Source: a virus
Lineage: Duplodnaviria; Caudoviricetes
Length of the DNA: 50,780 nt
Reading direction: 5' to 3' (one strand)
IMG/VR virus record: IMGVR_UViG_3300027763_000081
Location: 1-50,780 of that record
Both the position numbers and the translations under genes were made by a program. Under the pieces are notes generated by a model. It worked only from the letters and a program-made list of their open reading frames with translations, did not search any database and was not told the DNA's origin. Positions 1 to 50,780 of the stretch are shown here, piece by piece (the stretch's first letter is position 1; the number at the start of each line of letters is the position of its first letter).

Positions 1-136
1 TAGTACTTGTGGCACGCTCGGCAAAGTCAAGTGCCTTCTTGGCAGTGTCATTCATAGCAAACCTTTCTGCCCTGCGGTCAGCAGGAGCTGGTGGGGAGAG
101 ACGATGCGTGGCTCCGACGAGGAGGGCATGTCTCCC
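1..136 (+). repeat. Terminal direct repeat, left copy (circular assembly overlap)
   Basis: 1-136 matches 50644-50780 except for one missing C (TGTGGCACG versus TGTCGGCACG). Confidence 0.95.
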
Positions 137-747
137 TTGAGATGAGATCGGAGGATGGCCATGTGGTCTGAGACTGCATGGATCTTGTCTGGGTCGCGGA
201 GAACTGCGGATGGATGGAAGGTGGAGAACAGATTGAATTGGATTCCTTCGACGGTGAGCGAGAGGCCTTGAGTCTTGAAAGCATCTGATTGCTTGACTGC
301 CTTGCCTGTCACCCAGCGGGTCAGGTGAGCGAGCGGATCTGCGCCGGCGCAAAGCGCGGCGCGGAACCGCGCAGCCCCGTACTTCTTCATGATCGTGATG
401 AAGTCCTTGGTCCCGTGCTCCATCCAGCAGGCGCGGTACTGCCTGCCAGTGGGGGCTTTGCCGGTGGGGGTGTAGCAGCGAGCGATGTTGCCGAGCCAGA
501 TGTCAGCGTGCTCGTTGATGCGGGAGCCGTTGATGTATGACTCGGTCAGCACCTTGCCGGACTTGCCCTGCCAGCATGCGTTGGCAATGTCCTCTTGGAA
601 TCCGGGGTTCATGCCGAGGACAAGGAGCAATGAATCGTGCTGTCCGGCATGGAGGATTCGCCAAGGTACGCCTGGGTTCTTGATCCCACCTGCGTGGAGG
701 TCACAGCGTGTGCATGTGGGCTGGGGTCCGAGGACTGAGAGTTGCAT
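52..747 (-). CDS. Uracil-DNA glycosylase superfamily protein, family 4-like (Fe-S type)
   Basis: CTRC, GMNPG (cf. GEAPG), GKSG, GNIARC, YRAC and TFHPSAVLR motifs. Confidence 0.85.
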   Translation of the reverse strand: MQLSVLGPQPTCTRCDLHAGGIKNPGVPWRILHAGQHDSLLLVLGMNPGFQEDIANACWQGKSGKVLTESYINGSRINEHADIWLGNIARCYTPTGKAPTGRQYRACWMEHGTKDFITIMKKYGAARFRAALCAGADPLAHLTRWVTGKAVKQSDAFKTQGLSLTVEGIQFNLFSTFHPSAVLRDPDKIHAVSDHMAILRSHLKGDMPSSSEPRIVSPHQLLLTAGQKGLL

Positions 748-905
748 CAGCCTTCTCCTTTGTAGAGCTGGTGGGTGAGAATGCGCTGGAGTTCTTCGAT
801 TGCGTCAGGGATCTTGGGTGGTGGGGCTGGCCTGAACCATGACTTGATGGTGTTGATGGTGCGCTTGATGAGGGATCGCTTAGTGCTTGTCGCGTGGGTC
901 TGCAT
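747..905 (-). CDS. Small hypothetical protein, 52 aa (missing from the ORF track)
   Basis: MQTHATSTKRSLIKRTINTIKSWFRP...YKGEG*; GAAGG upstream; TGATG overlap with the UDG start. Confidence 0.65.
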   Translation of the reverse strand: MQTHATSTKRSLIKRTINTIKSWFRPAPPPKIPDAIEELQRILTHQLYKGEG

Positions 906-1209
906 CGTGGTTGCCTTCGTAGTGTGGGTCGTTGACGATCTCGCGCATCTTGTCCTCGATCATCTCGTTGATCTCGGCGTCGTGATCCTTGAGTGCGATC
1001 TTCATCTGGCGTGGCATGTCCTCGCCCGATCCGAACTCCCAGTCCATCTCCGAGTTGTCATCGTGGATGGAGACGGAGAGGAGTCCGGCTGTGAAGCGCG
1101 GGACGTAGCGGTCGACGGTCTTGGTCCGCCAGATCTGGAACTCGTACTTGAGAGTGATGGTTCCGAACTCGTCGGACTCAATCTCGAACTCGATGTCCTT
1201 GGTCTTCAT
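880..1209 (-). CDS. Hypothetical acidic protein
   Basis: 109-aa ORF with ATGA overlap to the upstream gene. Confidence 0.75.
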   Translation of the reverse strand: MKTKDIEFEIESDEFGTITLKYEFQIWRTKTVDRYVPRFTAGLLSVSIHDDNSEMDWEFGSGEDMPRQMKIALKDHDAEINEMIEDKMREIVNDPHYEGNHDADPRDKH

Positions 1210-2012
1210 GCGATCTCCGCAGTGGTGTAATCGATCATGTCCATGAGCACACGGTGTGCAGTCGACATGCGGGTGGGGGTGGAAAGCGGGTTGAGCGAGA
1301 GCTTCTCAACTTCGGTGATGCCCTGCATCACGTCGCCGAAGGTAATGCCTCGTCCGTTGCGGGGGAACAGACCGCCCGGTCCGTCGATGCGGAGCACTTC
1401 GTTGCGTACCTTGCGGACATTCGACCAGGTGATTGCTTCTTCTTGGGCGAGTTGGCAGCACACGTGGTCGAGGATGATGCCTTCGTCGTTGCCGTACTGC
1501 TGGTCGAGGTAGTGCCGGTCGAGTGCGGCGGATTCCCTGAGGTACGAGTCGGCGGTACGGAGGAAGTTCATCATTGCCGAGGCGGTGATGGACGGGAGTT
1601 CACGGGCCAGGCCCGGTGTGTTCTTGCGCTTGAACTGGAAGGCATCGGTGCCAGCGAAGGCCTGGTTGTCACAGACCAGAGTCTTCTTGGACAGGATGCC
1701 ACCTGCGGGGAAGCGCTTGGTCCACGAGTTGCGGAAGCCGAGGCCGAGCGATGTGCCATCGGGGATGTCGAGCTTCTCGTGCTCGAACTCGATGAGCCCG
1801 AAGAACTCGTCGGCTCCGGTGTCTCCCTCCTTGATGCCGTAGTTCTCGGAGGTGATGGTTGCACCCATGAAGTGGAGCGTGTCGATGATGGAGGTGGCGA
1901 AGTCGTAGTGTGAGAGCGGGTGCCACGTGTCCGTGGGTGCAGGCGGTTCGATGACGGACAGGTCGGTGCGGGTTGCGGGGATTGCGCCAGCGTGGAGGTA
2001 GAGAGTTGACAT
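1206..2012 (-). CDS. DUF932-like phage/plasmid protein
   Basis: TDTWHPLSH, FFGLIEF, LGFRNSW and LVCDN motifs typical of DUF932; GAGGA RBS. Confidence 0.8.
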   Translation of the reverse strand: MSTLYLHAGAIPATRTDLSVIEPPAPTDTWHPLSHYDFATSIIDTLHFMGATITSENYGIKEGDTGADEFFGLIEFEHEKLDIPDGTSLGLGFRNSWTKRFPAGGILSKKTLVCDNQAFAGTDAFQFKRKNTPGLARELPSITASAMMNFLRTADSYLRESAALDRHYLDQQYGNDEGIILDHVCCQLAQEEAITWSNVRKVRNEVLRIDGPGGLFPRNGRGITFGDVMQGITEVEKLSLNPLSTPTRMSTAHRVLMDMIDYTTAEIA

Positions 2013-2020
2013 GTGGTTCC

Positions 2021-2368
2021 TCAGAAGGGGATCTCTTCGACGATGTGACAGTCACCGATGTTGATGACACGGATGGGCGGGTTGGTGTCCGGGCCGTAGA
2101 TGTATTCGACCTGGTTGATGTGCGTGCGGCTGTCGATGCGGCACGAGACGTTGGAGCGCCGGACTTCCTCACGGAGTTGGGCAGCGAGCGAATCCCAGTG
2201 GCGGATCGCCTGCTCCTTTCCGTACTCGTCGTCCGGGTAGTGGAAGTGCTGCTCGGTCAGGCCTGCGTAGTCCGGCTCGATGAACTGCGAGCGGATCATG
2301 GTGAGCATGGTCGGCAGGAACAAGGCTTCGATGAGGGTGTTCTTTTGGCGACGGGTGATGATGAGCAT
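2021..2368 (-). CDS. Hypothetical protein
   Basis: 115 aa, AAGGAG RBS, ends EEIPF. Confidence 0.75.
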   Translation of the reverse strand: MLIITRRQKNTLIEALFLPTMLTMIRSQFIEPDYAGLTEQHFHYPDDEYGKEQAIRHWDSLAAQLREEVRRSNVSCRIDSRTHINQVEYIYGPDTNPPIRVINIGDCHIVEEIPF

Positions 2369-2370
2369 GG

Positions 2371-2985
2371 TTACTCCTTGATGGTGCTGCCGCAGTAGAC
2401 CCAGGTCTGGGTGGTCTCGTCGACCGTCACGCCACGAGAGTGGGTGATGATGCGGTCGATGCGGTATGCGCTGACGATGCGGGTGCGGACGGAGTCTGGG
2501 GTGGTGCGCCCGAAGCCATTGACGATGGCCTCGAGGATGGGTTGCGAGTCTGCGGCAGCGTCGACTGCGGTCTCAGGCTGGGGCTGCGCATGCTGTGGCT
2601 GGCGCAACTTGCCTGCTGACATGGACAAGCCCTCGGCACGGAGGATCATCTCCCATGCCTTGTGTTGGGCCATGCGGATCGTGTGCTCGTGCCAGTCGAC
2701 CTGACCTGCACGGTTGGTGGGGTAGAGAGGGCCACCGATGTGCTCGTCGAGCTGCTCGTAGATGGTGCGCATCTGGCGTCCGTCATCGGTGATCCCGTGT
2801 GCGTCGAGTTCCTGCGTGGAGTCGAAGTCGTCGATGGCCTTGCCGTCCTCGTCCTCTTTGCAGAGGTGGACGGACAGGGTCTCGGAGACGTCGGCCTCCC
2901 ATCGGTTCTGACGGACGAAGGAGGATGACATGGGCAGGTGCGCTGCCATGGTCTCGAGGAGGATGGTGTCGTGAATGTCGGTCAT
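2371..2985 (-). CDS. Hypothetical protein
   Basis: Start moved to ATG 2985 after an AGAAAGGA RBS. Confidence 0.75.
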   Translation of the reverse strand: MTDIHDTILLETMAAHLPMSSSFVRQNRWEADVSETLSVHLCKEDEDGKAIDDFDSTQELDAHGITDDGRQMRTIYEQLDEHIGGPLYPTNRAGQVDWHEHTIRMAQHKAWEMILRAEGLSMSAGKLRQPQHAQPQPETAVDAAADSQPILEAIVNGFGRTTPDSVRTRIVSAYRIDRIITHSRGVTVDETTQTWVYCGSTIKE

Positions 2986-3089
2986 TGTGTCCTTTCTGCT
3001 TTCTGCTTCAGTCATGGGTGAGATACGCGCTCAGCAGGTGGGGCTGTCACTTCGGACTGGCCCCACCTGTAGAGCGGATGGGTTGTTGG

Positions 3090-3692
3090 TTAGCGCTTGA
3101 CTGCGGTCAGGTTGCGCTTGGGCTGGCGCTCCTGTTCCGCGGACTCAGTGACGGGCTCGCGCACGTTGTCCAGGCTGATCGCCTGAGCAGCGTTGCCCTT
3201 CTCGTTGCGCAGGTTGAAGTACTGCTTGCCGTCCTTCTTCGAGGTGTTCCACTCGAAGTAGCCAGTGAAGTTGAGGCCAGCCAGCCCATCGGTCAGGTTG
3301 ACCAGGCTCGTGATGGCAGCGACGAACGCGTCGTCCTGAGCCGTGGTGAACGCAACCTTGGCTGCAGCCACCGTGCTCAGGAACTGCTTGCCCGAGTCAG
3401 GCTTCGCCGCGTTCAGCAGGCTGGCGATGGTCGCCACCGATGCGTAGTTGCGAGCGAAGTTGACGTTGTCGTCAGACATCTGGGGCTCACAGCGCACGGA
3501 CATCTGCTTGCTGATGCCGTTGTTGCCGTGCACGGTGTAGTTCACGTAGAGAGCCATGTCGTTCTCCTTGTCGGAGAAGACGACCTTGGTCACGGTGAAC
3601 CCGTACCGGCCGGTCGGCATGCGGTCCGAGTTGATGACGTTCTCGGCGTTGCGGAGGCGAGCGGCGGCGAGGTTGTTGAGAGCGATCTTCAT
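3090..3692 (-). CDS. Putative OB-fold / DUF669-like ssDNA-binding protein
   Basis: MPTGRYGFTVTKV N-terminal strand and KDGKQYFNL C-terminal strand, a DUF669-like pattern. Confidence 0.45.
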   Translation of the reverse strand: MKIALNNLAAARLRNAENVINSDRMPTGRYGFTVTKVVFSDKENDMALYVNYTVHGNNGISKQMSVRCEPQMSDDNVNFARNYASVATIASLLNAAKPDSGKQFLSTVAAAKVAFTTAQDDAFVAAITSLVNLTDGLAGLNFTGYFEWNTSKKDGKQYFNLRNEKGNAAQAISLDNVREPVTESAEQERQPKRNLTAVKR

Positions 3693-3816
3693 GAGGGTTC
3701 CAATCCTTCTTCTGCTTATTGCAGATTCGTAATGTGAAAGTAACTACGTCAGCAGCACGCGCTGCGGACGCCCCGTCCCGCAGCGCAGTGCTGCGGTTGT
3801 GGTCTGTGTGGCCTGG

Positions 3817-4023
3817 TCAGGCCTTGGTGTTCATCTTGTCGAGGAACTTAAGCGCTGCGTTCAGGTGGTGCAATGAGTACCTGAGGTTTTCCTCAGCAAG
3901 CATCTTGCCTGAAGCGGTGTTGAAGTTGGTGTTCTTGATGATTGAACGGATGGTGAGCTCCAGCGCGTTGGTGCGCTGGGTGCACTGTGCAATCATCTCG
4001 AGGTTGGTGTCTGGGTCTGCCAT
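3817..4023 (-). CDS. Hypothetical helical protein
   Basis: MADPDTNLEM start after AAAGGA; alternative start at 4101. Confidence 0.65.
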   Translation of the reverse strand: MADPDTNLEMIAQCTQRTNALELTIRSIIKNTNFNTASGKMLAEENLRYSLHHLNAALKFLDKMNTKA

Positions 4024-4192
4024 GTCATTCCTTTGGGATGAGGCGGGGAGTGCGAGGAGCCGCCCGAAGGACGGCGACGAGCACGACCGCCGATCAGTCA
4101 TTTCCTTTGTGAGTGTGATGGGCGCCGGCGGGGGCGCAACGCGCATCCCCCGCCGGCGCCGTTCATGTCGAGTGCCACCGGATAGTTGGCAC

Positions 4193-4243
4193 TCAGCGAA
4201 TCTTCTCGCGCTTCTCTTCCATGATGTCGAGGATGTCGTACAT
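4193..4243 (-). CDS. Putative 16-aa peptide MYDILDIMEEKREKIR
   Basis: Strong GAAAGGAGA RBS upstream of the ATG. Confidence 0.45.
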   Translation of the reverse strand: MYDILDIMEEKREKIR

Positions 4244-4259
4244 GGGCGTGTCTCCTTTC

Positions 4260-4508
4260 TCAGTCAGGGGTGCGGTCGGGTGCGTTCTCGTGGGCGAGTT
4301 CGTCGAGTGCGTCGAACGCGCTGTAGAGTTCATCGGCTGCCTCGAAGATGCCAGAGATGGCATTGGCGAGGTCATCCTGTTGGTCTTCGGGTGCTATCCT
4401 CTGGATGTCGGTTGCCAGGGTTCGCACGGCGTTAACCGTATTCATTGCTTTCTTGACTTCTTGAAGCAGTCCGATCAGTCCTTGGTAGTTTGCGTATGGC
4501 TTGGCCAT
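4260..4508 (-). CDS. Hypothetical helical-hairpin protein, 82 aa
   Basis: MAKPYANYQG start after AAAGGA; the 271-aa upstream extension overlaps another gene. Confidence 0.7.
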   Translation of the reverse strand: MAKPYANYQGLIGLLQEVKKAMNTVNAVRTLATDIQRIAPEDQQDDLANAISGIFEAADELYSAFDALDELAHENAPDRTPD

Positions 4509-4600
4509 TTCGTTCCTTTGTGCCAGCGTCCGGCTGGTTCGGTTGTCCTGAGTGGACGAGAGCGCCCACCAGGTCGCATCTGGTGGGGTGACTCGACGAC

Positions 4601-4975
4601 TCAGTCCTGCATGGCGTTGTAGTCCTCGTCGGGCATGGAGTCTTCCTCCTTCTGCCTGAGGCGCTCGAGTTCCTGTTCCTGCGTCACCGGACCCTTGGGC
4701 TTGGGGACGAAGGTGTCGCGGGAGCCGTGCGGCTCGTCGTCGACGGGGTTGCCCGCCTTGTCGAAGTCGGCCATCCTGCGTGCGATGGCCTTGAGTTCGG
4801 TCAGGGCGAGTGACGCCTTGCTGTAGTAGCTCTGTAATTCCAGGAGTTCCTTGGCGTTGATGTGTCCACCGATTGCCATTGATGCAATCTGATCTTCGAC
4901 TGTGCAGTCGGAGACGACCTTGGTGGCCTCGATGTGCAGGTACAAGCAGCGGAATTCCTTTGTTCTCTTGGTCAT
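4601..4975 (-). CDS. Hypothetical protein
   Basis: 124 aa, GAAGGA RBS. Confidence 0.75.
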   Translation of the reverse strand: MTKRTKEFRCLYLHIEATKVVSDCTVEDQIASMAIGGHINAKELLELQSYYSKASLALTELKAIARRMADFDKAGNPVDDEPHGSRDTFVPKPKGPVTQEQELERLRQKEEDSMPDEDYNAMQD

Positions 4976-5071
4976 GTAGTGTCCTTCTGCCCTGGTGGGC
5001 GTGGTGTGTCGTTCTCACGACGAGTGGGAACGGAATCCCCCTCCCCGGTGAAGGGGAGGAGTGATCCGCGC

Positions 5072-5425
5072 TCACGCGCAGTCGTAGCCCCAGTCGCGGC
5101 GGCCGTAGCGCTCGATCTCGATGAACTTCATGGTGCAGGTGACCGACTTGCCGGCCTCGAGGGCCTTGGTCACCGCGTTGCGGACTGCAACCGTGAAGTA
5201 CAGACGCTTGAACGAGCAGTCGTACGACTTGTCCTCAACCTTGAAGTGGACGCGCAGGTACTCGTGCTTCACGCCATTGGCGAGGTACACGTCCTGCGTC
5301 AGTCCCGTGAGCGTGGCCTCGAACGTCCCAGTGGGCATGTCGAACCCAGCGGTGTTCGTCTTCACGCCACCCTTCTTGGAGGAGAGGAGCGAGTTGAGGC
5401 TGACGGAATTGTTGCTGTTGGCCAT
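5072..5425 (-). CDS. Putative small OB-fold/SSB-like protein
   Basis: MANSNN start after GAAAGG; MPTGTFEATLTGL resembles the 3090-3692 motif; beta-rich. Confidence 0.5.
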   Translation of the reverse strand: MANSNNSVSLNSLLSSKKGGVKTNTAGFDMPTGTFEATLTGLTQDVYLANGVKHEYLRVHFKVEDKSYDCSFKRLYFTVAVRNAVTKALEAGKSVTCTMKFIEIERYGRRDWGYDCA

Positions 5426-5429
5426 TGTG

Positions 5430-5890
5430 GACCAACCTTTCTGCCCAGTACGGGCGTTGTTGCCACTGTGATGTGCACGCACTAGCACGCGCTAGATGTC
5501 GTACACAGCATCGAGGCAGGACGTGGCAAGTCTCGCCTCGTGCGTGTGAGCGGGAGATGCTCACTTACATAGACGTAAGTGAGTGATCCCAATCACAGGC
5601 GAGAGACTTCTCGCTACTGCGTGACTGATAACGTCGCGCATTCCCCGTCGCGCACAAGTCCAACGGACCCTACCCCCGGTAGGCCCCCTGTCAGGGGGTT
5701 GATAAAGCAGGGGAAAGATGCTCCCCCTCTCAAATTTTCATTTTTCCCTACCGGGTCTTCCGGCCATTTCCCTTTTCTTATATATATTTCTCTCTACGTA
5801 GAGAAAGGAAAGGTTGGTATCCTCGGTACGGCACCGGTCCCCAAGACGAACAACCCCCCTGGGGTTTTTCGGACACCCAGGGGGGCAGGA
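5430..5890. other. Structured non-coding region: candidate origin, genome terminus or ncRNA
   Basis: Many stems and palindromes plus a TATATATA tract between the helicase and the first early gene. Confidence 0.6.
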
Positions 5891-5897
5891 TTGGAGC

Positions 5898-7298
5898 TCA
5901 GTGTTCGTCGTTCTGCGTCCTGCTCAGACTCAGCCCGACGATTCCCCGTTCGTGGCCTTGACTTTCAGGAAGCCGGGTCTGCCTCAGTCCCCAACTGGAC
6001 TCCTGACAGATCCTCACAAACAGCATGTTAGCCGGGACGTGCAGCCGGATTCTATTGGATTCCAGCCAGTCTTCCCACTGCTCCCTCAGGACTTCATTGG
6101 CCACGAACCCATCCTTCCTCTGCACAAACCGCGCATGGAGGAACGAGTCGAACGGGTTGTTCTGCAGGTGGTACAGCCGGACCGCATCTTGAGCTGCAGC
6201 CGGGATGGGCCACCGCTCGTTGATCTCCGACCCAAGCAGCCGCTGCGCACCACGTGCGGCCCACATGGCAATCCCCTGCATCTCGGCCTCCAACTTGTCC
6301 TCGAGGTACAGATCCTCCTTGCCCTCAAAGCTGACCTCAAAGGGCAGTACCAGCATCTTGCCGCTCAGGCCCCTACCCTTATTGGGCAGCACGGGGATCT
6401 CGTTGCTCTGCAACATGGGGGCCGCATTCACAATGACGTTCCGCTGCTGCCGCTGGTGCTTCACATTCACCGTCAGCGGATCCTGGCCTACGATGTTCTT
6501 GAGCACTCGGCAGACCCGTTCACCCGCTTTGGAGTCCACCTCATTAACCTCGTTGATGGCCAGCACCTTGCTGCGCTCCAGGCCATCCATTCCGAACTCA
6601 CCGCTCAGGTCCTCGAGGCTGCTGCTCATAAACGCCGCCCGCCCGATCAGCTTCCGCATAATCGTGGTGATCGTGCCCTTGCCGCCACGGATCTTGCCGT
6701 ACATCAACATCCACCGGGCGTACCGGCGGGTCCCCAGCAGGCAGTACCCCATCCACCTGGACAGCAACTCTGCCCACACCGGATCCCCGTCACCCCACTC
6801 CTTGACGGCCTGCTCCCAACGGGGGCACGCAAACTCCTCCGAGAAGTTGACCGGCAGCACCGCCGGATCGAACCAGTTCTTTGGGCGCTGCATGGTCTTC
6901 CCGGTCTCCGCGTTGAACAGCATGTCCGCAAACGCAATCGTGGTGTGCGGCGAGAAGTCACCCAGCGGCTTGCCAATCCAGCACGGCACGACCTCCGCGT
7001 CAATGCGGACCAGCGCCTCAAGCGCACGGGCAACTCCGTCAATCTTCTGCTTGTCCGGGCTATAACGCTCCAGGGCCACACCATTTCTGGTGGGCTTCTC
7101 CCAGACGGCATCCTCTAGGCAGACCCAGATCAGGTCCTTCAGGCGCTCATCGTCAAGCACGGCCCAGCGCTGTTCGCGCCAGACCCACCAGTCGTTCCGC
7201 CAACGGTACACCCCAGAATCCCGGAACTTCTCTTGCATCACGCGACGTGCAACCTTCGTCGGCTCAACCGAGTTGAGCGGGTCTTGTCTCCAATCCAT
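5898..7298 (-). CDS. D5/P4-type superfamily 3 helicase without a primase domain
   Basis: CPRWEQ, WMGYCL, Walker A GKIRGGKG, Walker B-like AINEV, motif C MLQSNEIP, VLPF. Confidence 0.9.
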   Translation of the reverse strand: MDWRQDPLNSVEPTKVARRVMQEKFRDSGVYRWRNDWWVWREQRWAVLDDERLKDLIWVCLEDAVWEKPTRNGVALERYSPDKQKIDGVARALEALVRIDAEVVPCWIGKPLGDFSPHTTIAFADMLFNAETGKTMQRPKNWFDPAVLPVNFSEEFACPRWEQAVKEWGDGDPVWAELLSRWMGYCLLGTRRYARWMLMYGKIRGGKGTITTIMRKLIGRAAFMSSSLEDLSGEFGMDGLERSKVLAINEVNEVDSKAGERVCRVLKNIVGQDPLTVNVKHQRQQRNVIVNAAPMLQSNEIPVLPNKGRGLSGKMLVLPFEVSFEGKEDLYLEDKLEAEMQGIAMWAARGAQRLLGSEINERWPIPAAAQDAVRLYHLQNNPFDSFLHARFVQRKDGFVANEVLREQWEDWLESNRIRLHVPANMLFVRICQESSWGLRQTRLPESQGHERGIVGLSLSRTQNDEH

Positions 7299-7376
7299 GT
7301 TGTCTCCTCTGAGAAATGAGCTCGAAGCCCAGCCCTACATTGTACCATGATCCACGACACCCTACAAGGAGATCGC

Positions 7377-8432
7377 ATGGGAAACGACCCAAATCAATGG
7401 CTTCGTGATCGCGGACTCGGACAGTTCATCCCGCCGCAAGTCTCATCCATGTCGCAGGCTGGAAACGCAGGCATGAACGCCAAGCGTGCCGGTTACTACG
7501 CCAACACTCCGTCCAAGCGATACATCCCCGACAACCTCAAGCAGGACATCGACAAGCCTGGCTTTGACGCGCACGCCAAGAACCCCGCTGGAATGACGCC
7601 CGAGCAGAAGTCAGCATGGATGGCGCAGCACGGCGACTCCGCAATGCCGAGTTCCACATACACCGGCAAGCCCGCAAAGAAGCAGGCAGCCGCTGTTGTT
7701 CCTCCTCCCGGTGTCACTCTGGCACAGCACCTCGACGGCATCAAGCCAGCACCAGTTGCAAAGCCCACGGTTACCGTTGGGTCGCCAGTTCTTGGTGGCA
7801 AGACACCTCCCGGCGTTTCTGCAATTCTTGGAGCCGCTACCGGAGCTACCGGATCGGCTCCTAAGTTCCCGACGGCACCTTCATATCAGGGTCCAACCGA
7901 AAAAGACATTCAGGCTGGCCGCAAGGCAGCACAAGATCGCATCGCTGGTTACGAACGACTAGCAAAGGACTGGACGGATGCTTCTCCTGAAGAACGGGAA
8001 GCAATTACCAGAGGCATGTCCTTCAATGAAACTGCAGATTTTGCCGAGGCAATTAAGGATGAAAGCCGACGTCGTTACGGCGAAGCCGTAGACAAGGCTC
8101 ACTCGCAACGCGATGCTGCTGATGTGGTGATGCGGGCAACGCAAGAAGCTCGTTCACAGCGTGACCGCGAGTTCAGAAAGCGCATGATTGAGCGTGATGC
8201 CGAAATTACAAGGCTTTCCGGTGAAGCCCGCGCCGCATATCGAAACTCAGAACAAAACACTCGCGACCGCCAGTTTGAATCAGACAAGAGGTTTAGTGAA
8301 GCAATGGCCGAATCGCCGCTGTCTAAGGTGTTCAGCCGTAAGAACCCGTTTGGTGCTGGCGTCAGCAAACTTGGCCGCTGGTTCTCATCGCGTCCTGGTA
8401 TGCAGGACATCCTCCCGTACACGACCGAATGA
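7377..8432 (+). CDS. Hypothetical Pro/Ala-rich and coiled-coil protein
   Basis: ATG 7377 after AAGGAG; first gene of the plus-strand operon. Confidence 0.8.
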   Translation: MGNDPNQWLRDRGLGQFIPPQVSSMSQAGNAGMNAKRAGYYANTPSKRYIPDNLKQDIDKPGFDAHAKNPAGMTPEQKSAWMAQHGDSAMPSSTYTGKPAKKQAAAVVPPPGVTLAQHLDGIKPAPVAKPTVTVGSPVLGGKTPPGVSAILGAATGATGSAPKFPTAPSYQGPTEKDIQAGRKAAQDRIAGYERLAKDWTDASPEEREAITRGMSFNETADFAEAIKDESRRRYGEAVDKAHSQRDAADVVMRATQEARSQRDREFRKRMIERDAEITRLSGEARAAYRNSEQNTRDRQFESDKRFSEAMAESPLSKVFSRKNPFGAGVSKLGRWFSSRPGMQDILPYTTE

Positions 8433-8956
8433 AGCGCCCGCGCCCGTCCTACATCTCGCTTGGTGGGGGCCTTCGTCTCCTTGACGAGGACTACTACCTC
8501 GAGAACCTGAAGGGGTTCATCCGGACCCGCCGTGGGTTCCGCGGGCTTTGCCGCGCCATCCAATGCCCGTTGATCCTGGCCGATGGCGGCAAGGTCTATG
8601 TGGACCCCGTCACGTTCCAGATCTGCATGAAGGCCATCACCCGAGCGGGCGGGCGAGACTTTCTCATGCCTGGCGCAAAGAACAAGAACGGCAAGCGCAC
8701 CAACTACCCGCACGCCAGGGCGTCGATCCCACCAGAGGAACTTCGCACCCACTGGCGCTGGCTGGTGGGGGAACTGTGCGCCGGCAAGCGGCTCGCCAAG
8801 ATCGGCACCCCGATGCAGGTCAAACGCGCAATGCTGGACCTGACAACCCGTCTTGCGGAACTCTCGTACTCCACGCTTCCCAGGTTGACTGAAGAGGGGT
8901 ACTCTCAAGCAATACAGCCAGCAAGACTTCCAGAGGATCCAGACAATGGCAAATGA
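8429..8956 (+). CDS. Hypothetical basic protein, possibly DNA-binding (excisionase-like winged helix)
   Basis: ATGA coupling; FRGLCRAIQCPLILADGGKVYVD loosely resembles MerR/Xis-type HTH plus wing. Confidence 0.55.
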   Translation: MKRPRPSYISLGGGLRLLDEDYYLENLKGFIRTRRGFRGLCRAIQCPLILADGGKVYVDPVTFQICMKAITRAGGRDFLMPGAKNKNGKRTNYPHARASIPPEELRTHWRWLVGELCAGKRLAKIGTPMQVKRAMLDLTTRLAELSYSTLPRLTEEGYSQAIQPARLPEDPDNGK

Positions 8957-11927
8957 ACGCGTTCGTGGAGCAGGCAGGATTCTGAATTTGGGCAGGGGCA
9001 AGGTGGTCGCGGAAAGGCCGAACCTTCCTGAGCCACCCAAGGTTTATAGCCCCGCTGTTGAATCGCGTGTTGGAAAGATCAACGCAGCGCGCGCATCCGA
9101 AATCGGCCTGAGTGCTGCTGCTGAGCGTGGTCGCATTGGCGATCCAGGCAGCGCATCCAATGCCCAGGTCCTTGCTCGTGCCGTGACTAAGGCTGGCTTT
9201 GGCGAAAACTTTGTCGAGAGGTTCAAGAAGCTTGCACGCAAGAACCTGATTGCCAGCGAGACCACTCGCGTTGGTGGGGACAAGAGATACGTCCCTGATG
9301 ACGCTGATGTCACCGCGCTTGCTCACGAGATGGCTCGTCGCAAGGCCGACAGACATCCGGAACCGCAGATGCGTTCCGTTCTGCGCGACCTTGCAGACAC
9401 CGGGTTCAACTACCAGGCAAGCGGAAATCTTGTCAAGGGAATCCAGAAGGTCGAACCGGAAAAGGTCCGCAAGGGCCTGCTCGGAAACCAGGTTGTCGAA
9501 ACTCCTACGCAAGAGGGCGAACGCAAGAAGGCAGCGTTCATTGCCCAAGAGAGGCGTCCTGCCCGCATTGCGGAAGAGGGCGTTGGCGATGTTGCGATGC
9601 GCAAGAACATTGCCGAGATGGACAGGCTTGAGGCAGAAGCCGAGCACGCCATTGAACTTGGCGACATCCAGCTTGCAGAAGAACTGAAGCAGAAGCGGAT
9701 GACTCTGGTCACCGACTTTGAGTCACGCATGGCCGAAGAGGGCATTCAGTCTGGCGATTACTCTCCGGCAGCTACCGAGCGTACCGCAACCAACAAGACT
9801 GGCGAGAATGCCGAAGAGCGCATTCGTGGTGCAAAGGGCAAGCGTTACAGCGAAACTAGAATTGATACCGCAGACAAGGGTTCTGAAAACGAAGGCTTGA
9901 AGAACATCCCGGGCACCATTGCAACCGAGCCATCGGAAACTTCAGACCGCGGCTTTGCAGTCATTGCATCTGATCCGAAGCTCTACAACAAGTACCTTGA
10001 GAAATTCAACGACGCTGACGTAGAGGCAATCGAAAAGGCTTGGTCTAAGTTTGCAGGTGTCCAGCGCACCGACAAGGATGGCAACAAGATCCCCGGCCGC
10101 GACTACTCGCCCATTGAGCAGATGCAACGTGGCGAGATCCTTGCAAAGTTTGCCAAGAGCCTTGGAATTGAAGCACTTGACAAAAGCAACCAGATTGCAA
10201 AGGCGGGCGGAAGGAATGTTGTTCGTGGTCCAGTAGAAGAGGCGATTGCCAACGAGCAAGCTGCAGGCGTTCGCTCTTCCATGAAGTTGATTGACGAAAT
10301 CATTTCTGGAAAGCGTTCTTACTCTGGACTCAACAGGTACGAAACGCTAAGGGAAACTGGATCTGATATCCGCGCAATTGTTGACTCCCTGAAGGACACC
10401 ACTGGAAACAAGCAGCGGCGCGCAAGGTCCGAATCAAACACAAAGAAGATTGTTGCAAAGGCAATTAATTCTGCTGCCGCAGGAAATCCGTACGAACTTG
10501 CAGGCCTTCGAGAGCAGATGGCAATGATTGTTGAGCGCGGCCAGTTGCCAGAGCAACAGATTGCCAGCGCTGTTGGTTCTGCACCGCAGGTTGGTGCAAT
10601 TGTTGGCGATGTTGGCACGCGCATCCGCGGAGGTGCAAGCACCATTGCCATGCGTCCCTTTGAGGACGTGACCACGGGAGAGCGTCGCAAGGGTGTTGGC
10701 CCAGCAAAGATTCCTCTTGGCGTCGAACCGGTTCGTACCGGCGGCGTCGAAGGAAACGCCATGCGCGAGTCGGTTTCAAGCGGTGCTGTTCTTGGGGAGC
10801 CCACCAGTCGTGGCCGTCGCGCTCCGACTGGAACTCCTGCACGCGCACGTGGTGTTTCCCTGCGCGCCGAAGCCAAGCGCATCCGGGCTGCCGATCAGCC
10901 AAAGGAAACGGAAGCGCCTGCTCCGCAGCAGTTCAAGGATCTTCCCAAGGCGGCAACGCTGCATGACGCGGTGCTTGAGTTCAAGAAGAGTCTTGATACC
11001 GCAGACGTCAATTACGGCGAAGGAGGAACCAGGTCTAATCTTCAGATGACCCGCATTGATCGCCTGACCCGTGATTACGTCAAGGAGATGCGGAAGAACA
11101 AGCCGAATCGAGTGCCGCGCCAGATCAGCAACGCGCGTGAACTCTCGCGCGCGCAAGCTGAACTCAACAAGCTGAAGGCAGAAGTTGCCCTGAACAACAA
11201 GAAGCTTGATGAAGTCCGCCGGATTACTTCTGACTTCAAGAGCAGTTTCAAGCAGACCGGAGAAGGCGGCGAAGCCCGTAGGCCGCTTCTGTTTGGACCT
11301 GGCAGCGGTGCTGAATCTGGCGAGGGTTACTCGACTAGCGTTCCTGAAACATTTGGGATGTACATGGATGCCCTTCAGGGTCGCATCAAGGTTCTTCAGG
11401 GCAGCGTGACTGAATACGAGAAGGTGCTTGAGAAGGCGTACAGCACTGGCAAGTTGAAGCCGCGCGTCACCGGCGCTGCACTTCGTGAAGGCGAACGTGC
11501 GGAGATGTCGCCGCGCATGATGGACATTGACCGCCTGAAGAGGCGTCTTGATGACCGCAACCTTGCCCCCAAGGAACGCGCTCGAATCGAAAAGATCCTG
11601 AGCAGGATCCGCGTGGAGGAAGGTGGTTTCCAGAACCCGCCTGAGAAGAAGTCTGGCCCCATCAAGCCTGGCGCGGCTCCGATATCCACCGCATATGTTC
11701 CGCGCCGGTTTGATCCGATTACCGACGAACGCGAGATTGTTCCCGGCCAGAAGCCGGTTGGCAACGTTGTTCCGCCCAAGGGCCGTCGCAAGTCTGATGA
11801 CCGCAAGCGTGCTGCTCGAAACAGAAAGTTCCCCCCGAAGCAGTACGGCACCCGCTCCAGCGACATTGCAACCCTGAGGGGTGCGCCCGATGCGGTCCAG
11901 CGCCTGCTTGAAGGACTTCCCCGTTGA
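8946..11927 (+). CDS. Large charged low-complexity protein, 993 aa, possible internal virion protein
   Basis: Rich in R/K/E/A/G, no Cys, coiled-coil segments, basic C-terminus. Confidence 0.8.
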   Translation: MANERVRGAGRILNLGRGKVVAERPNLPEPPKVYSPAVESRVGKINAARASEIGLSAAAERGRIGDPGSASNAQVLARAVTKAGFGENFVERFKKLARKNLIASETTRVGGDKRYVPDDADVTALAHEMARRKADRHPEPQMRSVLRDLADTGFNYQASGNLVKGIQKVEPEKVRKGLLGNQVVETPTQEGERKKAAFIAQERRPARIAEEGVGDVAMRKNIAEMDRLEAEAEHAIELGDIQLAEELKQKRMTLVTDFESRMAEEGIQSGDYSPAATERTATNKTGENAEERIRGAKGKRYSETRIDTADKGSENEGLKNIPGTIATEPSETSDRGFAVIASDPKLYNKYLEKFNDADVEAIEKAWSKFAGVQRTDKDGNKIPGRDYSPIEQMQRGEILAKFAKSLGIEALDKSNQIAKAGGRNVVRGPVEEAIANEQAAGVRSSMKLIDEIISGKRSYSGLNRYETLRETGSDIRAIVDSLKDTTGNKQRRARSESNTKKIVAKAINSAAAGNPYELAGLREQMAMIVERGQLPEQQIASAVGSAPQVGAIVGDVGTRIRGGASTIAMRPFEDVTTGERRKGVGPAKIPLGVEPVRTGGVEGNAMRESVSSGAVLGEPTSRGRRAPTGTPARARGVSLRAEAKRIRAADQPKETEAPAPQQFKDLPKAATLHDAVLEFKKSLDTADVNYGEGGTRSNLQMTRIDRLTRDYVKEMRKNKPNRVPRQISNARELSRAQAELNKLKAEVALNNKKLDEVRRITSDFKSSFKQTGEGGEARRPLLFGPGSGAESGEGYSTSVPETFGMYMDALQGRIKVLQGSVTEYEKVLEKAYSTGKLKPRVTGAALREGERAEMSPRMMDIDRLKRRLDDRNLAPKERARIEKILSRIRVEEGGFQNPPEKKSGPIKPGAAPISTAYVPRRFDPITDEREIVPGQKPVGNVVPPKGRRKSDDRKRAARNRKFPPKQYGTRSSDIATLRGAPDAVQRLLEGLPR

Positions 11928-12343
11928 CACCCCGCAGCCTCAAGGAGACCAAGCAGGCAGACCCAGGAGATGAGATGATCATGTCCTTCTTCTGCCCTTC
12001 GCGGGTGGGGACGGCCATTCGGGCAACCGAGTGGGACGTCTCGGAGGAGATGGAGCGCCTGGTTGACATTGCCCGGACGGGCAGCGGCAAGACGTCCATC
12101 GACGCCATGAAGCGGATTCGCGAGATCGTGCGCGAGGTGGCTGAACTCAACGGGATGATCACAACGGCGACTGCAACACAAACAGTTACGGAACAACAGA
12201 GCGATGGCAAGACAATTACCCAATCAGCGAGTAGACTCGTCTCAAGCCTCAGGAGGGCCCCAAGTGCAATCTCAGAAGACACAACCGGAACTATCGCCGC
12301 CGTCTACCTGCCATCTCGCGGACATGGATCCGAGGATCGGTAA
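11924..12343 (+). CDS. Putative terminase small subunit
   Basis: Position upstream of TerL; helical pattern EMERLVDIARTG...SIDAMKRIREIV...LNG followed by a beta tail. Confidence 0.55.
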   Translation: MTPRSLKETKQADPGDEMIMSFFCPSRVGTAIRATEWDVSEEMERLVDIARTGSGKTSIDAMKRIREIVREVAELNGMITTATATQTVTEQQSDGKTITQSASRLVSSLRRAPSAISEDTTGTIAAVYLPSRGHGSEDR

Positions 12344-12656
12344 GGCGTTCGCTCGCATTGCTGCAATGGATGGATTGCAGGCCGCACGTGGCGGCGCGCC
12401 AATCCTGTTCTCGATGGGCATCAATGATCCAGCTACCTGGTGGGGCGAACTCTCGGAACTTGGCAACGCAATCATCGAGCGCATCAAGACGAACAACCAC
12501 GTCTTCCACAAGCGCTGGGTTGATGCGGCTACCGAGATTGTTGCGGTTGCACCGGCTGCCGATGAGCCCGCGTTTCTTGCTGCTTGCATCCTTCGCATGG
12601 CCGCTGTCGAGCTGGTTGCGATCAAGGGGATGCAGCGCAAGATGGTGGGTCTGTGA
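12324..12656 (+). CDS. Hypothetical protein
   Basis: MDPRIGKAF start; GTGA overlap with TerL. Confidence 0.65.
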   Translation: MDPRIGKAFARIAAMDGLQAARGGAPILFSMGINDPATWWGELSELGNAIIERIKTNNHVFHKRWVDAATEIVAVAPAADEPAFLAACILRMAAVELVAIKGMQRKMVGL

Positions 12657-14620
12657 ACCCGGTTGCAATCCCAATGCCGGAAGAGGGCAACGCCATGTGG
12701 CCGTTGCCTGCCGACTACCTCACGCTTACGCCTGAGGGTCAGCGGCTTGCTCGCGTCAACGCGTGCTCGCAGTGGCTTGTCCCCACCAACGACTTGCGGG
12801 TGAAGGCAACGCGGTTTGCAGGCAGCGTCAATTTCTTTGACCAGTGGTATCTCCATCCCGACTGGGAGGAGGACTTCAACCCGTACTTCTACGACGATGA
12901 TCCAGTTGATCCGCCAGCAGGACACTTTGCTATCTATCGGATGTGGGCCATGTCCCCCCGATCTATTGCCATTGCACCGCGTGGATACGCCAAGAGCAAT
13001 TGCTTCAGAAAGACTGCGCTCCTCCAGATGCTTACGCGTCCGGCTTTCTCCTTTATCTACGCTACGAGCAGCGTTGACAATGCTGAGCAGACGAGCCAGA
13101 TCCTGAAGACGCAGTTCATCGGCAACAAGCGGATCTTTGACGACATTGCGCCTGAGTTCCCCGATGGACGCATCACGCCAAAGCGCGGCGAAGCATCCTT
13201 CGGAGTCGAGCTCATGTACCTGAACAACGGTTCGTGGTTCCGTGCCATGAGTGCCGAGAGCCGCCAGCGTGGTGGTCGCCCGCGCGTGTACGCGCTTGAT
13301 GACCCCGAGTATGACCCCAAGGCTTCGACCAGCATGTCCATCCTTCGGTCGTACATGGAACGGCTGCTGTTCAAGGTCGTGATGCCGATGGTGACACGGC
13401 GTGATACCAGTGTGCGGTGGCTGGCGACGTTCGTGAGTCGGCGGCACTACGCGTGGCACGCGATGATGACGGAGTTGCTGGCGGATGGCAGCAAGGTGGC
13501 AAAGGATCCCCGCTTTGACCAGTGGTCCCGGTTAATCCTGCGGTCCGAGTACACGGACGAAGATGGAACGCAGCAAAGCGCGTGGCCGTCCATGTGGCCC
13601 ATCAACCGGAAGGTTCGGGATGCCAAGGAGAGTCTGAAGGGCCTCATTACCCTTGAAGACATCAAGGAGATGATCGGCACCCACAACTACAACGCCGAAT
13701 ACCTGGCGCAACCCGGTGAGTCGGAAGAGGTCTACTTCGGCAACATCACCCAGGAGCGCCACGGCTGGTGGCTTGAGAACCCGGATGCCGAGAGCGATAC
13801 GGATCCACATCTCTCGAAGTCAACCTTCTGCTGGAAGAACAAGACGGGCGACACCGAGCGGATGCTGTTGCCTGAGTTCCTGTCGGGCCGGGTCAAGTTG
13901 TTTGCAACCGTAGACACCTCGTACACCTCAACCACGGATTCTGACTTCAAGGTCTGCACGGTCATGGCTTACGACCCGGTGGACGCGGTCCTGTTTGTGC
14001 TGGACACGTGGGGCGGTCAGGTCCGCGAGCCGGTTCTTATTGAGCACGCTTTCCGTCTGGCCATGAAGTGGCACGTGCCAGCCATCCACGTCGAGGTAGT
14101 CCGGCAGTCGTTCAGCCTGTACGCGGCCATGGAGTCGATGGTCAGGCAGCGGGCAGACCAGATCACGGGCATGACGCCGCCCAAGGTCATGAAGCTGAAC
14201 CCCGGCGTCATGGACAAGACTTCCAAGATCAGCGCCCTGAACTACCGGTTTGAGCACGGGCTCATCAAGCTCCCCACCTGGCGGCGAGGCTTGAACCCTT
14301 GGCGGATGCTGTTTGAGCAGATCGAGCAGTTCAACCCCGACGCTGAGAACGGCGGTCTGGCCCACGACGACTTCATCGACACGGTGGCCATGAGCATGTT
14401 TGTGGTCCGTGGACGTATGGAACGGGCTGTTGCGGTGGCAGACGAGGACAGCCGGTTGGTCATTGAAAACCCCCTTGAGGAGATCGGGGAGGGCAACTAT
14501 GTCGACAAGAAGTACGGGTTGAACATTGCGGACGCCATGAATTTCAATAACATCTCGGTTGAGGATGCCCTTCGTATCATGAAGGAACCACCCACCAAGA
14601 GCGGAGGATCGCGTGTCTGA
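12653..14620 (+). CDS. terL: Terminase large subunit
   Basis: Walker A APRGYAKS, RGGRP, Walker B YALDDPE, nuclease VDTSY/SDF and HDDFIDT. Confidence 0.93.
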   Translation: MNPVAIPMPEEGNAMWPLPADYLTLTPEGQRLARVNACSQWLVPTNDLRVKATRFAGSVNFFDQWYLHPDWEEDFNPYFYDDDPVDPPAGHFAIYRMWAMSPRSIAIAPRGYAKSNCFRKTALLQMLTRPAFSFIYATSSVDNAEQTSQILKTQFIGNKRIFDDIAPEFPDGRITPKRGEASFGVELMYLNNGSWFRAMSAESRQRGGRPRVYALDDPEYDPKASTSMSILRSYMERLLFKVVMPMVTRRDTSVRWLATFVSRRHYAWHAMMTELLADGSKVAKDPRFDQWSRLILRSEYTDEDGTQQSAWPSMWPINRKVRDAKESLKGLITLEDIKEMIGTHNYNAEYLAQPGESEEVYFGNITQERHGWWLENPDAESDTDPHLSKSTFCWKNKTGDTERMLLPEFLSGRVKLFATVDTSYTSTTDSDFKVCTVMAYDPVDAVLFVLDTWGGQVREPVLIEHAFRLAMKWHVPAIHVEVVRQSFSLYAAMESMVRQRADQITGMTPPKVMKLNPGVMDKTSKISALNYRFEHGLIKLPTWRRGLNPWRMLFEQIEQFNPDAENGGLAHDDFIDTVAMSMFVVRGRMERAVAVADEDSRLVIENPLEEIGEGNYVDKKYGLNIADAMNFNNISVEDALRIMKEPPTKSGGSRV

Positions 14621-14876
14621 CCATATCCAATACGAAGCACCCCGCCCAACTCCCGGCCAGTTGACCGTCACGATTCCCCTGTCGTACTTCAACATGCTGG
14701 TCGAGTCGTATTACACGGGACGGCGCGAACCCCAGCAGGTGGTTCAGCAACCGCTCGAGCGCCCGCAGACCGACGAACAATTCATCAACAGCAATTTCAA
14801 CGGCATCGACCTCATGGAAGACATGCCTCCTGGTTGGGCCCGTGTGAAGAAGAAGGCAGACACCAATGGCAAGTGA
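14613..14876 (+). CDS. Hypothetical protein between TerL and portal
   Basis: 87 aa, overlaps both neighbours. Confidence 0.7.
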   Translation: MSDHIQYEAPRPTPGQLTVTIPLSYFNMLVESYYTGRREPQQVVQQPLERPQTDEQFINSNFNGIDLMEDMPPGWARVKKKADTNGK

Positions 14877-16863
14877 TGGCGTAAACCTTCCGAAGAACTC
14901 CGTTCAGCTCGGCCGCATCATCGACGCGCACGTGTCGCGTGAGATGCTGAAGCTGACGTATCGCCGCACCCTGTGGCTGCTGGCGTGGTACTACCTAAAC
15001 GGATTCCGCCGGTTCGACATCTTCGACCCGCGCACGGGACGCATCACCCCGCACTATCTGGACGAAGAAGGAAACTTCGAATTCCAATCGACGGAGCTGC
15101 TCTCCATCGTTGACAAGACGACTGCCCGCCTGAACACTATGGACCTTCGCCCTCGTGCGTTGAGGCAGGGATTCAGTCTTGCAGGACTTCGTGAACGTTC
15201 CGTTGCCCAGCTGGTTGCCGACGCTGTGGTCTCTGACCAGCAGCTGGTGGGGGTCCAACGTGACTTCAACTATCTCTTCGCCCTGCTTGGCTCTTGCGGC
15301 ATCACTGGTCACATGGTTGATAGCCCGACGGTTGGACTCACCGCTGACCTCGAAGTCATCCACCCCAAGGAACTGATTCCGTTCCCGAGCCTGGGACACG
15401 ATCACACCAAGGTCCGCGGCATGATCCGCCAGCGCCTTGTGCCGCTTAACTTCCTCAAGGACAAGTACGGCAACCGAAAGATCGACCAGAACATCGAGGA
15501 GATGAACGTCTGGCGTTGGCAGTACGGCCACCAGATGGAAGAGTCGCAGGACGCGCCGTGGAACGGCACCGGTTACTTTGTGTCGACTCTGGCGCAGGGT
15601 GGTGTGCGCGGCAATGTCGAAGATGACGACACGCAGCAGGTTGCCAAAATCCGCGAGACGTGGATCCATGGACCTCGCGGAACCGTCAGCCGTTACATTG
15701 TGTCCAGCGGTGATGTGGTGATTGACGACCAGGACCTGTCGAAGGTCGAGGCGTACTGTCCCATTGGGTTTGCGCGGTTCATGGAAAACGGCACGTTCCA
15801 CGGAGCAGGCCTGTTTGACCTGATGTTTGGCATTGTGCGCGAGATGGAACGGCTCCTGAAGAGCCTGTTCAACAACATCCGCACGATGGACCGTTACGGC
15901 GTGGTACTGATTCCGCAGGGCACAATCAACGAGCGCGCATCCATGCGCGAGGTTGGTCAGGGTCTGCGTTATCTGTCGTACTCGAAGGACTCGCTTATGG
16001 GCGATGACTTCAAGCCGCTGGTCATTCAGCCGTTCAATGCTGGTGATGTGCCGGGCAAGGTTGCACAGTTTGCGAAGTCGGTGATTGATGGCCTGTCGCC
16101 GGTGCAGGATCTGATTGCGGAGAAGGGTCGCGTGGACAGCGCAAGCGGTCTGCAGTTCCTTGACGAGCAGATCAGCAAGGCAATGACTAACCCCACCAGC
16201 GGTGTGCAGGTGGCATTTGGCACGATGTATCGGGCAGTTGTTGCAAAGGCTGCCGGCCAGATGCTCGTGAGTCGCCGGTCGCTGCCGGTGAACAAGTTGA
16301 CGACCGAACTTGCTGGTGCAGTCATCAATCCCGACAACGGAACCGTCTCGTTTGAGCAGAATCCGCTGCCCAACTTCTCGCAGATTGCGTTTACGGTGCG
16401 CGATACTTCGCCGAAGAGCGAGGTTGTTCGCAAGCAGGAAGTCATGGGAATGCTGCAGGCTGGCCTGACAGACCCCGATGGCGTCAAGCTCTTTGCCATG
16501 AAGGAAGGCCTTGACATGGCCCTTTGGATGGAAGAGGAGAAGAGCGCATACGAGAGCATCGTGCGCAACATCCTCCTGTTGTTTGGAGACGGGCAGCAGA
16601 CCCAGCAGATTGTTCTTACTCCGCACACGACGAGGCCGGACATCCAGCTCCGCGTGCTGAGTGCATTCATGGCAAACCCGATCATGGCCGTGGCAAGCCC
16701 AGCGGTTCAGGACGCTTTCAAGGCGTATCGTGAAGCGTTGATCGGATTCATGGGACAGACCTTGCCTGCTATGGTCCCAAACCCGGATGACATGGCCAAT
16801 GTGGCTGGTCAGCCTGGACAACAACAGCAGGCGCAACCTCAGGGAATGATGGCAAATGGCTGA
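14866..16863 (+). CDS. Portal protein (P22-like)
   Basis: 665 aa after TerL; FHGAGLFDLM and DSASGLQFLDEQ segments; Q/P-rich tail. Confidence 0.85.
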   Translation: MASDGVNLPKNSVQLGRIIDAHVSREMLKLTYRRTLWLLAWYYLNGFRRFDIFDPRTGRITPHYLDEEGNFEFQSTELLSIVDKTTARLNTMDLRPRALRQGFSLAGLRERSVAQLVADAVVSDQQLVGVQRDFNYLFALLGSCGITGHMVDSPTVGLTADLEVIHPKELIPFPSLGHDHTKVRGMIRQRLVPLNFLKDKYGNRKIDQNIEEMNVWRWQYGHQMEESQDAPWNGTGYFVSTLAQGGVRGNVEDDDTQQVAKIRETWIHGPRGTVSRYIVSSGDVVIDDQDLSKVEAYCPIGFARFMENGTFHGAGLFDLMFGIVREMERLLKSLFNNIRTMDRYGVVLIPQGTINERASMREVGQGLRYLSYSKDSLMGDDFKPLVIQPFNAGDVPGKVAQFAKSVIDGLSPVQDLIAEKGRVDSASGLQFLDEQISKAMTNPTSGVQVAFGTMYRAVVAKAAGQMLVSRRSLPVNKLTTELAGAVINPDNGTVSFEQNPLPNFSQIAFTVRDTSPKSEVVRKQEVMGMLQAGLTDPDGVKLFAMKEGLDMALWMEEEKSAYESIVRNILLLFGDGQQTQQIVLTPHTTRPDIQLRVLSAFMANPIMAVASPAVQDAFKAYREALIGFMGQTLPAMVPNPDDMANVAGQPGQQQQAQPQGMMANG

Positions 16864-17758
16864 TGAAATCGAAGGAAACGGTGCGGATTCCGTAATCCGC
16901 AACATGGATGCGGTGATTGACATTGACGGCGAACGGTTTACCGTTGCCGAACTGGTCGACACTATCCGCAAGGCTGGCAATGTTGTCAGCGAAATTGACG
17001 ATCTCCGTGCGTTCCAGGATGCAACCAACCGGTTCATCCGCCGTGACGGCGAGCAGCACGAGATTGCCGATGCGGCCTCAAAGATGCTTGCTGGCGTTGG
17101 TTACAGCGATCAGGAAATCAAGGAGTACGTCCGGGATTGGACCCGGTCGCAGACTGAAACTCAGGACGATGGCGAGGAAACGGCTGAAGAAGCCGAGGAA
17201 GACACTCAGGAGGAACCCGAAATGGCACAGCAGAATGACCCCCGTTACGAGCGGCTCGAGCGTGAAACCAAGCAGATGCGCCTGCGCATGATGCAAGAAG
17301 AAATGAAGAAAGGCGTCGTTTCCGCTATTGACGAGAACGGGGAAATTGCCAAGATGTTGATGGGTCTGGATAAGTCCCGCGGGCGTGAACACGCCACGGG
17401 CGCCTACCAGGCCATTCAGGACCAGGTTCGCAAGGCCACCCTCGACCGGCTCTATGACCGGCGTGACAAGAGCGGTGGAAACTTCAGCGAAGACTGGATC
17501 CAAGAAGAGGCGGCGAAGGCTGCTTCAGAGGTGGCGCGTTCGTACGCGACGGTCATCGGTGATCTCGACTCTTTGGGTCGGACGCCGGAAACAGTGAGCG
17601 AGATGGACACGATTGCCTCAAAGCCACCGGTTCCTGCCCCTGAATTCAAGAAGGGCATGGATCGGAGCACTGTTGATACGGCGGTCCGTGAGTTCAACAC
17701 GGATGCGCTCTCCCGAATTGCCCTCGATATCTCCGCAGGTGGGGAGACGAAGGCTTAA
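16856..17758 (+). CDS. Capsid scaffolding protein
   Basis: Acidic and helical, IDGERFTVAEL motif, lies between portal and capsid. Confidence 0.75.
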   Translation: MADEIEGNGADSVIRNMDAVIDIDGERFTVAELVDTIRKAGNVVSEIDDLRAFQDATNRFIRRDGEQHEIADAASKMLAGVGYSDQEIKEYVRDWTRSQTETQDDGEETAEEAEEDTQEEPEMAQQNDPRYERLERETKQMRLRMMQEEMKKGVVSAIDENGEIAKMLMGLDKSRGREHATGAYQAIQDQVRKATLDRLYDRRDKSGGNFSEDWIQEEAAKAASEVARSYATVIGDLDSLGRTPETVSEMDTIASKPPVPAPEFKKGMDRSTVDTAVREFNTDALSRIALDISAGGETKA

Positions 17759-17793
17759 ACCAACCACTCATCCGCCAAGGAGGCGGCACTTAG

Positions 17794-19455
17794 ATGTCTG
17801 TTAACTCACCCTTTTACGCAACTGCGGGTTCTCTGTTTGATAAGCAGAGCGACCGCATCCAGGAGGTCCTGAACAAGAACATTGAGATGTTCTTGCCGGC
17901 CCTCGATCCCGCCTGGCGTGACACCTTTGTCACCAGCCAGGGTGTTGGTCCTGCTTCGCTCATCGGTCGTGACCTCAAGATCCTCAAGATCTACATGGGT
18001 TCGATGGCCGGTGTGCTTGACATGGCCGACACTCGTGACAACTTCGTGCTGTACGGCGACAAGACCGTGACGGACATTGGTGCAAAGCTGCAGCAGCAGA
18101 CGAACACCAACACCTGGCCGGACGCCACCGATGGCGCGATGGCTCGTCCGTACCGTCTCGGCGTCGGCATGAAGGCCATGGTTTCCAACCTGTACATGTC
18201 GCTTGGCGAGATGACTGCGGAAGCCACCCCGGCCTTCATCGGCGAAGTGATCGGTCCGAAGCTTGAGGGTCATGCGCGCCTGATGGCGCACACCCTCTGC
18301 AACTACTGGTACCTCGCGGAGAACAACAGCTACCAGCTCGGTAGCTGGACGAACGCCAACAGCGCGGACTACCAGTACTCGACCGACTTCTTTACCACCT
18401 CGACCGTTCCCACGTGGACCAACGCCGGTACCGCTGTGACCAACAACACGGTTCGTGCGCTGAAGGTTCTGGTGGCCGAGAAGAGCATTGACCGTTTTGC
18501 AGTGGGCATGCGCGTCGATATCTTCGACAACAGCTCGCCGCAGATCCGTCTCAATGACTCTCAGTCCGCTGCCGCTTCCCAGACTTCCGCAACGCGAGTC
18601 GCGGCTTGGGTTGCTGCGGTTGACGAAGTCAAGGGTCAGGTCACCATTGCCTTTGGCGCTGGTCTGAACCTGGGCGCAACCACCACCTACTACGTCTACT
18701 TTGCGAATGCTCGCAAGCTGAATAGTGGTGCGGCTGCTTCTGCCAACGGTTACGGCTTTGCCGGTATCAACAGCTGGCTCCGTTCCGGTGCTGCTGGTGC
18801 TTCCGACGGTAGCCAGTACCTGCTTGGTGGCGACCGTGACACGTCGAACCAGATCGACGTGAACGTGCACCCCGAGTTCCGTTCCTACTTCAAGACCTCG
18901 GTCGGTACCCTGACTGAGCACAAGCTCCGTCAGTACCTCCGCGGCTTCCACCGTGCGAAGGAGAAGTACGGCCAGTACATCGACTGCCTCATTGCGAGCG
19001 ACGGTGTGTGGCTGAACTACGAAGCCCAGAAGATCGGCCAGTACATGCTGGACCGCACCAACCGCCTGTCGAGCCTCACCAACGAGGGTTCGCAGGAGGG
19101 CTTCAAGTTTTCCTTCGACGGACGCACGTACAGCGGCTACACCTCGAATTACATCGAGGACGGCACGGTGTACGGCATCCGCAAGGGTGGCGCCAACTGG
19201 AAGAAGTACGTTCCGCCGTCCCCCAAGGGGACCCAGAAGTTCGACAAGGCGGAAGGCTTCATCCCCTTCGAGTTCGTCGGCCCGTCGCTGGGCTACGCGG
19301 ACGTCAAGGTGCCGATCCAGCGCGTGTCTGGCAACAGCACGTTGGTGACGGAAGGCATGCAGATGCCGGGCATGCTGCGTATGCAGCTCGTCCCGGATCA
19401 GCCGGCCGGTCTGAAGCTCACCGGTGTTACCACCGACCGCCAGTACGGCGAGTAA
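17794..19455 (+). CDS. Major capsid protein with a large insertion domain
   Basis: AAGGAGG RBS, strong codon bias, position after scaffold, downstream terminator, HK97-like C-terminal pattern. Confidence 0.85.
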   Translation: MSVNSPFYATAGSLFDKQSDRIQEVLNKNIEMFLPALDPAWRDTFVTSQGVGPASLIGRDLKILKIYMGSMAGVLDMADTRDNFVLYGDKTVTDIGAKLQQQTNTNTWPDATDGAMARPYRLGVGMKAMVSNLYMSLGEMTAEATPAFIGEVIGPKLEGHARLMAHTLCNYWYLAENNSYQLGSWTNANSADYQYSTDFFTTSTVPTWTNAGTAVTNNTVRALKVLVAEKSIDRFAVGMRVDIFDNSSPQIRLNDSQSAAASQTSATRVAAWVAAVDEVKGQVTIAFGAGLNLGATTTYYVYFANARKLNSGAAASANGYGFAGINSWLRSGAAGASDGSQYLLGGDRDTSNQIDVNVHPEFRSYFKTSVGTLTEHKLRQYLRGFHRAKEKYGQYIDCLIASDGVWLNYEAQKIGQYMLDRTNRLSSLTNEGSQEGFKFSFDGRTYSGYTSNYIEDGTVYGIRKGGANWKKYVPPSPKGTQKFDKAEGFIPFEFVGPSLGYADVKVPIQRVSGNSTLVTEGMQMPGMLRMQLVPDQPAGLKLTGVTTDRQYGE

Positions 19456-19494
19456 AGTCCTCCCTGAGGCCCCGTCTAAGGACGGGAACCACGC

Positions 19495-19534
19495 CATCCC
19501 CCTGCATCTTCGGGTGCAGGGGGATGTGTATTTT
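19495..19534 (+). terminator. Intrinsic terminator after the capsid gene
   Basis: CATCCCCCTGCA/TGCAGGGGGATG stem with cUUCGg loop, then TGTATTTT. Confidence 0.85.
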
Positions 19535-19557
19535 GGAGATGTCCGTATCATGTAAGC

Positions 19558-20001
19558 ATGGCCGACAAAGAAAACCCGTTGTTCAACGCCCCGAAGACTG
19601 AAGGTGCCAAGCCTGCGCCCCAGATGCCGCCGTCAGCCGGTGGTCGCAAGTGCGGTTGCGTTGAGAAGTTGATGAGCGCCCAGCAAGCGCTTCGTCTCCA
19701 GCATTGGATGACCAAGTCGCACGCCGAGCACAAGGCTCTTGGCAAGATCTACGAGGGCTTGGACGAACTCGTTGATAGTTTTGTGGAGACGCTGATCGGA
19801 GCCAAGGGACGCGAAGTCCTTTCCGGCATCTCCTCGCTTTCCGTTGGTGGGGATGTGCAGAAGATCCTGTCGGACTTTGAGAGCACGCTGCGCAATGAGA
19901 TCCCGAAGGACGTTGGTGACAAGGAAACTGCGCTCCTAAACATCCGCGATGAGATGCTTGCGCTTCTCCAGCGCACCAAGTACCTCCTGACCCAGAGCTG
20001 A
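19558..20001 (+). CDS. Ferritin/Dps-like four-helix protein (DUF5856-like)
   Basis: HWMTKSHAEHKALGKIYEGLDELVDSFVE and LLNIRDEML...KYLL. Confidence 0.8.
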   Translation: MADKENPLFNAPKTEGAKPAPQMPPSAGGRKCGCVEKLMSAQQALRLQHWMTKSHAEHKALGKIYEGLDELVDSFVETLIGAKGREVLSGISSLSVGGDVQKILSDFESTLRNEIPKDVGDKETALLNIRDEMLALLQRTKYLLTQS

Positions 20002-20003
20002 CC

Positions 20004-20252
20004 ATGGCAAAGAAGTCTTTCCAGTTCAAGGCAAAGCACAAGAACCCGCTCGGTGGCTTGAGCGAATTGGGCCGCAAGGCTTACAATCGCGCCACTGGCG
20101 GACATCTTCAGCGCCCGCAGCCTGAAGGTGGTTCCCGCAAGAAGTCGTTCTGCGCCCGTATGCGCGGGATGAAAAAGAAGCTGACTAGCAGCAAGACGGC
20201 GAACGATCCCAACTCGCGCATCAACAAGAGCCTGCGCGCCTGGAAGTGCTGA
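20004..20252 (+). CDS. Small basic phage protein (DUF6321-like)
   Basis: KNPLGGLSELGR...RKKSFCARM...DPNSRINKSLRAWKC. Confidence 0.8.
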   Translation: MAKKSFQFKAKHKNPLGGLSELGRKAYNRATGGHLQRPQPEGGSRKKSFCARMRGMKKKLTSSKTANDPNSRINKSLRAWKC

Positions 20253-20386
20253 TGAAACGCAATCCGCTCAACTCGCTGGTAGGGAACATCAACAAGCGTC
20301 GCAAGCTTGGGATCTCGCGCCCCAAGTCCAAGTCAACCGTCAGCGCGAAGTCTTACGCTGCCATGAAGAGCGGCTGGAAGAAGTGA
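20252..20386 (+). CDS. Lys-rich peptide A1, 44 aa
   Basis: MKRNPLNSLVGNINKRRKLGISRPKSKSTVSAKSYAAMKSGWKK; TGATG coupling; paralogue at 20974. Confidence 0.8.
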   Translation: MKRNPLNSLVGNINKRRKLGISRPKSKSTVSAKSYAAMKSGWKK

Positions 20387-20388
20387 CC

Positions 20389-20457
20389 ATGAAGAAGATG
20401 ATGAAGAAGGAGTCCTACAAGTCTCCTATGGCCGCGCGGAAGCGATGGGGGTGCTGA
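20389..20457 (+). CDS. Lys/Met-rich peptide B1, 22 aa
   Basis: MKKMMKKESYKSPMAARKRWGC fills the gap between its neighbours exactly. Confidence 0.6.
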   Translation: MKKMMKKESYKSPMAARKRWGC

Positions 20458-20458
20458 C

Positions 20459-20971
20459 GTGGATTCGATGAAGGGAATCATCGCCGCGATAAGGAACGAG
20501 TCCGGTCGCCAATGGATGGACATTGCCAAGGGCGTGAATCCTGCTCCTCGCGATTCATCTGTCGAGCAATCGTTTGGATTTAAAGTTCGCAAGGAAAACG
20601 ATAAAGAGCGTCAATTCTTCAATGGCAGACCGGACGTAGCCGGATACGCTGCTGAAGACAATTCGATTGTTGTCAATCCGTACAACGAACATATGCGGGA
20701 TCCAAACAAACGGCGTGGGCTTATCAACATTGAGGGCGCACGTTTGTACATTCGGTCGCGAAACTACAAGGCGGCAGACCTCCCTGATTTGACGAAGGAT
20801 CAGCGCAAGTTCCTAATGGAACTTCCTTCGCCATCCGGTAAAGACAAGGGATACTCAACCGATGAACTTGATCTTCGCGCAACTGCGCTATCTCGTTACA
20901 TCGGCGGCGACACAAGTTTCCCGAAGTGGAGCAACGAGCAGATCGCGTTCGCAAAATCTCTCATAGAGTGA
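20459..20971 (+). CDS. Hypothetical accessory protein, possibly a degenerate zincin-like fold
   Basis: 170 aa, visibly lower GC than its neighbours; VAGYAAEDNSIVVNPY...INIEGAR. Confidence 0.7.
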   Translation: MDSMKGIIAAIRNESGRQWMDIAKGVNPAPRDSSVEQSFGFKVRKENDKERQFFNGRPDVAGYAAEDNSIVVNPYNEHMRDPNKRRGLINIEGARLYIRSRNYKAADLPDLTKDQRKFLMELPSPSGKDKGYSTDELDLRATALSRYIGGDTSFPKWSNEQIAFAKSLIE

Positions 20972-20973
20972 AC

Positions 20974-21096
20974 ATGGCGAAGAACTCGCTGGTTGGGAAC
21001 ATCAACAAGCGCAAAAAGCTTGGGATCAGCAGACCAAAGTCAAAGTCCACTGTGGACGCGAAGCAGTACGCAAAAATGAAACGAGGTTGGAAATGA
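20974..21096 (+). CDS. Lys-rich peptide A2, 40 aa (paralogue of A1)
   Basis: MAKNSLVGNINKRKKLGISRPKSKSTVDAKQYAKMKRGWK. Confidence 0.8.
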   Translation: MAKNSLVGNINKRKKLGISRPKSKSTVDAKQYAKMKRGWK

Positions 21097-21257
21097 AGAT
21101 GTCTAAGGACCCCATCAAGTCAGTCAAAGACAAGATTTACAAGGCCGAAAAGGGCAAGGGCTTTGGCGGCGGCATGGGCAAGAAGTGCTCGTGCGGCAAG
21201 GCCGGATGCAACTGCGGCAAGAAGATGAGTGGCCTCTTTGGCAAGAAGGCGTACTGA
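21093..21257 (+). CDS. Lys/Gly-rich peptide B2 with CxC-x4-CxC, 54 aa
   Basis: MKMSKDPIK...KKCSCGKAGCNCGKK...AY; ATGA coupling. Confidence 0.7.
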   Translation: MKMSKDPIKSVKDKIYKAEKGKGFGGGMGKKCSCGKAGCNCGKKMSGLFGKKAY

Positions 21258-21258
21258 C

Positions 21259-21417
21259 GTGGCGAAGGGATGGATCGGCAAGGTCGTGAAGGACATCAAG
21301 CGGCGTGGCACCGAAGGTGTGTGCACCGGCGCAAAGATGGGTGGCCCCACCTGCCCGCCTGGTAGCAAGCGGTACAACCTGGCCAAGACGTTCAAGAAAA
21401 TGGGCAAGAACCGATGA
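21259..21417 (+). CDS. Small basic protein, 52 aa
   Basis: GTG start, MAKGWIGKVVKDIKRRGTEGVCTG...CPPGSKRYNLAKTFKKM; ATGA coupling to the next gene. Confidence 0.75.
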   Translation: MAKGWIGKVVKDIKRRGTEGVCTGAKMGGPTCPPGSKRYNLAKTFKKMGKNR

Positions 21418-21944
21418 CCGAGATTGAGATCACGTTTGACCCGAAGTACGAAGCCGCGTGCGCTGGTCTTGCCATGTATGGCGACCACGAGATCATGCCG
21501 GACGGCGACTGGATCCGTTTTGCGCGCCGCGTCACCGGCATCCCGGAGCTGTTTCTGTATTTCCATCGACGCACTGGCAACTTTGTGCTGGCCAAGTGGC
21601 TGTTCAAGCCGGACGTGTGCCTTGAGCTTGAGACGTTTCCTGTTGCTCCGGACCGTGGTGGCTGGATGTCTGCCGATGAATTGAAGGCCCGTTGCAAGCC
21701 GGTAGACGACACCGTGCGCGCTGTGAAGGACAAGATGCGTCAGGCCAGCAGCGAACGCAAGTCCGCCATGGATGACGACGCTACCCAGCGCGCCGAGGCC
21801 GTGAAGATGCTGCGCCGCAAGGGCAACGAACGTGAGGCTTACAAGATCGAGAACGGCATGACGCCGTGGGTTGGCGCCCGCAAGGGTGGCGAATCGTACG
21901 CTCGCACGTGCGAGACTCTGCGCCAGATGGCAAAGGCAAACTGA
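21414..21944 (+). CDS. Hypothetical protein
   Basis: 176 aa within the operon. Confidence 0.8.
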   Translation: MTEIEITFDPKYEAACAGLAMYGDHEIMPDGDWIRFARRVTGIPELFLYFHRRTGNFVLAKWLFKPDVCLELETFPVAPDRGGWMSADELKARCKPVDDTVRAVKDKMRQASSERKSAMDDDATQRAEAVKMLRRKGNEREAYKIENGMTPWVGARKGGESYARTCETLRQMAKAN

Positions 21945-21945
21945 C

Positions 21946-23103
21946 ATGGACGAAACAGGTGGATTCATCCAGACCGTCATCGACCGTACGCGTGCGTACC
22001 TGGACGATCCATCGCTTGATGCGAAGTACGACGACAACTTCCTTGTGAAGCATGTCATCAGCCCCATGTTTGCGTCAATTGCATCGCGCATCAACAACTC
22101 GACGAGCAACCCGATAAGCGTCTGGATTCCGTTTCCGCTGACCCAGGGCACGCAGTACTACTCACTGCCTCCGTGTGTCGGCGAGGTGTGGCGTCTTGCC
22201 ATCCGCAATGACGACAACTACGTCAGCCGCGAGGCAATGCCGCGCACAGAGTGGCACTACCGCGGACCCAATTGGAAGGTCGAAGGCAACATGATTGTGT
22301 TCAGCCCAACGCCCGATCAGGATTACGATGACATCGAGCTGCAGTTCATGCACAGCGGCGAAGTGATGCCGTTCCGCATTGGTGCTACTTTGATTGGCCC
22401 CCCAACTGTTACTGGTATTACGGGTACTGCCGGCCAGTTTTCCTGCACTACAACTACTTCACTGCTTGTTGGTCAGGCAATCACCATTACTGGAACGTAT
22501 GGTGGCAGCGGATCCATTTCCAACTACACCAGTGGAAAGACGTACTACATCATTGCAACCAACGGTACGACTACGTTCACGTTGTCTGAAACCGAAGGAG
22601 GCACTGCAATCACAACTACGGTAGGAACCCCCACTGGCTTGACGTACACGGTTGCTGCGGACACCCTGGTGTTTTCAATAACTAACACGCCTCAGGTTGG
22701 CGTGATTGACCGCCGGGACAACGCATATCTAGGCAGCATGGTTCGCATCCTGACCAGCACCGGCATTGTTGAGGAACGGATCATCTCCAAGTGGACGAAG
22801 AACAGCACGCTCTTCCAGACGAAGGTGCGCTTGCCGTTTACTTACGCCGCGGCTGGCTCCGTGACCGTTGAGTACGCGCCGTTCGGTCTTGAATCGCTCT
22901 ACGAGGCGGTTGCTGTTGGTGGGGCCATCAAGCTCGGGACGTACAAGAAGATCACCGCGTCGCAGTTCCAGATGCTGCAGATGCAGTACAAGGATGCAAT
23001 GAAGACCTGCATGGATCACTTCAGCAGCCAGCAGATGCGCACTGGCAAGTACTTCGAGCGCAACACGGCAGACAACAAACTCAACGACTGGCGGAACATC
23101 TAA
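21946..23103 (+). CDS. Head-tail adaptor (tail tubular A-like) with an inserted Thr-rich beta domain
   Basis: LTQGTQYYSLP and IVFSPTPDQDY motifs; ATG 21946. Confidence 0.65.
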   Translation: MDETGGFIQTVIDRTRAYLDDPSLDAKYDDNFLVKHVISPMFASIASRINNSTSNPISVWIPFPLTQGTQYYSLPPCVGEVWRLAIRNDDNYVSREAMPRTEWHYRGPNWKVEGNMIVFSPTPDQDYDDIELQFMHSGEVMPFRIGATLIGPPTVTGITGTAGQFSCTTTTSLLVGQAITITGTYGGSGSISNYTSGKTYYIIATNGTTTFTLSETEGGTAITTTVGTPTGLTYTVAADTLVFSITNTPQVGVIDRRDNAYLGSMVRILTSTGIVEERIISKWTKNSTLFQTKVRLPFTYAAAGSVTVEYAPFGLESLYEAVAVGGAIKLGTYKKITASQFQMLQMQYKDAMKTCMDHFSSQQMRTGKYFERNTADNKLNDWRNI

Positions 23104-24125
23104 TGGCAATTCCTGGACAGGAAGACCAGGAGGGTGGCGAACAGTGGGACGCGCTAAGCGCGATGAACCAGTTCCCAAACCCAAACAAGTTCCTGCTGCG
23201 GAACATCTTTGGCACGCAGAACCTTGGTTGGTCGTCTGGGCTTGGTGCCGCACCGTTCTCGTACAACTTCAGCACGGCAACGGTTCCTGCCACCAACTTT
23301 GGTATCCCTTGGGTTCCCGGTCCGCAGATGGGTTGGAGCCCTACCAATATTTCGATTATCAACTCTGGTGGCGGTTTTGGTGACAACCCAATCAACGGCA
23401 CAAATGGCACCAACGGGACCAATGGGTCTGGCGGTGCAGTGTCTGTCCGGTACTACACCGGAAGCGGTGACGTGACCGTCAACCCATGTAACGAGATCTA
23501 CTTTGATTTTCCTGCTACGTATGTCTTTGACGATGGCAACGGCACGGTCACCGTGCAGTCGCCCAGCGGTTCTGTTGGAACTCTGACTGCTACTGCTCCG
23601 CTGACGGGCGGCGGAAACATGGCGTCAAACCGGACTGTTGGCCTGAGCTACGACAGCACGGATTCGTTCCAGTTGTCTGCTGGAACCACGCTGCAGCTGA
23701 AGACGATTACGGTGACTGCGCCGTCGGATGCCGGTGCAGTGACCGCAATTACGACCGACAACTTTGGCCGAGTCACGTCATACACCAGGCAGTTCCACGG
23801 GGTCTACAAGATCACAAGTTCGACATTTGTGAGTCCGGGGCACTGGGAATACGCCATGATTGAGCAGTCCACACTTGGTGGAACGTGGCCGTTCTTCCAG
23901 AGTGGCAGCAACACGATCACGGCGTACAACCTGCTTGAGACCGCCAACACCTCATCAACCGCCTACGGGCTTCCTGCGGTTGGCACGGCGGCTCCGATTG
24001 AGCTGACAAGCCAGGAAGACTACAAGGTGTACCCGGTCCCCACCAACATGATGGTGGAAGTGTGGAAGTGGGGCAGCAGGTACTTCTTCTCGGCACCCAA
24101 CAAGATTGACGGCGTCTGCCCATGA
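23103..24125 (+). CDS. Putative tail fibre / appendage protein
   Basis: NGTNGTNGTNG repeat, TATAPLTGGG and ITTDNFGRVT fibre motifs. Confidence 0.7.
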   Translation: MAIPGQEDQEGGEQWDALSAMNQFPNPNKFLLRNIFGTQNLGWSSGLGAAPFSYNFSTATVPATNFGIPWVPGPQMGWSPTNISIINSGGGFGDNPINGTNGTNGTNGSGGAVSVRYYTGSGDVTVNPCNEIYFDFPATYVFDDGNGTVTVQSPSGSVGTLTATAPLTGGGNMASNRTVGLSYDSTDSFQLSAGTTLQLKTITVTAPSDAGAVTAITTDNFGRVTSYTRQFHGVYKITSSTFVSPGHWEYAMIEQSTLGGTWPFFQSGSNTITAYNLLETANTSSTAYGLPAVGTAAPIELTSQEDYKVYPVPTNMMVEVWKWGSRYFFSAPNKIDGVCP

Positions 24126-25507
24126 TGAACCTGCTTGTCCGGAGGAAGTGCTGCTGCACCGGTGCGCCAGTCAAGCAGTGGACTGCTTCTGTGTGTACGC
24201 CTTCTGGTTCTTGCGTCCGCACGTGCGCTGGATCTATTGCAACGTGCATTCTGACAATTACGTTCTGTGATTCGTACCGCCAGACGATTGGTCTGCCTGA
24301 TGCGCTGGATCCGACGAAGTGCTACATCATGGTTCTTGGTGGTTGCTTGTACGTGGTGAACGACTTCACCTATGTCTCTACGTGCGACTCAACGCCAACA
24401 TCCACACGGAACATCGGCACGCTTTACGGAATCTATGACAAACCGGTGGGGCTGGGTTGTGACACGCTGTGTGCATCGCTTCAGTCAACTCACACGTATG
24501 GCCCGGAAGTCTGGATTGGCGGCATTGCGTGCGGCACGGATATTGTGTTGACGTACCCGTGGACGAACGCTAGATGCAGCAATGTTGGTGGGGAAGAGTG
24601 CAGTGCAACGCCATTCGACCCTTGTCCAAAAAAGGTTGGAACCATTGCAACCACGCACAACCTTGGCAGTTTTCCTGTTGGATTTGCCTGGCCCCCAACC
24701 CAGTGCTCTCCGGAAATTGCAAATTGCGTTGACTGCATCTATCAGAATTCAAATCCACAATCTAATGCTTGGTATTTCAACGAACAGATTTCAAGCAATT
24801 ATTGTGGATCATCAAATCCATTTGGTATTTGCGTAACACCATCTTGTTCTGTAAGTGAATATTTTCAATGTGCAATCAACCAAACAGATTCTTCTTTGTG
24901 GACGTACTCGTTTGGATTTTCAATCACGCGTAGTTGCGTTTACCCGTTTGGTGATGGCACTGGATGGGTAGCTGGTGGTCCAGGGACAAACTACATCAGC
25001 ATTGACAACTGCTTGTTTGGATTGAATACTGGTTGTCGGTCATTGGTTCTTGCTAACAAAATCAATAATGTTCTTAGCCAGGCATCGCAGGTTGGATCAA
25101 CTACGTTTACTGCAACCGGAACCAACGCATGGATTGGCCAGGCTTGCAACGCTATTCCCGGTGCTGAATGTGATTCTTGTGTGTCTGGAATTTATGAATG
25201 GGATGGCCCGTACTACACCAACAGTGGTAGAACTGCTACTTGGTATGCGGCTCCAGTCGCAACTTACATTTTTAATTCAACTCTAAGTACAAGAAATTAC
25301 TCTTATAACTATCCTGGAGGATGCGGTTGCACCGGAAGTGACTTTGGTGGAATTATTGGTTATTACGTTTCTACCAATCAGGCCAGCGGAATTATTTCCG
25401 GTCCAGTGATTGAGTATGGATCGTCGTTGACTGGTGGGTCATTTGCAATGACTGATGATCCCGGTGCTTCCAACCCTCCTTGCTGCCCAGCGCCCACCAT
25501 GTCATGA
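24122..25507 (+). CDS. Cys-rich putative receptor-binding / tail-tip protein
   Basis: 34 Cys in 461 aa (manual count), N-terminal RRKCCC, AT-richer central and C-terminal part. Confidence 0.7.
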   Translation: MMNLLVRRKCCCTGAPVKQWTASVCTPSGSCVRTCAGSIATCILTITFCDSYRQTIGLPDALDPTKCYIMVLGGCLYVVNDFTYVSTCDSTPTSTRNIGTLYGIYDKPVGLGCDTLCASLQSTHTYGPEVWIGGIACGTDIVLTYPWTNARCSNVGGEECSATPFDPCPKKVGTIATTHNLGSFPVGFAWPPTQCSPEIANCVDCIYQNSNPQSNAWYFNEQISSNYCGSSNPFGICVTPSCSVSEYFQCAINQTDSSLWTYSFGFSITRSCVYPFGDGTGWVAGGPGTNYISIDNCLFGLNTGCRSLVLANKINNVLSQASQVGSTTFTATGTNAWIGQACNAIPGAECDSCVSGIYEWDGPYYTNSGRTATWYAAPVATYIFNSTLSTRNYSYNYPGGCGCTGSDFGGIIGYYVSTNQASGIISGPVIEYGSSLTGGSFAMTDDPGASNPPCCPAPTMS

Positions 25508-25908
25508 GAATCAGCATCAACGGCAAGATCATTGAGAGCGTGGACTGCCAGTCGTGGTCTCTGGACGTCGACCATCCGTTCTGCCACAGGGGGTTGGACG
25601 TAGCTGGGTGCGGTACGTGCTCTGTGCGGGTCGAGCGGACGAAGGCCCCACCTGCCAAGATGCTGCAGAAGGCGGCGTCGTGGGTCAAGGCCGAGGTCAG
25701 CCGGTACACGCAGGAGCTGGCAGAGGGGCAGTACGAGGCGCGTCTGGCGACCTGCCGGGCGTGCGAGTTCCTGAATCCCCGAGAGGATCCGCAGGTGGGG
25801 TTCTGCAAGGCATGCGGTTGCGGGGAGAGCGCCAGGGCAGAACTAACAATCAAAGGAAAGATGCCGGCCGCCACTTGTCCGAAGGGGAAATGGCCGGTTG
25901 TACCGTAG
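25504..25908 (+). CDS. Cys-cluster metal-binding protein (DUF6171-like C-terminus)
   Basis: RLATCRAC...CKACGC...ATCPKGKW plus N-terminal Cys residues; ATGA coupling. Confidence 0.75.
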   Translation: MRISINGKIIESVDCQSWSLDVDHPFCHRGLDVAGCGTCSVRVERTKAPPAKMLQKAASWVKAEVSRYTQELAEGQYEARLATCRACEFLNPREDPQVGFCKACGCGESARAELTIKGKMPAATCPKGKWPVVP

Positions 25909-25918
25909 AATGTGACCG

Positions 25919-28627
25919 ATGCAGGACATCACCTGGCCCCTCCCCCTCAGTGCTGCCTCCCAGAGCAAAGACGTCTGGAAGGGCGGCGCTGTCACCAGCC
26001 CCATCTGGGAGTTAGTGGGGGTCGACGGCACAAACCAGGGCGCGTCCGTCCCGTATCCGGGGTTCCGCGAGGCGTGGGTGTTTCGGTACGAGAACCTTGC
26101 TGGCTCCGACTTCCCCGGCAACAGCAACACCAACCCGTATGCCACGAATCCGCATCAGGCAATCGTGCTGGATTTCTGGACGTTCACGGCGCGCATCGGC
26201 TCAAGCAAGTACTGCTACGGCGTGGTGTACTTGGCTCAGCGGCCAGGATCAACGACGCGCGACCTCATCATTGAGGGCTACCGCACCGATACGTCCGCGT
26301 ACTTCCAGCGCGTACTCGTTGAGAACAGCGCTTTGTTGGGTGTGTCAACCGGCGACTACGCAATCAATGTGGCGCCAACCTCTCGTGTTGTGTACGTCTT
26401 TGTTCGCGGCATGTCGCCCAAGGCAATCAGCTGGACTGACAGCGTCACCGCGCTGAACATCGTGTCCGCAGGCCCCGGCTCCAAACCCCTTGGTTCGTGG
26501 GTTTCCGCAAACACCACTGGCTCATACCAGCCTACTACAACGCTTCTTCCGGATCCTTCTGGTGGGACTGTTGGATCGTTTGTTGTGTACGGCAGCACCA
26601 CAAACCCGTACATCGCAAACTACTGGTCGGACACGTCTGCCCGGTGGACAACGGCAACGTCTCAGAAGGCTGGCGATTACTCGTTTGCCGTGCAGTTTGA
26701 GGACTCGAATACGGGTCGCCGTTCGCAGTTGAGCGACAACGTGGCCGTGACGTTTACTGGCGTCAACCGCACGTTCACTGTTGTTGGCATTGTCGACACG
26801 GCCAAGTACGACACGGTCAAGATCTGGCGCAGCGTTCGTACGACGAATGCGGCGGGCATCTTCACGACCGGCATCCTGCAGCTCGAGGCCACGTTCCTTG
26901 CATCGGCGTATGAGATTACAACGACTGGACCCACCTGGAGTCCTGCGCTTGCGGCTACCGTGAAGAAGTGGGCGTATGCGGTTCAGAAGGACGACCGTCA
27001 GTTGGTAATGCAGGACACGTTTCAGGACAAGCCTGCGTTCCTTGACAGCGTTCCGTATGGCGGTGCGGCCGCTGCGTTCCAGAGCCAGTTGTATGTGTCG
27101 AACATCCAGGGGCAGGCTGCTGGCACCGACGACCAGATGAAGTCGGTGGGTGAGATCCGTTGGTCAAGCGCGGCGGATGGGTCGTACGAGTTGTTTGCCC
27201 CAAAGGGTCGATGGACGCCGGATCTGTTTGGCGACACGCCGATTGCGTTCCAGCAGGCCGGCCAGATGTTGGCCGGGTTCTCGGGGAACCAGGTCTACTT
27301 CATCATGCGCGACGGCGCGTTTGTGCGCGTGATGGCGGCTCACTCTGGATACGGCGTTGTTGGTCCATATGCGGCGTCGAGCATTGGCCCGATGATCTAC
27401 TACGTGACCCACCAGGGAGTGCGCGTCCTGTATCCGGACGGGCGGCTGGATGAAGTCGGCGCGATGGACTGGCTGATTTCGCAGGACTGGGCGGATGACC
27501 TTGAGCGGATGTCTCTGGCGTTTGATCCGCGCACCACGGCCCTGTACTTCCTGAACCCCGTGAAGGGCAAGGCTGCGTGCCTGTGGTTTGCCAGCGGCAC
27601 CGTCAGCGAGCTGCACCAGTTGCCGTTTACCAAGTGCGCCCGCGCGCTTTATCCTCGCTCGGTTGGTGGGGCCCTTGAGGACACGGCCCTGTTTCTCCTG
27701 TCGCCAACGGACATTGAGCACAGTGCCAGTACTACTGGCTTCCGCGCACGTTTGATGCTCCCCGCCAAGACGGGCCTTGACCGGGCCCGTACGCCCAGCG
27801 GAAGCAACTTGTTTGAAGGTGTTCACTACGGTCTCATTGACGGGAACTGTGACCGGTGTGTTTCTGCCACGCTTACTGACAACACAGGATCAATTCCAAA
27901 GTCCGTAGTTGTTTCATGGAATGCACGTACGTACGGCTGGACCCCCGATTGGACAATTATTGGCGCGTATCTGAAGATTGTTGGTGATACGGTCTCCCGG
28001 TCAACTTCTTACGCAGATGCCCTGTACTACCAGTACACGTTCAAGATCATTTCCTTGGCAACTGCTTCTGGTGGCAAGGTAAGAGTTGTTGCCGTCTTGG
28101 CTGCCGATGAGGTGACTCCAGACATAGATTCTGGGAGCGAGCTATTCCCGACTCCAATTGATGTGCTTGTAGCCATCAATCCGGTGGTGATGAAGGTCCA
28201 GACGGCTATCCTTCCTGGTGGGCAGGATGCAACCGGGTTCATGCTGTCCCGCCAGGTGTCGTCCATGGGTGCCATGTTCAGTGGGTACGAGTACTCCAAC
28301 GCCGTGGATTCGGCTACTGGGTACAACCAGTTCTCGAGGTGGTTTGCAAACCTGTACAAGGGGGAGGGTGACACGGCGTACCTGAAGGGGTACTCGTACA
28401 ACCCATCGACCAATGACACGTACAAGACCATCGTTGATGGGCAGACGCCGGTCCACGCGGCGTGGAACCAGACGAAGACGACTGGAACCGCGTCGTCGAT
28501 GGCAATAGGTCCGCAGTGGAGCGTTGAATTTGTGGCGTTTGTGGTTGGCCAGACGTTTAGGCTCCTTGCTTTGAACGTGAAGGGCCGTATCCTTGACAGC
28601 GAGAGGAGCAAGAATTCTTATGCCTAA
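25919..28627 (+). CDS. Tail hub / nozzle protein (P22 gp10 / T7 gp12-like)
   Basis: 902 aa, beta-propeller-like segments (EIRWSS, YGVVGPYA, IYYVTHQGV, LAFDPRT). Confidence 0.7.
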   Translation: MQDITWPLPLSAASQSKDVWKGGAVTSPIWELVGVDGTNQGASVPYPGFREAWVFRYENLAGSDFPGNSNTNPYATNPHQAIVLDFWTFTARIGSSKYCYGVVYLAQRPGSTTRDLIIEGYRTDTSAYFQRVLVENSALLGVSTGDYAINVAPTSRVVYVFVRGMSPKAISWTDSVTALNIVSAGPGSKPLGSWVSANTTGSYQPTTTLLPDPSGGTVGSFVVYGSTTNPYIANYWSDTSARWTTATSQKAGDYSFAVQFEDSNTGRRSQLSDNVAVTFTGVNRTFTVVGIVDTAKYDTVKIWRSVRTTNAAGIFTTGILQLEATFLASAYEITTTGPTWSPALAATVKKWAYAVQKDDRQLVMQDTFQDKPAFLDSVPYGGAAAAFQSQLYVSNIQGQAAGTDDQMKSVGEIRWSSAADGSYELFAPKGRWTPDLFGDTPIAFQQAGQMLAGFSGNQVYFIMRDGAFVRVMAAHSGYGVVGPYAASSIGPMIYYVTHQGVRVLYPDGRLDEVGAMDWLISQDWADDLERMSLAFDPRTTALYFLNPVKGKAACLWFASGTVSELHQLPFTKCARALYPRSVGGALEDTALFLLSPTDIEHSASTTGFRARLMLPAKTGLDRARTPSGSNLFEGVHYGLIDGNCDRCVSATLTDNTGSIPKSVVVSWNARTYGWTPDWTIIGAYLKIVGDTVSRSTSYADALYYQYTFKIISLATASGGKVRVVAVLAADEVTPDIDSGSELFPTPIDVLVAINPVVMKVQTAILPGGQDATGFMLSRQVSSMGAMFSGYEYSNAVDSATGYNQFSRWFANLYKGEGDTAYLKGYSYNPSTNDTYKTIVDGQTPVHAAWNQTKTTGTASSMAIGPQWSVEFVAFVVGQTFRLLALNVKGRILDSERSKNSYA

Positions 28628-30008
28628 CACCGGTCCTAACAACCCAAACGGATTTGATGCAAGATTTGGCAAGGGATCTACGCCCAGCTGGTTCCGTCCG
28701 AATACCACCAATCGGATGCCGAACAACCAGTTTGCTCCATCTTCCATGTATGCGCGTCCTGTGCAGCCCCCACCGGCTGGCAATCAGTACGACCGCTCTG
28801 TTGCGCGTCTTGGCGGCAATGCTCCGGTGTCGCAGAACTTTGGTCAGGGATTCCGCGCTGGCGATCAGCAGTATGGCAATCAGTCTGGGCAACAGGGTGC
28901 TATGCAGCCCCGTAACCCGATGAGCCGTCCGTCATCCGTGTTTGGTGCAGGGCGGGCTCCCGAGCGCGGCGTGATCTCGGGCGATCTTGTTTCAGAAGCG
29001 CACATGCGCGACTACGAGAACCTTGCCCGCGCCCGCGAAGAGCAGCGCCAGACCATGGAAAACTACATGCAGGGTTTGCGTGGCATGGACACGCTTGGCA
29101 CAATGAGCATGGGACAGGCGCAGCTTGGTGCGCAGCAGGCAAACCAAATGGGCCAGCAGGGTCTTGATGCGCTTGTCAACCAGGGCAAGGATGCGGACAA
29201 GGTCTATAAGCAGACGCGCGCTGATGCCAGCCGTTCGGTGAGACTTGCAAAGGGTGAGATGCAGAAGGGCATCGACACCATGCAGGGCGCCATCAAGGAC
29301 CACGACTTCTTCCGCAAGGACACCGTCTCTGGTGGGGTCAATGCCATTCAAGGCCAGTTCCAGTCGGCTCGTGAGCAGATCAACTCCAACCCCAACCTGA
29401 GCCCCGAGGACAAGCAGGCCGAACTTCGAAACCTCGACAACACGATGCGCCAGCAGACATCGGCGTATGCGTCGCAGGCTGATTCACAGGCTGCTGACTC
29501 GCTGCTGCAGGCAAAGAACGCACTGAGCGGAATGCAGTTGAACATGGGCTCCACGCTTGGTGGGCTCTCCATGCAGGGTGCTGGTCTGTCGTCAAGCGCA
29601 GGAATGCAGGCTGCCGGCATGAACCAGCAGTCGCTGCAGGCTGGATACCAGTTGGCTTCCGCGCAGAGCCAGTACGCCAACAGTCTGATCCAGAGTTCGA
29701 TTGCGCAGGCAATGGATGCCCGGCTTAAGGGCAACATGGCTGGTGCTCAGTTGGCGCAGATGCGTCCGCTTGGTGCGCCAAACCTTGTTGACAGCATTGT
29801 TGGATCCATGCTTGCGCAGGGCATGAAGCCCGGAGACCGCGTGACCGGCCAGTTTGCTGGCCGTACCGGCGAGGTCATGGGTGCAAACAGATTCCGCGGA
29901 TTTGAAGACCAGCGACAAGTGGCATCCAACCGCACTGGCAATCGTCCGTTCAGCGGTTTCTTGAGCGGTCAGGCAGTCAGCAGTTTCCGCGGTCCCGCAT
30001 TCGGATAA
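28620..30008 (+). CDS. Putative DNA ejection / internal virion protein
   Basis: Q/G/A/M-rich helical protein directly after the hub; ATG 28620. Confidence 0.65.
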   Translation: MPNTGPNNPNGFDARFGKGSTPSWFRPNTTNRMPNNQFAPSSMYARPVQPPPAGNQYDRSVARLGGNAPVSQNFGQGFRAGDQQYGNQSGQQGAMQPRNPMSRPSSVFGAGRAPERGVISGDLVSEAHMRDYENLARAREEQRQTMENYMQGLRGMDTLGTMSMGQAQLGAQQANQMGQQGLDALVNQGKDADKVYKQTRADASRSVRLAKGEMQKGIDTMQGAIKDHDFFRKDTVSGGVNAIQGQFQSAREQINSNPNLSPEDKQAELRNLDNTMRQQTSAYASQADSQAADSLLQAKNALSGMQLNMGSTLGGLSMQGAGLSSSAGMQAAGMNQQSLQAGYQLASAQSQYANSLIQSSIAQAMDARLKGNMAGAQLAQMRPLGAPNLVDSIVGSMLAQGMKPGDRVTGQFAGRTGEVMGANRFRGFEDQRQVASNRTGNRPFSGFLSGQAVSSFRGPAFG

Positions 30009-30017
30009 GGAACAACC

Positions 30018-31676
30018 ATGGCAGACGGATACGAACCCACCAGTGCAGTAACGCAGCAGGGCGCAGCGCTTTCTGCGCAGTACGGCAACCCGAATGGCCA
30101 GGGAATCAATTGGGCCCAGATGCAGCAGCAGGGCGAACTTGCTCGCCGTGGTCAACAGATTGACCGCGAACATATGCAGCAGCAGGCCAACCAGTTCCAG
30201 CAGGGAACCCAGCTGCAGCGCGAAGGCATTCAGTTTGAGCGCGAGAAGCTTGCCAAGTTGACCAAGGCACAGGCTGATGCACAGGAACACGACATTCGCC
30301 TGGAGGATGTGAAACAGCAGCATCAAATGGAGAACACCAACCGGCGTCTCCAAATTGAAACCGAATTGCAGGCTGCCGAGTTGGAGATGGCAAAGGCTCA
30401 CGGTGCTGATCGCGAGGCAAAGGCCGCTCGCGTTGCATCACTGCGCGAACAGCGCAATGACATCACCGGCAAGGCTGCTGTTTACGACGCGTACTCGCGG
30501 CTTGGACGCGAAGGTCTTTTGGAAGCAAGCAAGCGAGTCAAGGACACGCACAATGCTCTTAAAGAACAAAAGAAGGCCTCTGCTGAACTTGGCAAGTCTG
30601 CTGCCGGCATTGCCTCTCGTGGAATCCATGAGGACATGTACGCAGCAAATACTTCTGAACGAGACACGCTTAAAAACATCCTTGGTCGCAATGGTTATGA
30701 CGTTGCTCGCTTTGAAGGCGATTTTGGCTATAACTTTGTCAGCCCAACTGATCTTGGTTTGAATGGCATAAATGCTCAAGGCGGAACTGATGAGCTTGAT
30801 GACATTCTTGGTTCAGCTCAACTCCTTGCTCGACATGCTGGTTCGCTTGTTGGCTTTGGCGATGTTGGTGCTGACCGACTAATAAAGATTGACGATGCCA
30901 AGATCAATCAGTTTGCAAGCAGCGTGCTTTCAAAGCGTGTGGCCGATGGAATTGCGCAGGCAACCGGAGGCAAGATTGCGGTTGATGATCTGAGGCAGGC
31001 AATTGAAGGGTTTGTAAAGACTCCCGGATCGACTGATCCAAACAAGGATCTTGTTGGTCCGCAAGGTCCAAACGATCCTATGGATGCCATGCAGAAGTTG
31101 ACTTCTCTTGGCGTCCCACCCGATGTTGCAAAGTCTGCGCTCATGGAAGTGGCAAACAATCTGTCTGGCGCAAATTCCGAATTTGCGTTTCACAAGCAAA
31201 GCCTTCTTAAGAGTCTTGAAGGCGTTCCCATGGATTCACCGCGTGTTGTTGCAACGCAGGCTGCAATCAAGGCACTTGAACGCGTTCAAGAAGAAGCGCG
31301 AACCCTTGGAACCCACATTCAGGGCCTTGATGTTGATGGCCTGCAGAGCACGCTGTCTTACCTTGACAGGGTTTCAAGCGGCATTGAAGGCTATGACCCG
31401 AACGTCATTGCAGGAACCATCCCTGATGTTCCCGGCTCTGAACTTGACGATCAGCTTCGCTCCCTTGTCCGCGACCGCCGCCTGACGGATCTGAGCCAGT
31501 TTGGTCCTGATGCGTTCCGCAAGCTCGATGATCTCCTTGTGCCGCTGAAGCGCCGGGGTCTTGATCTTGACAATCAGTTGCAGCGCGAAGCCGCACTTGC
31601 AGAACAGCCGGCGCAAGGCACGTATGATGACCTGCTCAGGATCCTCAACAAGAGCTACCAGAAGATCCGCCAGTGA
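30018..31676 (+). CDS. Putative DNA ejection / internal virion protein
   Basis: Q-rich coiled-coil N-terminus, AAGGA RBS. Confidence 0.65.
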   Translation: MADGYEPTSAVTQQGAALSAQYGNPNGQGINWAQMQQQGELARRGQQIDREHMQQQANQFQQGTQLQREGIQFEREKLAKLTKAQADAQEHDIRLEDVKQQHQMENTNRRLQIETELQAAELEMAKAHGADREAKAARVASLREQRNDITGKAAVYDAYSRLGREGLLEASKRVKDTHNALKEQKKASAELGKSAAGIASRGIHEDMYAANTSERDTLKNILGRNGYDVARFEGDFGYNFVSPTDLGLNGINAQGGTDELDDILGSAQLLARHAGSLVGFGDVGADRLIKIDDAKINQFASSVLSKRVADGIAQATGGKIAVDDLRQAIEGFVKTPGSTDPNKDLVGPQGPNDPMDAMQKLTSLGVPPDVAKSALMEVANNLSGANSEFAFHKQSLLKSLEGVPMDSPRVVATQAAIKALERVQEEARTLGTHIQGLDVDGLQSTLSYLDRVSSGIEGYDPNVIAGTIPDVPGSELDDQLRSLVRDRRLTDLSQFGPDAFRKLDDLLVPLKRRGLDLDNQLQREAALAEQPAQGTYDDLLRILNKSYQKIRQ

Positions 31677-32020
31677 ATCTTTGGAAGGAAGCCGTCCGCG
31701 TTGCGTTTGACAGCATCCAGGTTGCTGGGCTGGCAATTGTGACTCCGCAGGCTGAAGATGCCCTTGAGTTTGCAGCCGAAGAGGGTCTCCTGTTCTACGA
31801 CTGCGGGACCCCCACCCGCCGGTGGGTTGCCGCGGATCCCCCTCAGAAAGCCGTCCGTGGCTGGCTGTGGGGATTGAGGCATGATCCGGTGTGGGCCAAG
31901 CGCGACCCGGCGTTCATGATTGTGAAGGACGGAAACACCTGGAACTGCACGGTCGGGGTACTTGTGCCGTCTGAAATGTCGTCTATCCTGAACCCATCTG
32001 ACACCGTGGAGTTTCACTAA
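31673..32020 (+). CDS. Hypothetical protein
   Basis: 115 aa, coupled to both neighbours. Confidence 0.7.
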   Translation: MNLWKEAVRVAFDSIQVAGLAIVTPQAEDALEFAAEEGLLFYDCGTPTRRWVAADPPQKAVRGWLWGLRHDPVWAKRDPAFMIVKDGNTWNCTVGVLVPSEMSSILNPSDTVEFH

Positions 32021-32616
32021 TGGCTGAACTAAACCCATATCCCGACATGACGTCGACCTACGACTCGACCGCCGAAGCGATGCGCAAGGTGCGCAAGGCT
32101 GCTGCTGGTGGGGCTGTTGAGAAAGTTGCCAAGAAGGGTGTCAAGAAGGTTGCAGAAAAAGCGGCAAGCAAAGCAGCGCAGGAAGCGGCTGGCGGAATTG
32201 GCGGCATGCTTGGCGGGATTCCCGGATGGCTTGCCGGTACTGTTGGTGCCGGCCTGATCTTTGAACTTCTGCCTCTTCTGACTCACGGTTCTACCGAAGA
32301 CCAGATGCGCGAGCAGATGCACATCCAGCAAAAGCTCGAAGCAGAACAGATGGGTGGCGCTGGTGTTGGCGGTGGCGCAATGGGCGGATACGCCGCGCAG
32401 GAACCGTCAATGTATGAGATGCAGCGTGGCCTGAAGGACAGCCAAACCGCACTTGAAATGGGAATTCTTGGTAGCAACGTGGAGCGCAATGCTCGACGCA
32501 GTCGCCATTCACCCGAACTAGAAGGCCTAATTGCGCAGGACATGGACCGCATCAGCGGAATCGGCGGACGCCGCGAGCTGACTCCTTACGAACTGCAGAA
32601 CATCCTCAATGGCTAA
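32020..32616 (+). CDS. Putative ejection protein with a Gly-rich hydrophobic segment
   Basis: GGIGGMLGGIPGWLAGTVGAGLIFELL. Confidence 0.65.
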   Translation: MAELNPYPDMTSTYDSTAEAMRKVRKAAAGGAVEKVAKKGVKKVAEKAASKAAQEAAGGIGGMLGGIPGWLAGTVGAGLIFELLPLLTHGSTEDQMREQMHIQQKLEAEQMGGAGVGGGAMGGYAAQEPSMYEMQRGLKDSQTALEMGILGSNVERNARRSRHSPELEGLIAQDMDRISGIGGRRELTPYELQNILNG

Positions 32617-33496
32617 AGCATCACCAGAACTCAGGGCAAGGATTCTGCAGGCACTCCTTGAGAGCCAGGCTGCTCGTCAAGGCAGTCGCGCAGATACTTC
32701 ACTTGGAGTTCCCCAATCTGGTGTTGCTGGTCCCCAGTATGACTTGAGGGCTCGGGCCAACATGCAGTTGATGGGTCTTGATCCGCGTACTGGCCGGCCG
32801 CCGGTTGTGGATTCAATGGATCTCAATCCGCAGAACGTGTCCAATCTTGGCCAGGAATCTGCGCGTGATGCTCGGCGCAAGCCCCGCCTTGTTAGTCTTG
32901 GCGTAAATCCGGAGACTGGCGAACGAAAGTACGTTGAACTGCCCGAGGACTATGCGGCTCGCAAGCGGTTCCGCAAGTTGCAACAGGAAGAACTTGCTCG
33001 TCCTAACAAGGAAAGGAAGTTGGCTGCTGGCCGCAAGGCCAATCGGGCCAAAAGCCTGGCCAACCTGCGGAACCCGCTCAAGGCTTTCAAGTACAGCCGA
33101 CGCCTGATGCCCGGCCAGTCCGAGACCCCGTTCATGACGGGTACCAAGAACGTTGGCAAGGGACTTGGTGCGGTTGCTGCCGGTGCTCTTATTGGCGGAT
33201 TGATGAAGATGGCGGGGGAGCGTCGCGATGCGCAGCAGCGCAGCGACGATGAACTTTCGCAAATGGCTCGGCGCGATGCCCTTGGCCTGATGGCCCAGCG
33301 AGACGTCAAGATGAGCATGCAGAAGGCTATCGACAACAACCTTTCCCAGTTGCAAATGCAAGCCCCTGACCTGTACATGCGGGTTGCGGCTGGACGGCTG
33401 CTGCCCCAGGGCGCGGTTGTAATTGGCGGAACACCTCGCCAAGATTTGTTGCAGCAGCTTGGAATGTCGATGTCAAACGGCGACTTTAACCAGTAA
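32609..33496 (+). CDS. Putative ejection protein with a Gly-rich hydrophobic segment
   Basis: GKGLGAVAAGALIGGL; basic centre. Confidence 0.65.
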   Translation: MAKASPELRARILQALLESQAARQGSRADTSLGVPQSGVAGPQYDLRARANMQLMGLDPRTGRPPVVDSMDLNPQNVSNLGQESARDARRKPRLVSLGVNPETGERKYVELPEDYAARKRFRKLQQEELARPNKERKLAAGRKANRAKSLANLRNPLKAFKYSRRLMPGQSETPFMTGTKNVGKGLGAVAAGALIGGLMKMAGERRDAQQRSDDELSQMARRDALGLMAQRDVKMSMQKAIDNNLSQLQMQAPDLYMRVAAGRLLPQGAVVIGGTPRQDLLQQLGMSMSNGDFNQ

Positions 33497-33521
33497 TATA
33501 AACACCCATTAGGAGACACCC

Positions 33522-33941
33522 ATGCCTGGCGAAAACGTTCTTCCCGCACAGTACTACCCCGACGACTTTCAGATTGTTTCGCACGTTGTTCACGATGCGT
33601 CCCTTGCTGATCTTGCGCTTGTCTATGCAGACCGCAACCTGATTCTTGATTCGGTTGTGCTTTGCTGCAGCGGCACTGCTGTTGGTGGCACTGCAACCAT
33701 TGAAATTGTCAAGGTTGCTTCTGGAACCATCCCGACCTCCACAAACATCCAGGCCGGAACTTCGATCAGTTCCACCCTGTCGATTGCCGCAAACTCTGCT
33801 GCAACCACCGGCACCATTATCAACACCACAAACTTCGTTGACATTGGCTCGTGGATCTGCATCAAGACCACCGCTGGTAGCGGCACCCTCAGCAACTTCC
33901 GCGGCACGGTCAACCTGCGTCTCCGCAGCCGTCCCAAGTAA
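33522..33941 (+). CDS. Putative capsid decoration / minor structural beta-sandwich protein 1
   Basis: AGGAG RBS, T/S/A-rich beta pattern, capsid-like codon bias. Confidence 0.6.
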   Translation: MPGENVLPAQYYPDDFQIVSHVVHDASLADLALVYADRNLILDSVVLCCSGTAVGGTATIEIVKVASGTIPTSTNIQAGTSISSTLSIAANSAATTGTIINTTNFVDIGSWICIKTTAGSGTLSNFRGTVNLRLRSRPK

Positions 33942-33977
33942 TCCCTTCTCCCTACACTTCTTCTCGAGGACACTCAC

Positions 33978-34427
33978 ATGGCACTCATTGCAAACACTGA
34001 CTTCCGTTCTACCGACATTACGACTTACATCCCGCTCAGCCCGCTGGCAGCTGGCATCACCATTCTTGCTGGCGCAACCAGTGGCATTCGCGTCTTCCAG
34101 GCGTCTGCTCCTTGCAAGATTCTTGCAATGAAGATTGTTTGCGGCAGCGGAACCGTTGGTGGTACTGCAACGTACACCGCCGCATACGACCCGCGTCCGA
34201 TTGATGGCACTGTTGTCCCGACCACGGTTCTCAACACCGTGCTTGCAACGACTTCTTCAGCACTGCCCGTTCTTAGCACGACTGTTGCTGTGCCGATTGA
34301 TGTTGCAACCACCGACAACCTGCCCCCGACGATTCCGGCTGGCTCATACGTTGGTTTCAACAACAACAGCGTTGCAACCAACCACAGCACGGTTTGCGGA
34401 GTGCTCCTCACCTACCGGTACATCTAA
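33978..34427 (+). CDS. Putative capsid decoration / minor structural beta-sandwich protein 2
   Basis: Shares the VGGTAT and (I)xxGS(W/Y)(I/V) motifs with the previous gene. Confidence 0.6.
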   Translation: MALIANTDFRSTDITTYIPLSPLAAGITILAGATSGIRVFQASAPCKILAMKIVCGSGTVGGTATYTAAYDPRPIDGTVVPTTVLNTVLATTSSALPVLSTTVAVPIDVATTDNLPPTIPAGSYVGFNNNSVATNHSTVCGVLLTYRYI

Positions 34428-34443
34428 TGAAGTGAGGTAACTG

Positions 34444-37400
34444 GTGTTTGATCCGATTCGGATCTACGACAAGCCAGCCGTCATCCTGACCCAACTTGGG
34501 AACGGGATCGCGACAACCGACAGCGTCCGCAGGACTCTTTTTGATCCTGCGGCGCTGTCGCCTCGTGAACGCGATACATACACTTCGGAATTGAAGAAGG
34601 CGTCCGGCGACAATCCCATTGTCAACACGGCGCTGGATGTGCTTGGCAACCCGCTGACCTGGCTTGCCTTTATTGCCGGTGGGGCCATGGCGTCCAAGCA
34701 CTTTGCCAAGAGTGGGCGGTTCTTCCTTGGCGGCATTGAAGCTGGTGGGTACGGTCAGTGGGCGCGTGGCAAGTGGCCGTTCCTGCGGAGCATTCGTGCG
34801 CTGAGTGCGGCGCAGGAGCTTCACGGCACTCCGCTCAACGCGTTGATGGAATCCATCCCTGGCGAGATGAAGGCGTACCACAACGAGTTTGGCAAGGAAG
34901 TGAGTGCTGGTGTCCGCAAGGTGCTGAACATCCTGAGCGAGAAGCACGGCACCAAGATCACAAGTCTTGACCCGGAGATGGCGCCAAGCGCTGCGGCCGA
35001 AGAAGATCTAAAGATCATCCGCATGGCCCTGAACGGTCGCCTTGCGGGGTTTGACAGGTCTGTTGATTACAAGGAAGTTGCTGGTGTTGTTCCGCTTCGG
35101 CACGAAGTCCTGACCAGGTGGAAAGACTCGGCTGGCAAGGAACACAAGGAATGGATCAGTGTCGGCAAGGAGCAGTTCGACAAGTTCGAGAAAGCTCATG
35201 CCGAAGACATGAACAATATCAAGATGACCATTGACGAGAATGGTGAACTTGGTTGGTCCGGCGATTTCATGACTCGTTCAACCGTTGAGTCCCAGAGCAT
35301 GGAAGCGCAGCGTGACGGTACGTTCCGCAGTTTCCAGCTTGTCGATCCCACCACCCGAGTGCGTGGTGACTCTGCGCTCCATTCTGGAATTGACATTGAG
35401 ATTGCTTCTCACACCCGCGGTGAAATGATTGGTGACATCGCACAGTTGAATCGCGACATCCGCGAGTTTGGCCTGGAGGATCTCATCAAGGGCGCAGATA
35501 AGATGCGCACCAAGATCAAGGTCAAGGTGTACGGCAACGAGGAGCACTACAACAGGACTGGCGAGTTCATCAAGGATGACAACAAGATCCTGCGAATCTC
35601 GCGCGGCGTCATCAATGATGCAGAGAAGCAGGGCCTGATCGGCAAAGACGGACGCTTGAACTACGATGAGGCAAACGTAGTCAACGAGATCCTTGGCGAA
35701 AACATTGCTGGCATGATTGTGGAGTACGGCAACAAGAACCCGGGTCGCGGCATGACTGCCAAGGACCTCGAGAAGCTGCTGGTCGATGCGCATGAGATCA
35801 TGCTGAACGACCCGTATTACCTGCCAAGAAACACCTCTGCGGTCTTCAACGACACCGGCACTTCACGCGTTGAAGTTGAGCCAAGTCCGTTCTCGCGGCC
35901 AGGCTCCTTTGTTGAAGGTCTTGGCCGAAAGATTGAACCGTCCAGCCGTACCAAGTTCCGTACGCGAAACCTGATTCCGCTGGATCCGCATGACCTTGAG
36001 TTCATGGCCGAGCGTTACGGACGGACCGAAGAGCTGAACAGCGCCATCACGTTCTCGAAGAAGAGCGTTGCCCGCCAGAAGAAGATGGACGTGCGCGGCA
36101 ACTACAAGGTTCACCGGATTGCGCCCGACATTGCGCTGCAGAAGTACATTGTTTCGAGCGCGCGCGATGCGGTGATGTTTGCCGACGACCCGCTTGCAAA
36201 CAAAAGCATCATTGCTGCGTTGAAGGACTTCAGCATCGGTCGCACCAACGTGCGGTACCCGGCCCCCACCGGTGAGAAGAAAGGTGCTGGTGCGTGGCGC
36301 AGCATCTGGGCTGCAGGCGAGGGCGAACGTCCCGCTGGTGGGTTCTCGCTGCATGACATTGTCGAGACGCAGATGAAGTCGCTCGAGGACCAGATGGGTG
36401 CGGATGCGTACCTTCCTAGTTCCCTGCGCCAGCACGTTCTGCCGGCGGTGTTTGGGTATCGGCCAGTCGAAGATGGAGCTTCGCGCGGAATGGCAATGTG
36501 GCTCAAGGGCCACACGCTTTCCCTGGCCAACAGCGATTTCTTCAAGGCAGTCGAGGCGCACGGCGGTGTGGCCGAGCGGTTTGTTCGCGGCATGCGTCGG
36601 TACGGAACATCTGCGCCCGGCAGTTCTACCGATCTTGGCGGAAGCGTTGCGTCGATGTTCTACGGTTCGACCATTGGCCTGAACCTCAACACCGCGCTGA
36701 CCAACTTGCTGCAGCCGCTGCATAACCTGCACCAACTGGGGTTCAAGAACACGGTCAAGGCGTATGCGCAGACCATTGAGCAGATGTACAAGTACGGGCA
36801 AGAGCGCGCGCGCCTAGGTCGCAATGCCAGCCCGGAACAGATTGAAGCGGCAATGGACGCAACCATGTCCCGCAAGCTTGCCGGTGGGGTCGACGTCAAG
36901 ATGCGCGAGATTGCAGATATCTCGAGCGCATGGGATGCAGTTGAGAAGCCTGGCTTTGGTGCGCAGTTGACGTCCAGCCGCGGTGGTGTGTTTGAGGCCG
37001 TAATGAAGCCATTCCAAATCACCGAAATGGTGAACCGCCTGGCAACCGGCAACGCGGTGCTCAACGCGGCGGAAGAAGGCTGGGCCATGGGTGGTCGCCA
37101 GAACATCTACGACCCGTTCCGTGCGCAGCAGGAAGCGCGCGCTGCAGTCGAGGGAATGCAGTTCGGCAGCAGTCCGTTGAACCGTCCGATCATGTTCTAC
37201 AAGGGGTTCCTGTCAAATCCTGCAATCAGGCAGTTCATGCAGTTCCCTGTGCGGTCGGCAGTCAACATCCTCACGATGCCGGATATTGTCGGTGGATCGC
37301 GCACGGTGCTTGGCCAGGAAATCACCCGCAAGGGTTGGCTTGGCACCAAGGGCATTGACACCATGCGCATGCTTGGCGTGTCCGCAATTGCCTATGAGGT

Positions 37401-38160
37401 CGGCAAGAACATGCTGGGCGCAGACCTGAGCCGCGGACTTGCGGTTGGGTTTGTTCCGGACGTTGACGTTGACAAGGACAAGGAGCTGATGGTTCCCGTT
37501 CCGCCGTTTGCGGATGCCATGTACTCCGGCGTCCGCTCTTTTATGGCTGGTGGGGACAAGGAAATCCTGAGCGACGTTGTGCCGATGATTATTCCTGGCG
37601 GCGTGTCGATCAGCCGTGCGCTTGGTGGAATGCCCAAGAGCGAAACGCTTCAGGCTCTTGGTTTGCAGAAGCGGTATGCGGGTTGGGACCAGCAAGATGC
37701 AGAAGGCAATGTGCCGGTGTTTGACAACAACGGCCGCATGCTTGGCATGTACTCTGGATCTGACATTGTGCTGCGGTCGCTTGGCACGGACATGGGTCGG
37801 TTCCAGAACCAGGGCGAGGTAACCCAGTTCCTCCTGAAGAACCGCGACCAGATGCGTGACCAGCGTCGCGAATGGATTGCTTCGGTGCTTGGCAACAACA
37901 TAAGCCAGGCACAGAAGATTAAGGCCAACTACGAACGCCAGTTTGGGATGCCTCTGACCGTGACGCAGCAACAGATGCGGGAAGCAACTCGAGTGCGCGA
38001 GGAGAGCGTTGCGGCCCGTACGCTGAAGTCCATGGACAAGGATCTCCAGCAGCAGTATCAGGATGTGCTGCAGGGATCTGTGCCGCAGGCGATGCTCAAC
38101 GCGCAGATGCCGTTGGAGCAGGGTGCCATGTACGTCTGGTCCAACCTACCGAAGAGATAG
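34444..38160 (+). CDS. Large internal virion / ejection protein, 1238 aa
   Basis: Helical; GLNLNTALTNLLQ and RQFMQFP patterns typical of large podophage ejection proteins. Confidence 0.7.
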   Translation: MFDPIRIYDKPAVILTQLGNGIATTDSVRRTLFDPAALSPRERDTYTSELKKASGDNPIVNTALDVLGNPLTWLAFIAGGAMASKHFAKSGRFFLGGIEAGGYGQWARGKWPFLRSIRALSAAQELHGTPLNALMESIPGEMKAYHNEFGKEVSAGVRKVLNILSEKHGTKITSLDPEMAPSAAAEEDLKIIRMALNGRLAGFDRSVDYKEVAGVVPLRHEVLTRWKDSAGKEHKEWISVGKEQFDKFEKAHAEDMNNIKMTIDENGELGWSGDFMTRSTVESQSMEAQRDGTFRSFQLVDPTTRVRGDSALHSGIDIEIASHTRGEMIGDIAQLNRDIREFGLEDLIKGADKMRTKIKVKVYGNEEHYNRTGEFIKDDNKILRISRGVINDAEKQGLIGKDGRLNYDEANVVNEILGENIAGMIVEYGNKNPGRGMTAKDLEKLLVDAHEIMLNDPYYLPRNTSAVFNDTGTSRVEVEPSPFSRPGSFVEGLGRKIEPSSRTKFRTRNLIPLDPHDLEFMAERYGRTEELNSAITFSKKSVARQKKMDVRGNYKVHRIAPDIALQKYIVSSARDAVMFADDPLANKSIIAALKDFSIGRTNVRYPAPTGEKKGAGAWRSIWAAGEGERPAGGFSLHDIVETQMKSLEDQMGADAYLPSSLRQHVLPAVFGYRPVEDGASRGMAMWLKGHTLSLANSDFFKAVEAHGGVAERFVRGMRRYGTSAPGSSTDLGGSVASMFYGSTIGLNLNTALTNLLQPLHNLHQLGFKNTVKAYAQTIEQMYKYGQERARLGRNASPEQIEAAMDATMSRKLAGGVDVKMREIADISSAWDAVEKPGFGAQLTSSRGGVFEAVMKPFQITEMVNRLATGNAVLNAAEEGWAMGGRQNIYDPFRAQQEARAAVEGMQFGSSPLNRPIMFYKGFLSNPAIRQFMQFPVRSAVNILTMPDIVGGSRTVLGQEITRKGWLGTKGIDTMRMLGVSAIAYEVGKNMLGADLSRGLAVGFVPDVDVDKDKELMVPVPPFADAMYSGVRSFMAGGDKEILSDVVPMIIPGGVSISRALGGMPKSETLQALGLQKRYAGWDQQDAEGNVPVFDNNGRMLGMYSGSDIVLRSLGTDMGRFQNQGEVTQFLLKNRDQMRDQRREWIASVLGNNISQAQKIKANYERQFGMPLTVTQQQMREATRVREESVAARTLKSMDKDLQQQYQDVLQGSVPQAMLNAQMPLEQGAMYVWSNLPKR

Positions 38161-38162
38161 CC

Positions 38163-38855
38163 ATGGACACACCTTCAAAAAAGTTTGCGCAATCAAGGCT
38201 GTCAACTACTACGACTCCATCTGAAATCTATGACTTGGCATATGGTGATCTTGCGCCTGAAATCTTGAAGAAAGCACGCAAGTATCAATCAGAAAATCCA
38301 TTGCACGATTACATGCGTACTCCGGATTACTCTGATAAATCCATGGAATCACCTATTGAGGTGAAGCCAATGGAACACAACTTTGCTCGCGCTATGGTCA
38401 ATCGCAATGACCTTCCGACAATTCATCTTCGGAACGATCTATATGGATCTGGCAATGATCCCATAAAGAAAAACTTGTCGTTGATCATGCACGAAGTCCA
38501 GCACTCTATTGGAAGTGGAGACACTCCTGGAACTAAAAAGATTGAGAGACAGCCAGTAGATACTCTTGGCAACAAAGAGTTTCTTGGTGATGATTCTCAT
38601 GCGATTTCTTCAGCTGAACTTCCTGCATACATTGCTCAATTGAAACTGCAAAGATTTCAGGACAGCAAGAAGTATCCATCAGCAGAAAATCCACAAGAGT
38701 TGATTGAACATCTGAAGCAACTTGAGAACAAATACCCACAGGGCGATTACTTGAATGACGTAATACGGTTCCTTCAAGAATCACCTGAAACGGGAATCAT
38801 GTTTTGGAATTCGGTTGCACGCCGAAACAATCAACTCAGCGGGTTACTGGCTTAG
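38163..38855 (+). CDS. Zincin-like metallopeptidase (MPTase-like) accessory protein
   Basis: LIMHEVQH (HExxH) with downstream ELPAY; AT-richer than the operon. Confidence 0.7.
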   Translation: MDTPSKKFAQSRLSTTTTPSEIYDLAYGDLAPEILKKARKYQSENPLHDYMRTPDYSDKSMESPIEVKPMEHNFARAMVNRNDLPTIHLRNDLYGSGNDPIKKNLSLIMHEVQHSIGSGDTPGTKKIERQPVDTLGNKEFLGDDSHAISSAELPAYIAQLKLQRFQDSKKYPSAENPQELIEHLKQLENKYPQGDYLNDVIRFLQESPETGIMFWNSVARRNNQLSGLLA

Positions 38856-39341
38856 TGGCATCCAGAACTCCACGATCCCCGGGACATTATGCCAACGCAC
38901 CGCACCCAGGATTGCCCGGTCCACGAACCTCGATCCGACCCAGAGGGGGTTCAGGCCGGGGCACGCCTCGGCGACCTGGGAGACGGTCCGGCGGTTGAGG
39001 GTGGTGGACATGTGTATGTCTTCCCCGGTAGCCCAAGTGCGGGTATAGGTGTTAGCTGCGTGGCGAACGACGAAGGGATCTGTCTCGTGTGGCCCCACCA
39101 GCTCCTCGGGTGGGGGTCGATCCGATGCAAGTGTGTACCGGCAAAGGACCCACCAACGGCGGGGGTGGGTGGGGAACTCGCAGGTCAGGAGGTAGGAGGT
39201 TCCCCGTTTGCGGTGGCGGGATGGCATCCAGAGGCGGGGGATCGTGGTGTTGAGGTAGAGACGGGGTGTCTCCATCCGGCCGCCCCTGGAGGCAGCCCAG
39301 CCCGTTTCAAGGGTAAGCCTCTGTGTTCTTTCCTGGTTCAT
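38844..39341 (-). CDS. Hypothetical protein
   Basis: 165 aa; converges on and overlaps the 3' end of 38163-38855 by 12 nt. Confidence 0.6.
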   Translation of the reverse strand: MNQERTQRLTLETGWAASRGGRMETPRLYLNTTIPRLWMPSRHRKRGTSYLLTCEFPTHPRRWWVLCRYTLASDRPPPEELVGPHETDPFVVRHAANTYTRTWATGEDIHMSTTLNRRTVSQVAEACPGLNPLWVGSRFVDRAILGAVRWHNVPGIVEFWMPLSQ

Positions 39342-39789
39342 AGGGCGCCTCCCGCACCTTCTGAAGGGTACCGAGGATCATCAGGCTATCCTTGCGGACG
39401 TCGTTCATCCAGTCGATCATGCCGGTGGTGGTGACGCCCTTGCTGCTCAGGTCGATCAGGTGCTGGACCATGCCAATACCGATCATGCCGGACTGGGTCT
39501 TGTTGACCATGTCCTCGAAGAACTTGGGCTGTGTGATCCGGTGGACCCGCTCGATGGCACACTCTGGGAACCGCTGATTCCAGCTGAAATTCATGCGGTC
39601 AAGGATGGCAGGTGAGGGGTGCGTGTAGTAAATGAAGCCCCACGAGGAGTTGGTTTCGCTCGTGACGCAGATGGACCAGCGGTCTGGCTCGAGGCCATGC
39701 AGGCTGGTGGTGGCTGAGATGTGTTCCTTGATGTCCTGATACGAACCTTGGTCAGGAATCGAGACGACAATCGTGGATTCGTAAGGCAT
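39307..39789 (-). CDS. Hypothetical protein
   Basis: 160 aa, GAGG RBS. Confidence 0.75.
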   Translation of the reverse strand: MPYESTIVVSIPDQGSYQDIKEHISATTSLHGLEPDRWSICVTSETNSSWGFIYYTHPSPAILDRMNFSWNQRFPECAIERVHRITQPKFFEDMVNKTQSGMIGIGMVQHLIDLSSKGVTTTGMIDWMNDVRKDSLMILGTLQKVREAPYEPGKNTEAYP

Positions 39790-39932
39790 ACCCTCATCCT
39801 AAAGGTAAGTAGTGAAAGGGCCCCGTGGATTTTCATCAACACGGGGCCCCTATCCGGGGGTTCGTACCCACCAATGAGGGGAGGGGGCTCCTTGTGGGAA
39901 CTCCCCCTCCCCGGCTGGTGGGGCTTGTTGGG

Positions 39933-40460
39933 TCAGGCGGACAGCGTCTTCTGCAGGAACTCCTTGCGGTACTGCCGTCCGTCCTTGGCCGTATCGTACT
40001 GGCACTTGACGACAACCGCAATCACGGCGTCGGTAGTTTCCAGACGGTGCGACAGGTCGGCAAGGGCGGTTCCGATATCCTGCGGTTCACGGCGCAGGCA
40101 GGTGGTGAGGTGGCCCTTGAGGCGGCGCAGCTCGATCTCGGCCCGGGTCTTGGCACCCTGGTCGGTCAGGGCGTTCATGTCGGCCGGCAGGCGGATGGGG
40201 GCACCCACCCAGCGGCGCGGCTCGTCCTGACCCGGATCATTGATGAGCTGGTAGGAGAACTGGATCTCGTAACCGGGGAACGACTGGCCATCCTTCTGCT
40301 TGAAGGTGCTGTCCTGCATGTTCACGTCGGTGACGAGGCAATCGTGGTTGCCCTCTTCCGGCCACCAGCCGAGCGAGCCGAGGCCCGAGTCAGCCTGAAC
40401 GGCCTGGAAGTTGTTGTTGAGGGCGGCGAAAACGGTCTTGACCTTGTTGTCAATAGGCAT
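39933..40460 (-). CDS. DUF669-like ssDNA-binding protein
   Basis: WPEEGNHDCLVTDV...VVVKCQYDTAKDGRQY; directly downstream of the Sak4-like ATPase. Confidence 0.65.
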   Translation of the reverse strand: MPIDNKVKTVFAALNNNFQAVQADSGLGSLGWWPEEGNHDCLVTDVNMQDSTFKQKDGQSFPGYEIQFSYQLINDPGQDEPRRWVGAPIRLPADMNALTDQGAKTRAEIELRRLKGHLTTCLRREPQDIGTALADLSHRLETTDAVIAVVVKCQYDTAKDGRQYRKEFLQKTLSA

Positions 40461-40531
40461 AACAGACTCCGATAAGAGTGGTGAGAAGAGAAACAGAAAC
40501 AGTAGGAGAGAGGCGACACGCGCCCCCCGCG

Positions 40532-41431
40532 TCAGCGGGGCGCGTTCGCCGCGTCATACGCAGACTGAAGTGCAGCCCATGCTGCTTCCGGCGGAAGCTT
40601 CAGGGTTTCCATGGGTTGCATGGTGCGCACCTTGGCAATGCCCTCGAGCTTGGGGTTCGAGAACGTGGCAAAGTGCTGGCGCACCTTCTTGCTGCTGACG
40701 TTGGTCTTCTTGATGATGCGGTCGCCGACCTTCACCTCGACCTCGCGGGATTCCTCGATGACATCCCAGGTGGTGGTAATGGGGACAACCAGATCGAACA
40801 TTGGGAACATGCGTGCGTACAGGCCGTCCGAGATGAGGATCTTGTACTCCTCGACGTGCTGGTTCTCGGAGAGCGGGATGTGCTTGCGGGACAGGTGCGC
40901 GATGTAGAAGACACCGTAACCGTGGCGGCGCAGCGATGCACCAAACTCGATCAGGGTATCGAACAGGCGCTCCCAGCCCAGTCGGCCATCGACGTCGGTG
41001 AACTTCTCGCGACCGTACAGGCTGGCGATGTGCGGACGCAGCAGTCGGATGGCAGCACCGAGCGTGTCAATGACCACGGTCTCGGGGCGCGGCTGATTGC
41101 GGACGGCAAGGTCAATCAGCTGCTTGTGCTTCTCCTCAACCAACTTCCACGACAGGACCATGGGGTTGCCCCGCTCGTCCTGCGCCCGGCCATCGGCACC
41201 GGGTGTGGGCCACATCACTGCCTCGCTCGTCGAGCAAACAGCAGGCGTCTCGTCGAGGTTGATGATGAAGGCATTGGGATTGGACTGAAGGAGGAACGAT
41301 TTGCCAGAGCCTGCTTCGCCAACAACCAAGCCGAGCATGCGCCCAAGAGGGACGCGGCCAGTGACCACCGAAGCGCCGAGGGAAGGGTATTTGGAAGCAA
41401 GGGTCTTACCAGTAGCAAGGGCGTGAGTCAT
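40532..41431 (-). CDS. Sak4-like AAA_24 ATPase (single-strand annealing)
   Basis: GEAGSGKS, VVIDTL, FYIAH; nuclease-ATPase-SSB context. Confidence 0.85.
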   Translation of the reverse strand: MTHALATGKTLASKYPSLGASVVTGRVPLGRMLGLVVGEAGSGKSFLLQSNPNAFIINLDETPAVCSTSEAVMWPTPGADGRAQDERGNPMVLSWKLVEEKHKQLIDLAVRNQPRPETVVIDTLGAAIRLLRPHIASLYGREKFTDVDGRLGWERLFDTLIEFGASLRRHGYGVFYIAHLSRKHIPLSENQHVEEYKILISDGLYARMFPMFDLVVPITTTWDVIEESREVEVKVGDRIIKKTNVSSKKVRQHFATFSNPKLEGIAKVRTMQPMETLKLPPEAAWAALQSAYDAANAPR

Positions 41432-41440
41432 GATGTCGCC

Positions 41441-41845
41441 TTAATCGAGGAAGGAGGGGGCTTTCATTCCACCGGGGAGGACCATCCTCTCGCCTCCCAT
41501 GTAGACCGCCGGTGCTTCCGGCATTTGATTTGGTTCATCGAACTGCGAGAATACCGCCTCGTCCGCAGACTCCTGGCTGACCGGCTGCACCTCACGGGCT
41601 GCAGGTCGGTAGCCAGGGATGTTGACGACCATCTTCTTCTCGAACGTGATCCCGATATCTTCGCACCACTCGGCAAACACGCACATGGAGATGTTGCACT
41701 TGTGCTCGTTGTTGAAGATGTTGAGGAGACTAGAGCGGGACGCAATGTCGTCATGCTCCGCAACGATCTTTGCGATCTTCGGCTGGATCACCTGCTCGAG
41801 GATCTCCTGCTGGAAGTAGGTGAACGGGTTAACTCTGCTGCTCAT
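41441..41845 (-). CDS. Hypothetical protein, possible HTH
   Basis: 134 aa, ATGA coupling. Confidence 0.7.
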   Translation of the reverse strand: MSSRVNPFTYFQQEILEQVIQPKIAKIVAEHDDIASRSSLLNIFNNEHKCNISMCVFAEWCEDIGITFEKKMVVNIPGYRPAAREVQPVSQESADEAVFSQFDEPNQMPEAPAVYMGGERMVLPGGMKAPSFLD

Positions 41846-43065
41846 GCCATGTCTCCTTCGGGGACTGCGTCGTCTCGGTCACGCTGCACAAAGTTCTCCT
41901 GACGCACGATGTCCGGCCACACAACAGGGTCGGTCATCATGAACGGCAGGTACACGCTCGGCATGCCAGTGCCTTGGATCGGGTCGCCCATTTCGAAGTT
42001 GTCCGGATAGGGTTCGCGGTTCGCATATGAACGGCAAAACTTGAGTCGCTCATGGTACTGCGTGATCAGCTTCTCATCAAGCAAATGTGTCGCGGAAGTG
42101 TAAGAAATGTTGATGCACGGATTGGTGAGTCGCTCGGGCTCCATATGTAGATACTCACCCGTGCCCGTATACCACTCGTAGCATCGCTGCTCGTAGATGG
42201 CGGGATCCGGTTCACCAACAAACACCTTCTCATTGCGCGGTTCACCCTTGCGCGGACCAGACTTGAGCGGACTGGTGTCAAGCGTGAACGGGCGGTCCTT
42301 CATGCCGAACTCGATGGTCGGCTTCTGTACCGCAATGTGGATCACGCCACCCAGGCGCTCTGCGTTGTACTCTGCAAGATCCAGCTTGTTCATCACGTGG
42401 AAGTAGTGCTGGGTCTGGAACTCGATGGGGCACGCCTGCAGTCGCTCGGTTGCGCTGCTGCTTGTGGTCTTGAAGTCAACGATCCACAAGTCCTTGGGCT
42501 TGTTCGGGAACTTGATGAGCGCATCGGGCTGGATGACGCAGTCTTGGAAGCGGAGCATCGGCTCCTGCGCCACGATGTCCACGAAGTCAACCCAACCACC
42601 CAGCCTGCCGGTGGGGCCTTCGCCGTCGAGCTTGAACTGGACGGTCATAGAGGCAGAGAACCAGGCCCACGCAGTGCGGGCGTCCTTCTCCTCGCGCTCC
42701 TGGATCTCGCGGATGAGTTCGGCGGACTGGCCGGCAGTGCGACCGTAGGCACGGAGTTCCTGCAGGCGCAGGTCCATGACGCTCTCGTACATCTCGAGGG
42801 CGGCTTCCTTGTTCTTGCGCAGCGAGTAGGCGGCGAAGGCAAGGTGGGCCCACGATCCACGGGACAGGGCCGCGCTGTAGCGGGAGGCCTTGACCAGCCC
42901 GAGGCGGCGGCTCAGGTACCACGAGAACGGGCACGAGCGGAGCGAGCGGTAGTCGGACGAGCGGATGCCCACGTTGCGGGGTGCAATGCCGTGGTAGGAA
43001 AGCCATTCACGGGCATCCTGTCCACCGCTGGTGGGGACCTTGGGGGTTTCGGTTTCTGGTGGCAT
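41842..43065 (-). CDS. PD-(D/E)XK exonuclease (Cas4/RecB-like)
   Basis: SCPFSWYL, RGSWAH, QPDALI, IVDFKT, QTQHY. Confidence 0.88.
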   Translation of the reverse strand: MPPETETPKVPTSGGQDAREWLSYHGIAPRNVGIRSSDYRSLRSCPFSWYLSRRLGLVKASRYSAALSRGSWAHLAFAAYSLRKNKEAALEMYESVMDLRLQELRAYGRTAGQSAELIREIQEREEKDARTAWAWFSASMTVQFKLDGEGPTGRLGGWVDFVDIVAQEPMLRFQDCVIQPDALIKFPNKPKDLWIVDFKTTSSSATERLQACPIEFQTQHYFHVMNKLDLAEYNAERLGGVIHIAVQKPTIEFGMKDRPFTLDTSPLKSGPRKGEPRNEKVFVGEPDPAIYEQRCYEWYTGTGEYLHMEPERLTNPCINISYTSATHLLDEKLITQYHERLKFCRSYANREPYPDNFEMGDPIQGTGMPSVYLPFMMTDPVVWPDIVRQENFVQRDRDDAVPEGDMA

Positions 43066-43087
43066 GTGTTTTTCCTGAGGTTATTAA

Positions 43088-43360
43088 GCGAACGCGGGGC
43101 GCACCGCGACCCCCCGCGTTCGCGAATCTACGGGAGGAGGGTGTAGTATGTGCTTCACCCATGCTGATGATCTAATCTCTCGCCCAGGATGGGCAAAGAA
43201 CAAGATGCCGTGGGTTTACCGGCAATGCGGGTAATGGGAATCCCGCTCAGCAAATGGGATGTACACGTTATTTGGACTTGTTGATTCGGCGTACACAGAA
43301 AGAAAAACTGGTAAGTCTTTCTTACCGTTTTCCGGAACCGGAAAGTTCAAGAAAGTGGAA
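43088..43360. ncRNA. Candidate structured RNA plus operator-like palindromes
   Basis: 12-bp hairpin 43088-43123, four-way junction 43158-43258, palindromes 43310-43362. Confidence 0.45.
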
Positions 43361-43362
43361 CT

Positions 43363-43629
43363 TTAAGTTCCACCCTGACGGTAGCCCAGACGCCAAAGCA
43401 GTCTGGCAATGTCCGTGGCAGTGTCTGCTACTGCCTGCTCGTCGAGCTCGGGGCGGATGCAGTGCAGGGCTTCGTGGATAATGGTGTCCATTCTGTCCTT
43501 CTCAGACGGCCAGGTTCCGATGCGGATGATGCGACCATCAACGTGGCCTGGGTCTTGCATGTCACCGTAGTCCCGCATGTTGGGGACAAAGCGCAGGGTC
43601 CAGTACTTGCCGCCGAGTCGGACACGCAT
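43363..43629 (-). CDS. Small zincin-like (HExxH) protein
   Basis: MDTIIHEALH...E in 88 aa. Confidence 0.75.
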   Translation of the reverse strand: MRVRLGGKYWTLRFVPNMRDYGDMQDPGHVDGRIIRIGTWPSEKDRMDTIIHEALHCIRPELDEQAVADTATDIARLLWRLGYRQGGT

Positions 43630-43641
43630 AGCTGGTGGGGC

Positions 43642-44556
43642 CTAGTGGGCGAGGTGGAATTCGGGCGTCAATTGGTAGTACGTGTTGACCTTGTTGCCGG
43701 TCGAACGGCCAGCCTTCTTGGCAAGGTAAAGACGCATCCAGACTGCACCCTGCACTTCGGGACCACGGCCCTGCTCGATGTGCCAGCCGCTGTGGCCGTC
43801 ACCGAATTCGTCCTTGTAAGTGCCGGTACGGACGTGGTACTGGATGTCGCTGACGATGCGAGAACCGTGTTTGTCGCAGACCAGGCGCTCGCGGGACAGC
43901 GGCATGAACCACTGCTTGTGCACGTGTCCCTGCACGATGACGTCTGCGTCCGGCATGATGGCTGCGTTGCGCCGAACCTTCAGGGTGTCGAAGGACATGA
44001 GTGCTGCACCGCCAGAGCCGTGGAAGTACTTGAGGCTTAGCGAGTACCGCTCGTTGTTGATCTCAACGTTGAACTTAATCCAGCCACCGTATCCACCGGC
44101 GTGCACCTTGTGGCCAGACTGCTGGCTCATGCGCTCGCAGGTGCGCTCGGTGATGTCTGTCTCGCAGTTCTTCAGGATCGCGGACTCATGGTTGCCACGA
44201 CCGATCACTACGAAGTTCTCGGAGTACGGAGCGTAGAAGTCGGAAGCATGCCGGACTAGGGAATCGAGGTAGTCCGCAGCCAATGCATGCTCTTCTCGAA
44301 TGCCCGCCTTGTTGCGGCGAGGATCAAACTTGCCTTCCATGGCGCAGTGCAGATCGCCGACATCAATGATGCCAGCCTTCCTTTCACGCGCTTCATTGAG
44401 GTGCTTGAGTTCGAGGTCATGGTCGGCGTGGGGGTTGTCGTGGTGACGGTCCCCGGACAGCAGGAACCACCACTCATTCGTTCGCGAGGTGCAATCAAGA
44501 TCAACAAGGTGGATGTTCCTTGTTGCTGCCCTCACCTGGAACGGGACGTTTGCCAT
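43642..44556 (-). CDS. Calcineurin-like metallophosphoesterase
   Basis: GDRH, VGDL, GNHE, FHG, GHVH; start MANVPFQV at a TGATG overlap. Confidence 0.88.
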   Translation of the reverse strand: MANVPFQVRAATRNIHLVDLDCTSRTNEWWFLLSGDRHHDNPHADHDLELKHLNEARERKAGIIDVGDLHCAMEGKFDPRRNKAGIREEHALAADYLDSLVRHASDFYAPYSENFVVIGRGNHESAILKNCETDITERTCERMSQQSGHKVHAGGYGGWIKFNVEINNERYSLSLKYFHGSGGAALMSFDTLKVRRNAAIMPDADVIVQGHVHKQWFMPLSRERLVCDKHGSRIVSDIQYHVRTGTYKDEFGDGHSGWHIEQGRGPEVQGAVWMRLYLAKKAGRSTGNKVNTYYQLTPEFHLAH

Positions 44557-44672
44557 CAGATCTTGGAGCCATGCTTCTTGCAGAGGTACCAGCCGGCAAC
44601 GAAGCCGATGACACCGAGCAGGCCCGCGAACCAAAGGTTACCGAGGAAATCAGAGAAGTCAGCAAGGATCAT
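44556..44672 (-). CDS. Small single-TM membrane protein, 38 aa (missing from the ORF track)
   Basis: MILADFSDFLGNLWFAGLLGVIGFVAGWYLCKKHGSKI; coupled on both sides; GAAAGG RBS. Confidence 0.75.
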   Translation of the reverse strand: MILADFSDFLGNLWFAGLLGVIGFVAGWYLCKKHGSKI

Positions 44673-45163
44673 TGTGAACCTTTCTTTTGGACACGTCGCC
44701 ACGCAGCGTCGAACTCAGGGTCTGAGGCCCGCCGCGCAGCGACATACTCGCGGGCATTCTCAGGGTTGTTGGGATCAAGCATGCCAGCCGCAAGGTCGGC
44801 GTCCCGGACTTTGGCACGGGGGAGCCAGCCGATGGCAACCCGGACGGCGGTGCCGAGGCCCGTCTGCCAGAGCAGCACGACCACACCCACGACCACCACG
44901 GCGAGCGCCGCCATCCATAGAGTAGAGAGCCAGGCGGGCACCTTGTCCTCCAGACCAGATAGCTGACTATGAGTATCAGCAGCCAGATTGTTGATGCGCT
45001 GGGCACGGGTCACTACCTCCCGGTCACCCGTTGCTTGGCCATGGTCGATGAGGACCTGGGCCTCCTCGCGGATGGCGTTGGTGTTGCTGCTCACCTTGGC
45101 GAGCGGGCTGCACCCCACCAGCCAGAAGTCAGCGAGAAGAATGAGAAGCAGGAGTCGCGTCAA
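44669..45163 (-). CDS. Lipoprotein with an internal TM helix (unimolecular-spanin-like)
   Basis: Signal peptide with LVGC lipobox, helical region, TM LWMAALAVVVVGVVVLLW. Confidence 0.6.
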   Translation of the reverse strand: MTRLLLLILLADFWLVGCSPLAKVSSNTNAIREEAQVLIDHGQATGDREVVTRAQRINNLAADTHSQLSGLEDKVPAWLSTLWMAALAVVVVGVVVLLWQTGLGTAVRVAIGWLPRAKVRDADLAAGMLDPNNPENAREYVAARRASDPEFDAAWRRVQKKGSQ

Positions 45164-45347
45164 GCTTGTCTTCGATCTTGTCCAACCGGCGGTTGATCGA
45201 CTCCTGTTGGGTCACGAGTTGCATGAGCAGTCGGTCGTGCGTGAGGTACGCACTGCCGAGGATGGTGAGCAGGGTTACTGCAACGCCGATGATGCCGGCC
45301 CAATCGCGTGCGGAAAGACGAACCACGTTGTTGTGCTCGAGAGTCAT
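45129..45347 (-). CDS. Holin-like single-TM plus coiled-coil protein
   Basis: WAGIIGVAVTLLTILGSAYL followed by INRRLDKIEDKLD. Confidence 0.55.
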   Translation of the reverse strand: MTLEHNNVVRLSARDWAGIIGVAVTLLTILGSAYLTHDRLLMQLVTQQESINRRLDKIEDKLDATPASHSSR

Positions 45348-45350
45348 GTG

Positions 45351-45821
45351 TTACTCAATTGTGATGGTAAATATCTTGATGGCGTTTTGTGCACCAAAAT
45401 TATTTGACACAGCCACAAGGATGTCTACGACTGGGTCGTTCCCTGAAAATGCAAGAAACGCGTAGTAGTTGTTTGGTCTCACAGAAACATAAGTGGTTGA
45501 TACGTCGAAAGCGTCGACGTTAATTGGAGTCTCGTCGACATAACCAGTAAAGTCTTGGGTTGAAGATTCAACAAATGCAAACGAACCACCAGCAGGACCT
45601 GTCAATCCACTGTTTGGCTCCACCGAAATTACAAGCGTTGCGGTGTTGGTGAAACCAGTGAGTCTTTGCCATGTAGTAATAACTTCTTCCCCAATTGGTC
45701 CATTCATATTCAACCAATTGGCTGAGTTAATCTGCTGATCGCCAGTGGGCTTGATCCGACTCCGCTGCCTGCGGAAGATCGGGTTGGCATACATGAATTG
45801 AGTGCGGCTATGACGCTGCAT
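45351..45821 (-). CDS. Hypothetical beta-rich, virion-like protein
   Basis: 156 aa, AT-richer 3' part. Confidence 0.65.
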   Translation of the reverse strand: MQRHSRTQFMYANPIFRRQRSRIKPTGDQQINSANWLNMNGPIGEEVITTWQRLTGFTNTATLVISVEPNSGLTGPAGGSFAFVESSTQDFTGYVDETPINVDAFDVSTTYVSVRPNNYYAFLAFSGNDPVVDILVAVSNNFGAQNAIKIFTITIE

Positions 45822-46318
45822 CAGACCCCCGCGTAGAGGACGGTGATGGTGGGCTGACCGCTGCTGGCATACGAGAACACCTCGATATACTCGCAGCCCA
45901 GCGTGTCAACAAGGATGAAGCCGCCCGGAGTCGTAACGCTTGCGCCGTTGTAAAGCTTGGCATCACCCTGCGAAAGCGTCCACGAGGTCATCTCGTACGC
46001 GCTTCCAATTCCGGGGAGGCTGGTCTGCTGCGTGGTTGAGACGGTTCCAACAACGTAGGCAAGAAGCTGCGGAACATACGAGTTGCTTTCCAGCACGTAG
46101 TTCCAACCGTAGACGTAGAAGTTCTGGCTAGCCGTGTTCGCGCTGCTGTAGATCTTCAGCTTCAGGTAGTTCAGGCTTGCGCCGAACACCGTGCTGCCCG
46201 TTGCCGAGACCGGCTTGGTTGCAGTCAGCTTCTTGTCGGGAGCCGTTCCTGCCGTGCCCGCCGTGAAGGATGCCAGGTGGAAGTTCTTCGCGTCGGTCGT
46301 GAGTGTGACGTATGACAT
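45821..46318 (-). CDS. Hypothetical T/S/G-rich, virion-like protein
   Basis: MSYVTLTTDAK start after an AGGA RBS. Confidence 0.75.
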   Translation of the reverse strand: MSYVTLTTDAKNFHLASFTAGTAGTAPDKKLTATKPVSATGSTVFGASLNYLKLKIYSSANTASQNFYVYGWNYVLESNSYVPQLLAYVVGTVSTTQQTSLPGIGSAYEMTSWTLSQGDAKLYNGASVTTPGGFILVDTLGCEYIEVFSYASSGQPTITVLYAGV

Positions 46319-46811
46319 GGTGTTCCTGAGTGATGAGCCACCTGGCTGCCCACTCACCCGCTGCCCTGCGCTGGCCTGCTGTGCTGGTGGGGAGGACGAT
46401 CAGACCGATGGCGAACTCCTGCAGGATACGCATAAGGGAGTCAATCGCAAGACCCGGGTGCGGCTTTCCCGGCTTGATTATGGGTGTCCCCACCAGCCCT
46501 TCAAGGAGGAGCAGCGGGCGAGCGGTCTCGTCCCGGAGGCGGCGGCAGCACTCGGCGAACCGGCGTCGGCCGTCAGGGGTGAGGAGATTCTGGGTGATCT
46601 CGTCAAGAGAACCCTTGCGCTCGACAACCGCTGCTCCCCCATCAAGGGCGTAGTCGCCCGTCTTCATCGTACGCTTCTGGGTACGAAGGCGTACCGTAAT
46701 ACCCGACTGATGGCACGGATCCTTGTTGGGGTCAAGGCAGACGATGTACTCGGGGAATGTGAACGGCTTCTTCTCCCGCTCGTCAACAAGGATGGTGTAC
46801 TCCCGCTTCAC
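46128..46811 (-). CDS. ERCC4/XPF-domain nuclease (probable resolvase)
   Basis: ILVDEREK, KTGDYAL, VVERKGSLDE, LLLEG. Confidence 0.88.
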   Translation of the reverse strand: MKREYTILVDEREKKPFTFPEYIVCLDPNKDPCHQSGITVRLRTQKRTMKTGDYALDGGAAVVERKGSLDEITQNLLTPDGRRRFAECCRRLRDETARPLLLLEGLVGTPIIKPGKPHPGLAIDSLMRILQEFAIGLIVLPTSTAGQRRAAGEWAARWLITQEHHVIRHTHDRREELPPGILHGGHGRNGSRQEADCNQAGLGNGQHGVRRKPELPEAEDLQQREHG

Positions 46812-48691
46812 TAGCCAGGAGTATATGGGTCAACCGGATCCGACAACTTGAAGGTGAACGGAATGTCCCGACCGAACATCTCTTGGCAGGTGTCGAAGAT
46901 GCACCGCTGGATGGTGTGGTGCGTATCGTCGTAGGTATTGGACGTCTGGAATACCAGCTCGTCGTGCAGCTGCAGGGACATCTGGCAACTGTCCAGAAGC
47001 AGGGACATGTTGGTCTGGAGCATGGACATGAACACGGCGGCGTGACCCTGGACCATGAACGACGTGGTGTCGTGCATAGTTTTGGCGGCGCTGTGCATAT
47101 ATGCAATGCCGGCATGGTCCAGATACAGATTGCCGTTCGTACCTGCCTGGTGCCACATGGTCCTCGTGTTCCTGTAGTCAGTCCACTGAGTGAAGACCGG
47201 GAGTTCCGCGATCTCGTCCTTCGTGATGAGGTTGGCGGACGTGGCGATGGCTGTGCGCCATGCCTTGTCGACACCGCCGCCGTTGACCCCCACCAGCAGG
47301 GCGATCTTGGAGATGCTGCGGTTGCTGCCGAGGCTGGAGTACGGGTCGGGCGAGAAGGCGAAGTCGTACATCCGGCGGTCACGGGACAGGGCTGCTGCGA
47401 TGCGGAGCTCGAAGGCAGTCATGTCCATGTGGTACAGGCTGTCGCTGGTGGGGACCATGAGACTGCGCAGTTCCTTGGTCCAAGTCTGTGCGGCTGGTCG
47501 GCGGGCGGACAGGCGGGCGGACTGGGTGCCGCCGTCGTCCGTGGGTGCGCCGTACCACGAGGGGTAGCAGATCCGCTTGTTGCCCACGGTGACACAGCCG
47601 GAGTTGACGGTGATGCCTTGGCCGCGGCTGATCTTGTCGGCCAGGATCTTGCGGCACTCCTGCTCCATGGATTCGTACTTCGAGCAAGCATTCAACTTTA
47701 TCATCAGGTGTACGTTCATGTCGTACTCGAAGTCGTACTTGATGATTGCCGACAGGACGTTCCGATTCTCCCGGTTGTTGCGCACGCTGCGCTTCTTGTC
47801 GGAGTACTCAAGTAGTCCAGCATCATGCAGGTTGTACATGATGCGGTCGGCTTGGGTCACCGCGTCGTCGATGAGCTTGCCCTGCGTAGTGCCGCTGCCC
47901 TCGCCGGACAGGATGACGCCCATGGTAAGGAGGTCTGCCTCGTGCTTCTCGTAAGCGAGACGGCAGTCGTCCGCGTAGTCGAGTAGCTTGTCCTTCTGGA
48001 ATGCCTGGCCGGTGAGCGACAGGTTCTCGATGTTCCAGAGGCGGTCGGAGTGGAACATGATGGAGGATGGCGTGAGCTTCTGGCCACGCTCGTCGGCAAT
48101 GCGCTGGCACAGGGCGCGTGCTGCGAGCACGGCGTTGTGTGTGTCCTCCGCGTTGTACTTGATGGCGTCGGCGCACATCGGGAACTTGAACTTCCCGTCC
48201 TTGAGTGTGCGCTCGTAGGCGAACGCGCCAAGGGCTGGGCCAAGCGCTTTGAGCGAGCGCTCCTTGCGTGCACCGGAGTGGATCCACGAGAGGATCACGG
48301 TGTCCACAAGGGTGGGCTTTGGGTTACTGCTGAGGATGTAGTCCAGCGACTTGAACTGCCGCAGGTACATGAGGTCGTACACGATGTTCGAGCCGACGAT
48401 GGTGTCGGCCTTGCGCAGCATGTCCTCGACGACCATGATGTCGTTGCTGCACATGTCGATGACCGCTGATTCCCCAGGCTCCCAGCTGGTGGGGTCCGAC
48501 GGTTCGCCTTCGACGATGGTGATTGCGCATTGGGGAACCATGCGGCAGGGCAGGATGGTGCCGAGGTCAACCTTCGTGGAGAGTCCGGGATGGAAGACAG
48601 TCTGGTCGGGGCATGGTGCGCCCTTGTTCTCGAAGAACTCGAACGCGCCGTAGGTTTCGATGTCGAGCGAGATGATGAGTGGCTTGCTCAT
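46811..48691 (-). CDS. polA: DNA polymerase family A with 3'-5' exonuclease, divergent
   Basis: ExoI DIET, ExoII NIVYD, ExoIII YNAED; ARLS, motif A DMTAFELR, motif B RSISK, VQG, motif C HDE. Confidence 0.9.
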   Translation of the reverse strand: MSKPLIISLDIETYGAFEFFENKGAPCPDQTVFHPGLSTKVDLGTILPCRMVPQCAITIVEGEPSDPTSWEPGESAVIDMCSNDIMVVEDMLRKADTIVGSNIVYDLMYLRQFKSLDYILSSNPKPTLVDTVILSWIHSGARKERSLKALGPALGAFAYERTLKDGKFKFPMCADAIKYNAEDTHNAVLAARALCQRIADERGQKLTPSSIMFHSDRLWNIENLSLTGQAFQKDKLLDYADDCRLAYEKHEADLLTMGVILSGEGSGTTQGKLIDDAVTQADRIMYNLHDAGLLEYSDKKRSVRNNRENRNVLSAIIKYDFEYDMNVHLMIKLNACSKYESMEQECRKILADKISRGQGITVNSGCVTVGNKRICYPSWYGAPTDDGGTQSARLSARRPAAQTWTKELRSLMVPTSDSLYHMDMTAFELRIAAALSRDRRMYDFAFSPDPYSSLGSNRSISKIALLVGVNGGGVDKAWRTAIATSANLITKDEIAELPVFTQWTDYRNTRTMWHQAGTNGNLYLDHAGIAYMHSAAKTMHDTTSFMVQGHAAVFMSMLQTNMSLLLDSCQMSLQLHDELVFQTSNTYDDTHHTIQRCIFDTCQEMFGRDIPFTFKLSDPVDPYTPG

Positions 48692-48900
48692 TGGTTCTTC
48701 CTGATGTCGAAGGTCATGTTCTGGTGGATGCGCAACTGGGCTGTGGTGTAGTGACGGAGATGTCCGCCGTTGCAGAGAGCGATGCACCACACGTCGTTCT
48801 CGAACGTGCCGCCGTCACGGACGTATATGGCGTAGCCATCCTGTCCATCGCACGTGATGACAGGAATGGGCGTGTCGAATTGGTGGACGCTATTGCTCAC
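48688..48900 (-). CDS. Hypothetical small beta protein
   Basis: 70 aa, coupled to polA. Confidence 0.75.
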   Translation of the reverse strand: MSNSVHQFDTPIPVITCDGQDGYAIYVRDGGTFENDVWCIALCNGGHLRHYTTAQLRIHQNMTFDIRKNQ

Positions 48901-49081
48901 GGGCCTCGTACTCCTGGATCTTGGAGAGGTACATGGTGTTGCGAGCCTTGGCTTCCTTCAGTTCTTGCCGCAGCGTGGCGATGAGTTCGTTCTGCCGTTC
49001 GATCTGATTGGCAGCAGCAATCATGATCGAGGGAGCGAGGCACTCGCTGTTGGTGCGGAGTTTGTTGATGATGTCACTCAC
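48890..49081 (-). CDS. Small coiled-coil protein
   Basis: GTG start MSDIINKLR at a GTGA overlap. Confidence 0.7.
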   Translation of the reverse strand: MSDIINKLRTNSECLAPSIMIAAANQIERQNELIATLRQELKEAKARNTMYLSKIQEYEAREQ

Positions 49082-49278
49082 TTGTCTTCCTTCTTGTAGC
49101 AGTCCCATCCACGGTCGGCGGCAATGTCTTCTGGTGCGCTGTATACGGTGAGGCAGTCGGCCATAGTGCTGCAGTACATGCGCCTTGCTTGGTCGCGTTC
49201 TTCGGTGAGGGTTGCGATCTGCTTGCGCAGAGACATGATGAGAAATGCCATGCCTGTAATTGGATGATTGCTCATCAC
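49078..49278 (-). CDS. Hypothetical protein
   Basis: 66 aa; LTEERDQARR...RGWDCY. Confidence 0.7.
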   Translation of the reverse strand: MMSNHPITGMAFLIMSLRKQIATLTEERDQARRMYCSTMADCLTVYSAPEDIAADRGWDCYKKEDK

Positions 49279-49487
49279 TTGTCCTTCCAGATGTAGAGGT
49301 GGCCGGGGCCGTTGCCCTCGGGGTCACGCATGAACAGGCACTCGTACTTGGTGCCCTTCTTCTCGATGACTATTCCGTAGCAGGTCTCGTCGTTCTCATC
49401 GCTGTTGTCGACGATGACTTGGGTGATGATGCCGCCTACCAGGGGCAGGAGATGTTCGACTTCGGGGTCTGTGTTCTTCTTTGGCAT
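49275..49487 (-). CDS. Hypothetical protein, 70 aa
   Basis: MPKKNTDPEV after GAGGA; ends RDPEGNGPGHL. Confidence 0.75.
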   Translation of the reverse strand: MPKKNTDPEVEHLLPLVGGIITQVIVDNSDENDETCYGIVIEKKGTKYECLFMRDPEGNGPGHLYIWKDK

Positions 49488-49502
49488 GGGTTCCTCGGAT
49501 GT

Positions 49503-49872
49503 AAACCATGCGAGGGGTCGGCTCCGTCGTTGGGCCGACCCCTCGCTGGGCAGAAAGGATCGTGAAGATACTCCACCAGCCAGAGCCTTATCGTGGTGAC
49601 CGCGAGTGGCGTGCAAAGAACTGTGCGCGGATATCACGGCAGGGAGTATGCAGAGGCTTGGGTGCTCAGAGGAGGGCGGGTGGCTGGGGAGTACCGCTCC
49701 ATGCGTACGGTCCGTCGACCGCTCCCTGGTAAACCAGGACGCATGGTGTTCATGGGATTTAGCGATCGTTTGCAATCGATGCTAGATGTCCCATGGTTTG
49801 GTGGGGGCAGGTCATGGCGCTATGGACTGGCACAAGCCAGGGCATCCACGTCAGAGATCCATGCCTGCCCCC
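49503..49872. ncRNA. Candidate large structured ncRNA (about 370 nt)
   Basis: Five consecutive paired domains fill the intergenic space. Confidence 0.55.
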
Positions 49873-49878
49873 GTGTGA

Positions 49879-50487
49879 TTAGGACCACGAGGGTCGTGGA
49901 ATGTACGCGTCGCGAACAACCAGTTCGCCGGTGAATGCACAGATGGGACCGCGCATGTACTCGCCCGTGTTGAGGGCAGGCGGTTCACGCTGGGCCAGTT
50001 GCTTGGCCAGCGGGAAGTCGAGGTCCATCGGGTGCAGGCAGTCGATGTACTCCGCGCACTCGAGACCGGGCGGCATCATGCGGCACGGTTCGTCAAGGAT
50101 GCGGTAGTACAGGCGGGCGTACAGGTGGGAGTCATCGAGGTGGTCCGTGTTGATGAGGTAGATACCTCCCTTGGACAGGGCCTCGATGATGGTCCACAAC
50201 TCGTCGTGCAGTTCCTTGTTGAGCGTCAGCTCGTGGGGAGGGACGGGGACGATGCCGAACTCAAGCAGTTGGGCGCGGCCGGTGGTGGGCGGCGAGTGCT
50301 CAAGGTCGTAGACCATGGACCAGTACTGCTTGTCCTGGTCCTTCGGGTTGTTCTTGAGCAGGTCGTTGATGCACTCGGTGCGCTGCTTGAGGAAGTCCTT
50401 CTTGCGCTTGACTGCATCCTTCTGCAGTTCCTTGACGGGGTGCGGGCTGGTGAACGGACGGGTGCGGGATGCAAAGGTGGTGGTCAC
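49879..50487 (-). CDS. Conserved hypothetical protein, probably host-derived
   Basis: ELWTIIEAL...IYLINTDHLDDSHLY...RDAYIP. Confidence 0.8.
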   Translation of the reverse strand: MTTTFASRTRPFTSPHPVKELQKDAVKRKKDFLKQRTECINDLLKNNPKDQDKQYWSMVYDLEHSPPTTGRAQLLEFGIVPVPPHELTLNKELHDELWTIIEALSKGGIYLINTDHLDDSHLYARLYYRILDEPCRMMPPGLECAEYIDCLHPMDLDFPLAKQLAQREPPALNTGEYMRGPICAFTGELVVRDAYIPRPSWS

Positions 50488-50699
50488 TGGGAATCCTTGC
50501 TGTTGATCTGCTCTTCGAGGGACTTGATCTCGGACGTGAGCTTGTTGATGTGATCGATGGCCTCGATCAAACGCAGGCGTGCGTCGAGACCGGACTTGGC
50601 CAGGTCAGTCAGCGTCTGGTTGTTGAAGTTGTAGCAGTTGACGTAGTACTTGTCGGCACGCTCGGCAAAGTCAAGTGCCTTCTTGGCAGTGTCATTCAT
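50484..50699 (-). CDS. Small coiled-coil protein
   Basis: Start overlaps the UDG stop (ATGA) across the circular join. Confidence 0.75.
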   Translation of the reverse strand: MNDTAKKALDFAERADKYYVNCYNFNNQTLTDLAKSGLDARLRLIEAIDHINKLTSEIKSLEEQINSKDSQ

Positions 50700-50780
50700 A
50701 GCAAACCTTTCTGCCCTGCGGTCAGCAGGAGCTGGTGGGGAGAGACGATGCGTGGCTCCGACGAGGAGGGCATGTCTCCC
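50644..50780 (+). repeat. Terminal direct repeat, right copy
   Basis: Matches 1-136; this copy keeps ORF 50484-50699 in frame. Confidence 0.95.

What the first reader, a model, noticed from the sequence alone, without database searches (positions are those of the whole stretch)
46811..48691. Compact PolA with a rebuilt nucleotide-selection site (motif B Tyr to Asn and several other changes)
Seen: the catalytic core appears retained (R of ARLS, motif A D and E in DMTAFELR, motif B R and K, Q of VQG, HDE). Surrounding conserved residues differ. Motif B reads RSISKIALLVGVNG versus RxxAKxxNFGxxYG, putting Leu at the E. coli F762 position and Asn at Y766. DPY replaces DxH, SARLS replaces TGRLS, PAAQTW replaces PNLQNI, and SFMVQGHAAV replaces NxxxQGxAAD. 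The motif A Asp to motif C Asp spacing is 154 aa by my count, versus 177 in Pol I. Established: F762 and Y766 govern sugar discrimination and fidelity. Inference: altered substrate use (modified bases, NTPs, primer-independent or low-fidelity synthesis), notable because no primase gene is visible.
Basis: partly seen in the sequence, partly recalled or inferred. Interest (0 to 1): 0.72.

Follow-up and report, generated by a model that had tools for sequence, protein, structure and literature searches.

The report
Phage DNA polymerase lacking gate tyrosine
An uncultured phage encodes an intact, proofreading family A DNA polymerase whose nucleotide pocket has been rebuilt, with asparagine replacing a tyrosine long described as universal in this enzyme family, which makes it a natural test case for how these polymerases select nucleotides.

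Summary
Aligned to real E. coli PolA, the catalytic residues are kept (R668, D705, E710, R754, K758, Q849, H881, D882, E883). Six pocket residues differ: Q708A, I709F, H734Y, F762L, Y766N, N845S. The motif A to motif C spacing is 154 aa against 177.

These states are fixed in a small monophyletic clade of 16 full-length sequences at 33-92% identity. Its fingers are the shortest in the superfamily (spacing 150-158 aa, at least 167 elsewhere).

The clade sits in a large uncultured PolA superfamily tied to a family-4 UDG-like partner, fused or encoded just upstream. In that superfamily the Y766 position is Phe (127 of 250 rows), Tyr (78, two of them reference sequences) or Asn (45). Leu762 is a known common natural variant. 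Asn766 was not found in the papers searched, which call Y766 universally conserved.

The functional reading is unsupported. No PurZ, ThyA-like or TGT gene was found, and no primase catalytic domain, although a P4-type primase C-terminal helicase gene is present.

Best reading: a working replicative polymerase with a remodelled nucleotide gate, probably acting with a separately encoded UDG-like subunit. It is a new variant of a known kind, of moderate interest.

The parts
46811..48691 (-). PolA gene, 626 aa (P0001), with stop codon at 46811-46813
   Evidence: Pfam DNA_pol_A 34.2 bits against a cut-off of 34.3. phrog_17 DNA polymerase, E 1.1e-17. AF2 model pLDDT 84.7, pTM 0.86. Foldseek places it among PolA structures.
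48092..48691 (-). 3'-5' exonuclease domain, about residues 1-200. Motifs: Exo I SLDIETYG (48647-48670), Exo II GSNIVYDLMYL (48362-48394), Exo III YNAEDTH (48137-48157).
   Evidence: Local alignment to E. coli maps D424>D106, Y497>Y179, D501>D183. Exo I is assigned by motif only. All are invariant in the clade. Coordinates.
47480..47530 (-). TGR-motif region GTQSARLSARRPAAQTW; R393 corresponds to E. coli R668
   Evidence: This region has low model confidence (residues 379-402 below pLDDT 50).
47402..47425 (-). Motif A, DMTAFELR. D423 is the catalytic Asp and E428 the steric-gate Glu. A426 and F427 replace Q708 and I709.
47339..47347 (-). DPY (Y451 at the H734 position), followed by a 13-aa deletion relative to E. 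coli before the O-helix
47276..47320 (-). Motif B / O-helix, RSISKIALLVGVNGG. R458 and K462 are kept. L466 (codon 47294-47296) sits at F762 and N470 (codon AAC, 47282-47284) at Y766.
   Evidence: The model has a helix at 450-469.
47033..47062 (-). Motif 6, SFMVQGHAAV. S544 sits at N845; Q548 corresponds to Q849.
46955..46972 (-). Motif C, QLHDEL; H576, D577, E578 correspond to H881, D882, E883
52..747 (-). Separate family-4 UDG-like Fe-S protein (P0122, 231 aa), the likely partner of PolA. It lies about 2 kb upstream of PolA once the record is read as circularly permuted.
   Evidence: Pfam UDG, E 7e-7. NCBIfam UDG_fam4, E 7.8e-12, below cut-off. 30% identity, E 2e-25, to the N-terminal domain of the fused relative P0079. 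Synteny with L004. Complex model.
5898..7298 (-). P4-family primase C-terminal domain / SF3 helicase (P0123, 466 aa), without a recognisable primase catalytic domain
   Evidence: TIGR01613, 127.3 bits against a cut-off of 108.7. The PHROG primase families match only their C-terminal halves. Pfam DUF5906.
3090..3692 (-). SSB-like protein
   Evidence: phrog_378, E 1.1e-4; a weak match
46128..46811 (-). ERCC4-type nuclease immediately downstream of PolA
   Evidence: phrog_3490, E 2.4e-6. Pfam ERCC4 23.7 bits against a cut-off of 24.
41842..43065 (-). PD-(D/E)XK exonuclease
   Evidence: Pfam PDDEXK_1, E 7.9e-14; phrog_1218
40532..41431 (-). AAA_24 (Sak4-like) ATPase; among the translated frames compared with related loci, one of the two best conserved (95% identity to L003 and L004)

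Best explanation
This is the phage's own working replicative DNA polymerase. It is a family A enzyme with an intact DEDDy proofreading exonuclease, an intact two-metal catalytic centre, the motif B Arg and Lys, and the steric-gate Glu, so it most likely copies DNA from ordinary dNTPs.

It belongs to a large PolA superfamily with no close cultured-phage relative that is coupled to a family-4 UDG-like protein, either fused to the N-terminus or encoded just upstream. In that superfamily the 'gate' position at the C-terminal end of the O-helix (E. coli Y766, position B4) is already relaxed to Phe in half of the members.

The window's small sub-clade has gone further:
- the fingers are about 23 aa shorter, 13 aa of that just before the O-helix;
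- Asn replaces the gate Tyr;
- Leu replaces Phe762, paired with Ile709 to Phe on the palm side (inferred to be a volume-conserving repacking of the sugar pocket);
- Tyr replaces the phosphate-side His734;
- Ser replaces the minor-groove Asn845.

Inferred consequence: the stacking gate that blocks the insertion site before dNTP binding is missing or is formed differently. Base selection at the polymerase site would then be looser or kinetically different, with the retained exonuclease supplying accuracy. The enzyme probably works as a two-subunit unit with the separate UDG-like protein docked on its exonuclease domain.

Shown here: sequence states, their conservation, the fold and the gene context. 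Inferred: catalytic activity, the repacking and the fidelity effect.
For: - Catalytic and binding residues are kept when aligned to real E. coli PolA, and the exonuclease motifs are kept.
- All of these are invariant or nearly so in 16 sequences at 33-92% identity.
- The clade is monophyletic: FastTree support 100, SH-aLRT 100.
- The AF2 model is confident (pLDDT 84.7, pTM 0.86) with an O-helix at 450-469 ending next to N470.
- The best solved matches are Aquifex Pol I 8jrb (E 1.5e-15), Pol theta, apicoplast Pol and Klenow (TM up to 0.66).
- It is the only region of the roughly 97%-complete record that matches the PolA family model PF00476; other polymerase families were not searched for.
- It sits in one leftward module with the helicase, SSB-like, UDG-like, nuclease and Sak4-like genes.
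- B4 states among 250 aligned rows: Phe 127, Tyr 78 (two of them the reference sequences E. coli and CRP-3), Asn 45.
- Positions specific to the window's Leu762/Asn766 clade (at least 90% in the clade, under 5% elsewhere) include A426, F427, Y451, L466, N470 and S544.
- Motif A to C spacing is 150-158 aa in the clade, at least 167 in every other group, and 177 in E. coli.
- UDG-like gene arrangement in the window plus 45 loci (46 in all): separate and upstream in 32, fused in 8, not seen within the held stretch in 6.
- Complex model: score 0.70, best of 3 controls 0.00. The mark was reached by 58 of 80 solved complexes and 2 of 110 mismatched pairs, and these counts hold only roughly because my own alignments were used. 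Runs agree in at least 60% of contacts, and the partner's pLDDT is at least 83.
Against: - There are no biochemical data of any kind.
- The Pfam score is just under the gathering cut-off (34.2 against 34.3), and phmmer finds no PDB sequence.
- Residues 379-402, which include R393, are modelled with pLDDT below 50.
- In Klenow, Y766A destabilises the closed ternary complex and Y766S (Bst Y714S) is a mutator (passages in PMC3715850), so a fully normal enzyme is not guaranteed.
- The nearest sister sequence P0063 has lost E710, R712 and Q849, which suggests relaxed constraint on this branch.
- The complex pass may reflect likeness to fused UDG-PolA structures (cryo-EM reported in preprint 10.1101/2025.03.26.645540). 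In addition, the last 22 residues of the UDG chain were badly placed in my alignment A2.
Confidence: 0.6

Rival explanations
1. The rebuilt pocket is an adaptation to a special substrate or template. Candidates are a modified or non-canonical dNTP, tolerance of rNTPs, or special handling of dU or abasic sites produced in the template by the UDG-like partner.
For: - Three of the four residues that line the sugar pocket in Klenow-type enzymes (I709, F762, Y766, all but E710) are changed together and then fixed.
- Phe at B4 is described as a substitution unique to the two DpoZ clusters, which replicate Z-DNA (passage in PMC10201439).
- In KlenTaq the equivalent Tyr671 fills in for the missing base at an abasic site, and SP15-like UDG-PolAs excise dU ahead of the fork and bypass the abasic site (passages in preprint 10.1101/2025.03.26.645540).
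- The polymerase is coupled to a UDG-like protein.
Against: - No PurZ, ThyA-like or TGT gene was found in six frames.
- No nucleotide-metabolism family was found among the 48 ORFs scanned against PHROGs, Pfam or NCBIfam.
- The steric-gate Glu is kept.
- 28 Asn-B4 relatives keep an otherwise canonical pocket.
- The UDG-like partner has GMNPG instead of GEAPG in motif A, so its activity is uncertain.
- Most genes are unannotatable, so absence of a pathway is weak evidence either way.
Confidence: 0.2
2. The polymerase site is degenerate. The protein would survive as an exonuclease or a scaffold, and the host replicates the phage.
For: - A residue described as universally conserved is lost (PMC3715850).
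- The Pfam score is below the cut-off.
- The sister sequence P0063 has lost further active-site residues.
Against: - D423, D577, E578, R458, K462, R393, Q548, H576 and E428 are all kept, and they are invariant or nearly so across 33-92% identity. A dead site would drift.
- The new residues themselves are invariant.
- The phage carries its own helicase and SSB-like genes.
Confidence: 0.07
3. The enzyme starts chains de novo (primer-independent synthesis) and so replaces the missing primase.
For: No Prim-Pol, Toprim_2 or DnaG zinc-ribbon domain was found in six frames. The P4-type gene carries only the helicase half.
Against: - To my knowledge (recalled, not searched) no family A DNA polymerase primes de novo.
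- Nothing in the changed residues points to binding of an initiating nucleotide.
- Many genes are unannotated, and 1206-2012 looks like DUF932.
- A host primase or recombination-dependent initiation (Sak4-like, PD-(D/E)XK and Mre11-like genes) are simpler routes.
Confidence: 0.03

Closest known systems
Bacterial Pol I: Klenow fragment, and Aquifex pyrophilus Pol I (PDB 8jrb)
   Same: Same two-domain 3'-5' exonuclease plus polymerase fold (Foldseek E 1.5e-15 for 8jrb; Klenow TM 0.66). Same catalytic Asp/Asp/Glu, motif B Arg and Lys, steric-gate Glu, and Q849/H881 equivalents. 8jrb is also the best PDB match by sequence profile (8.8e-16 against 6.7e-7 for Klenow).
   Different: Only 13-15% identity in the structural alignments. 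Q708A, I709F, H734Y, F762L, Y766N and N845S. A 13-aa deletion before the O-helix. Motif A to C spacing of 154 aa against 177. No 5' nuclease domain.
UDG-PolAs: N4-like cluster #17, SPO1-like, SP15-like, and unclassified ones such as Serratia phage Serbin
   Same: Association with a family-4 UDG module. The replication module has a similar gene repertoire to phage N4: polymerase, exonuclease, primase/helicase, Sak4-like and SSB. Serbin PolA is the best-scoring cultured-phage PolA against the superfamily profile (216 bits).
   Different: The UDG is a separate gene here. N4 gp39 scores only 50.8 bits with the superfamily profile and gives no hit at E of 10 or less with the clade profile. BLASTP of 12 window proteins against 11 N4 proteins gave no hit at 1e-2. 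All of these cultured examples have Tyr at B4.
Leu762 phage PolA groups (Schmidt 2014, recalled through citations; Nasko 2018; Keown 2022)
   Same: Leu at the 762 (B3) position, a frequent natural state in viromes (passages read).
   Different: Those papers describe Leu762 groups next to SNF2, UvrD or RecB-type helicases. Here the helicase is a P4-type SF3 enzyme. Neither paper mentions position 766 (0 occurrences of '766' or 'Tyr766').
DpoZ (phiVC8-like and Wayne-like clusters)
   Same: The only clusters in the 19-cluster PolA classification reported with a non-Tyr residue (Phe) at B4 (passage in PMC10201439). Fold match to 7pbk.
   Different: Asn rather than Phe at B4, no PurZ gene, and no close sequence relationship.

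Membership tests
Family A DNA polymerase (Pol I / Klenow type) | Catalytic Asp in motif A and Asp(-Glu) in motif C | tested here: met
   D423, D577 and E578 align to D705, D882 and E883. D423 and D577 are invariant and E578 nearly invariant in the clade.
Family A DNA polymerase (Pol I / Klenow type) | Motif B Arg and Lys on the O-helix, and the TGR-motif Arg | tested here: met
   R458, K462 and R393 align to R754, K758 and R668.
Family A DNA polymerase (Pol I / Klenow type) | Motif B Tyr (E. coli Y766, position B4), described as universally conserved | tested here: not met
   N470 aligns to Y766, and Asn is present in 16 of 16 clade members.
Family A DNA polymerase (Pol I / Klenow type) | Steric-gate Glu (E710) | tested here: met
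   E428.
Family A DNA polymerase (Pol I / Klenow type) | Overall fold | tested here: met
   204 PDB chains at Foldseek E of 0.001 or less; all rows shown are PolA-type polymerases.
Family A DNA polymerase (Pol I / Klenow type) | Pfam PF00476 gathering score | tested here: inconclusive
   34.2 bits against a cut-off of 34.3; relatives carry PF00476 in the precomputed table.
DEDDy 3'-5' proofreading exonuclease domain | Exo I (DxE), Exo II (NxxxD) and Exo III (YxxxD) motifs | tested here: met
   D106, Y179 and D183 align to D424, Y497 and D501. D10 and E12 are assigned by motif only.
N4-like UDG-PolA (cluster #17 of PMC10201439) | N-terminal fused family-4 UDG domain, and Phe at B3 | tested here: not met
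   The UDG is a separate gene, B3 is Leu, and similarity to N4 gp39 is weak.
DpoZ | Phe at B4, and a PurZ pathway in the genome | tested here: not met
   Asn at B4. There was no PF00709 match in six frames, while the control search matched in 14 of 14 genomes.
SP15-like or SPO1-like UDG-PolA | Fused catalytically active UDG; for SP15-like, also a C-terminal domain and two inserts | tested here: not met
   No fused UDG and a 626-aa protein. UDG motif A is GMNPG rather than GEAPG. The inserts and C-terminal domain were not examined.

The most novel reading that the evidence does not exclude
The Asn-B4 polymerases, and most of all this short-fingered Leu762/Asn766 clade, select nucleotides without the stacking Tyr gate. 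This would be tuned to their UDG-like partner: the partner scans the template ahead of the active site, and removing the Tyr that normally stands in for a missing base (the A-rule) changes what the polymerase does at dU or abasic sites, or lets it accept a nucleotide that canonical PolAs reject.
Probability: 0.12. Interest if true: 0.8.

Novelty: new variant of a known kind. Interest (0 to 1): 0.5.

Why it matters
Y766 and its equivalents (Taq Y671, Bst Y714) are central to models of PolA fidelity. The residue blocks the insertion site before dNTP binding, pairs with the steric-gate Glu, and fills in for the missing base at abasic sites. It is described as universally conserved in family A (PMC3715850, passages read).

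A natural, conserved lineage that does without it, in two forms, is a ready-made experiment on what the residue is for. One form has an otherwise canonical pocket. The other has five further pocket changes and shortened fingers.

It is also a possible source of polymerases with unusual substrate tolerance. Finally, the result places a large PolA superfamily that has no close cultured-phage relative, and that is coupled to a UDG-like protein, next to the UDG-PolAs already described.

Tried and rejected
- Alternative register for motif B: rejected. R458, K462 and G471 anchor the alignment in two independent alignments.
- Independent origins of Asn at B4: cannot be claimed.
  - FastTree needed at least 11 Asn/non-Asn changes, and a quick IQ-TREE run on 55 of the 250 rows needed 6.
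  - However, a tree holding all 23 Asn rows together had a log-likelihood 17.75 higher than the free quick tree, with p-AU 0.671.
  - The same test for the Phe762/Asn766 rows alone did not finish.
- One search used a wrong residue-to-column index, so its counts are void; one search replaces it.
- One search used a UDG profile contaminated with PolA columns and is void; replace it.
- Cultured relatives: tblastn of P0001 against 50,697 phage records found nothing at 1e-3. For P0041 and P0148 no place covered 80% of the query (0 of 1045 and 0 of 178 records). P0079 reached 84% coverage at 24.5% identity at best.
- Prophage or host search: 4 distant loci (26-31% identity, plus one 30-residue fragment) in MAG contigs and none from the clade, so the host stays unknown.
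- BFVD fold search: only matches at 10-15% identity.
- Primase hunt among unknown genes: 1206-2012 resembles DUF932 (score 0.98), and 4260-5075 gave no usable hit.
- Literature: a search for Y766N, Y671N, Y714N, Y530N, Y955N and Y2391N found 4 papers. The 3 listed concern other proteins; the fourth was not shown.
- Supplementary files of the papers were not opened. The motif logos in Supplementary Figure S1 of PMC10201439 might show rare B4 variants.
- Three-dimensional check of the F427/L466/N470 packing: not possible, because no coordinates are exposed.
Full report
**What is at the coordinates.** The minus-strand ORF 46811..48790 is read from the ATG at 48691. This start matches the homologues and overlaps the stop of the upstream gene as ATGA. 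The product is P0001, 626 aa. Standard libraries barely recognise it. Pfam DNA_pol_A scores 34.2 bits against a cut-off of 34.3, PHROG phrog_17 'DNA polymerase' gives 1.1e-17, and phmmer finds nothing in the PDB. A profile of 16 relatives (A1) does reach solved PolAs: Aquifex pyrophilus Pol I 8jrb at 8.8e-16 and Klenow at 6.7e-7. An AlphaFold2 model built on A1 is confident (pLDDT 84.7, pTM 0.86), with the weakest long stretch at residues 379-402. Foldseek places it among PolA structures: 8jrb at 1.5e-15, then Pol theta, apicoplast Pol and Klenow with TM up to 0.66.

**Check of the observation.** I took E. coli K-12 polA from NC_000913.3 and aligned it through a superfamily HMM.
- Kept: R668>R393, D705>D423, E710>E428, R754>R458, K758>K462, G767>G471, Q849>Q548, H881>H576, D882>D577, E883>E578.
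- Changed: Q708>A426, I709>F427, H734>Y451, N761>L465, F762>L466, Y766>N470, R841>H540, N845>S544.

The PDB profile alignment gives the same register. The exonuclease motifs are present: D424>D106, Y497>Y179 and D501>D183 by alignment, and DIETYG by motif. The word 'compact' needs a qualifier. The protein is about the size of the Klenow fragment chains in the PDB (605 aa), but its motif A to C spacing of 150-158 aa is the shortest in its superfamily. The next shortest is the single sister sequence P0063 at 167, all larger groups are at least 172, and group medians run from 181 to 195.

**Is it more than chance?** The word-indexed search found 168 relatives at E of 0.001 or less among 8000 scored candidates.
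- Fourteen full-length clusters at 47-92% identity (170 member sequences) and P0017 at 32-33% share the motif B pattern K-x-A-[LMT]-L-V-[GL]-[VIL]-N-G-G.
- K462, A464, L466, V467, N470, G471 and G472 are invariant in 16 of 16.
- Neighbouring codons vary synonymously among the window and four IMG/VR loci, while the Asn codon stays AAC.
- In an exhaustive profile search of 1.84 billion representatives, only five sequences scored above 400 bits (three full length, two fragments). The next scored 288 bits; 253 proteins had E of 1e-30 or less and 2752 had E of 0.001 or less.

So this is a small, sharply separated clade inside a large superfamily. It is monophyletic, with FastTree support 100 and SH-aLRT 100 on a 55-row subsample.

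**The superfamily.** I aligned 250 rows: 248 superfamily proteins of at least 480 matched columns, plus E. coli PolA and Roseobacter phage CRP-3 PolA.
- States at positions 762/766: Phe/Phe 125, Phe/Tyr 75 (including both references), Phe/Asn 28, Leu/Asn 16, Leu/Tyr 3, Leu/Phe 2, Asn/Asn 1.
- Motif C: YDA or YDS in 191 rows, and HDE in only 16 (15 clade members and E. coli).

The gate position is therefore already relaxed in this superfamily, and Asn occurs in 45 of 250 rows. The 28 Phe/Asn proteins keep H734, N845 and F762 in all 28 rows and Q708 in 27 of 28. Their own specific changes are His at 759 and Thr at 763.

Positions that are at least 90% fixed in the window's Leu762/Asn766 clade and under 5% elsewhere include A426, F427, Y451, L466, V467, G468, N470, S544, G549 and E578.

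Whether Asn arose once or several times is open. Free trees scatter the Asn rows, with at least 11 changes and 6 changes. A tree holding all 23 sampled Asn rows together was nevertheless 17.75 log-likelihood units better than the free quick tree, with p-AU 0.671. The motif B columns were left out of all trees.

**Relation to known polymerases.** No cultured phage carries a close relative.
- P0001 gave no tblastn hit in 50,697 phage records.
- Three more typical superfamily members hit cultured phages only at 20-30% identity, mostly over part of their length.
- Scores against the superfamily profile: Serratia phage Serbin UDG-PolA 216 bits, CRP-3 143, E. coli 137, the SPO1-like C-terminal piece 136, N4 gp39 51 and T7 gp5 22.5. 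Only E. coli, Serbin, CRP-3 and the SPO1-like piece reached the clade profile at all.
- All five cultured or model PolAs that aligned over motif B have Tyr at B4; T7 did not align there.

From the literature:
- Hohlbein et al. call E710 and Y766 'universally conserved within A-family polymerases'. They describe Y766 stacking on the terminal template base and blocking the insertion site (PMC3715850, passages).
- Czernecki et al. name the positions B3 and B4. They report Leu at B3 in some clusters and call Phe at B4 a substitution unique to the two DpoZ clusters (PMC10201439, passages).
- Nasko et al. and Keown et al. show that Leu762 is very common in viromes. They do not mention position 766 (passages).
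- A search for Tyr-to-Asn mutant names found nothing relevant among the 3 of 4 papers listed.

**Genome context.** The window is a whole IMG/VR virus record, about 97% complete. Comparison with locus L004 shows the record is circularly permuted. The leftward module runs in this order:
- P4-type helicase (5898-7298);
- SSB-like gene (3090-3692);
- UDG-like gene (52-747);
- two small genes;
- PolA;
- ERCC4-type nuclease;
- Mre11-like nuclease (43642-44634);
- PD-(D/E)XK exonuclease;
- Sak4-like AAA_24 ATPase (40532-41431).

Six-frame searches found no Prim-Pol, Toprim_2 or DnaG zinc ribbon, and no PurZ, ThyA-like or TGT family. The control searches matched in 5 to 14 of the 14 control genomes. 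Most other genes match no family, so absence is weak evidence.

**The UDG partner.** P0122 is 30% identical (E 2e-25) to the N-terminal UDG domain of the fused relative P0079 and 29% identical to that of P0066. In the window plus 45 related loci, a UDG-like gene lies separately upstream of PolA in 32, is fused in 8, and was not seen within the held stretch in 6. The separate forms keep four Cys and the motif B His, but mostly read G[MQ]NPG..ED where three of the fused forms (L036-L038) read GEAPG.

A complex model of PolA with P0122 supports binding without showing it. The score was 0.70 and the best of 3 controls was 0.00. The mark was reached by 58 of 80 solved complexes and 2 of 110 mismatched pairs, and these counts hold only roughly because my own alignments were used. 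The runs agree in at least 60% of contacts, and the partner's pLDDT is at least 83. The contacts place the C-terminal tail of the UDG-like protein (residues 211-228) on the exonuclease domain. Cryo-EM structures of fused UDG-PolAs are reported in a preprint (10.1101/2025.03.26.645540; abstract, section 5 and passages read), so the pass may owe something to likeness.

**Interpretation.** The conserved catalytic set, the invariance of the new residues, the intact exonuclease and the replication-module context point to a working replicative polymerase (confidence 0.6 for the full statement). The paired I709F and F762L changes look like an exchange of aromatic and aliphatic side chains across the sugar pocket. 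That, and any effect of Asn470 on gating and fidelity, are inferences. De novo priming and a dead active site are unlikely.

**Verdict.** This is a new variant of a known kind, with interest 0.5.

Noticed in passing
window 52-747 (-), and loci L003-L047: The family-4 UDG-like Fe-S protein is the split form of the UDG domain that relatives carry fused to PolA. In the window plus 45 loci (46 in all) it is separate and upstream in 32, fused in 8, and not seen within the held stretch in 6. The separate forms mostly read G[MQ]NPG..ED where three of the fused forms (L036-L038) read GEAPG. The complex model with PolA scored 0.70 against 0.00 for the best control.
   Followed up: partly
window 38844-41902: The longest ORFs here are on the plus strand (for example 40478-41902, 474 aa). 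Conservation shows the real genes are on the minus strand: 40532-41431 is 95% identical to L003 and L004, against 66-68% for the plus-strand frame. It is an AAA_24 (Sak4-like) ATPase.
   Followed up: yes
proteins P0018-P0258 (superfamily relatives): Motif C reads YDA or YDS in 191 of 250 aligned rows in place of the HDE of E. coli Pol I, and motif 6 reads Q-T or Q-A instead of Q-G. The window's clade keeps the E. coli-like HDE and QG forms.
   Followed up: partly
protein P0063 (660 aa), sister of the clade: It has Asn at both the 762 and 766 positions. Motif A reads DIFHADWT (no E710, no R712), and motif 6 reads MSS for MQG. It may be an inactive or very different enzyme.
   Followed up: no
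window 5898-7298 (-): P4-family primase C-terminal / SF3 helicase domain without the primase half. No Prim-Pol, Toprim_2 or DnaG zinc ribbon was found anywhere in six frames.
   Followed up: partly
window 1206-2012 (-): A conserved early gene (61-62% identity in L004 and L005) resembles DUF932 proteins of phages in the language-model search (score 0.98). Pfam, PHROGs and NCBIfam gave nothing.
   Followed up: no
window 1-50780, compared with L004: The record is a circular permutation. The leftward replication module runs off coordinate 1 and continues at 50780, as gene order in L004 shows.
   Followed up: yes
loci L054-L056 (MAG contigs): The only genome-collection hits to the superfamily (26-31% identity) lie on contigs binned as Myxococcales, Phycisphaerae and Planctomycetaceae. 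This is a weak hint at hosts of the wider superfamily, and the contigs may be mis-binned phage.
   Followed up: no

Follow-up and report, generated by a model that had tools for sequence, protein, structure and literature searches.

A Predicted RNA Family with a Conserved Multi-Domain Structure among Replication Genes of Uncultured Freshwater Phages

Introduction

GOLLD and ROOL are large orphan structured RNAs associated with phages, in which covarying helices are combined with conserved junctions and loops and with a variable periphery. The put RNAs of HK022, the EAR element of Bacillus, and the RNase III sites of the T7 early transcript are cis-acting intercistronic RNAs of one or two hairpins (60–120 nt); put and EAR are processive antitermination RNAs, which modify RNA polymerase and so allow read-through of downstream terminators. 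Few RNAs are at once large, intricately folded, strongly covarying, and rich in invariant unpaired nucleotides, and the earlier ones were ribozymes, riboswitches, or RNP scaffolds. The pseudoknot of T4 gene 32, an autogenous translational operator of a phage replication gene, is treated in PMC10690425, as is a catalogue of candidate structured RNAs from IMG/VR with motifs of 29–151 nt. A 2026 preprint on coevolutionary mining concerns other systems.

The window analyzed here is an IMG/VR virus record (IMGVR_UViG_3300027763_000081; 50,780 bases, completeness rating 97%) from an uncultured freshwater phage lineage. A 391-nt gap (49488–49878) separates minus-strand genes in it and holds a multi-domain structure that comparison with relatives shows to be conserved, non-coding, functional on the minus strand, and linked to the upstream gene; we regard it as a new family of structured RNA. 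An earlier note on this DNA had proposed a non-coding structured element in the gap that matched no known RNA, which is supported by our covariation analysis, Rfam searches, and reading-frame checks.

The element resembles GOLLD and ROOL: it is phage-borne, hundreds of nucleotides long, and composed of several domains, with covarying helices, conserved junction and loop nucleotides, and a variable periphery. However, it has no Rfam match to them, is smaller (core of 125 nt, 200–375 nt as a whole), and lies between cistrons of a replication operon, after one particular gene; a promoter of its own was not found. Like put, EAR, and the T7 RNase III sites, all of which act on their own transcript, it is a predicted structured RNA located between genes inside a long transcript, on the sense strand. 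In contrast to them, its core is 125 nt long, may contain a pseudoknot, and includes about 60 invariant unpaired nucleotides; it matches no Rfam family. By analogy with the T4 gene 32 operator, the structured RNA adjoins a gene of the replication module, and the product of this neighbor may bind it; known autogenous operators, however, are located 5′ of the gene whose product binds, whereas the element lies 3′ of its candidate partner gene. The catalogue of PMC10690425 also drew on IMG/VR and on comparable evidence, namely covariation in homologous intergenic regions. Six related contig names and a 17-nt word of the core were not found in the supplements of PMC10690425 that were searched; a fragment of the element may be listed in two large files outside that search. 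Our literature search found no published description of the element. It is a candidate new Rfam family, adjoining a widespread protein family without assigned function, and a testable entry point into the control of replication genes in uncultured freshwater phages.

Genomic Setting and Folding

All genes around the element are located on the minus strand in the order primase ... 202-aa gene, element, small genes, polA, nucleases (Table 1); the element lies in the replication module, about 700 nt upstream of polA. Its first base follows the stop codon of the 202-aa gene by 6 nt, and its overall stretch is about 300–390 bases. The gap had been considered unusual, and it is indeed long; it is not unique, since a rough gene map of the window contains 11 other gaps of more than 100 nt, two of which also fold unusually well.

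Folding of 49488–49878 gave −189.8 kcal/mol on the plus strand (z −4.81) and −175.3 kcal/mol on the minus strand (z −7.10). On each strand, this was better than 100 of 100 dinucleotide shuffles, the control that the earlier note had suggested. The five sets of stems that it had listed are all present: 49510–49522/49534–49546, 49569–49582/49681–49693, 49699–49706/49739–49746, 49751–49757/49789–49795, and 49803–49811/49864–49872. Their reading as five consecutive domains of one RNA did not hold among relatives, where domain 1 behaves as an independent module, six contigs lack domain 5, and close relatives have unrelated domains in place of 3 and 4.

Table 1. Predicted features of the element and its surroundings in the window (domain numbers are those of the earlier note).
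Feature	Position	Strand	Basis
71-aa gene	50484–50699	−	ORF map
202-aa gene, no assigned function	49879–50487	−	ORF map; element immediately 3′ of its homologues
5′ domain (domain 5)	49803–49872	−	covariation, 93.6% of cells paired
Conserved linker ACCAA(A/G)CCA, between 5′ domain and variable hairpin	49794–49802	−	alignments
Variable hairpin (domain 4)	49751–49795	−	fold and alignment of relatives
Three-way junction (domain 3)	49699–49746	−	fold and comparison of relatives
Conserved core (domain 2)	49568–49694	−	alignment A5, covariation, model R1
Core: closing helix, two-part	49681–49694 with 49568–49582	−	alignment A5
Core: conserved 13-nt 5′ bulge CCCGCCCUCCUCU	49668–49680	−	alignment A5
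Core: GAGC/GCUC helix	after the 5′ bulge	−	alignment A5
Core: helix P2	49659–49663 with 49599–49603	−	alignment A5
Core: nearly invariant 26-nt apical segment, closed by the two-part helix P3	49621–49646	−	alignment A5
Core: conserved 12-nt 3′ bulge CACCACGAUAAG	49587–49598	−	alignment A5
Separate 3′ module (domain 1)	49510–49558	−	stems vary, loop kept among relatives
Ribosome-binding site GAGGAA and downstream 70-aa gene (start 49487)	49275–49497	−	ORF map, relatives
Three small genes between the gap and polA		−	ORF map
Family-A DNA polymerase (polA)	46811–48790	−	ORF map, protein family search
ERCC4-type nuclease, beyond polA		−	ORF map, protein family search

Distribution among Relatives

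Relatives were gathered with alignment-based searches using the 202-aa protein (13 IMG/VR and 18 metagenome loci); a wider search added more. Besides the window, 22 IMG/VR and 12 metagenome contigs had the element directly behind a homologue of the 202-aa gene; some of these contigs may represent one phage sampled twice. There were 28 unique variants, 24 of which were of the main type. Conserved DNA followed the stop codon in every locus with a homologue of at least 49% identity and enough downstream sequence, and every contig that extended far enough had a homologue of the 202-aa gene immediately 5′ of the element. Eighteen viral matches were obtained in a scan that does not depend on the protein, with an invariant core 19-mer as the query, and all of them had the core. 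Seven contigs were new: six had the 202-aa homologue directly upstream, and the seventh was cut by the contig end.

The same 19-mer had 17 matches in 185,579 species genomes. These are chance hits: none contained the core (model check of 8), and no prophage copy was found in this set. An exact scan of IMG/VR for the 37-nt hairpin of the window gave no matches. Among 50,697 GenBank phage records, there was no match to 801 nt (distant mode), to the 202-aa protein, or to a close polA; these DNA and protein searches thus revealed no cultured relative. According to covariance model R1, there is one copy of the element per genome.

Four further unique variants (L019, L020, L036, and L037; protein 43–44% identical) had a divergent version at the same place. 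Its closing helix was similar, with two compensating changes, and the 3′ hairpin was the same; this version folded at z −4.9 on the sense strand, and its interior was not alignable to the main type. Model R1 did not detect the divergent version in L005, L007, L019, L020, L036, and L037. Behind distant protein homologues of 38–41% identity (L038, L097, L098, and L100), the element was absent, so the protein does not need it in general. The linkage to the upstream gene may also reflect nothing but common descent within a narrow phage lineage. Relatives differed in the gene behind the element, with at least eight different N-termini; therefore, no single regulated gene can be named.

Neither Pfam nor PHROG contained a family for the 202-aa protein. 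Its 2216 database homologues (E up to 0.001) were all unnamed and without a Pfam domain; the conserved motifs of the family include HDELWT, NTDHLxDxDLYxRLYxRILDE, and RDxYLPRP. The AF2 model was confident (pLDDT 85, pTM 0.83) and had no convincing counterpart in the PDB by Foldseek (best E 3.9); VIA-align wide returned helices only (best Z 5.8), and the ESM Atlas had no usable match. We failed to find a known RNA-binding motif in the protein.

Conserved Core

The core, about 125 nt in the window and 113–127 nt among 24 variants, is the best-conserved part: its mean pairwise nucleotide identity was 81%, compared with 63% across these loci for the 300 nt at the 3′ end of the upstream gene. Its pairing was analyzed in MAFFT alignment A5 of these variants, which was not fitted to any structure. 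Pairing was retained in 93.3% of the cells vs. 28–45% with partners slid by 1–3 columns, and nine pairs (35 cells) had changed on both sides; none of 500 shuffles reached the covariation score. In the 5′ domain (MAFFT alignment, likewise not fitted to structure), the values were 93.6% vs. 33–50%, with 12 pairs (62 cells) changed on both sides and none of 500 shuffles reaching the score. The slid controls of the core and the 5′ domain contained 1–5 pairs with double changes, vs. 9 and 12. All variants belong to one narrow lineage, and kinship inflates shuffle-based statistics; the slid-partner controls keep relatedness and give the stronger support. The covariation among homologues that the earlier note had named as a check was thus present, with compensating changes exceeding relatedness-keeping controls, as in conserved structured RNAs generally.

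The clearest helix was P2, with the versions ACCGU/ACGGU, AUGGA/UCCAU, ACGAA/UUCGU, AUC/GAU, and GAC/GUC. Covariance model R1 matched the window with 130 bits (E 2e-30). About 60 nearly invariant unpaired nucleotides are situated in the core amid the covarying helices. The pattern is aptamer-like, and is just as compatible with a catalytic or protein-binding RNA. Since variation is absent from most of the conserved unpaired nucleotides, they do not distinguish among protein binding, ligand binding, catalysis, and tertiary folding. The distance from the core end to the next start codon was 15–100 nt, and the 3′ strand of the closing helix is able to form a small hairpin, followed by a U-rich tail.

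The helices GAGCCT/AGGCTT, TCGTGGT/ATCACGG, and CCGCG/CGCGG that had been drawn inside domain 2 correspond to the minimum-energy fold of the window alone. They were 69–70% paired in 24 relatives, and no pair changed on both sides; we rejected them for this absence of covariation. Part of them, a 4-bp pairing between the apical segment and the 3′ bulge (columns 58–61 with 101–104), has three pairs standard or G-U in 24 of 24 variants and the fourth in 22 of 24. It hardly varies and suggests a candidate pseudoknot. A GCCU/AGGC pairing may compete with the GAGC/GCUC helix.

Peripheral Domains

Every main-type variant kept the core, one of two middle modules, and the linker (the latter except in L012 and L016). 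The 5′ domain is a long predicted stem (GGGGGCAGG/CCUGCCCCC and CAUGG/CCAUG) that encloses an apical hairpin and the conserved internal loop UCUCUGACG. This domain was missing in L012, L016, and L087–L090 and is, judging by these contigs, dispensable; the linker was kept in L087–L090 in spite of this loss. We considered whether the linker (CCCCACCAAGCCA) might pair with the closing helix (3′ strand) and rejected this, as the A/G variation of the linker is uncompensated and the window allows only a weak pairing.

The three-way junction is one of the two alternative modules at its place. The other, a hairpin, combines a GUAC loop with a conserved internal loop in which AGAUCC faces GUGUA or GGGAA. 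At the position of the variable hairpin, relatives had unrelated hairpins. L023 is near-identical to the window elsewhere, and both middle domains are replaced in it by another hairpin and the GUAC-loop module. In the longest variant (L009/L042, IMGVR_UViG_3300044631_002617; about 370 nt to the core end), both kinds of middle module occurred in tandem, the three-way junction followed by the AGAUCC-type hairpin; this arrangement points to possible module duplication or recombination inside the element. In L054 (IMGVR_UViG_3300016466_000672, approximately 1260–1280), the frame of the 202-aa homologue appears to lack its usual stop codon, 6 nt ahead of the 5′ domain, and to continue into this domain.

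The 3′ module consists of CCUUUCUGCCC, which is anti-Shine–Dalgarno-like, and a 13-bp G+C hairpin whose loop contains a conserved ACGACGG; the stems differed among relatives, while the loop was kept. It was found in 12 of the 28 unique variants, before unrelated genes, and in L021 an extra gene lies between the core and the module, about 650 nt from the 202-aa gene. Its absence from many relatives and its position behind this extra gene indicate that the 3′ hairpin is a separate unit. The flank CCUUUCUGCCC (49550–49558) is the exact complement of GGGCAGAAAGG, the Shine–Dalgarno context of the 71-aa gene (site 50706–50714), and may sequester ribosome-binding sites. The 9-mer had five exact sites in the window (plus strand 62, 2991, 5436, and 50706; minus strand 49550) and 19 sites with one mismatch vs. 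13.8 expected, which is not a significant enrichment.

Two alternative pairings had been put forward as signs of a switch: ATACTCC with GGAGTAT, and AAACCAUG with CAUGGUUU (49503–49510 with 49792–49799). Both exist in the sequence; neither showed covariation, and a switch is not supported. The AAACCAUG/CAUGGUUU pairing recurs in all six unique variants in which linker and 3′ hairpin module occur together (the window, L010, L011, L023, L027, and L051), a small number of sequences. In L011 and L051, it includes a sense-strand G-U; in L012 and L016, the linker is missing and the 3′ flank is different. The recurrence of CCATG was also confirmed as enrichment, with eight sites (both strands) in 49503–49872, where about 1.4 would be expected given the 187 sites of the whole window. 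They form halves of stems, and CCATG is not a conserved motif because relatives carry other sequences there.

Functional Strand and Transcription

An A-C cell on the sense strand is a G-U pair on the opposite one, so the two strands can be compared directly. In the core, 58 G-U cells were counted on the gene-sense (window minus) strand vs. 7 A-C cells, several of which are alignment artefacts; in the 5′ domain, the ratio was 9 to 4. The claim that G-U pairs favor the plus strand is thus reversed among relatives, with 67 cells fitting the minus strand vs. 11 for the plus strand. One-sided changes at 10 core positions remained paired on the sense strand only. U5-G125 (18 of 24 variants) and U60-G68 (22 of 24) become A-C mismatches if read on the plus strand, and sense-only U-G pairs also occurred in the alternative middle module (L021 and L053) and in the 3′ hairpin of L023. 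The helix TCGTGGT/ATCACGG does have two plus-strand G-U pairs in the window; a C-to-U change in it (three sequences) pairs on the minus strand only. Since one-sided changes keep pairing as sense-strand G-U, we assign the function to the minus strand, the same as that of the flanking genes and opposite to the one proposed earlier. The correction bears on experiments: probes, transcripts, and constructs need the gene-sense strand.

We failed to find a sigma-70-like promoter on either strand of 48800–50780. The element starts so close to the stop codon (6 nt) that there is no room for a promoter of its own. Four terminator-like sites were recorded in the same scan, none of them on the plus strand inside the gap. 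In four metatranscriptome runs from four studies, short contigs (151–235 nt, depth 2–7) matched parts of 49200–50500 at 85% or more. Three contigs covered the core and middle domains (49596–49783), one (49804–50030) ran from the last part of the 202-aa gene into the 5′ domain, and those of two runs also covered pieces of the upstream gene. The runs were picked by shared words, which favors the conserved core, and their contigs carry no information on strand, ends, or level, nor are the uncovered stretches informative; they fit co-transcription with the 202-aa gene, with carried-over DNA as another possible source. Most likely, the element is made within a long minus-strand transcript of the replication module.

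Tests for Known RNAs, Coding, and Origin Features

A search with the 4227 models of Rfam 15 gave no match at the gathering score in the whole window, in line with the failure of the earlier note to recognize a known RNA. At E up to 10, five chance-level matches were recorded in 49300–50100 (mir-4488, RNAI, AHBV_epsilon, SNORA42, and CC2171; 12–20 bits vs. cut-offs of 45–75). ARAGORN predicted no tRNA or tmRNA genes in the window. A hammerhead ribozyme consists of a CUGANGA box, a GAAA box, and three stems around the cleavage site. CUGACGA is present in the 5′ domain of most relatives (CUGACGU in the window), with no GAAA box after the next stem and no Rfam match, and the hammerhead was rejected. 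A group I intron, which would interrupt a gene whose exons on either side make up a single frame, was rejected as well: the upstream protein ends as in homologues without the element, downstream genes are different and have their own ribosome-binding sites, and Intron_gpI was not matched. Downstream genes of one pathway and a conserved expression platform, as expected of a riboswitch, were not observed either, with at least eight different genes and a non-conserved spacer to the start codon.

Both strands contain long open frames, one of which, on the plus strand, is preceded by GGGCAGAAAGG and GTG. No coding frame was conserved among the variants: the same conserved nucleotides are read in different frames, some frames contain stops, and indels of 1–2 nt are common. 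The best antisense frame also shifts or stops between variants, with indels that are not multiples of 3, and all codon positions of the core are equally conserved.

Replication origins of dsDNA phages contain iterons and/or an A+T-rich unwinding stretch. No iterons were found in the gap, where the only direct repeats were two short two-copy ones. There was no A+T-rich stretch in 49488–49878 (lowest G+C in 60-nt windows 0.50); the value of 0.48 in 49450–49509 belongs to a stretch overlapping the downstream gene.

Possible Function

We propose that the folded core and the interchangeable peripheral hairpins form a cis-acting intercistronic platform in the replication-operon transcript, perhaps bound by a protein, which would be the simplest partner; we would give this reading an even chance. 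The bound protein would set processing, stability, read-through, or translation of the transcript, and thereby the expression of the replication genes behind the element. The most obvious candidate partner is the product of the gene just upstream. Nearly invariant unpaired stretches held by covarying helices suggest a surface recognized by a specific partner, and the position inside the operon suggests action on its own transcript. Within this explanation, we infer the transcription as RNA, the cis action, and the identity of the partner.

P1 C4 and P4 CI RNAs are cut out of an operon transcript. A stable trans-acting ncRNA produced in this way could bind or mimic a host RNA or protein or act as an anti-defence decoy, for example, and we regard such an RNA here as fairly unlikely. 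Its size, multi-domain build, interchangeable periphery, and invariant loops are like those of orphan phage-borne ncRNAs, and the strong terminal helices (the 5′ domain and the closing helix of the core) could protect a processed RNA. The coverage of the core by contigs in three of four RNA runs agrees with it as well, but these runs were chosen in a way biased to the conserved core. Neither an own promoter nor a clear terminator was found in 48800–50780, and each genome has only one copy. It is rather unlikely that phage replication operons encode a new functional class of RNA whose active part is the core, such as a transcript-cutting ribozyme, a sensor of a replication metabolite, or the RNA subunit of an RNP with the 202-aa family.

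A replication-operon RNA of a new class, either a riboswitch-like sensor or a self-cleaving ribozyme, would explain the covarying helices around nearly invariant unpaired nucleotides, the candidate pseudoknot, the short distance from the core to the next start codon, and the ability of the 3′ strand of the closing helix to form a small hairpin before a U-rich tail. We consider it improbable: Rfam contains no matching riboswitch or ribozyme even at E up to 10, the downstream gene differs among relatives, the expression platform is not conserved, and CUGACGA of the 5′ domain (CUGACGU in the window) lacks the other hammerhead boxes.

Very improbable is an element acting as DNA, i.e., a replication origin, a single-strand priming site similar to the ssi and sso signals, or a recombination boundary between mosaic modules. 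The element does lie in the replication module close to polA, the gene content varies immediately behind it, and relatives show swapped middle modules; folded single-stranded DNA tolerates G-T wobble, so the strand bias is compatible with a single-strand signal. However, the gap lacks iterons and an A+T-rich stretch, compensated long-range helices and a possible pseudoknot are unexpected for a duplex origin, and 5489–5897 offers a better origin candidate.

The plus-strand ncRNA of the earlier note, antisense to the flanking genes, has hardly any chance of being correct. The plus-strand fold also beats the shuffles, and TCGTGGT/ATCACGG has its two plus-strand G-U pairs, but this helix does not covary; the G-U tally, the A-C mismatches at U5-G125 and U60-G68, and the lack of a promoter-like site in 48800–50780 and of a plus-strand terminator-like site in the gap argue against it. 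That the gap is a small protein-coding gene, or G+C-rich spacer DNA folded by chance, is almost certainly wrong in spite of the long open frames, as no frame is kept among the variants and chance is unable to give the covariation of the core and the 5′ domain.

Other Gaps of the Window

Five gaps in the plus-strand structural block had z values between −1.5 and +1.4, i.e., without a folding signal. The gap at 5489–5897 (409 nt), located directly behind the primase gene (5898–7298, minus strand), folded at z −7.8 on the plus strand and −4.6 to −4.9 on the minus strand and contained numerous inverted repeats around an A+T-rich run (…GAGAGAAAUAUAUAUAAGAAAAGGGAAA…). A replication origin or regulatory region is more plausible here than in the 391-nt gap. 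The gap at 43066–43362 (297 nt), upstream of the exonuclease gene (41842–43065, minus strand), folded at z −5.3 to −6.5 and contained several near-perfect hairpins, one of them with a 12-bp G+C stem.
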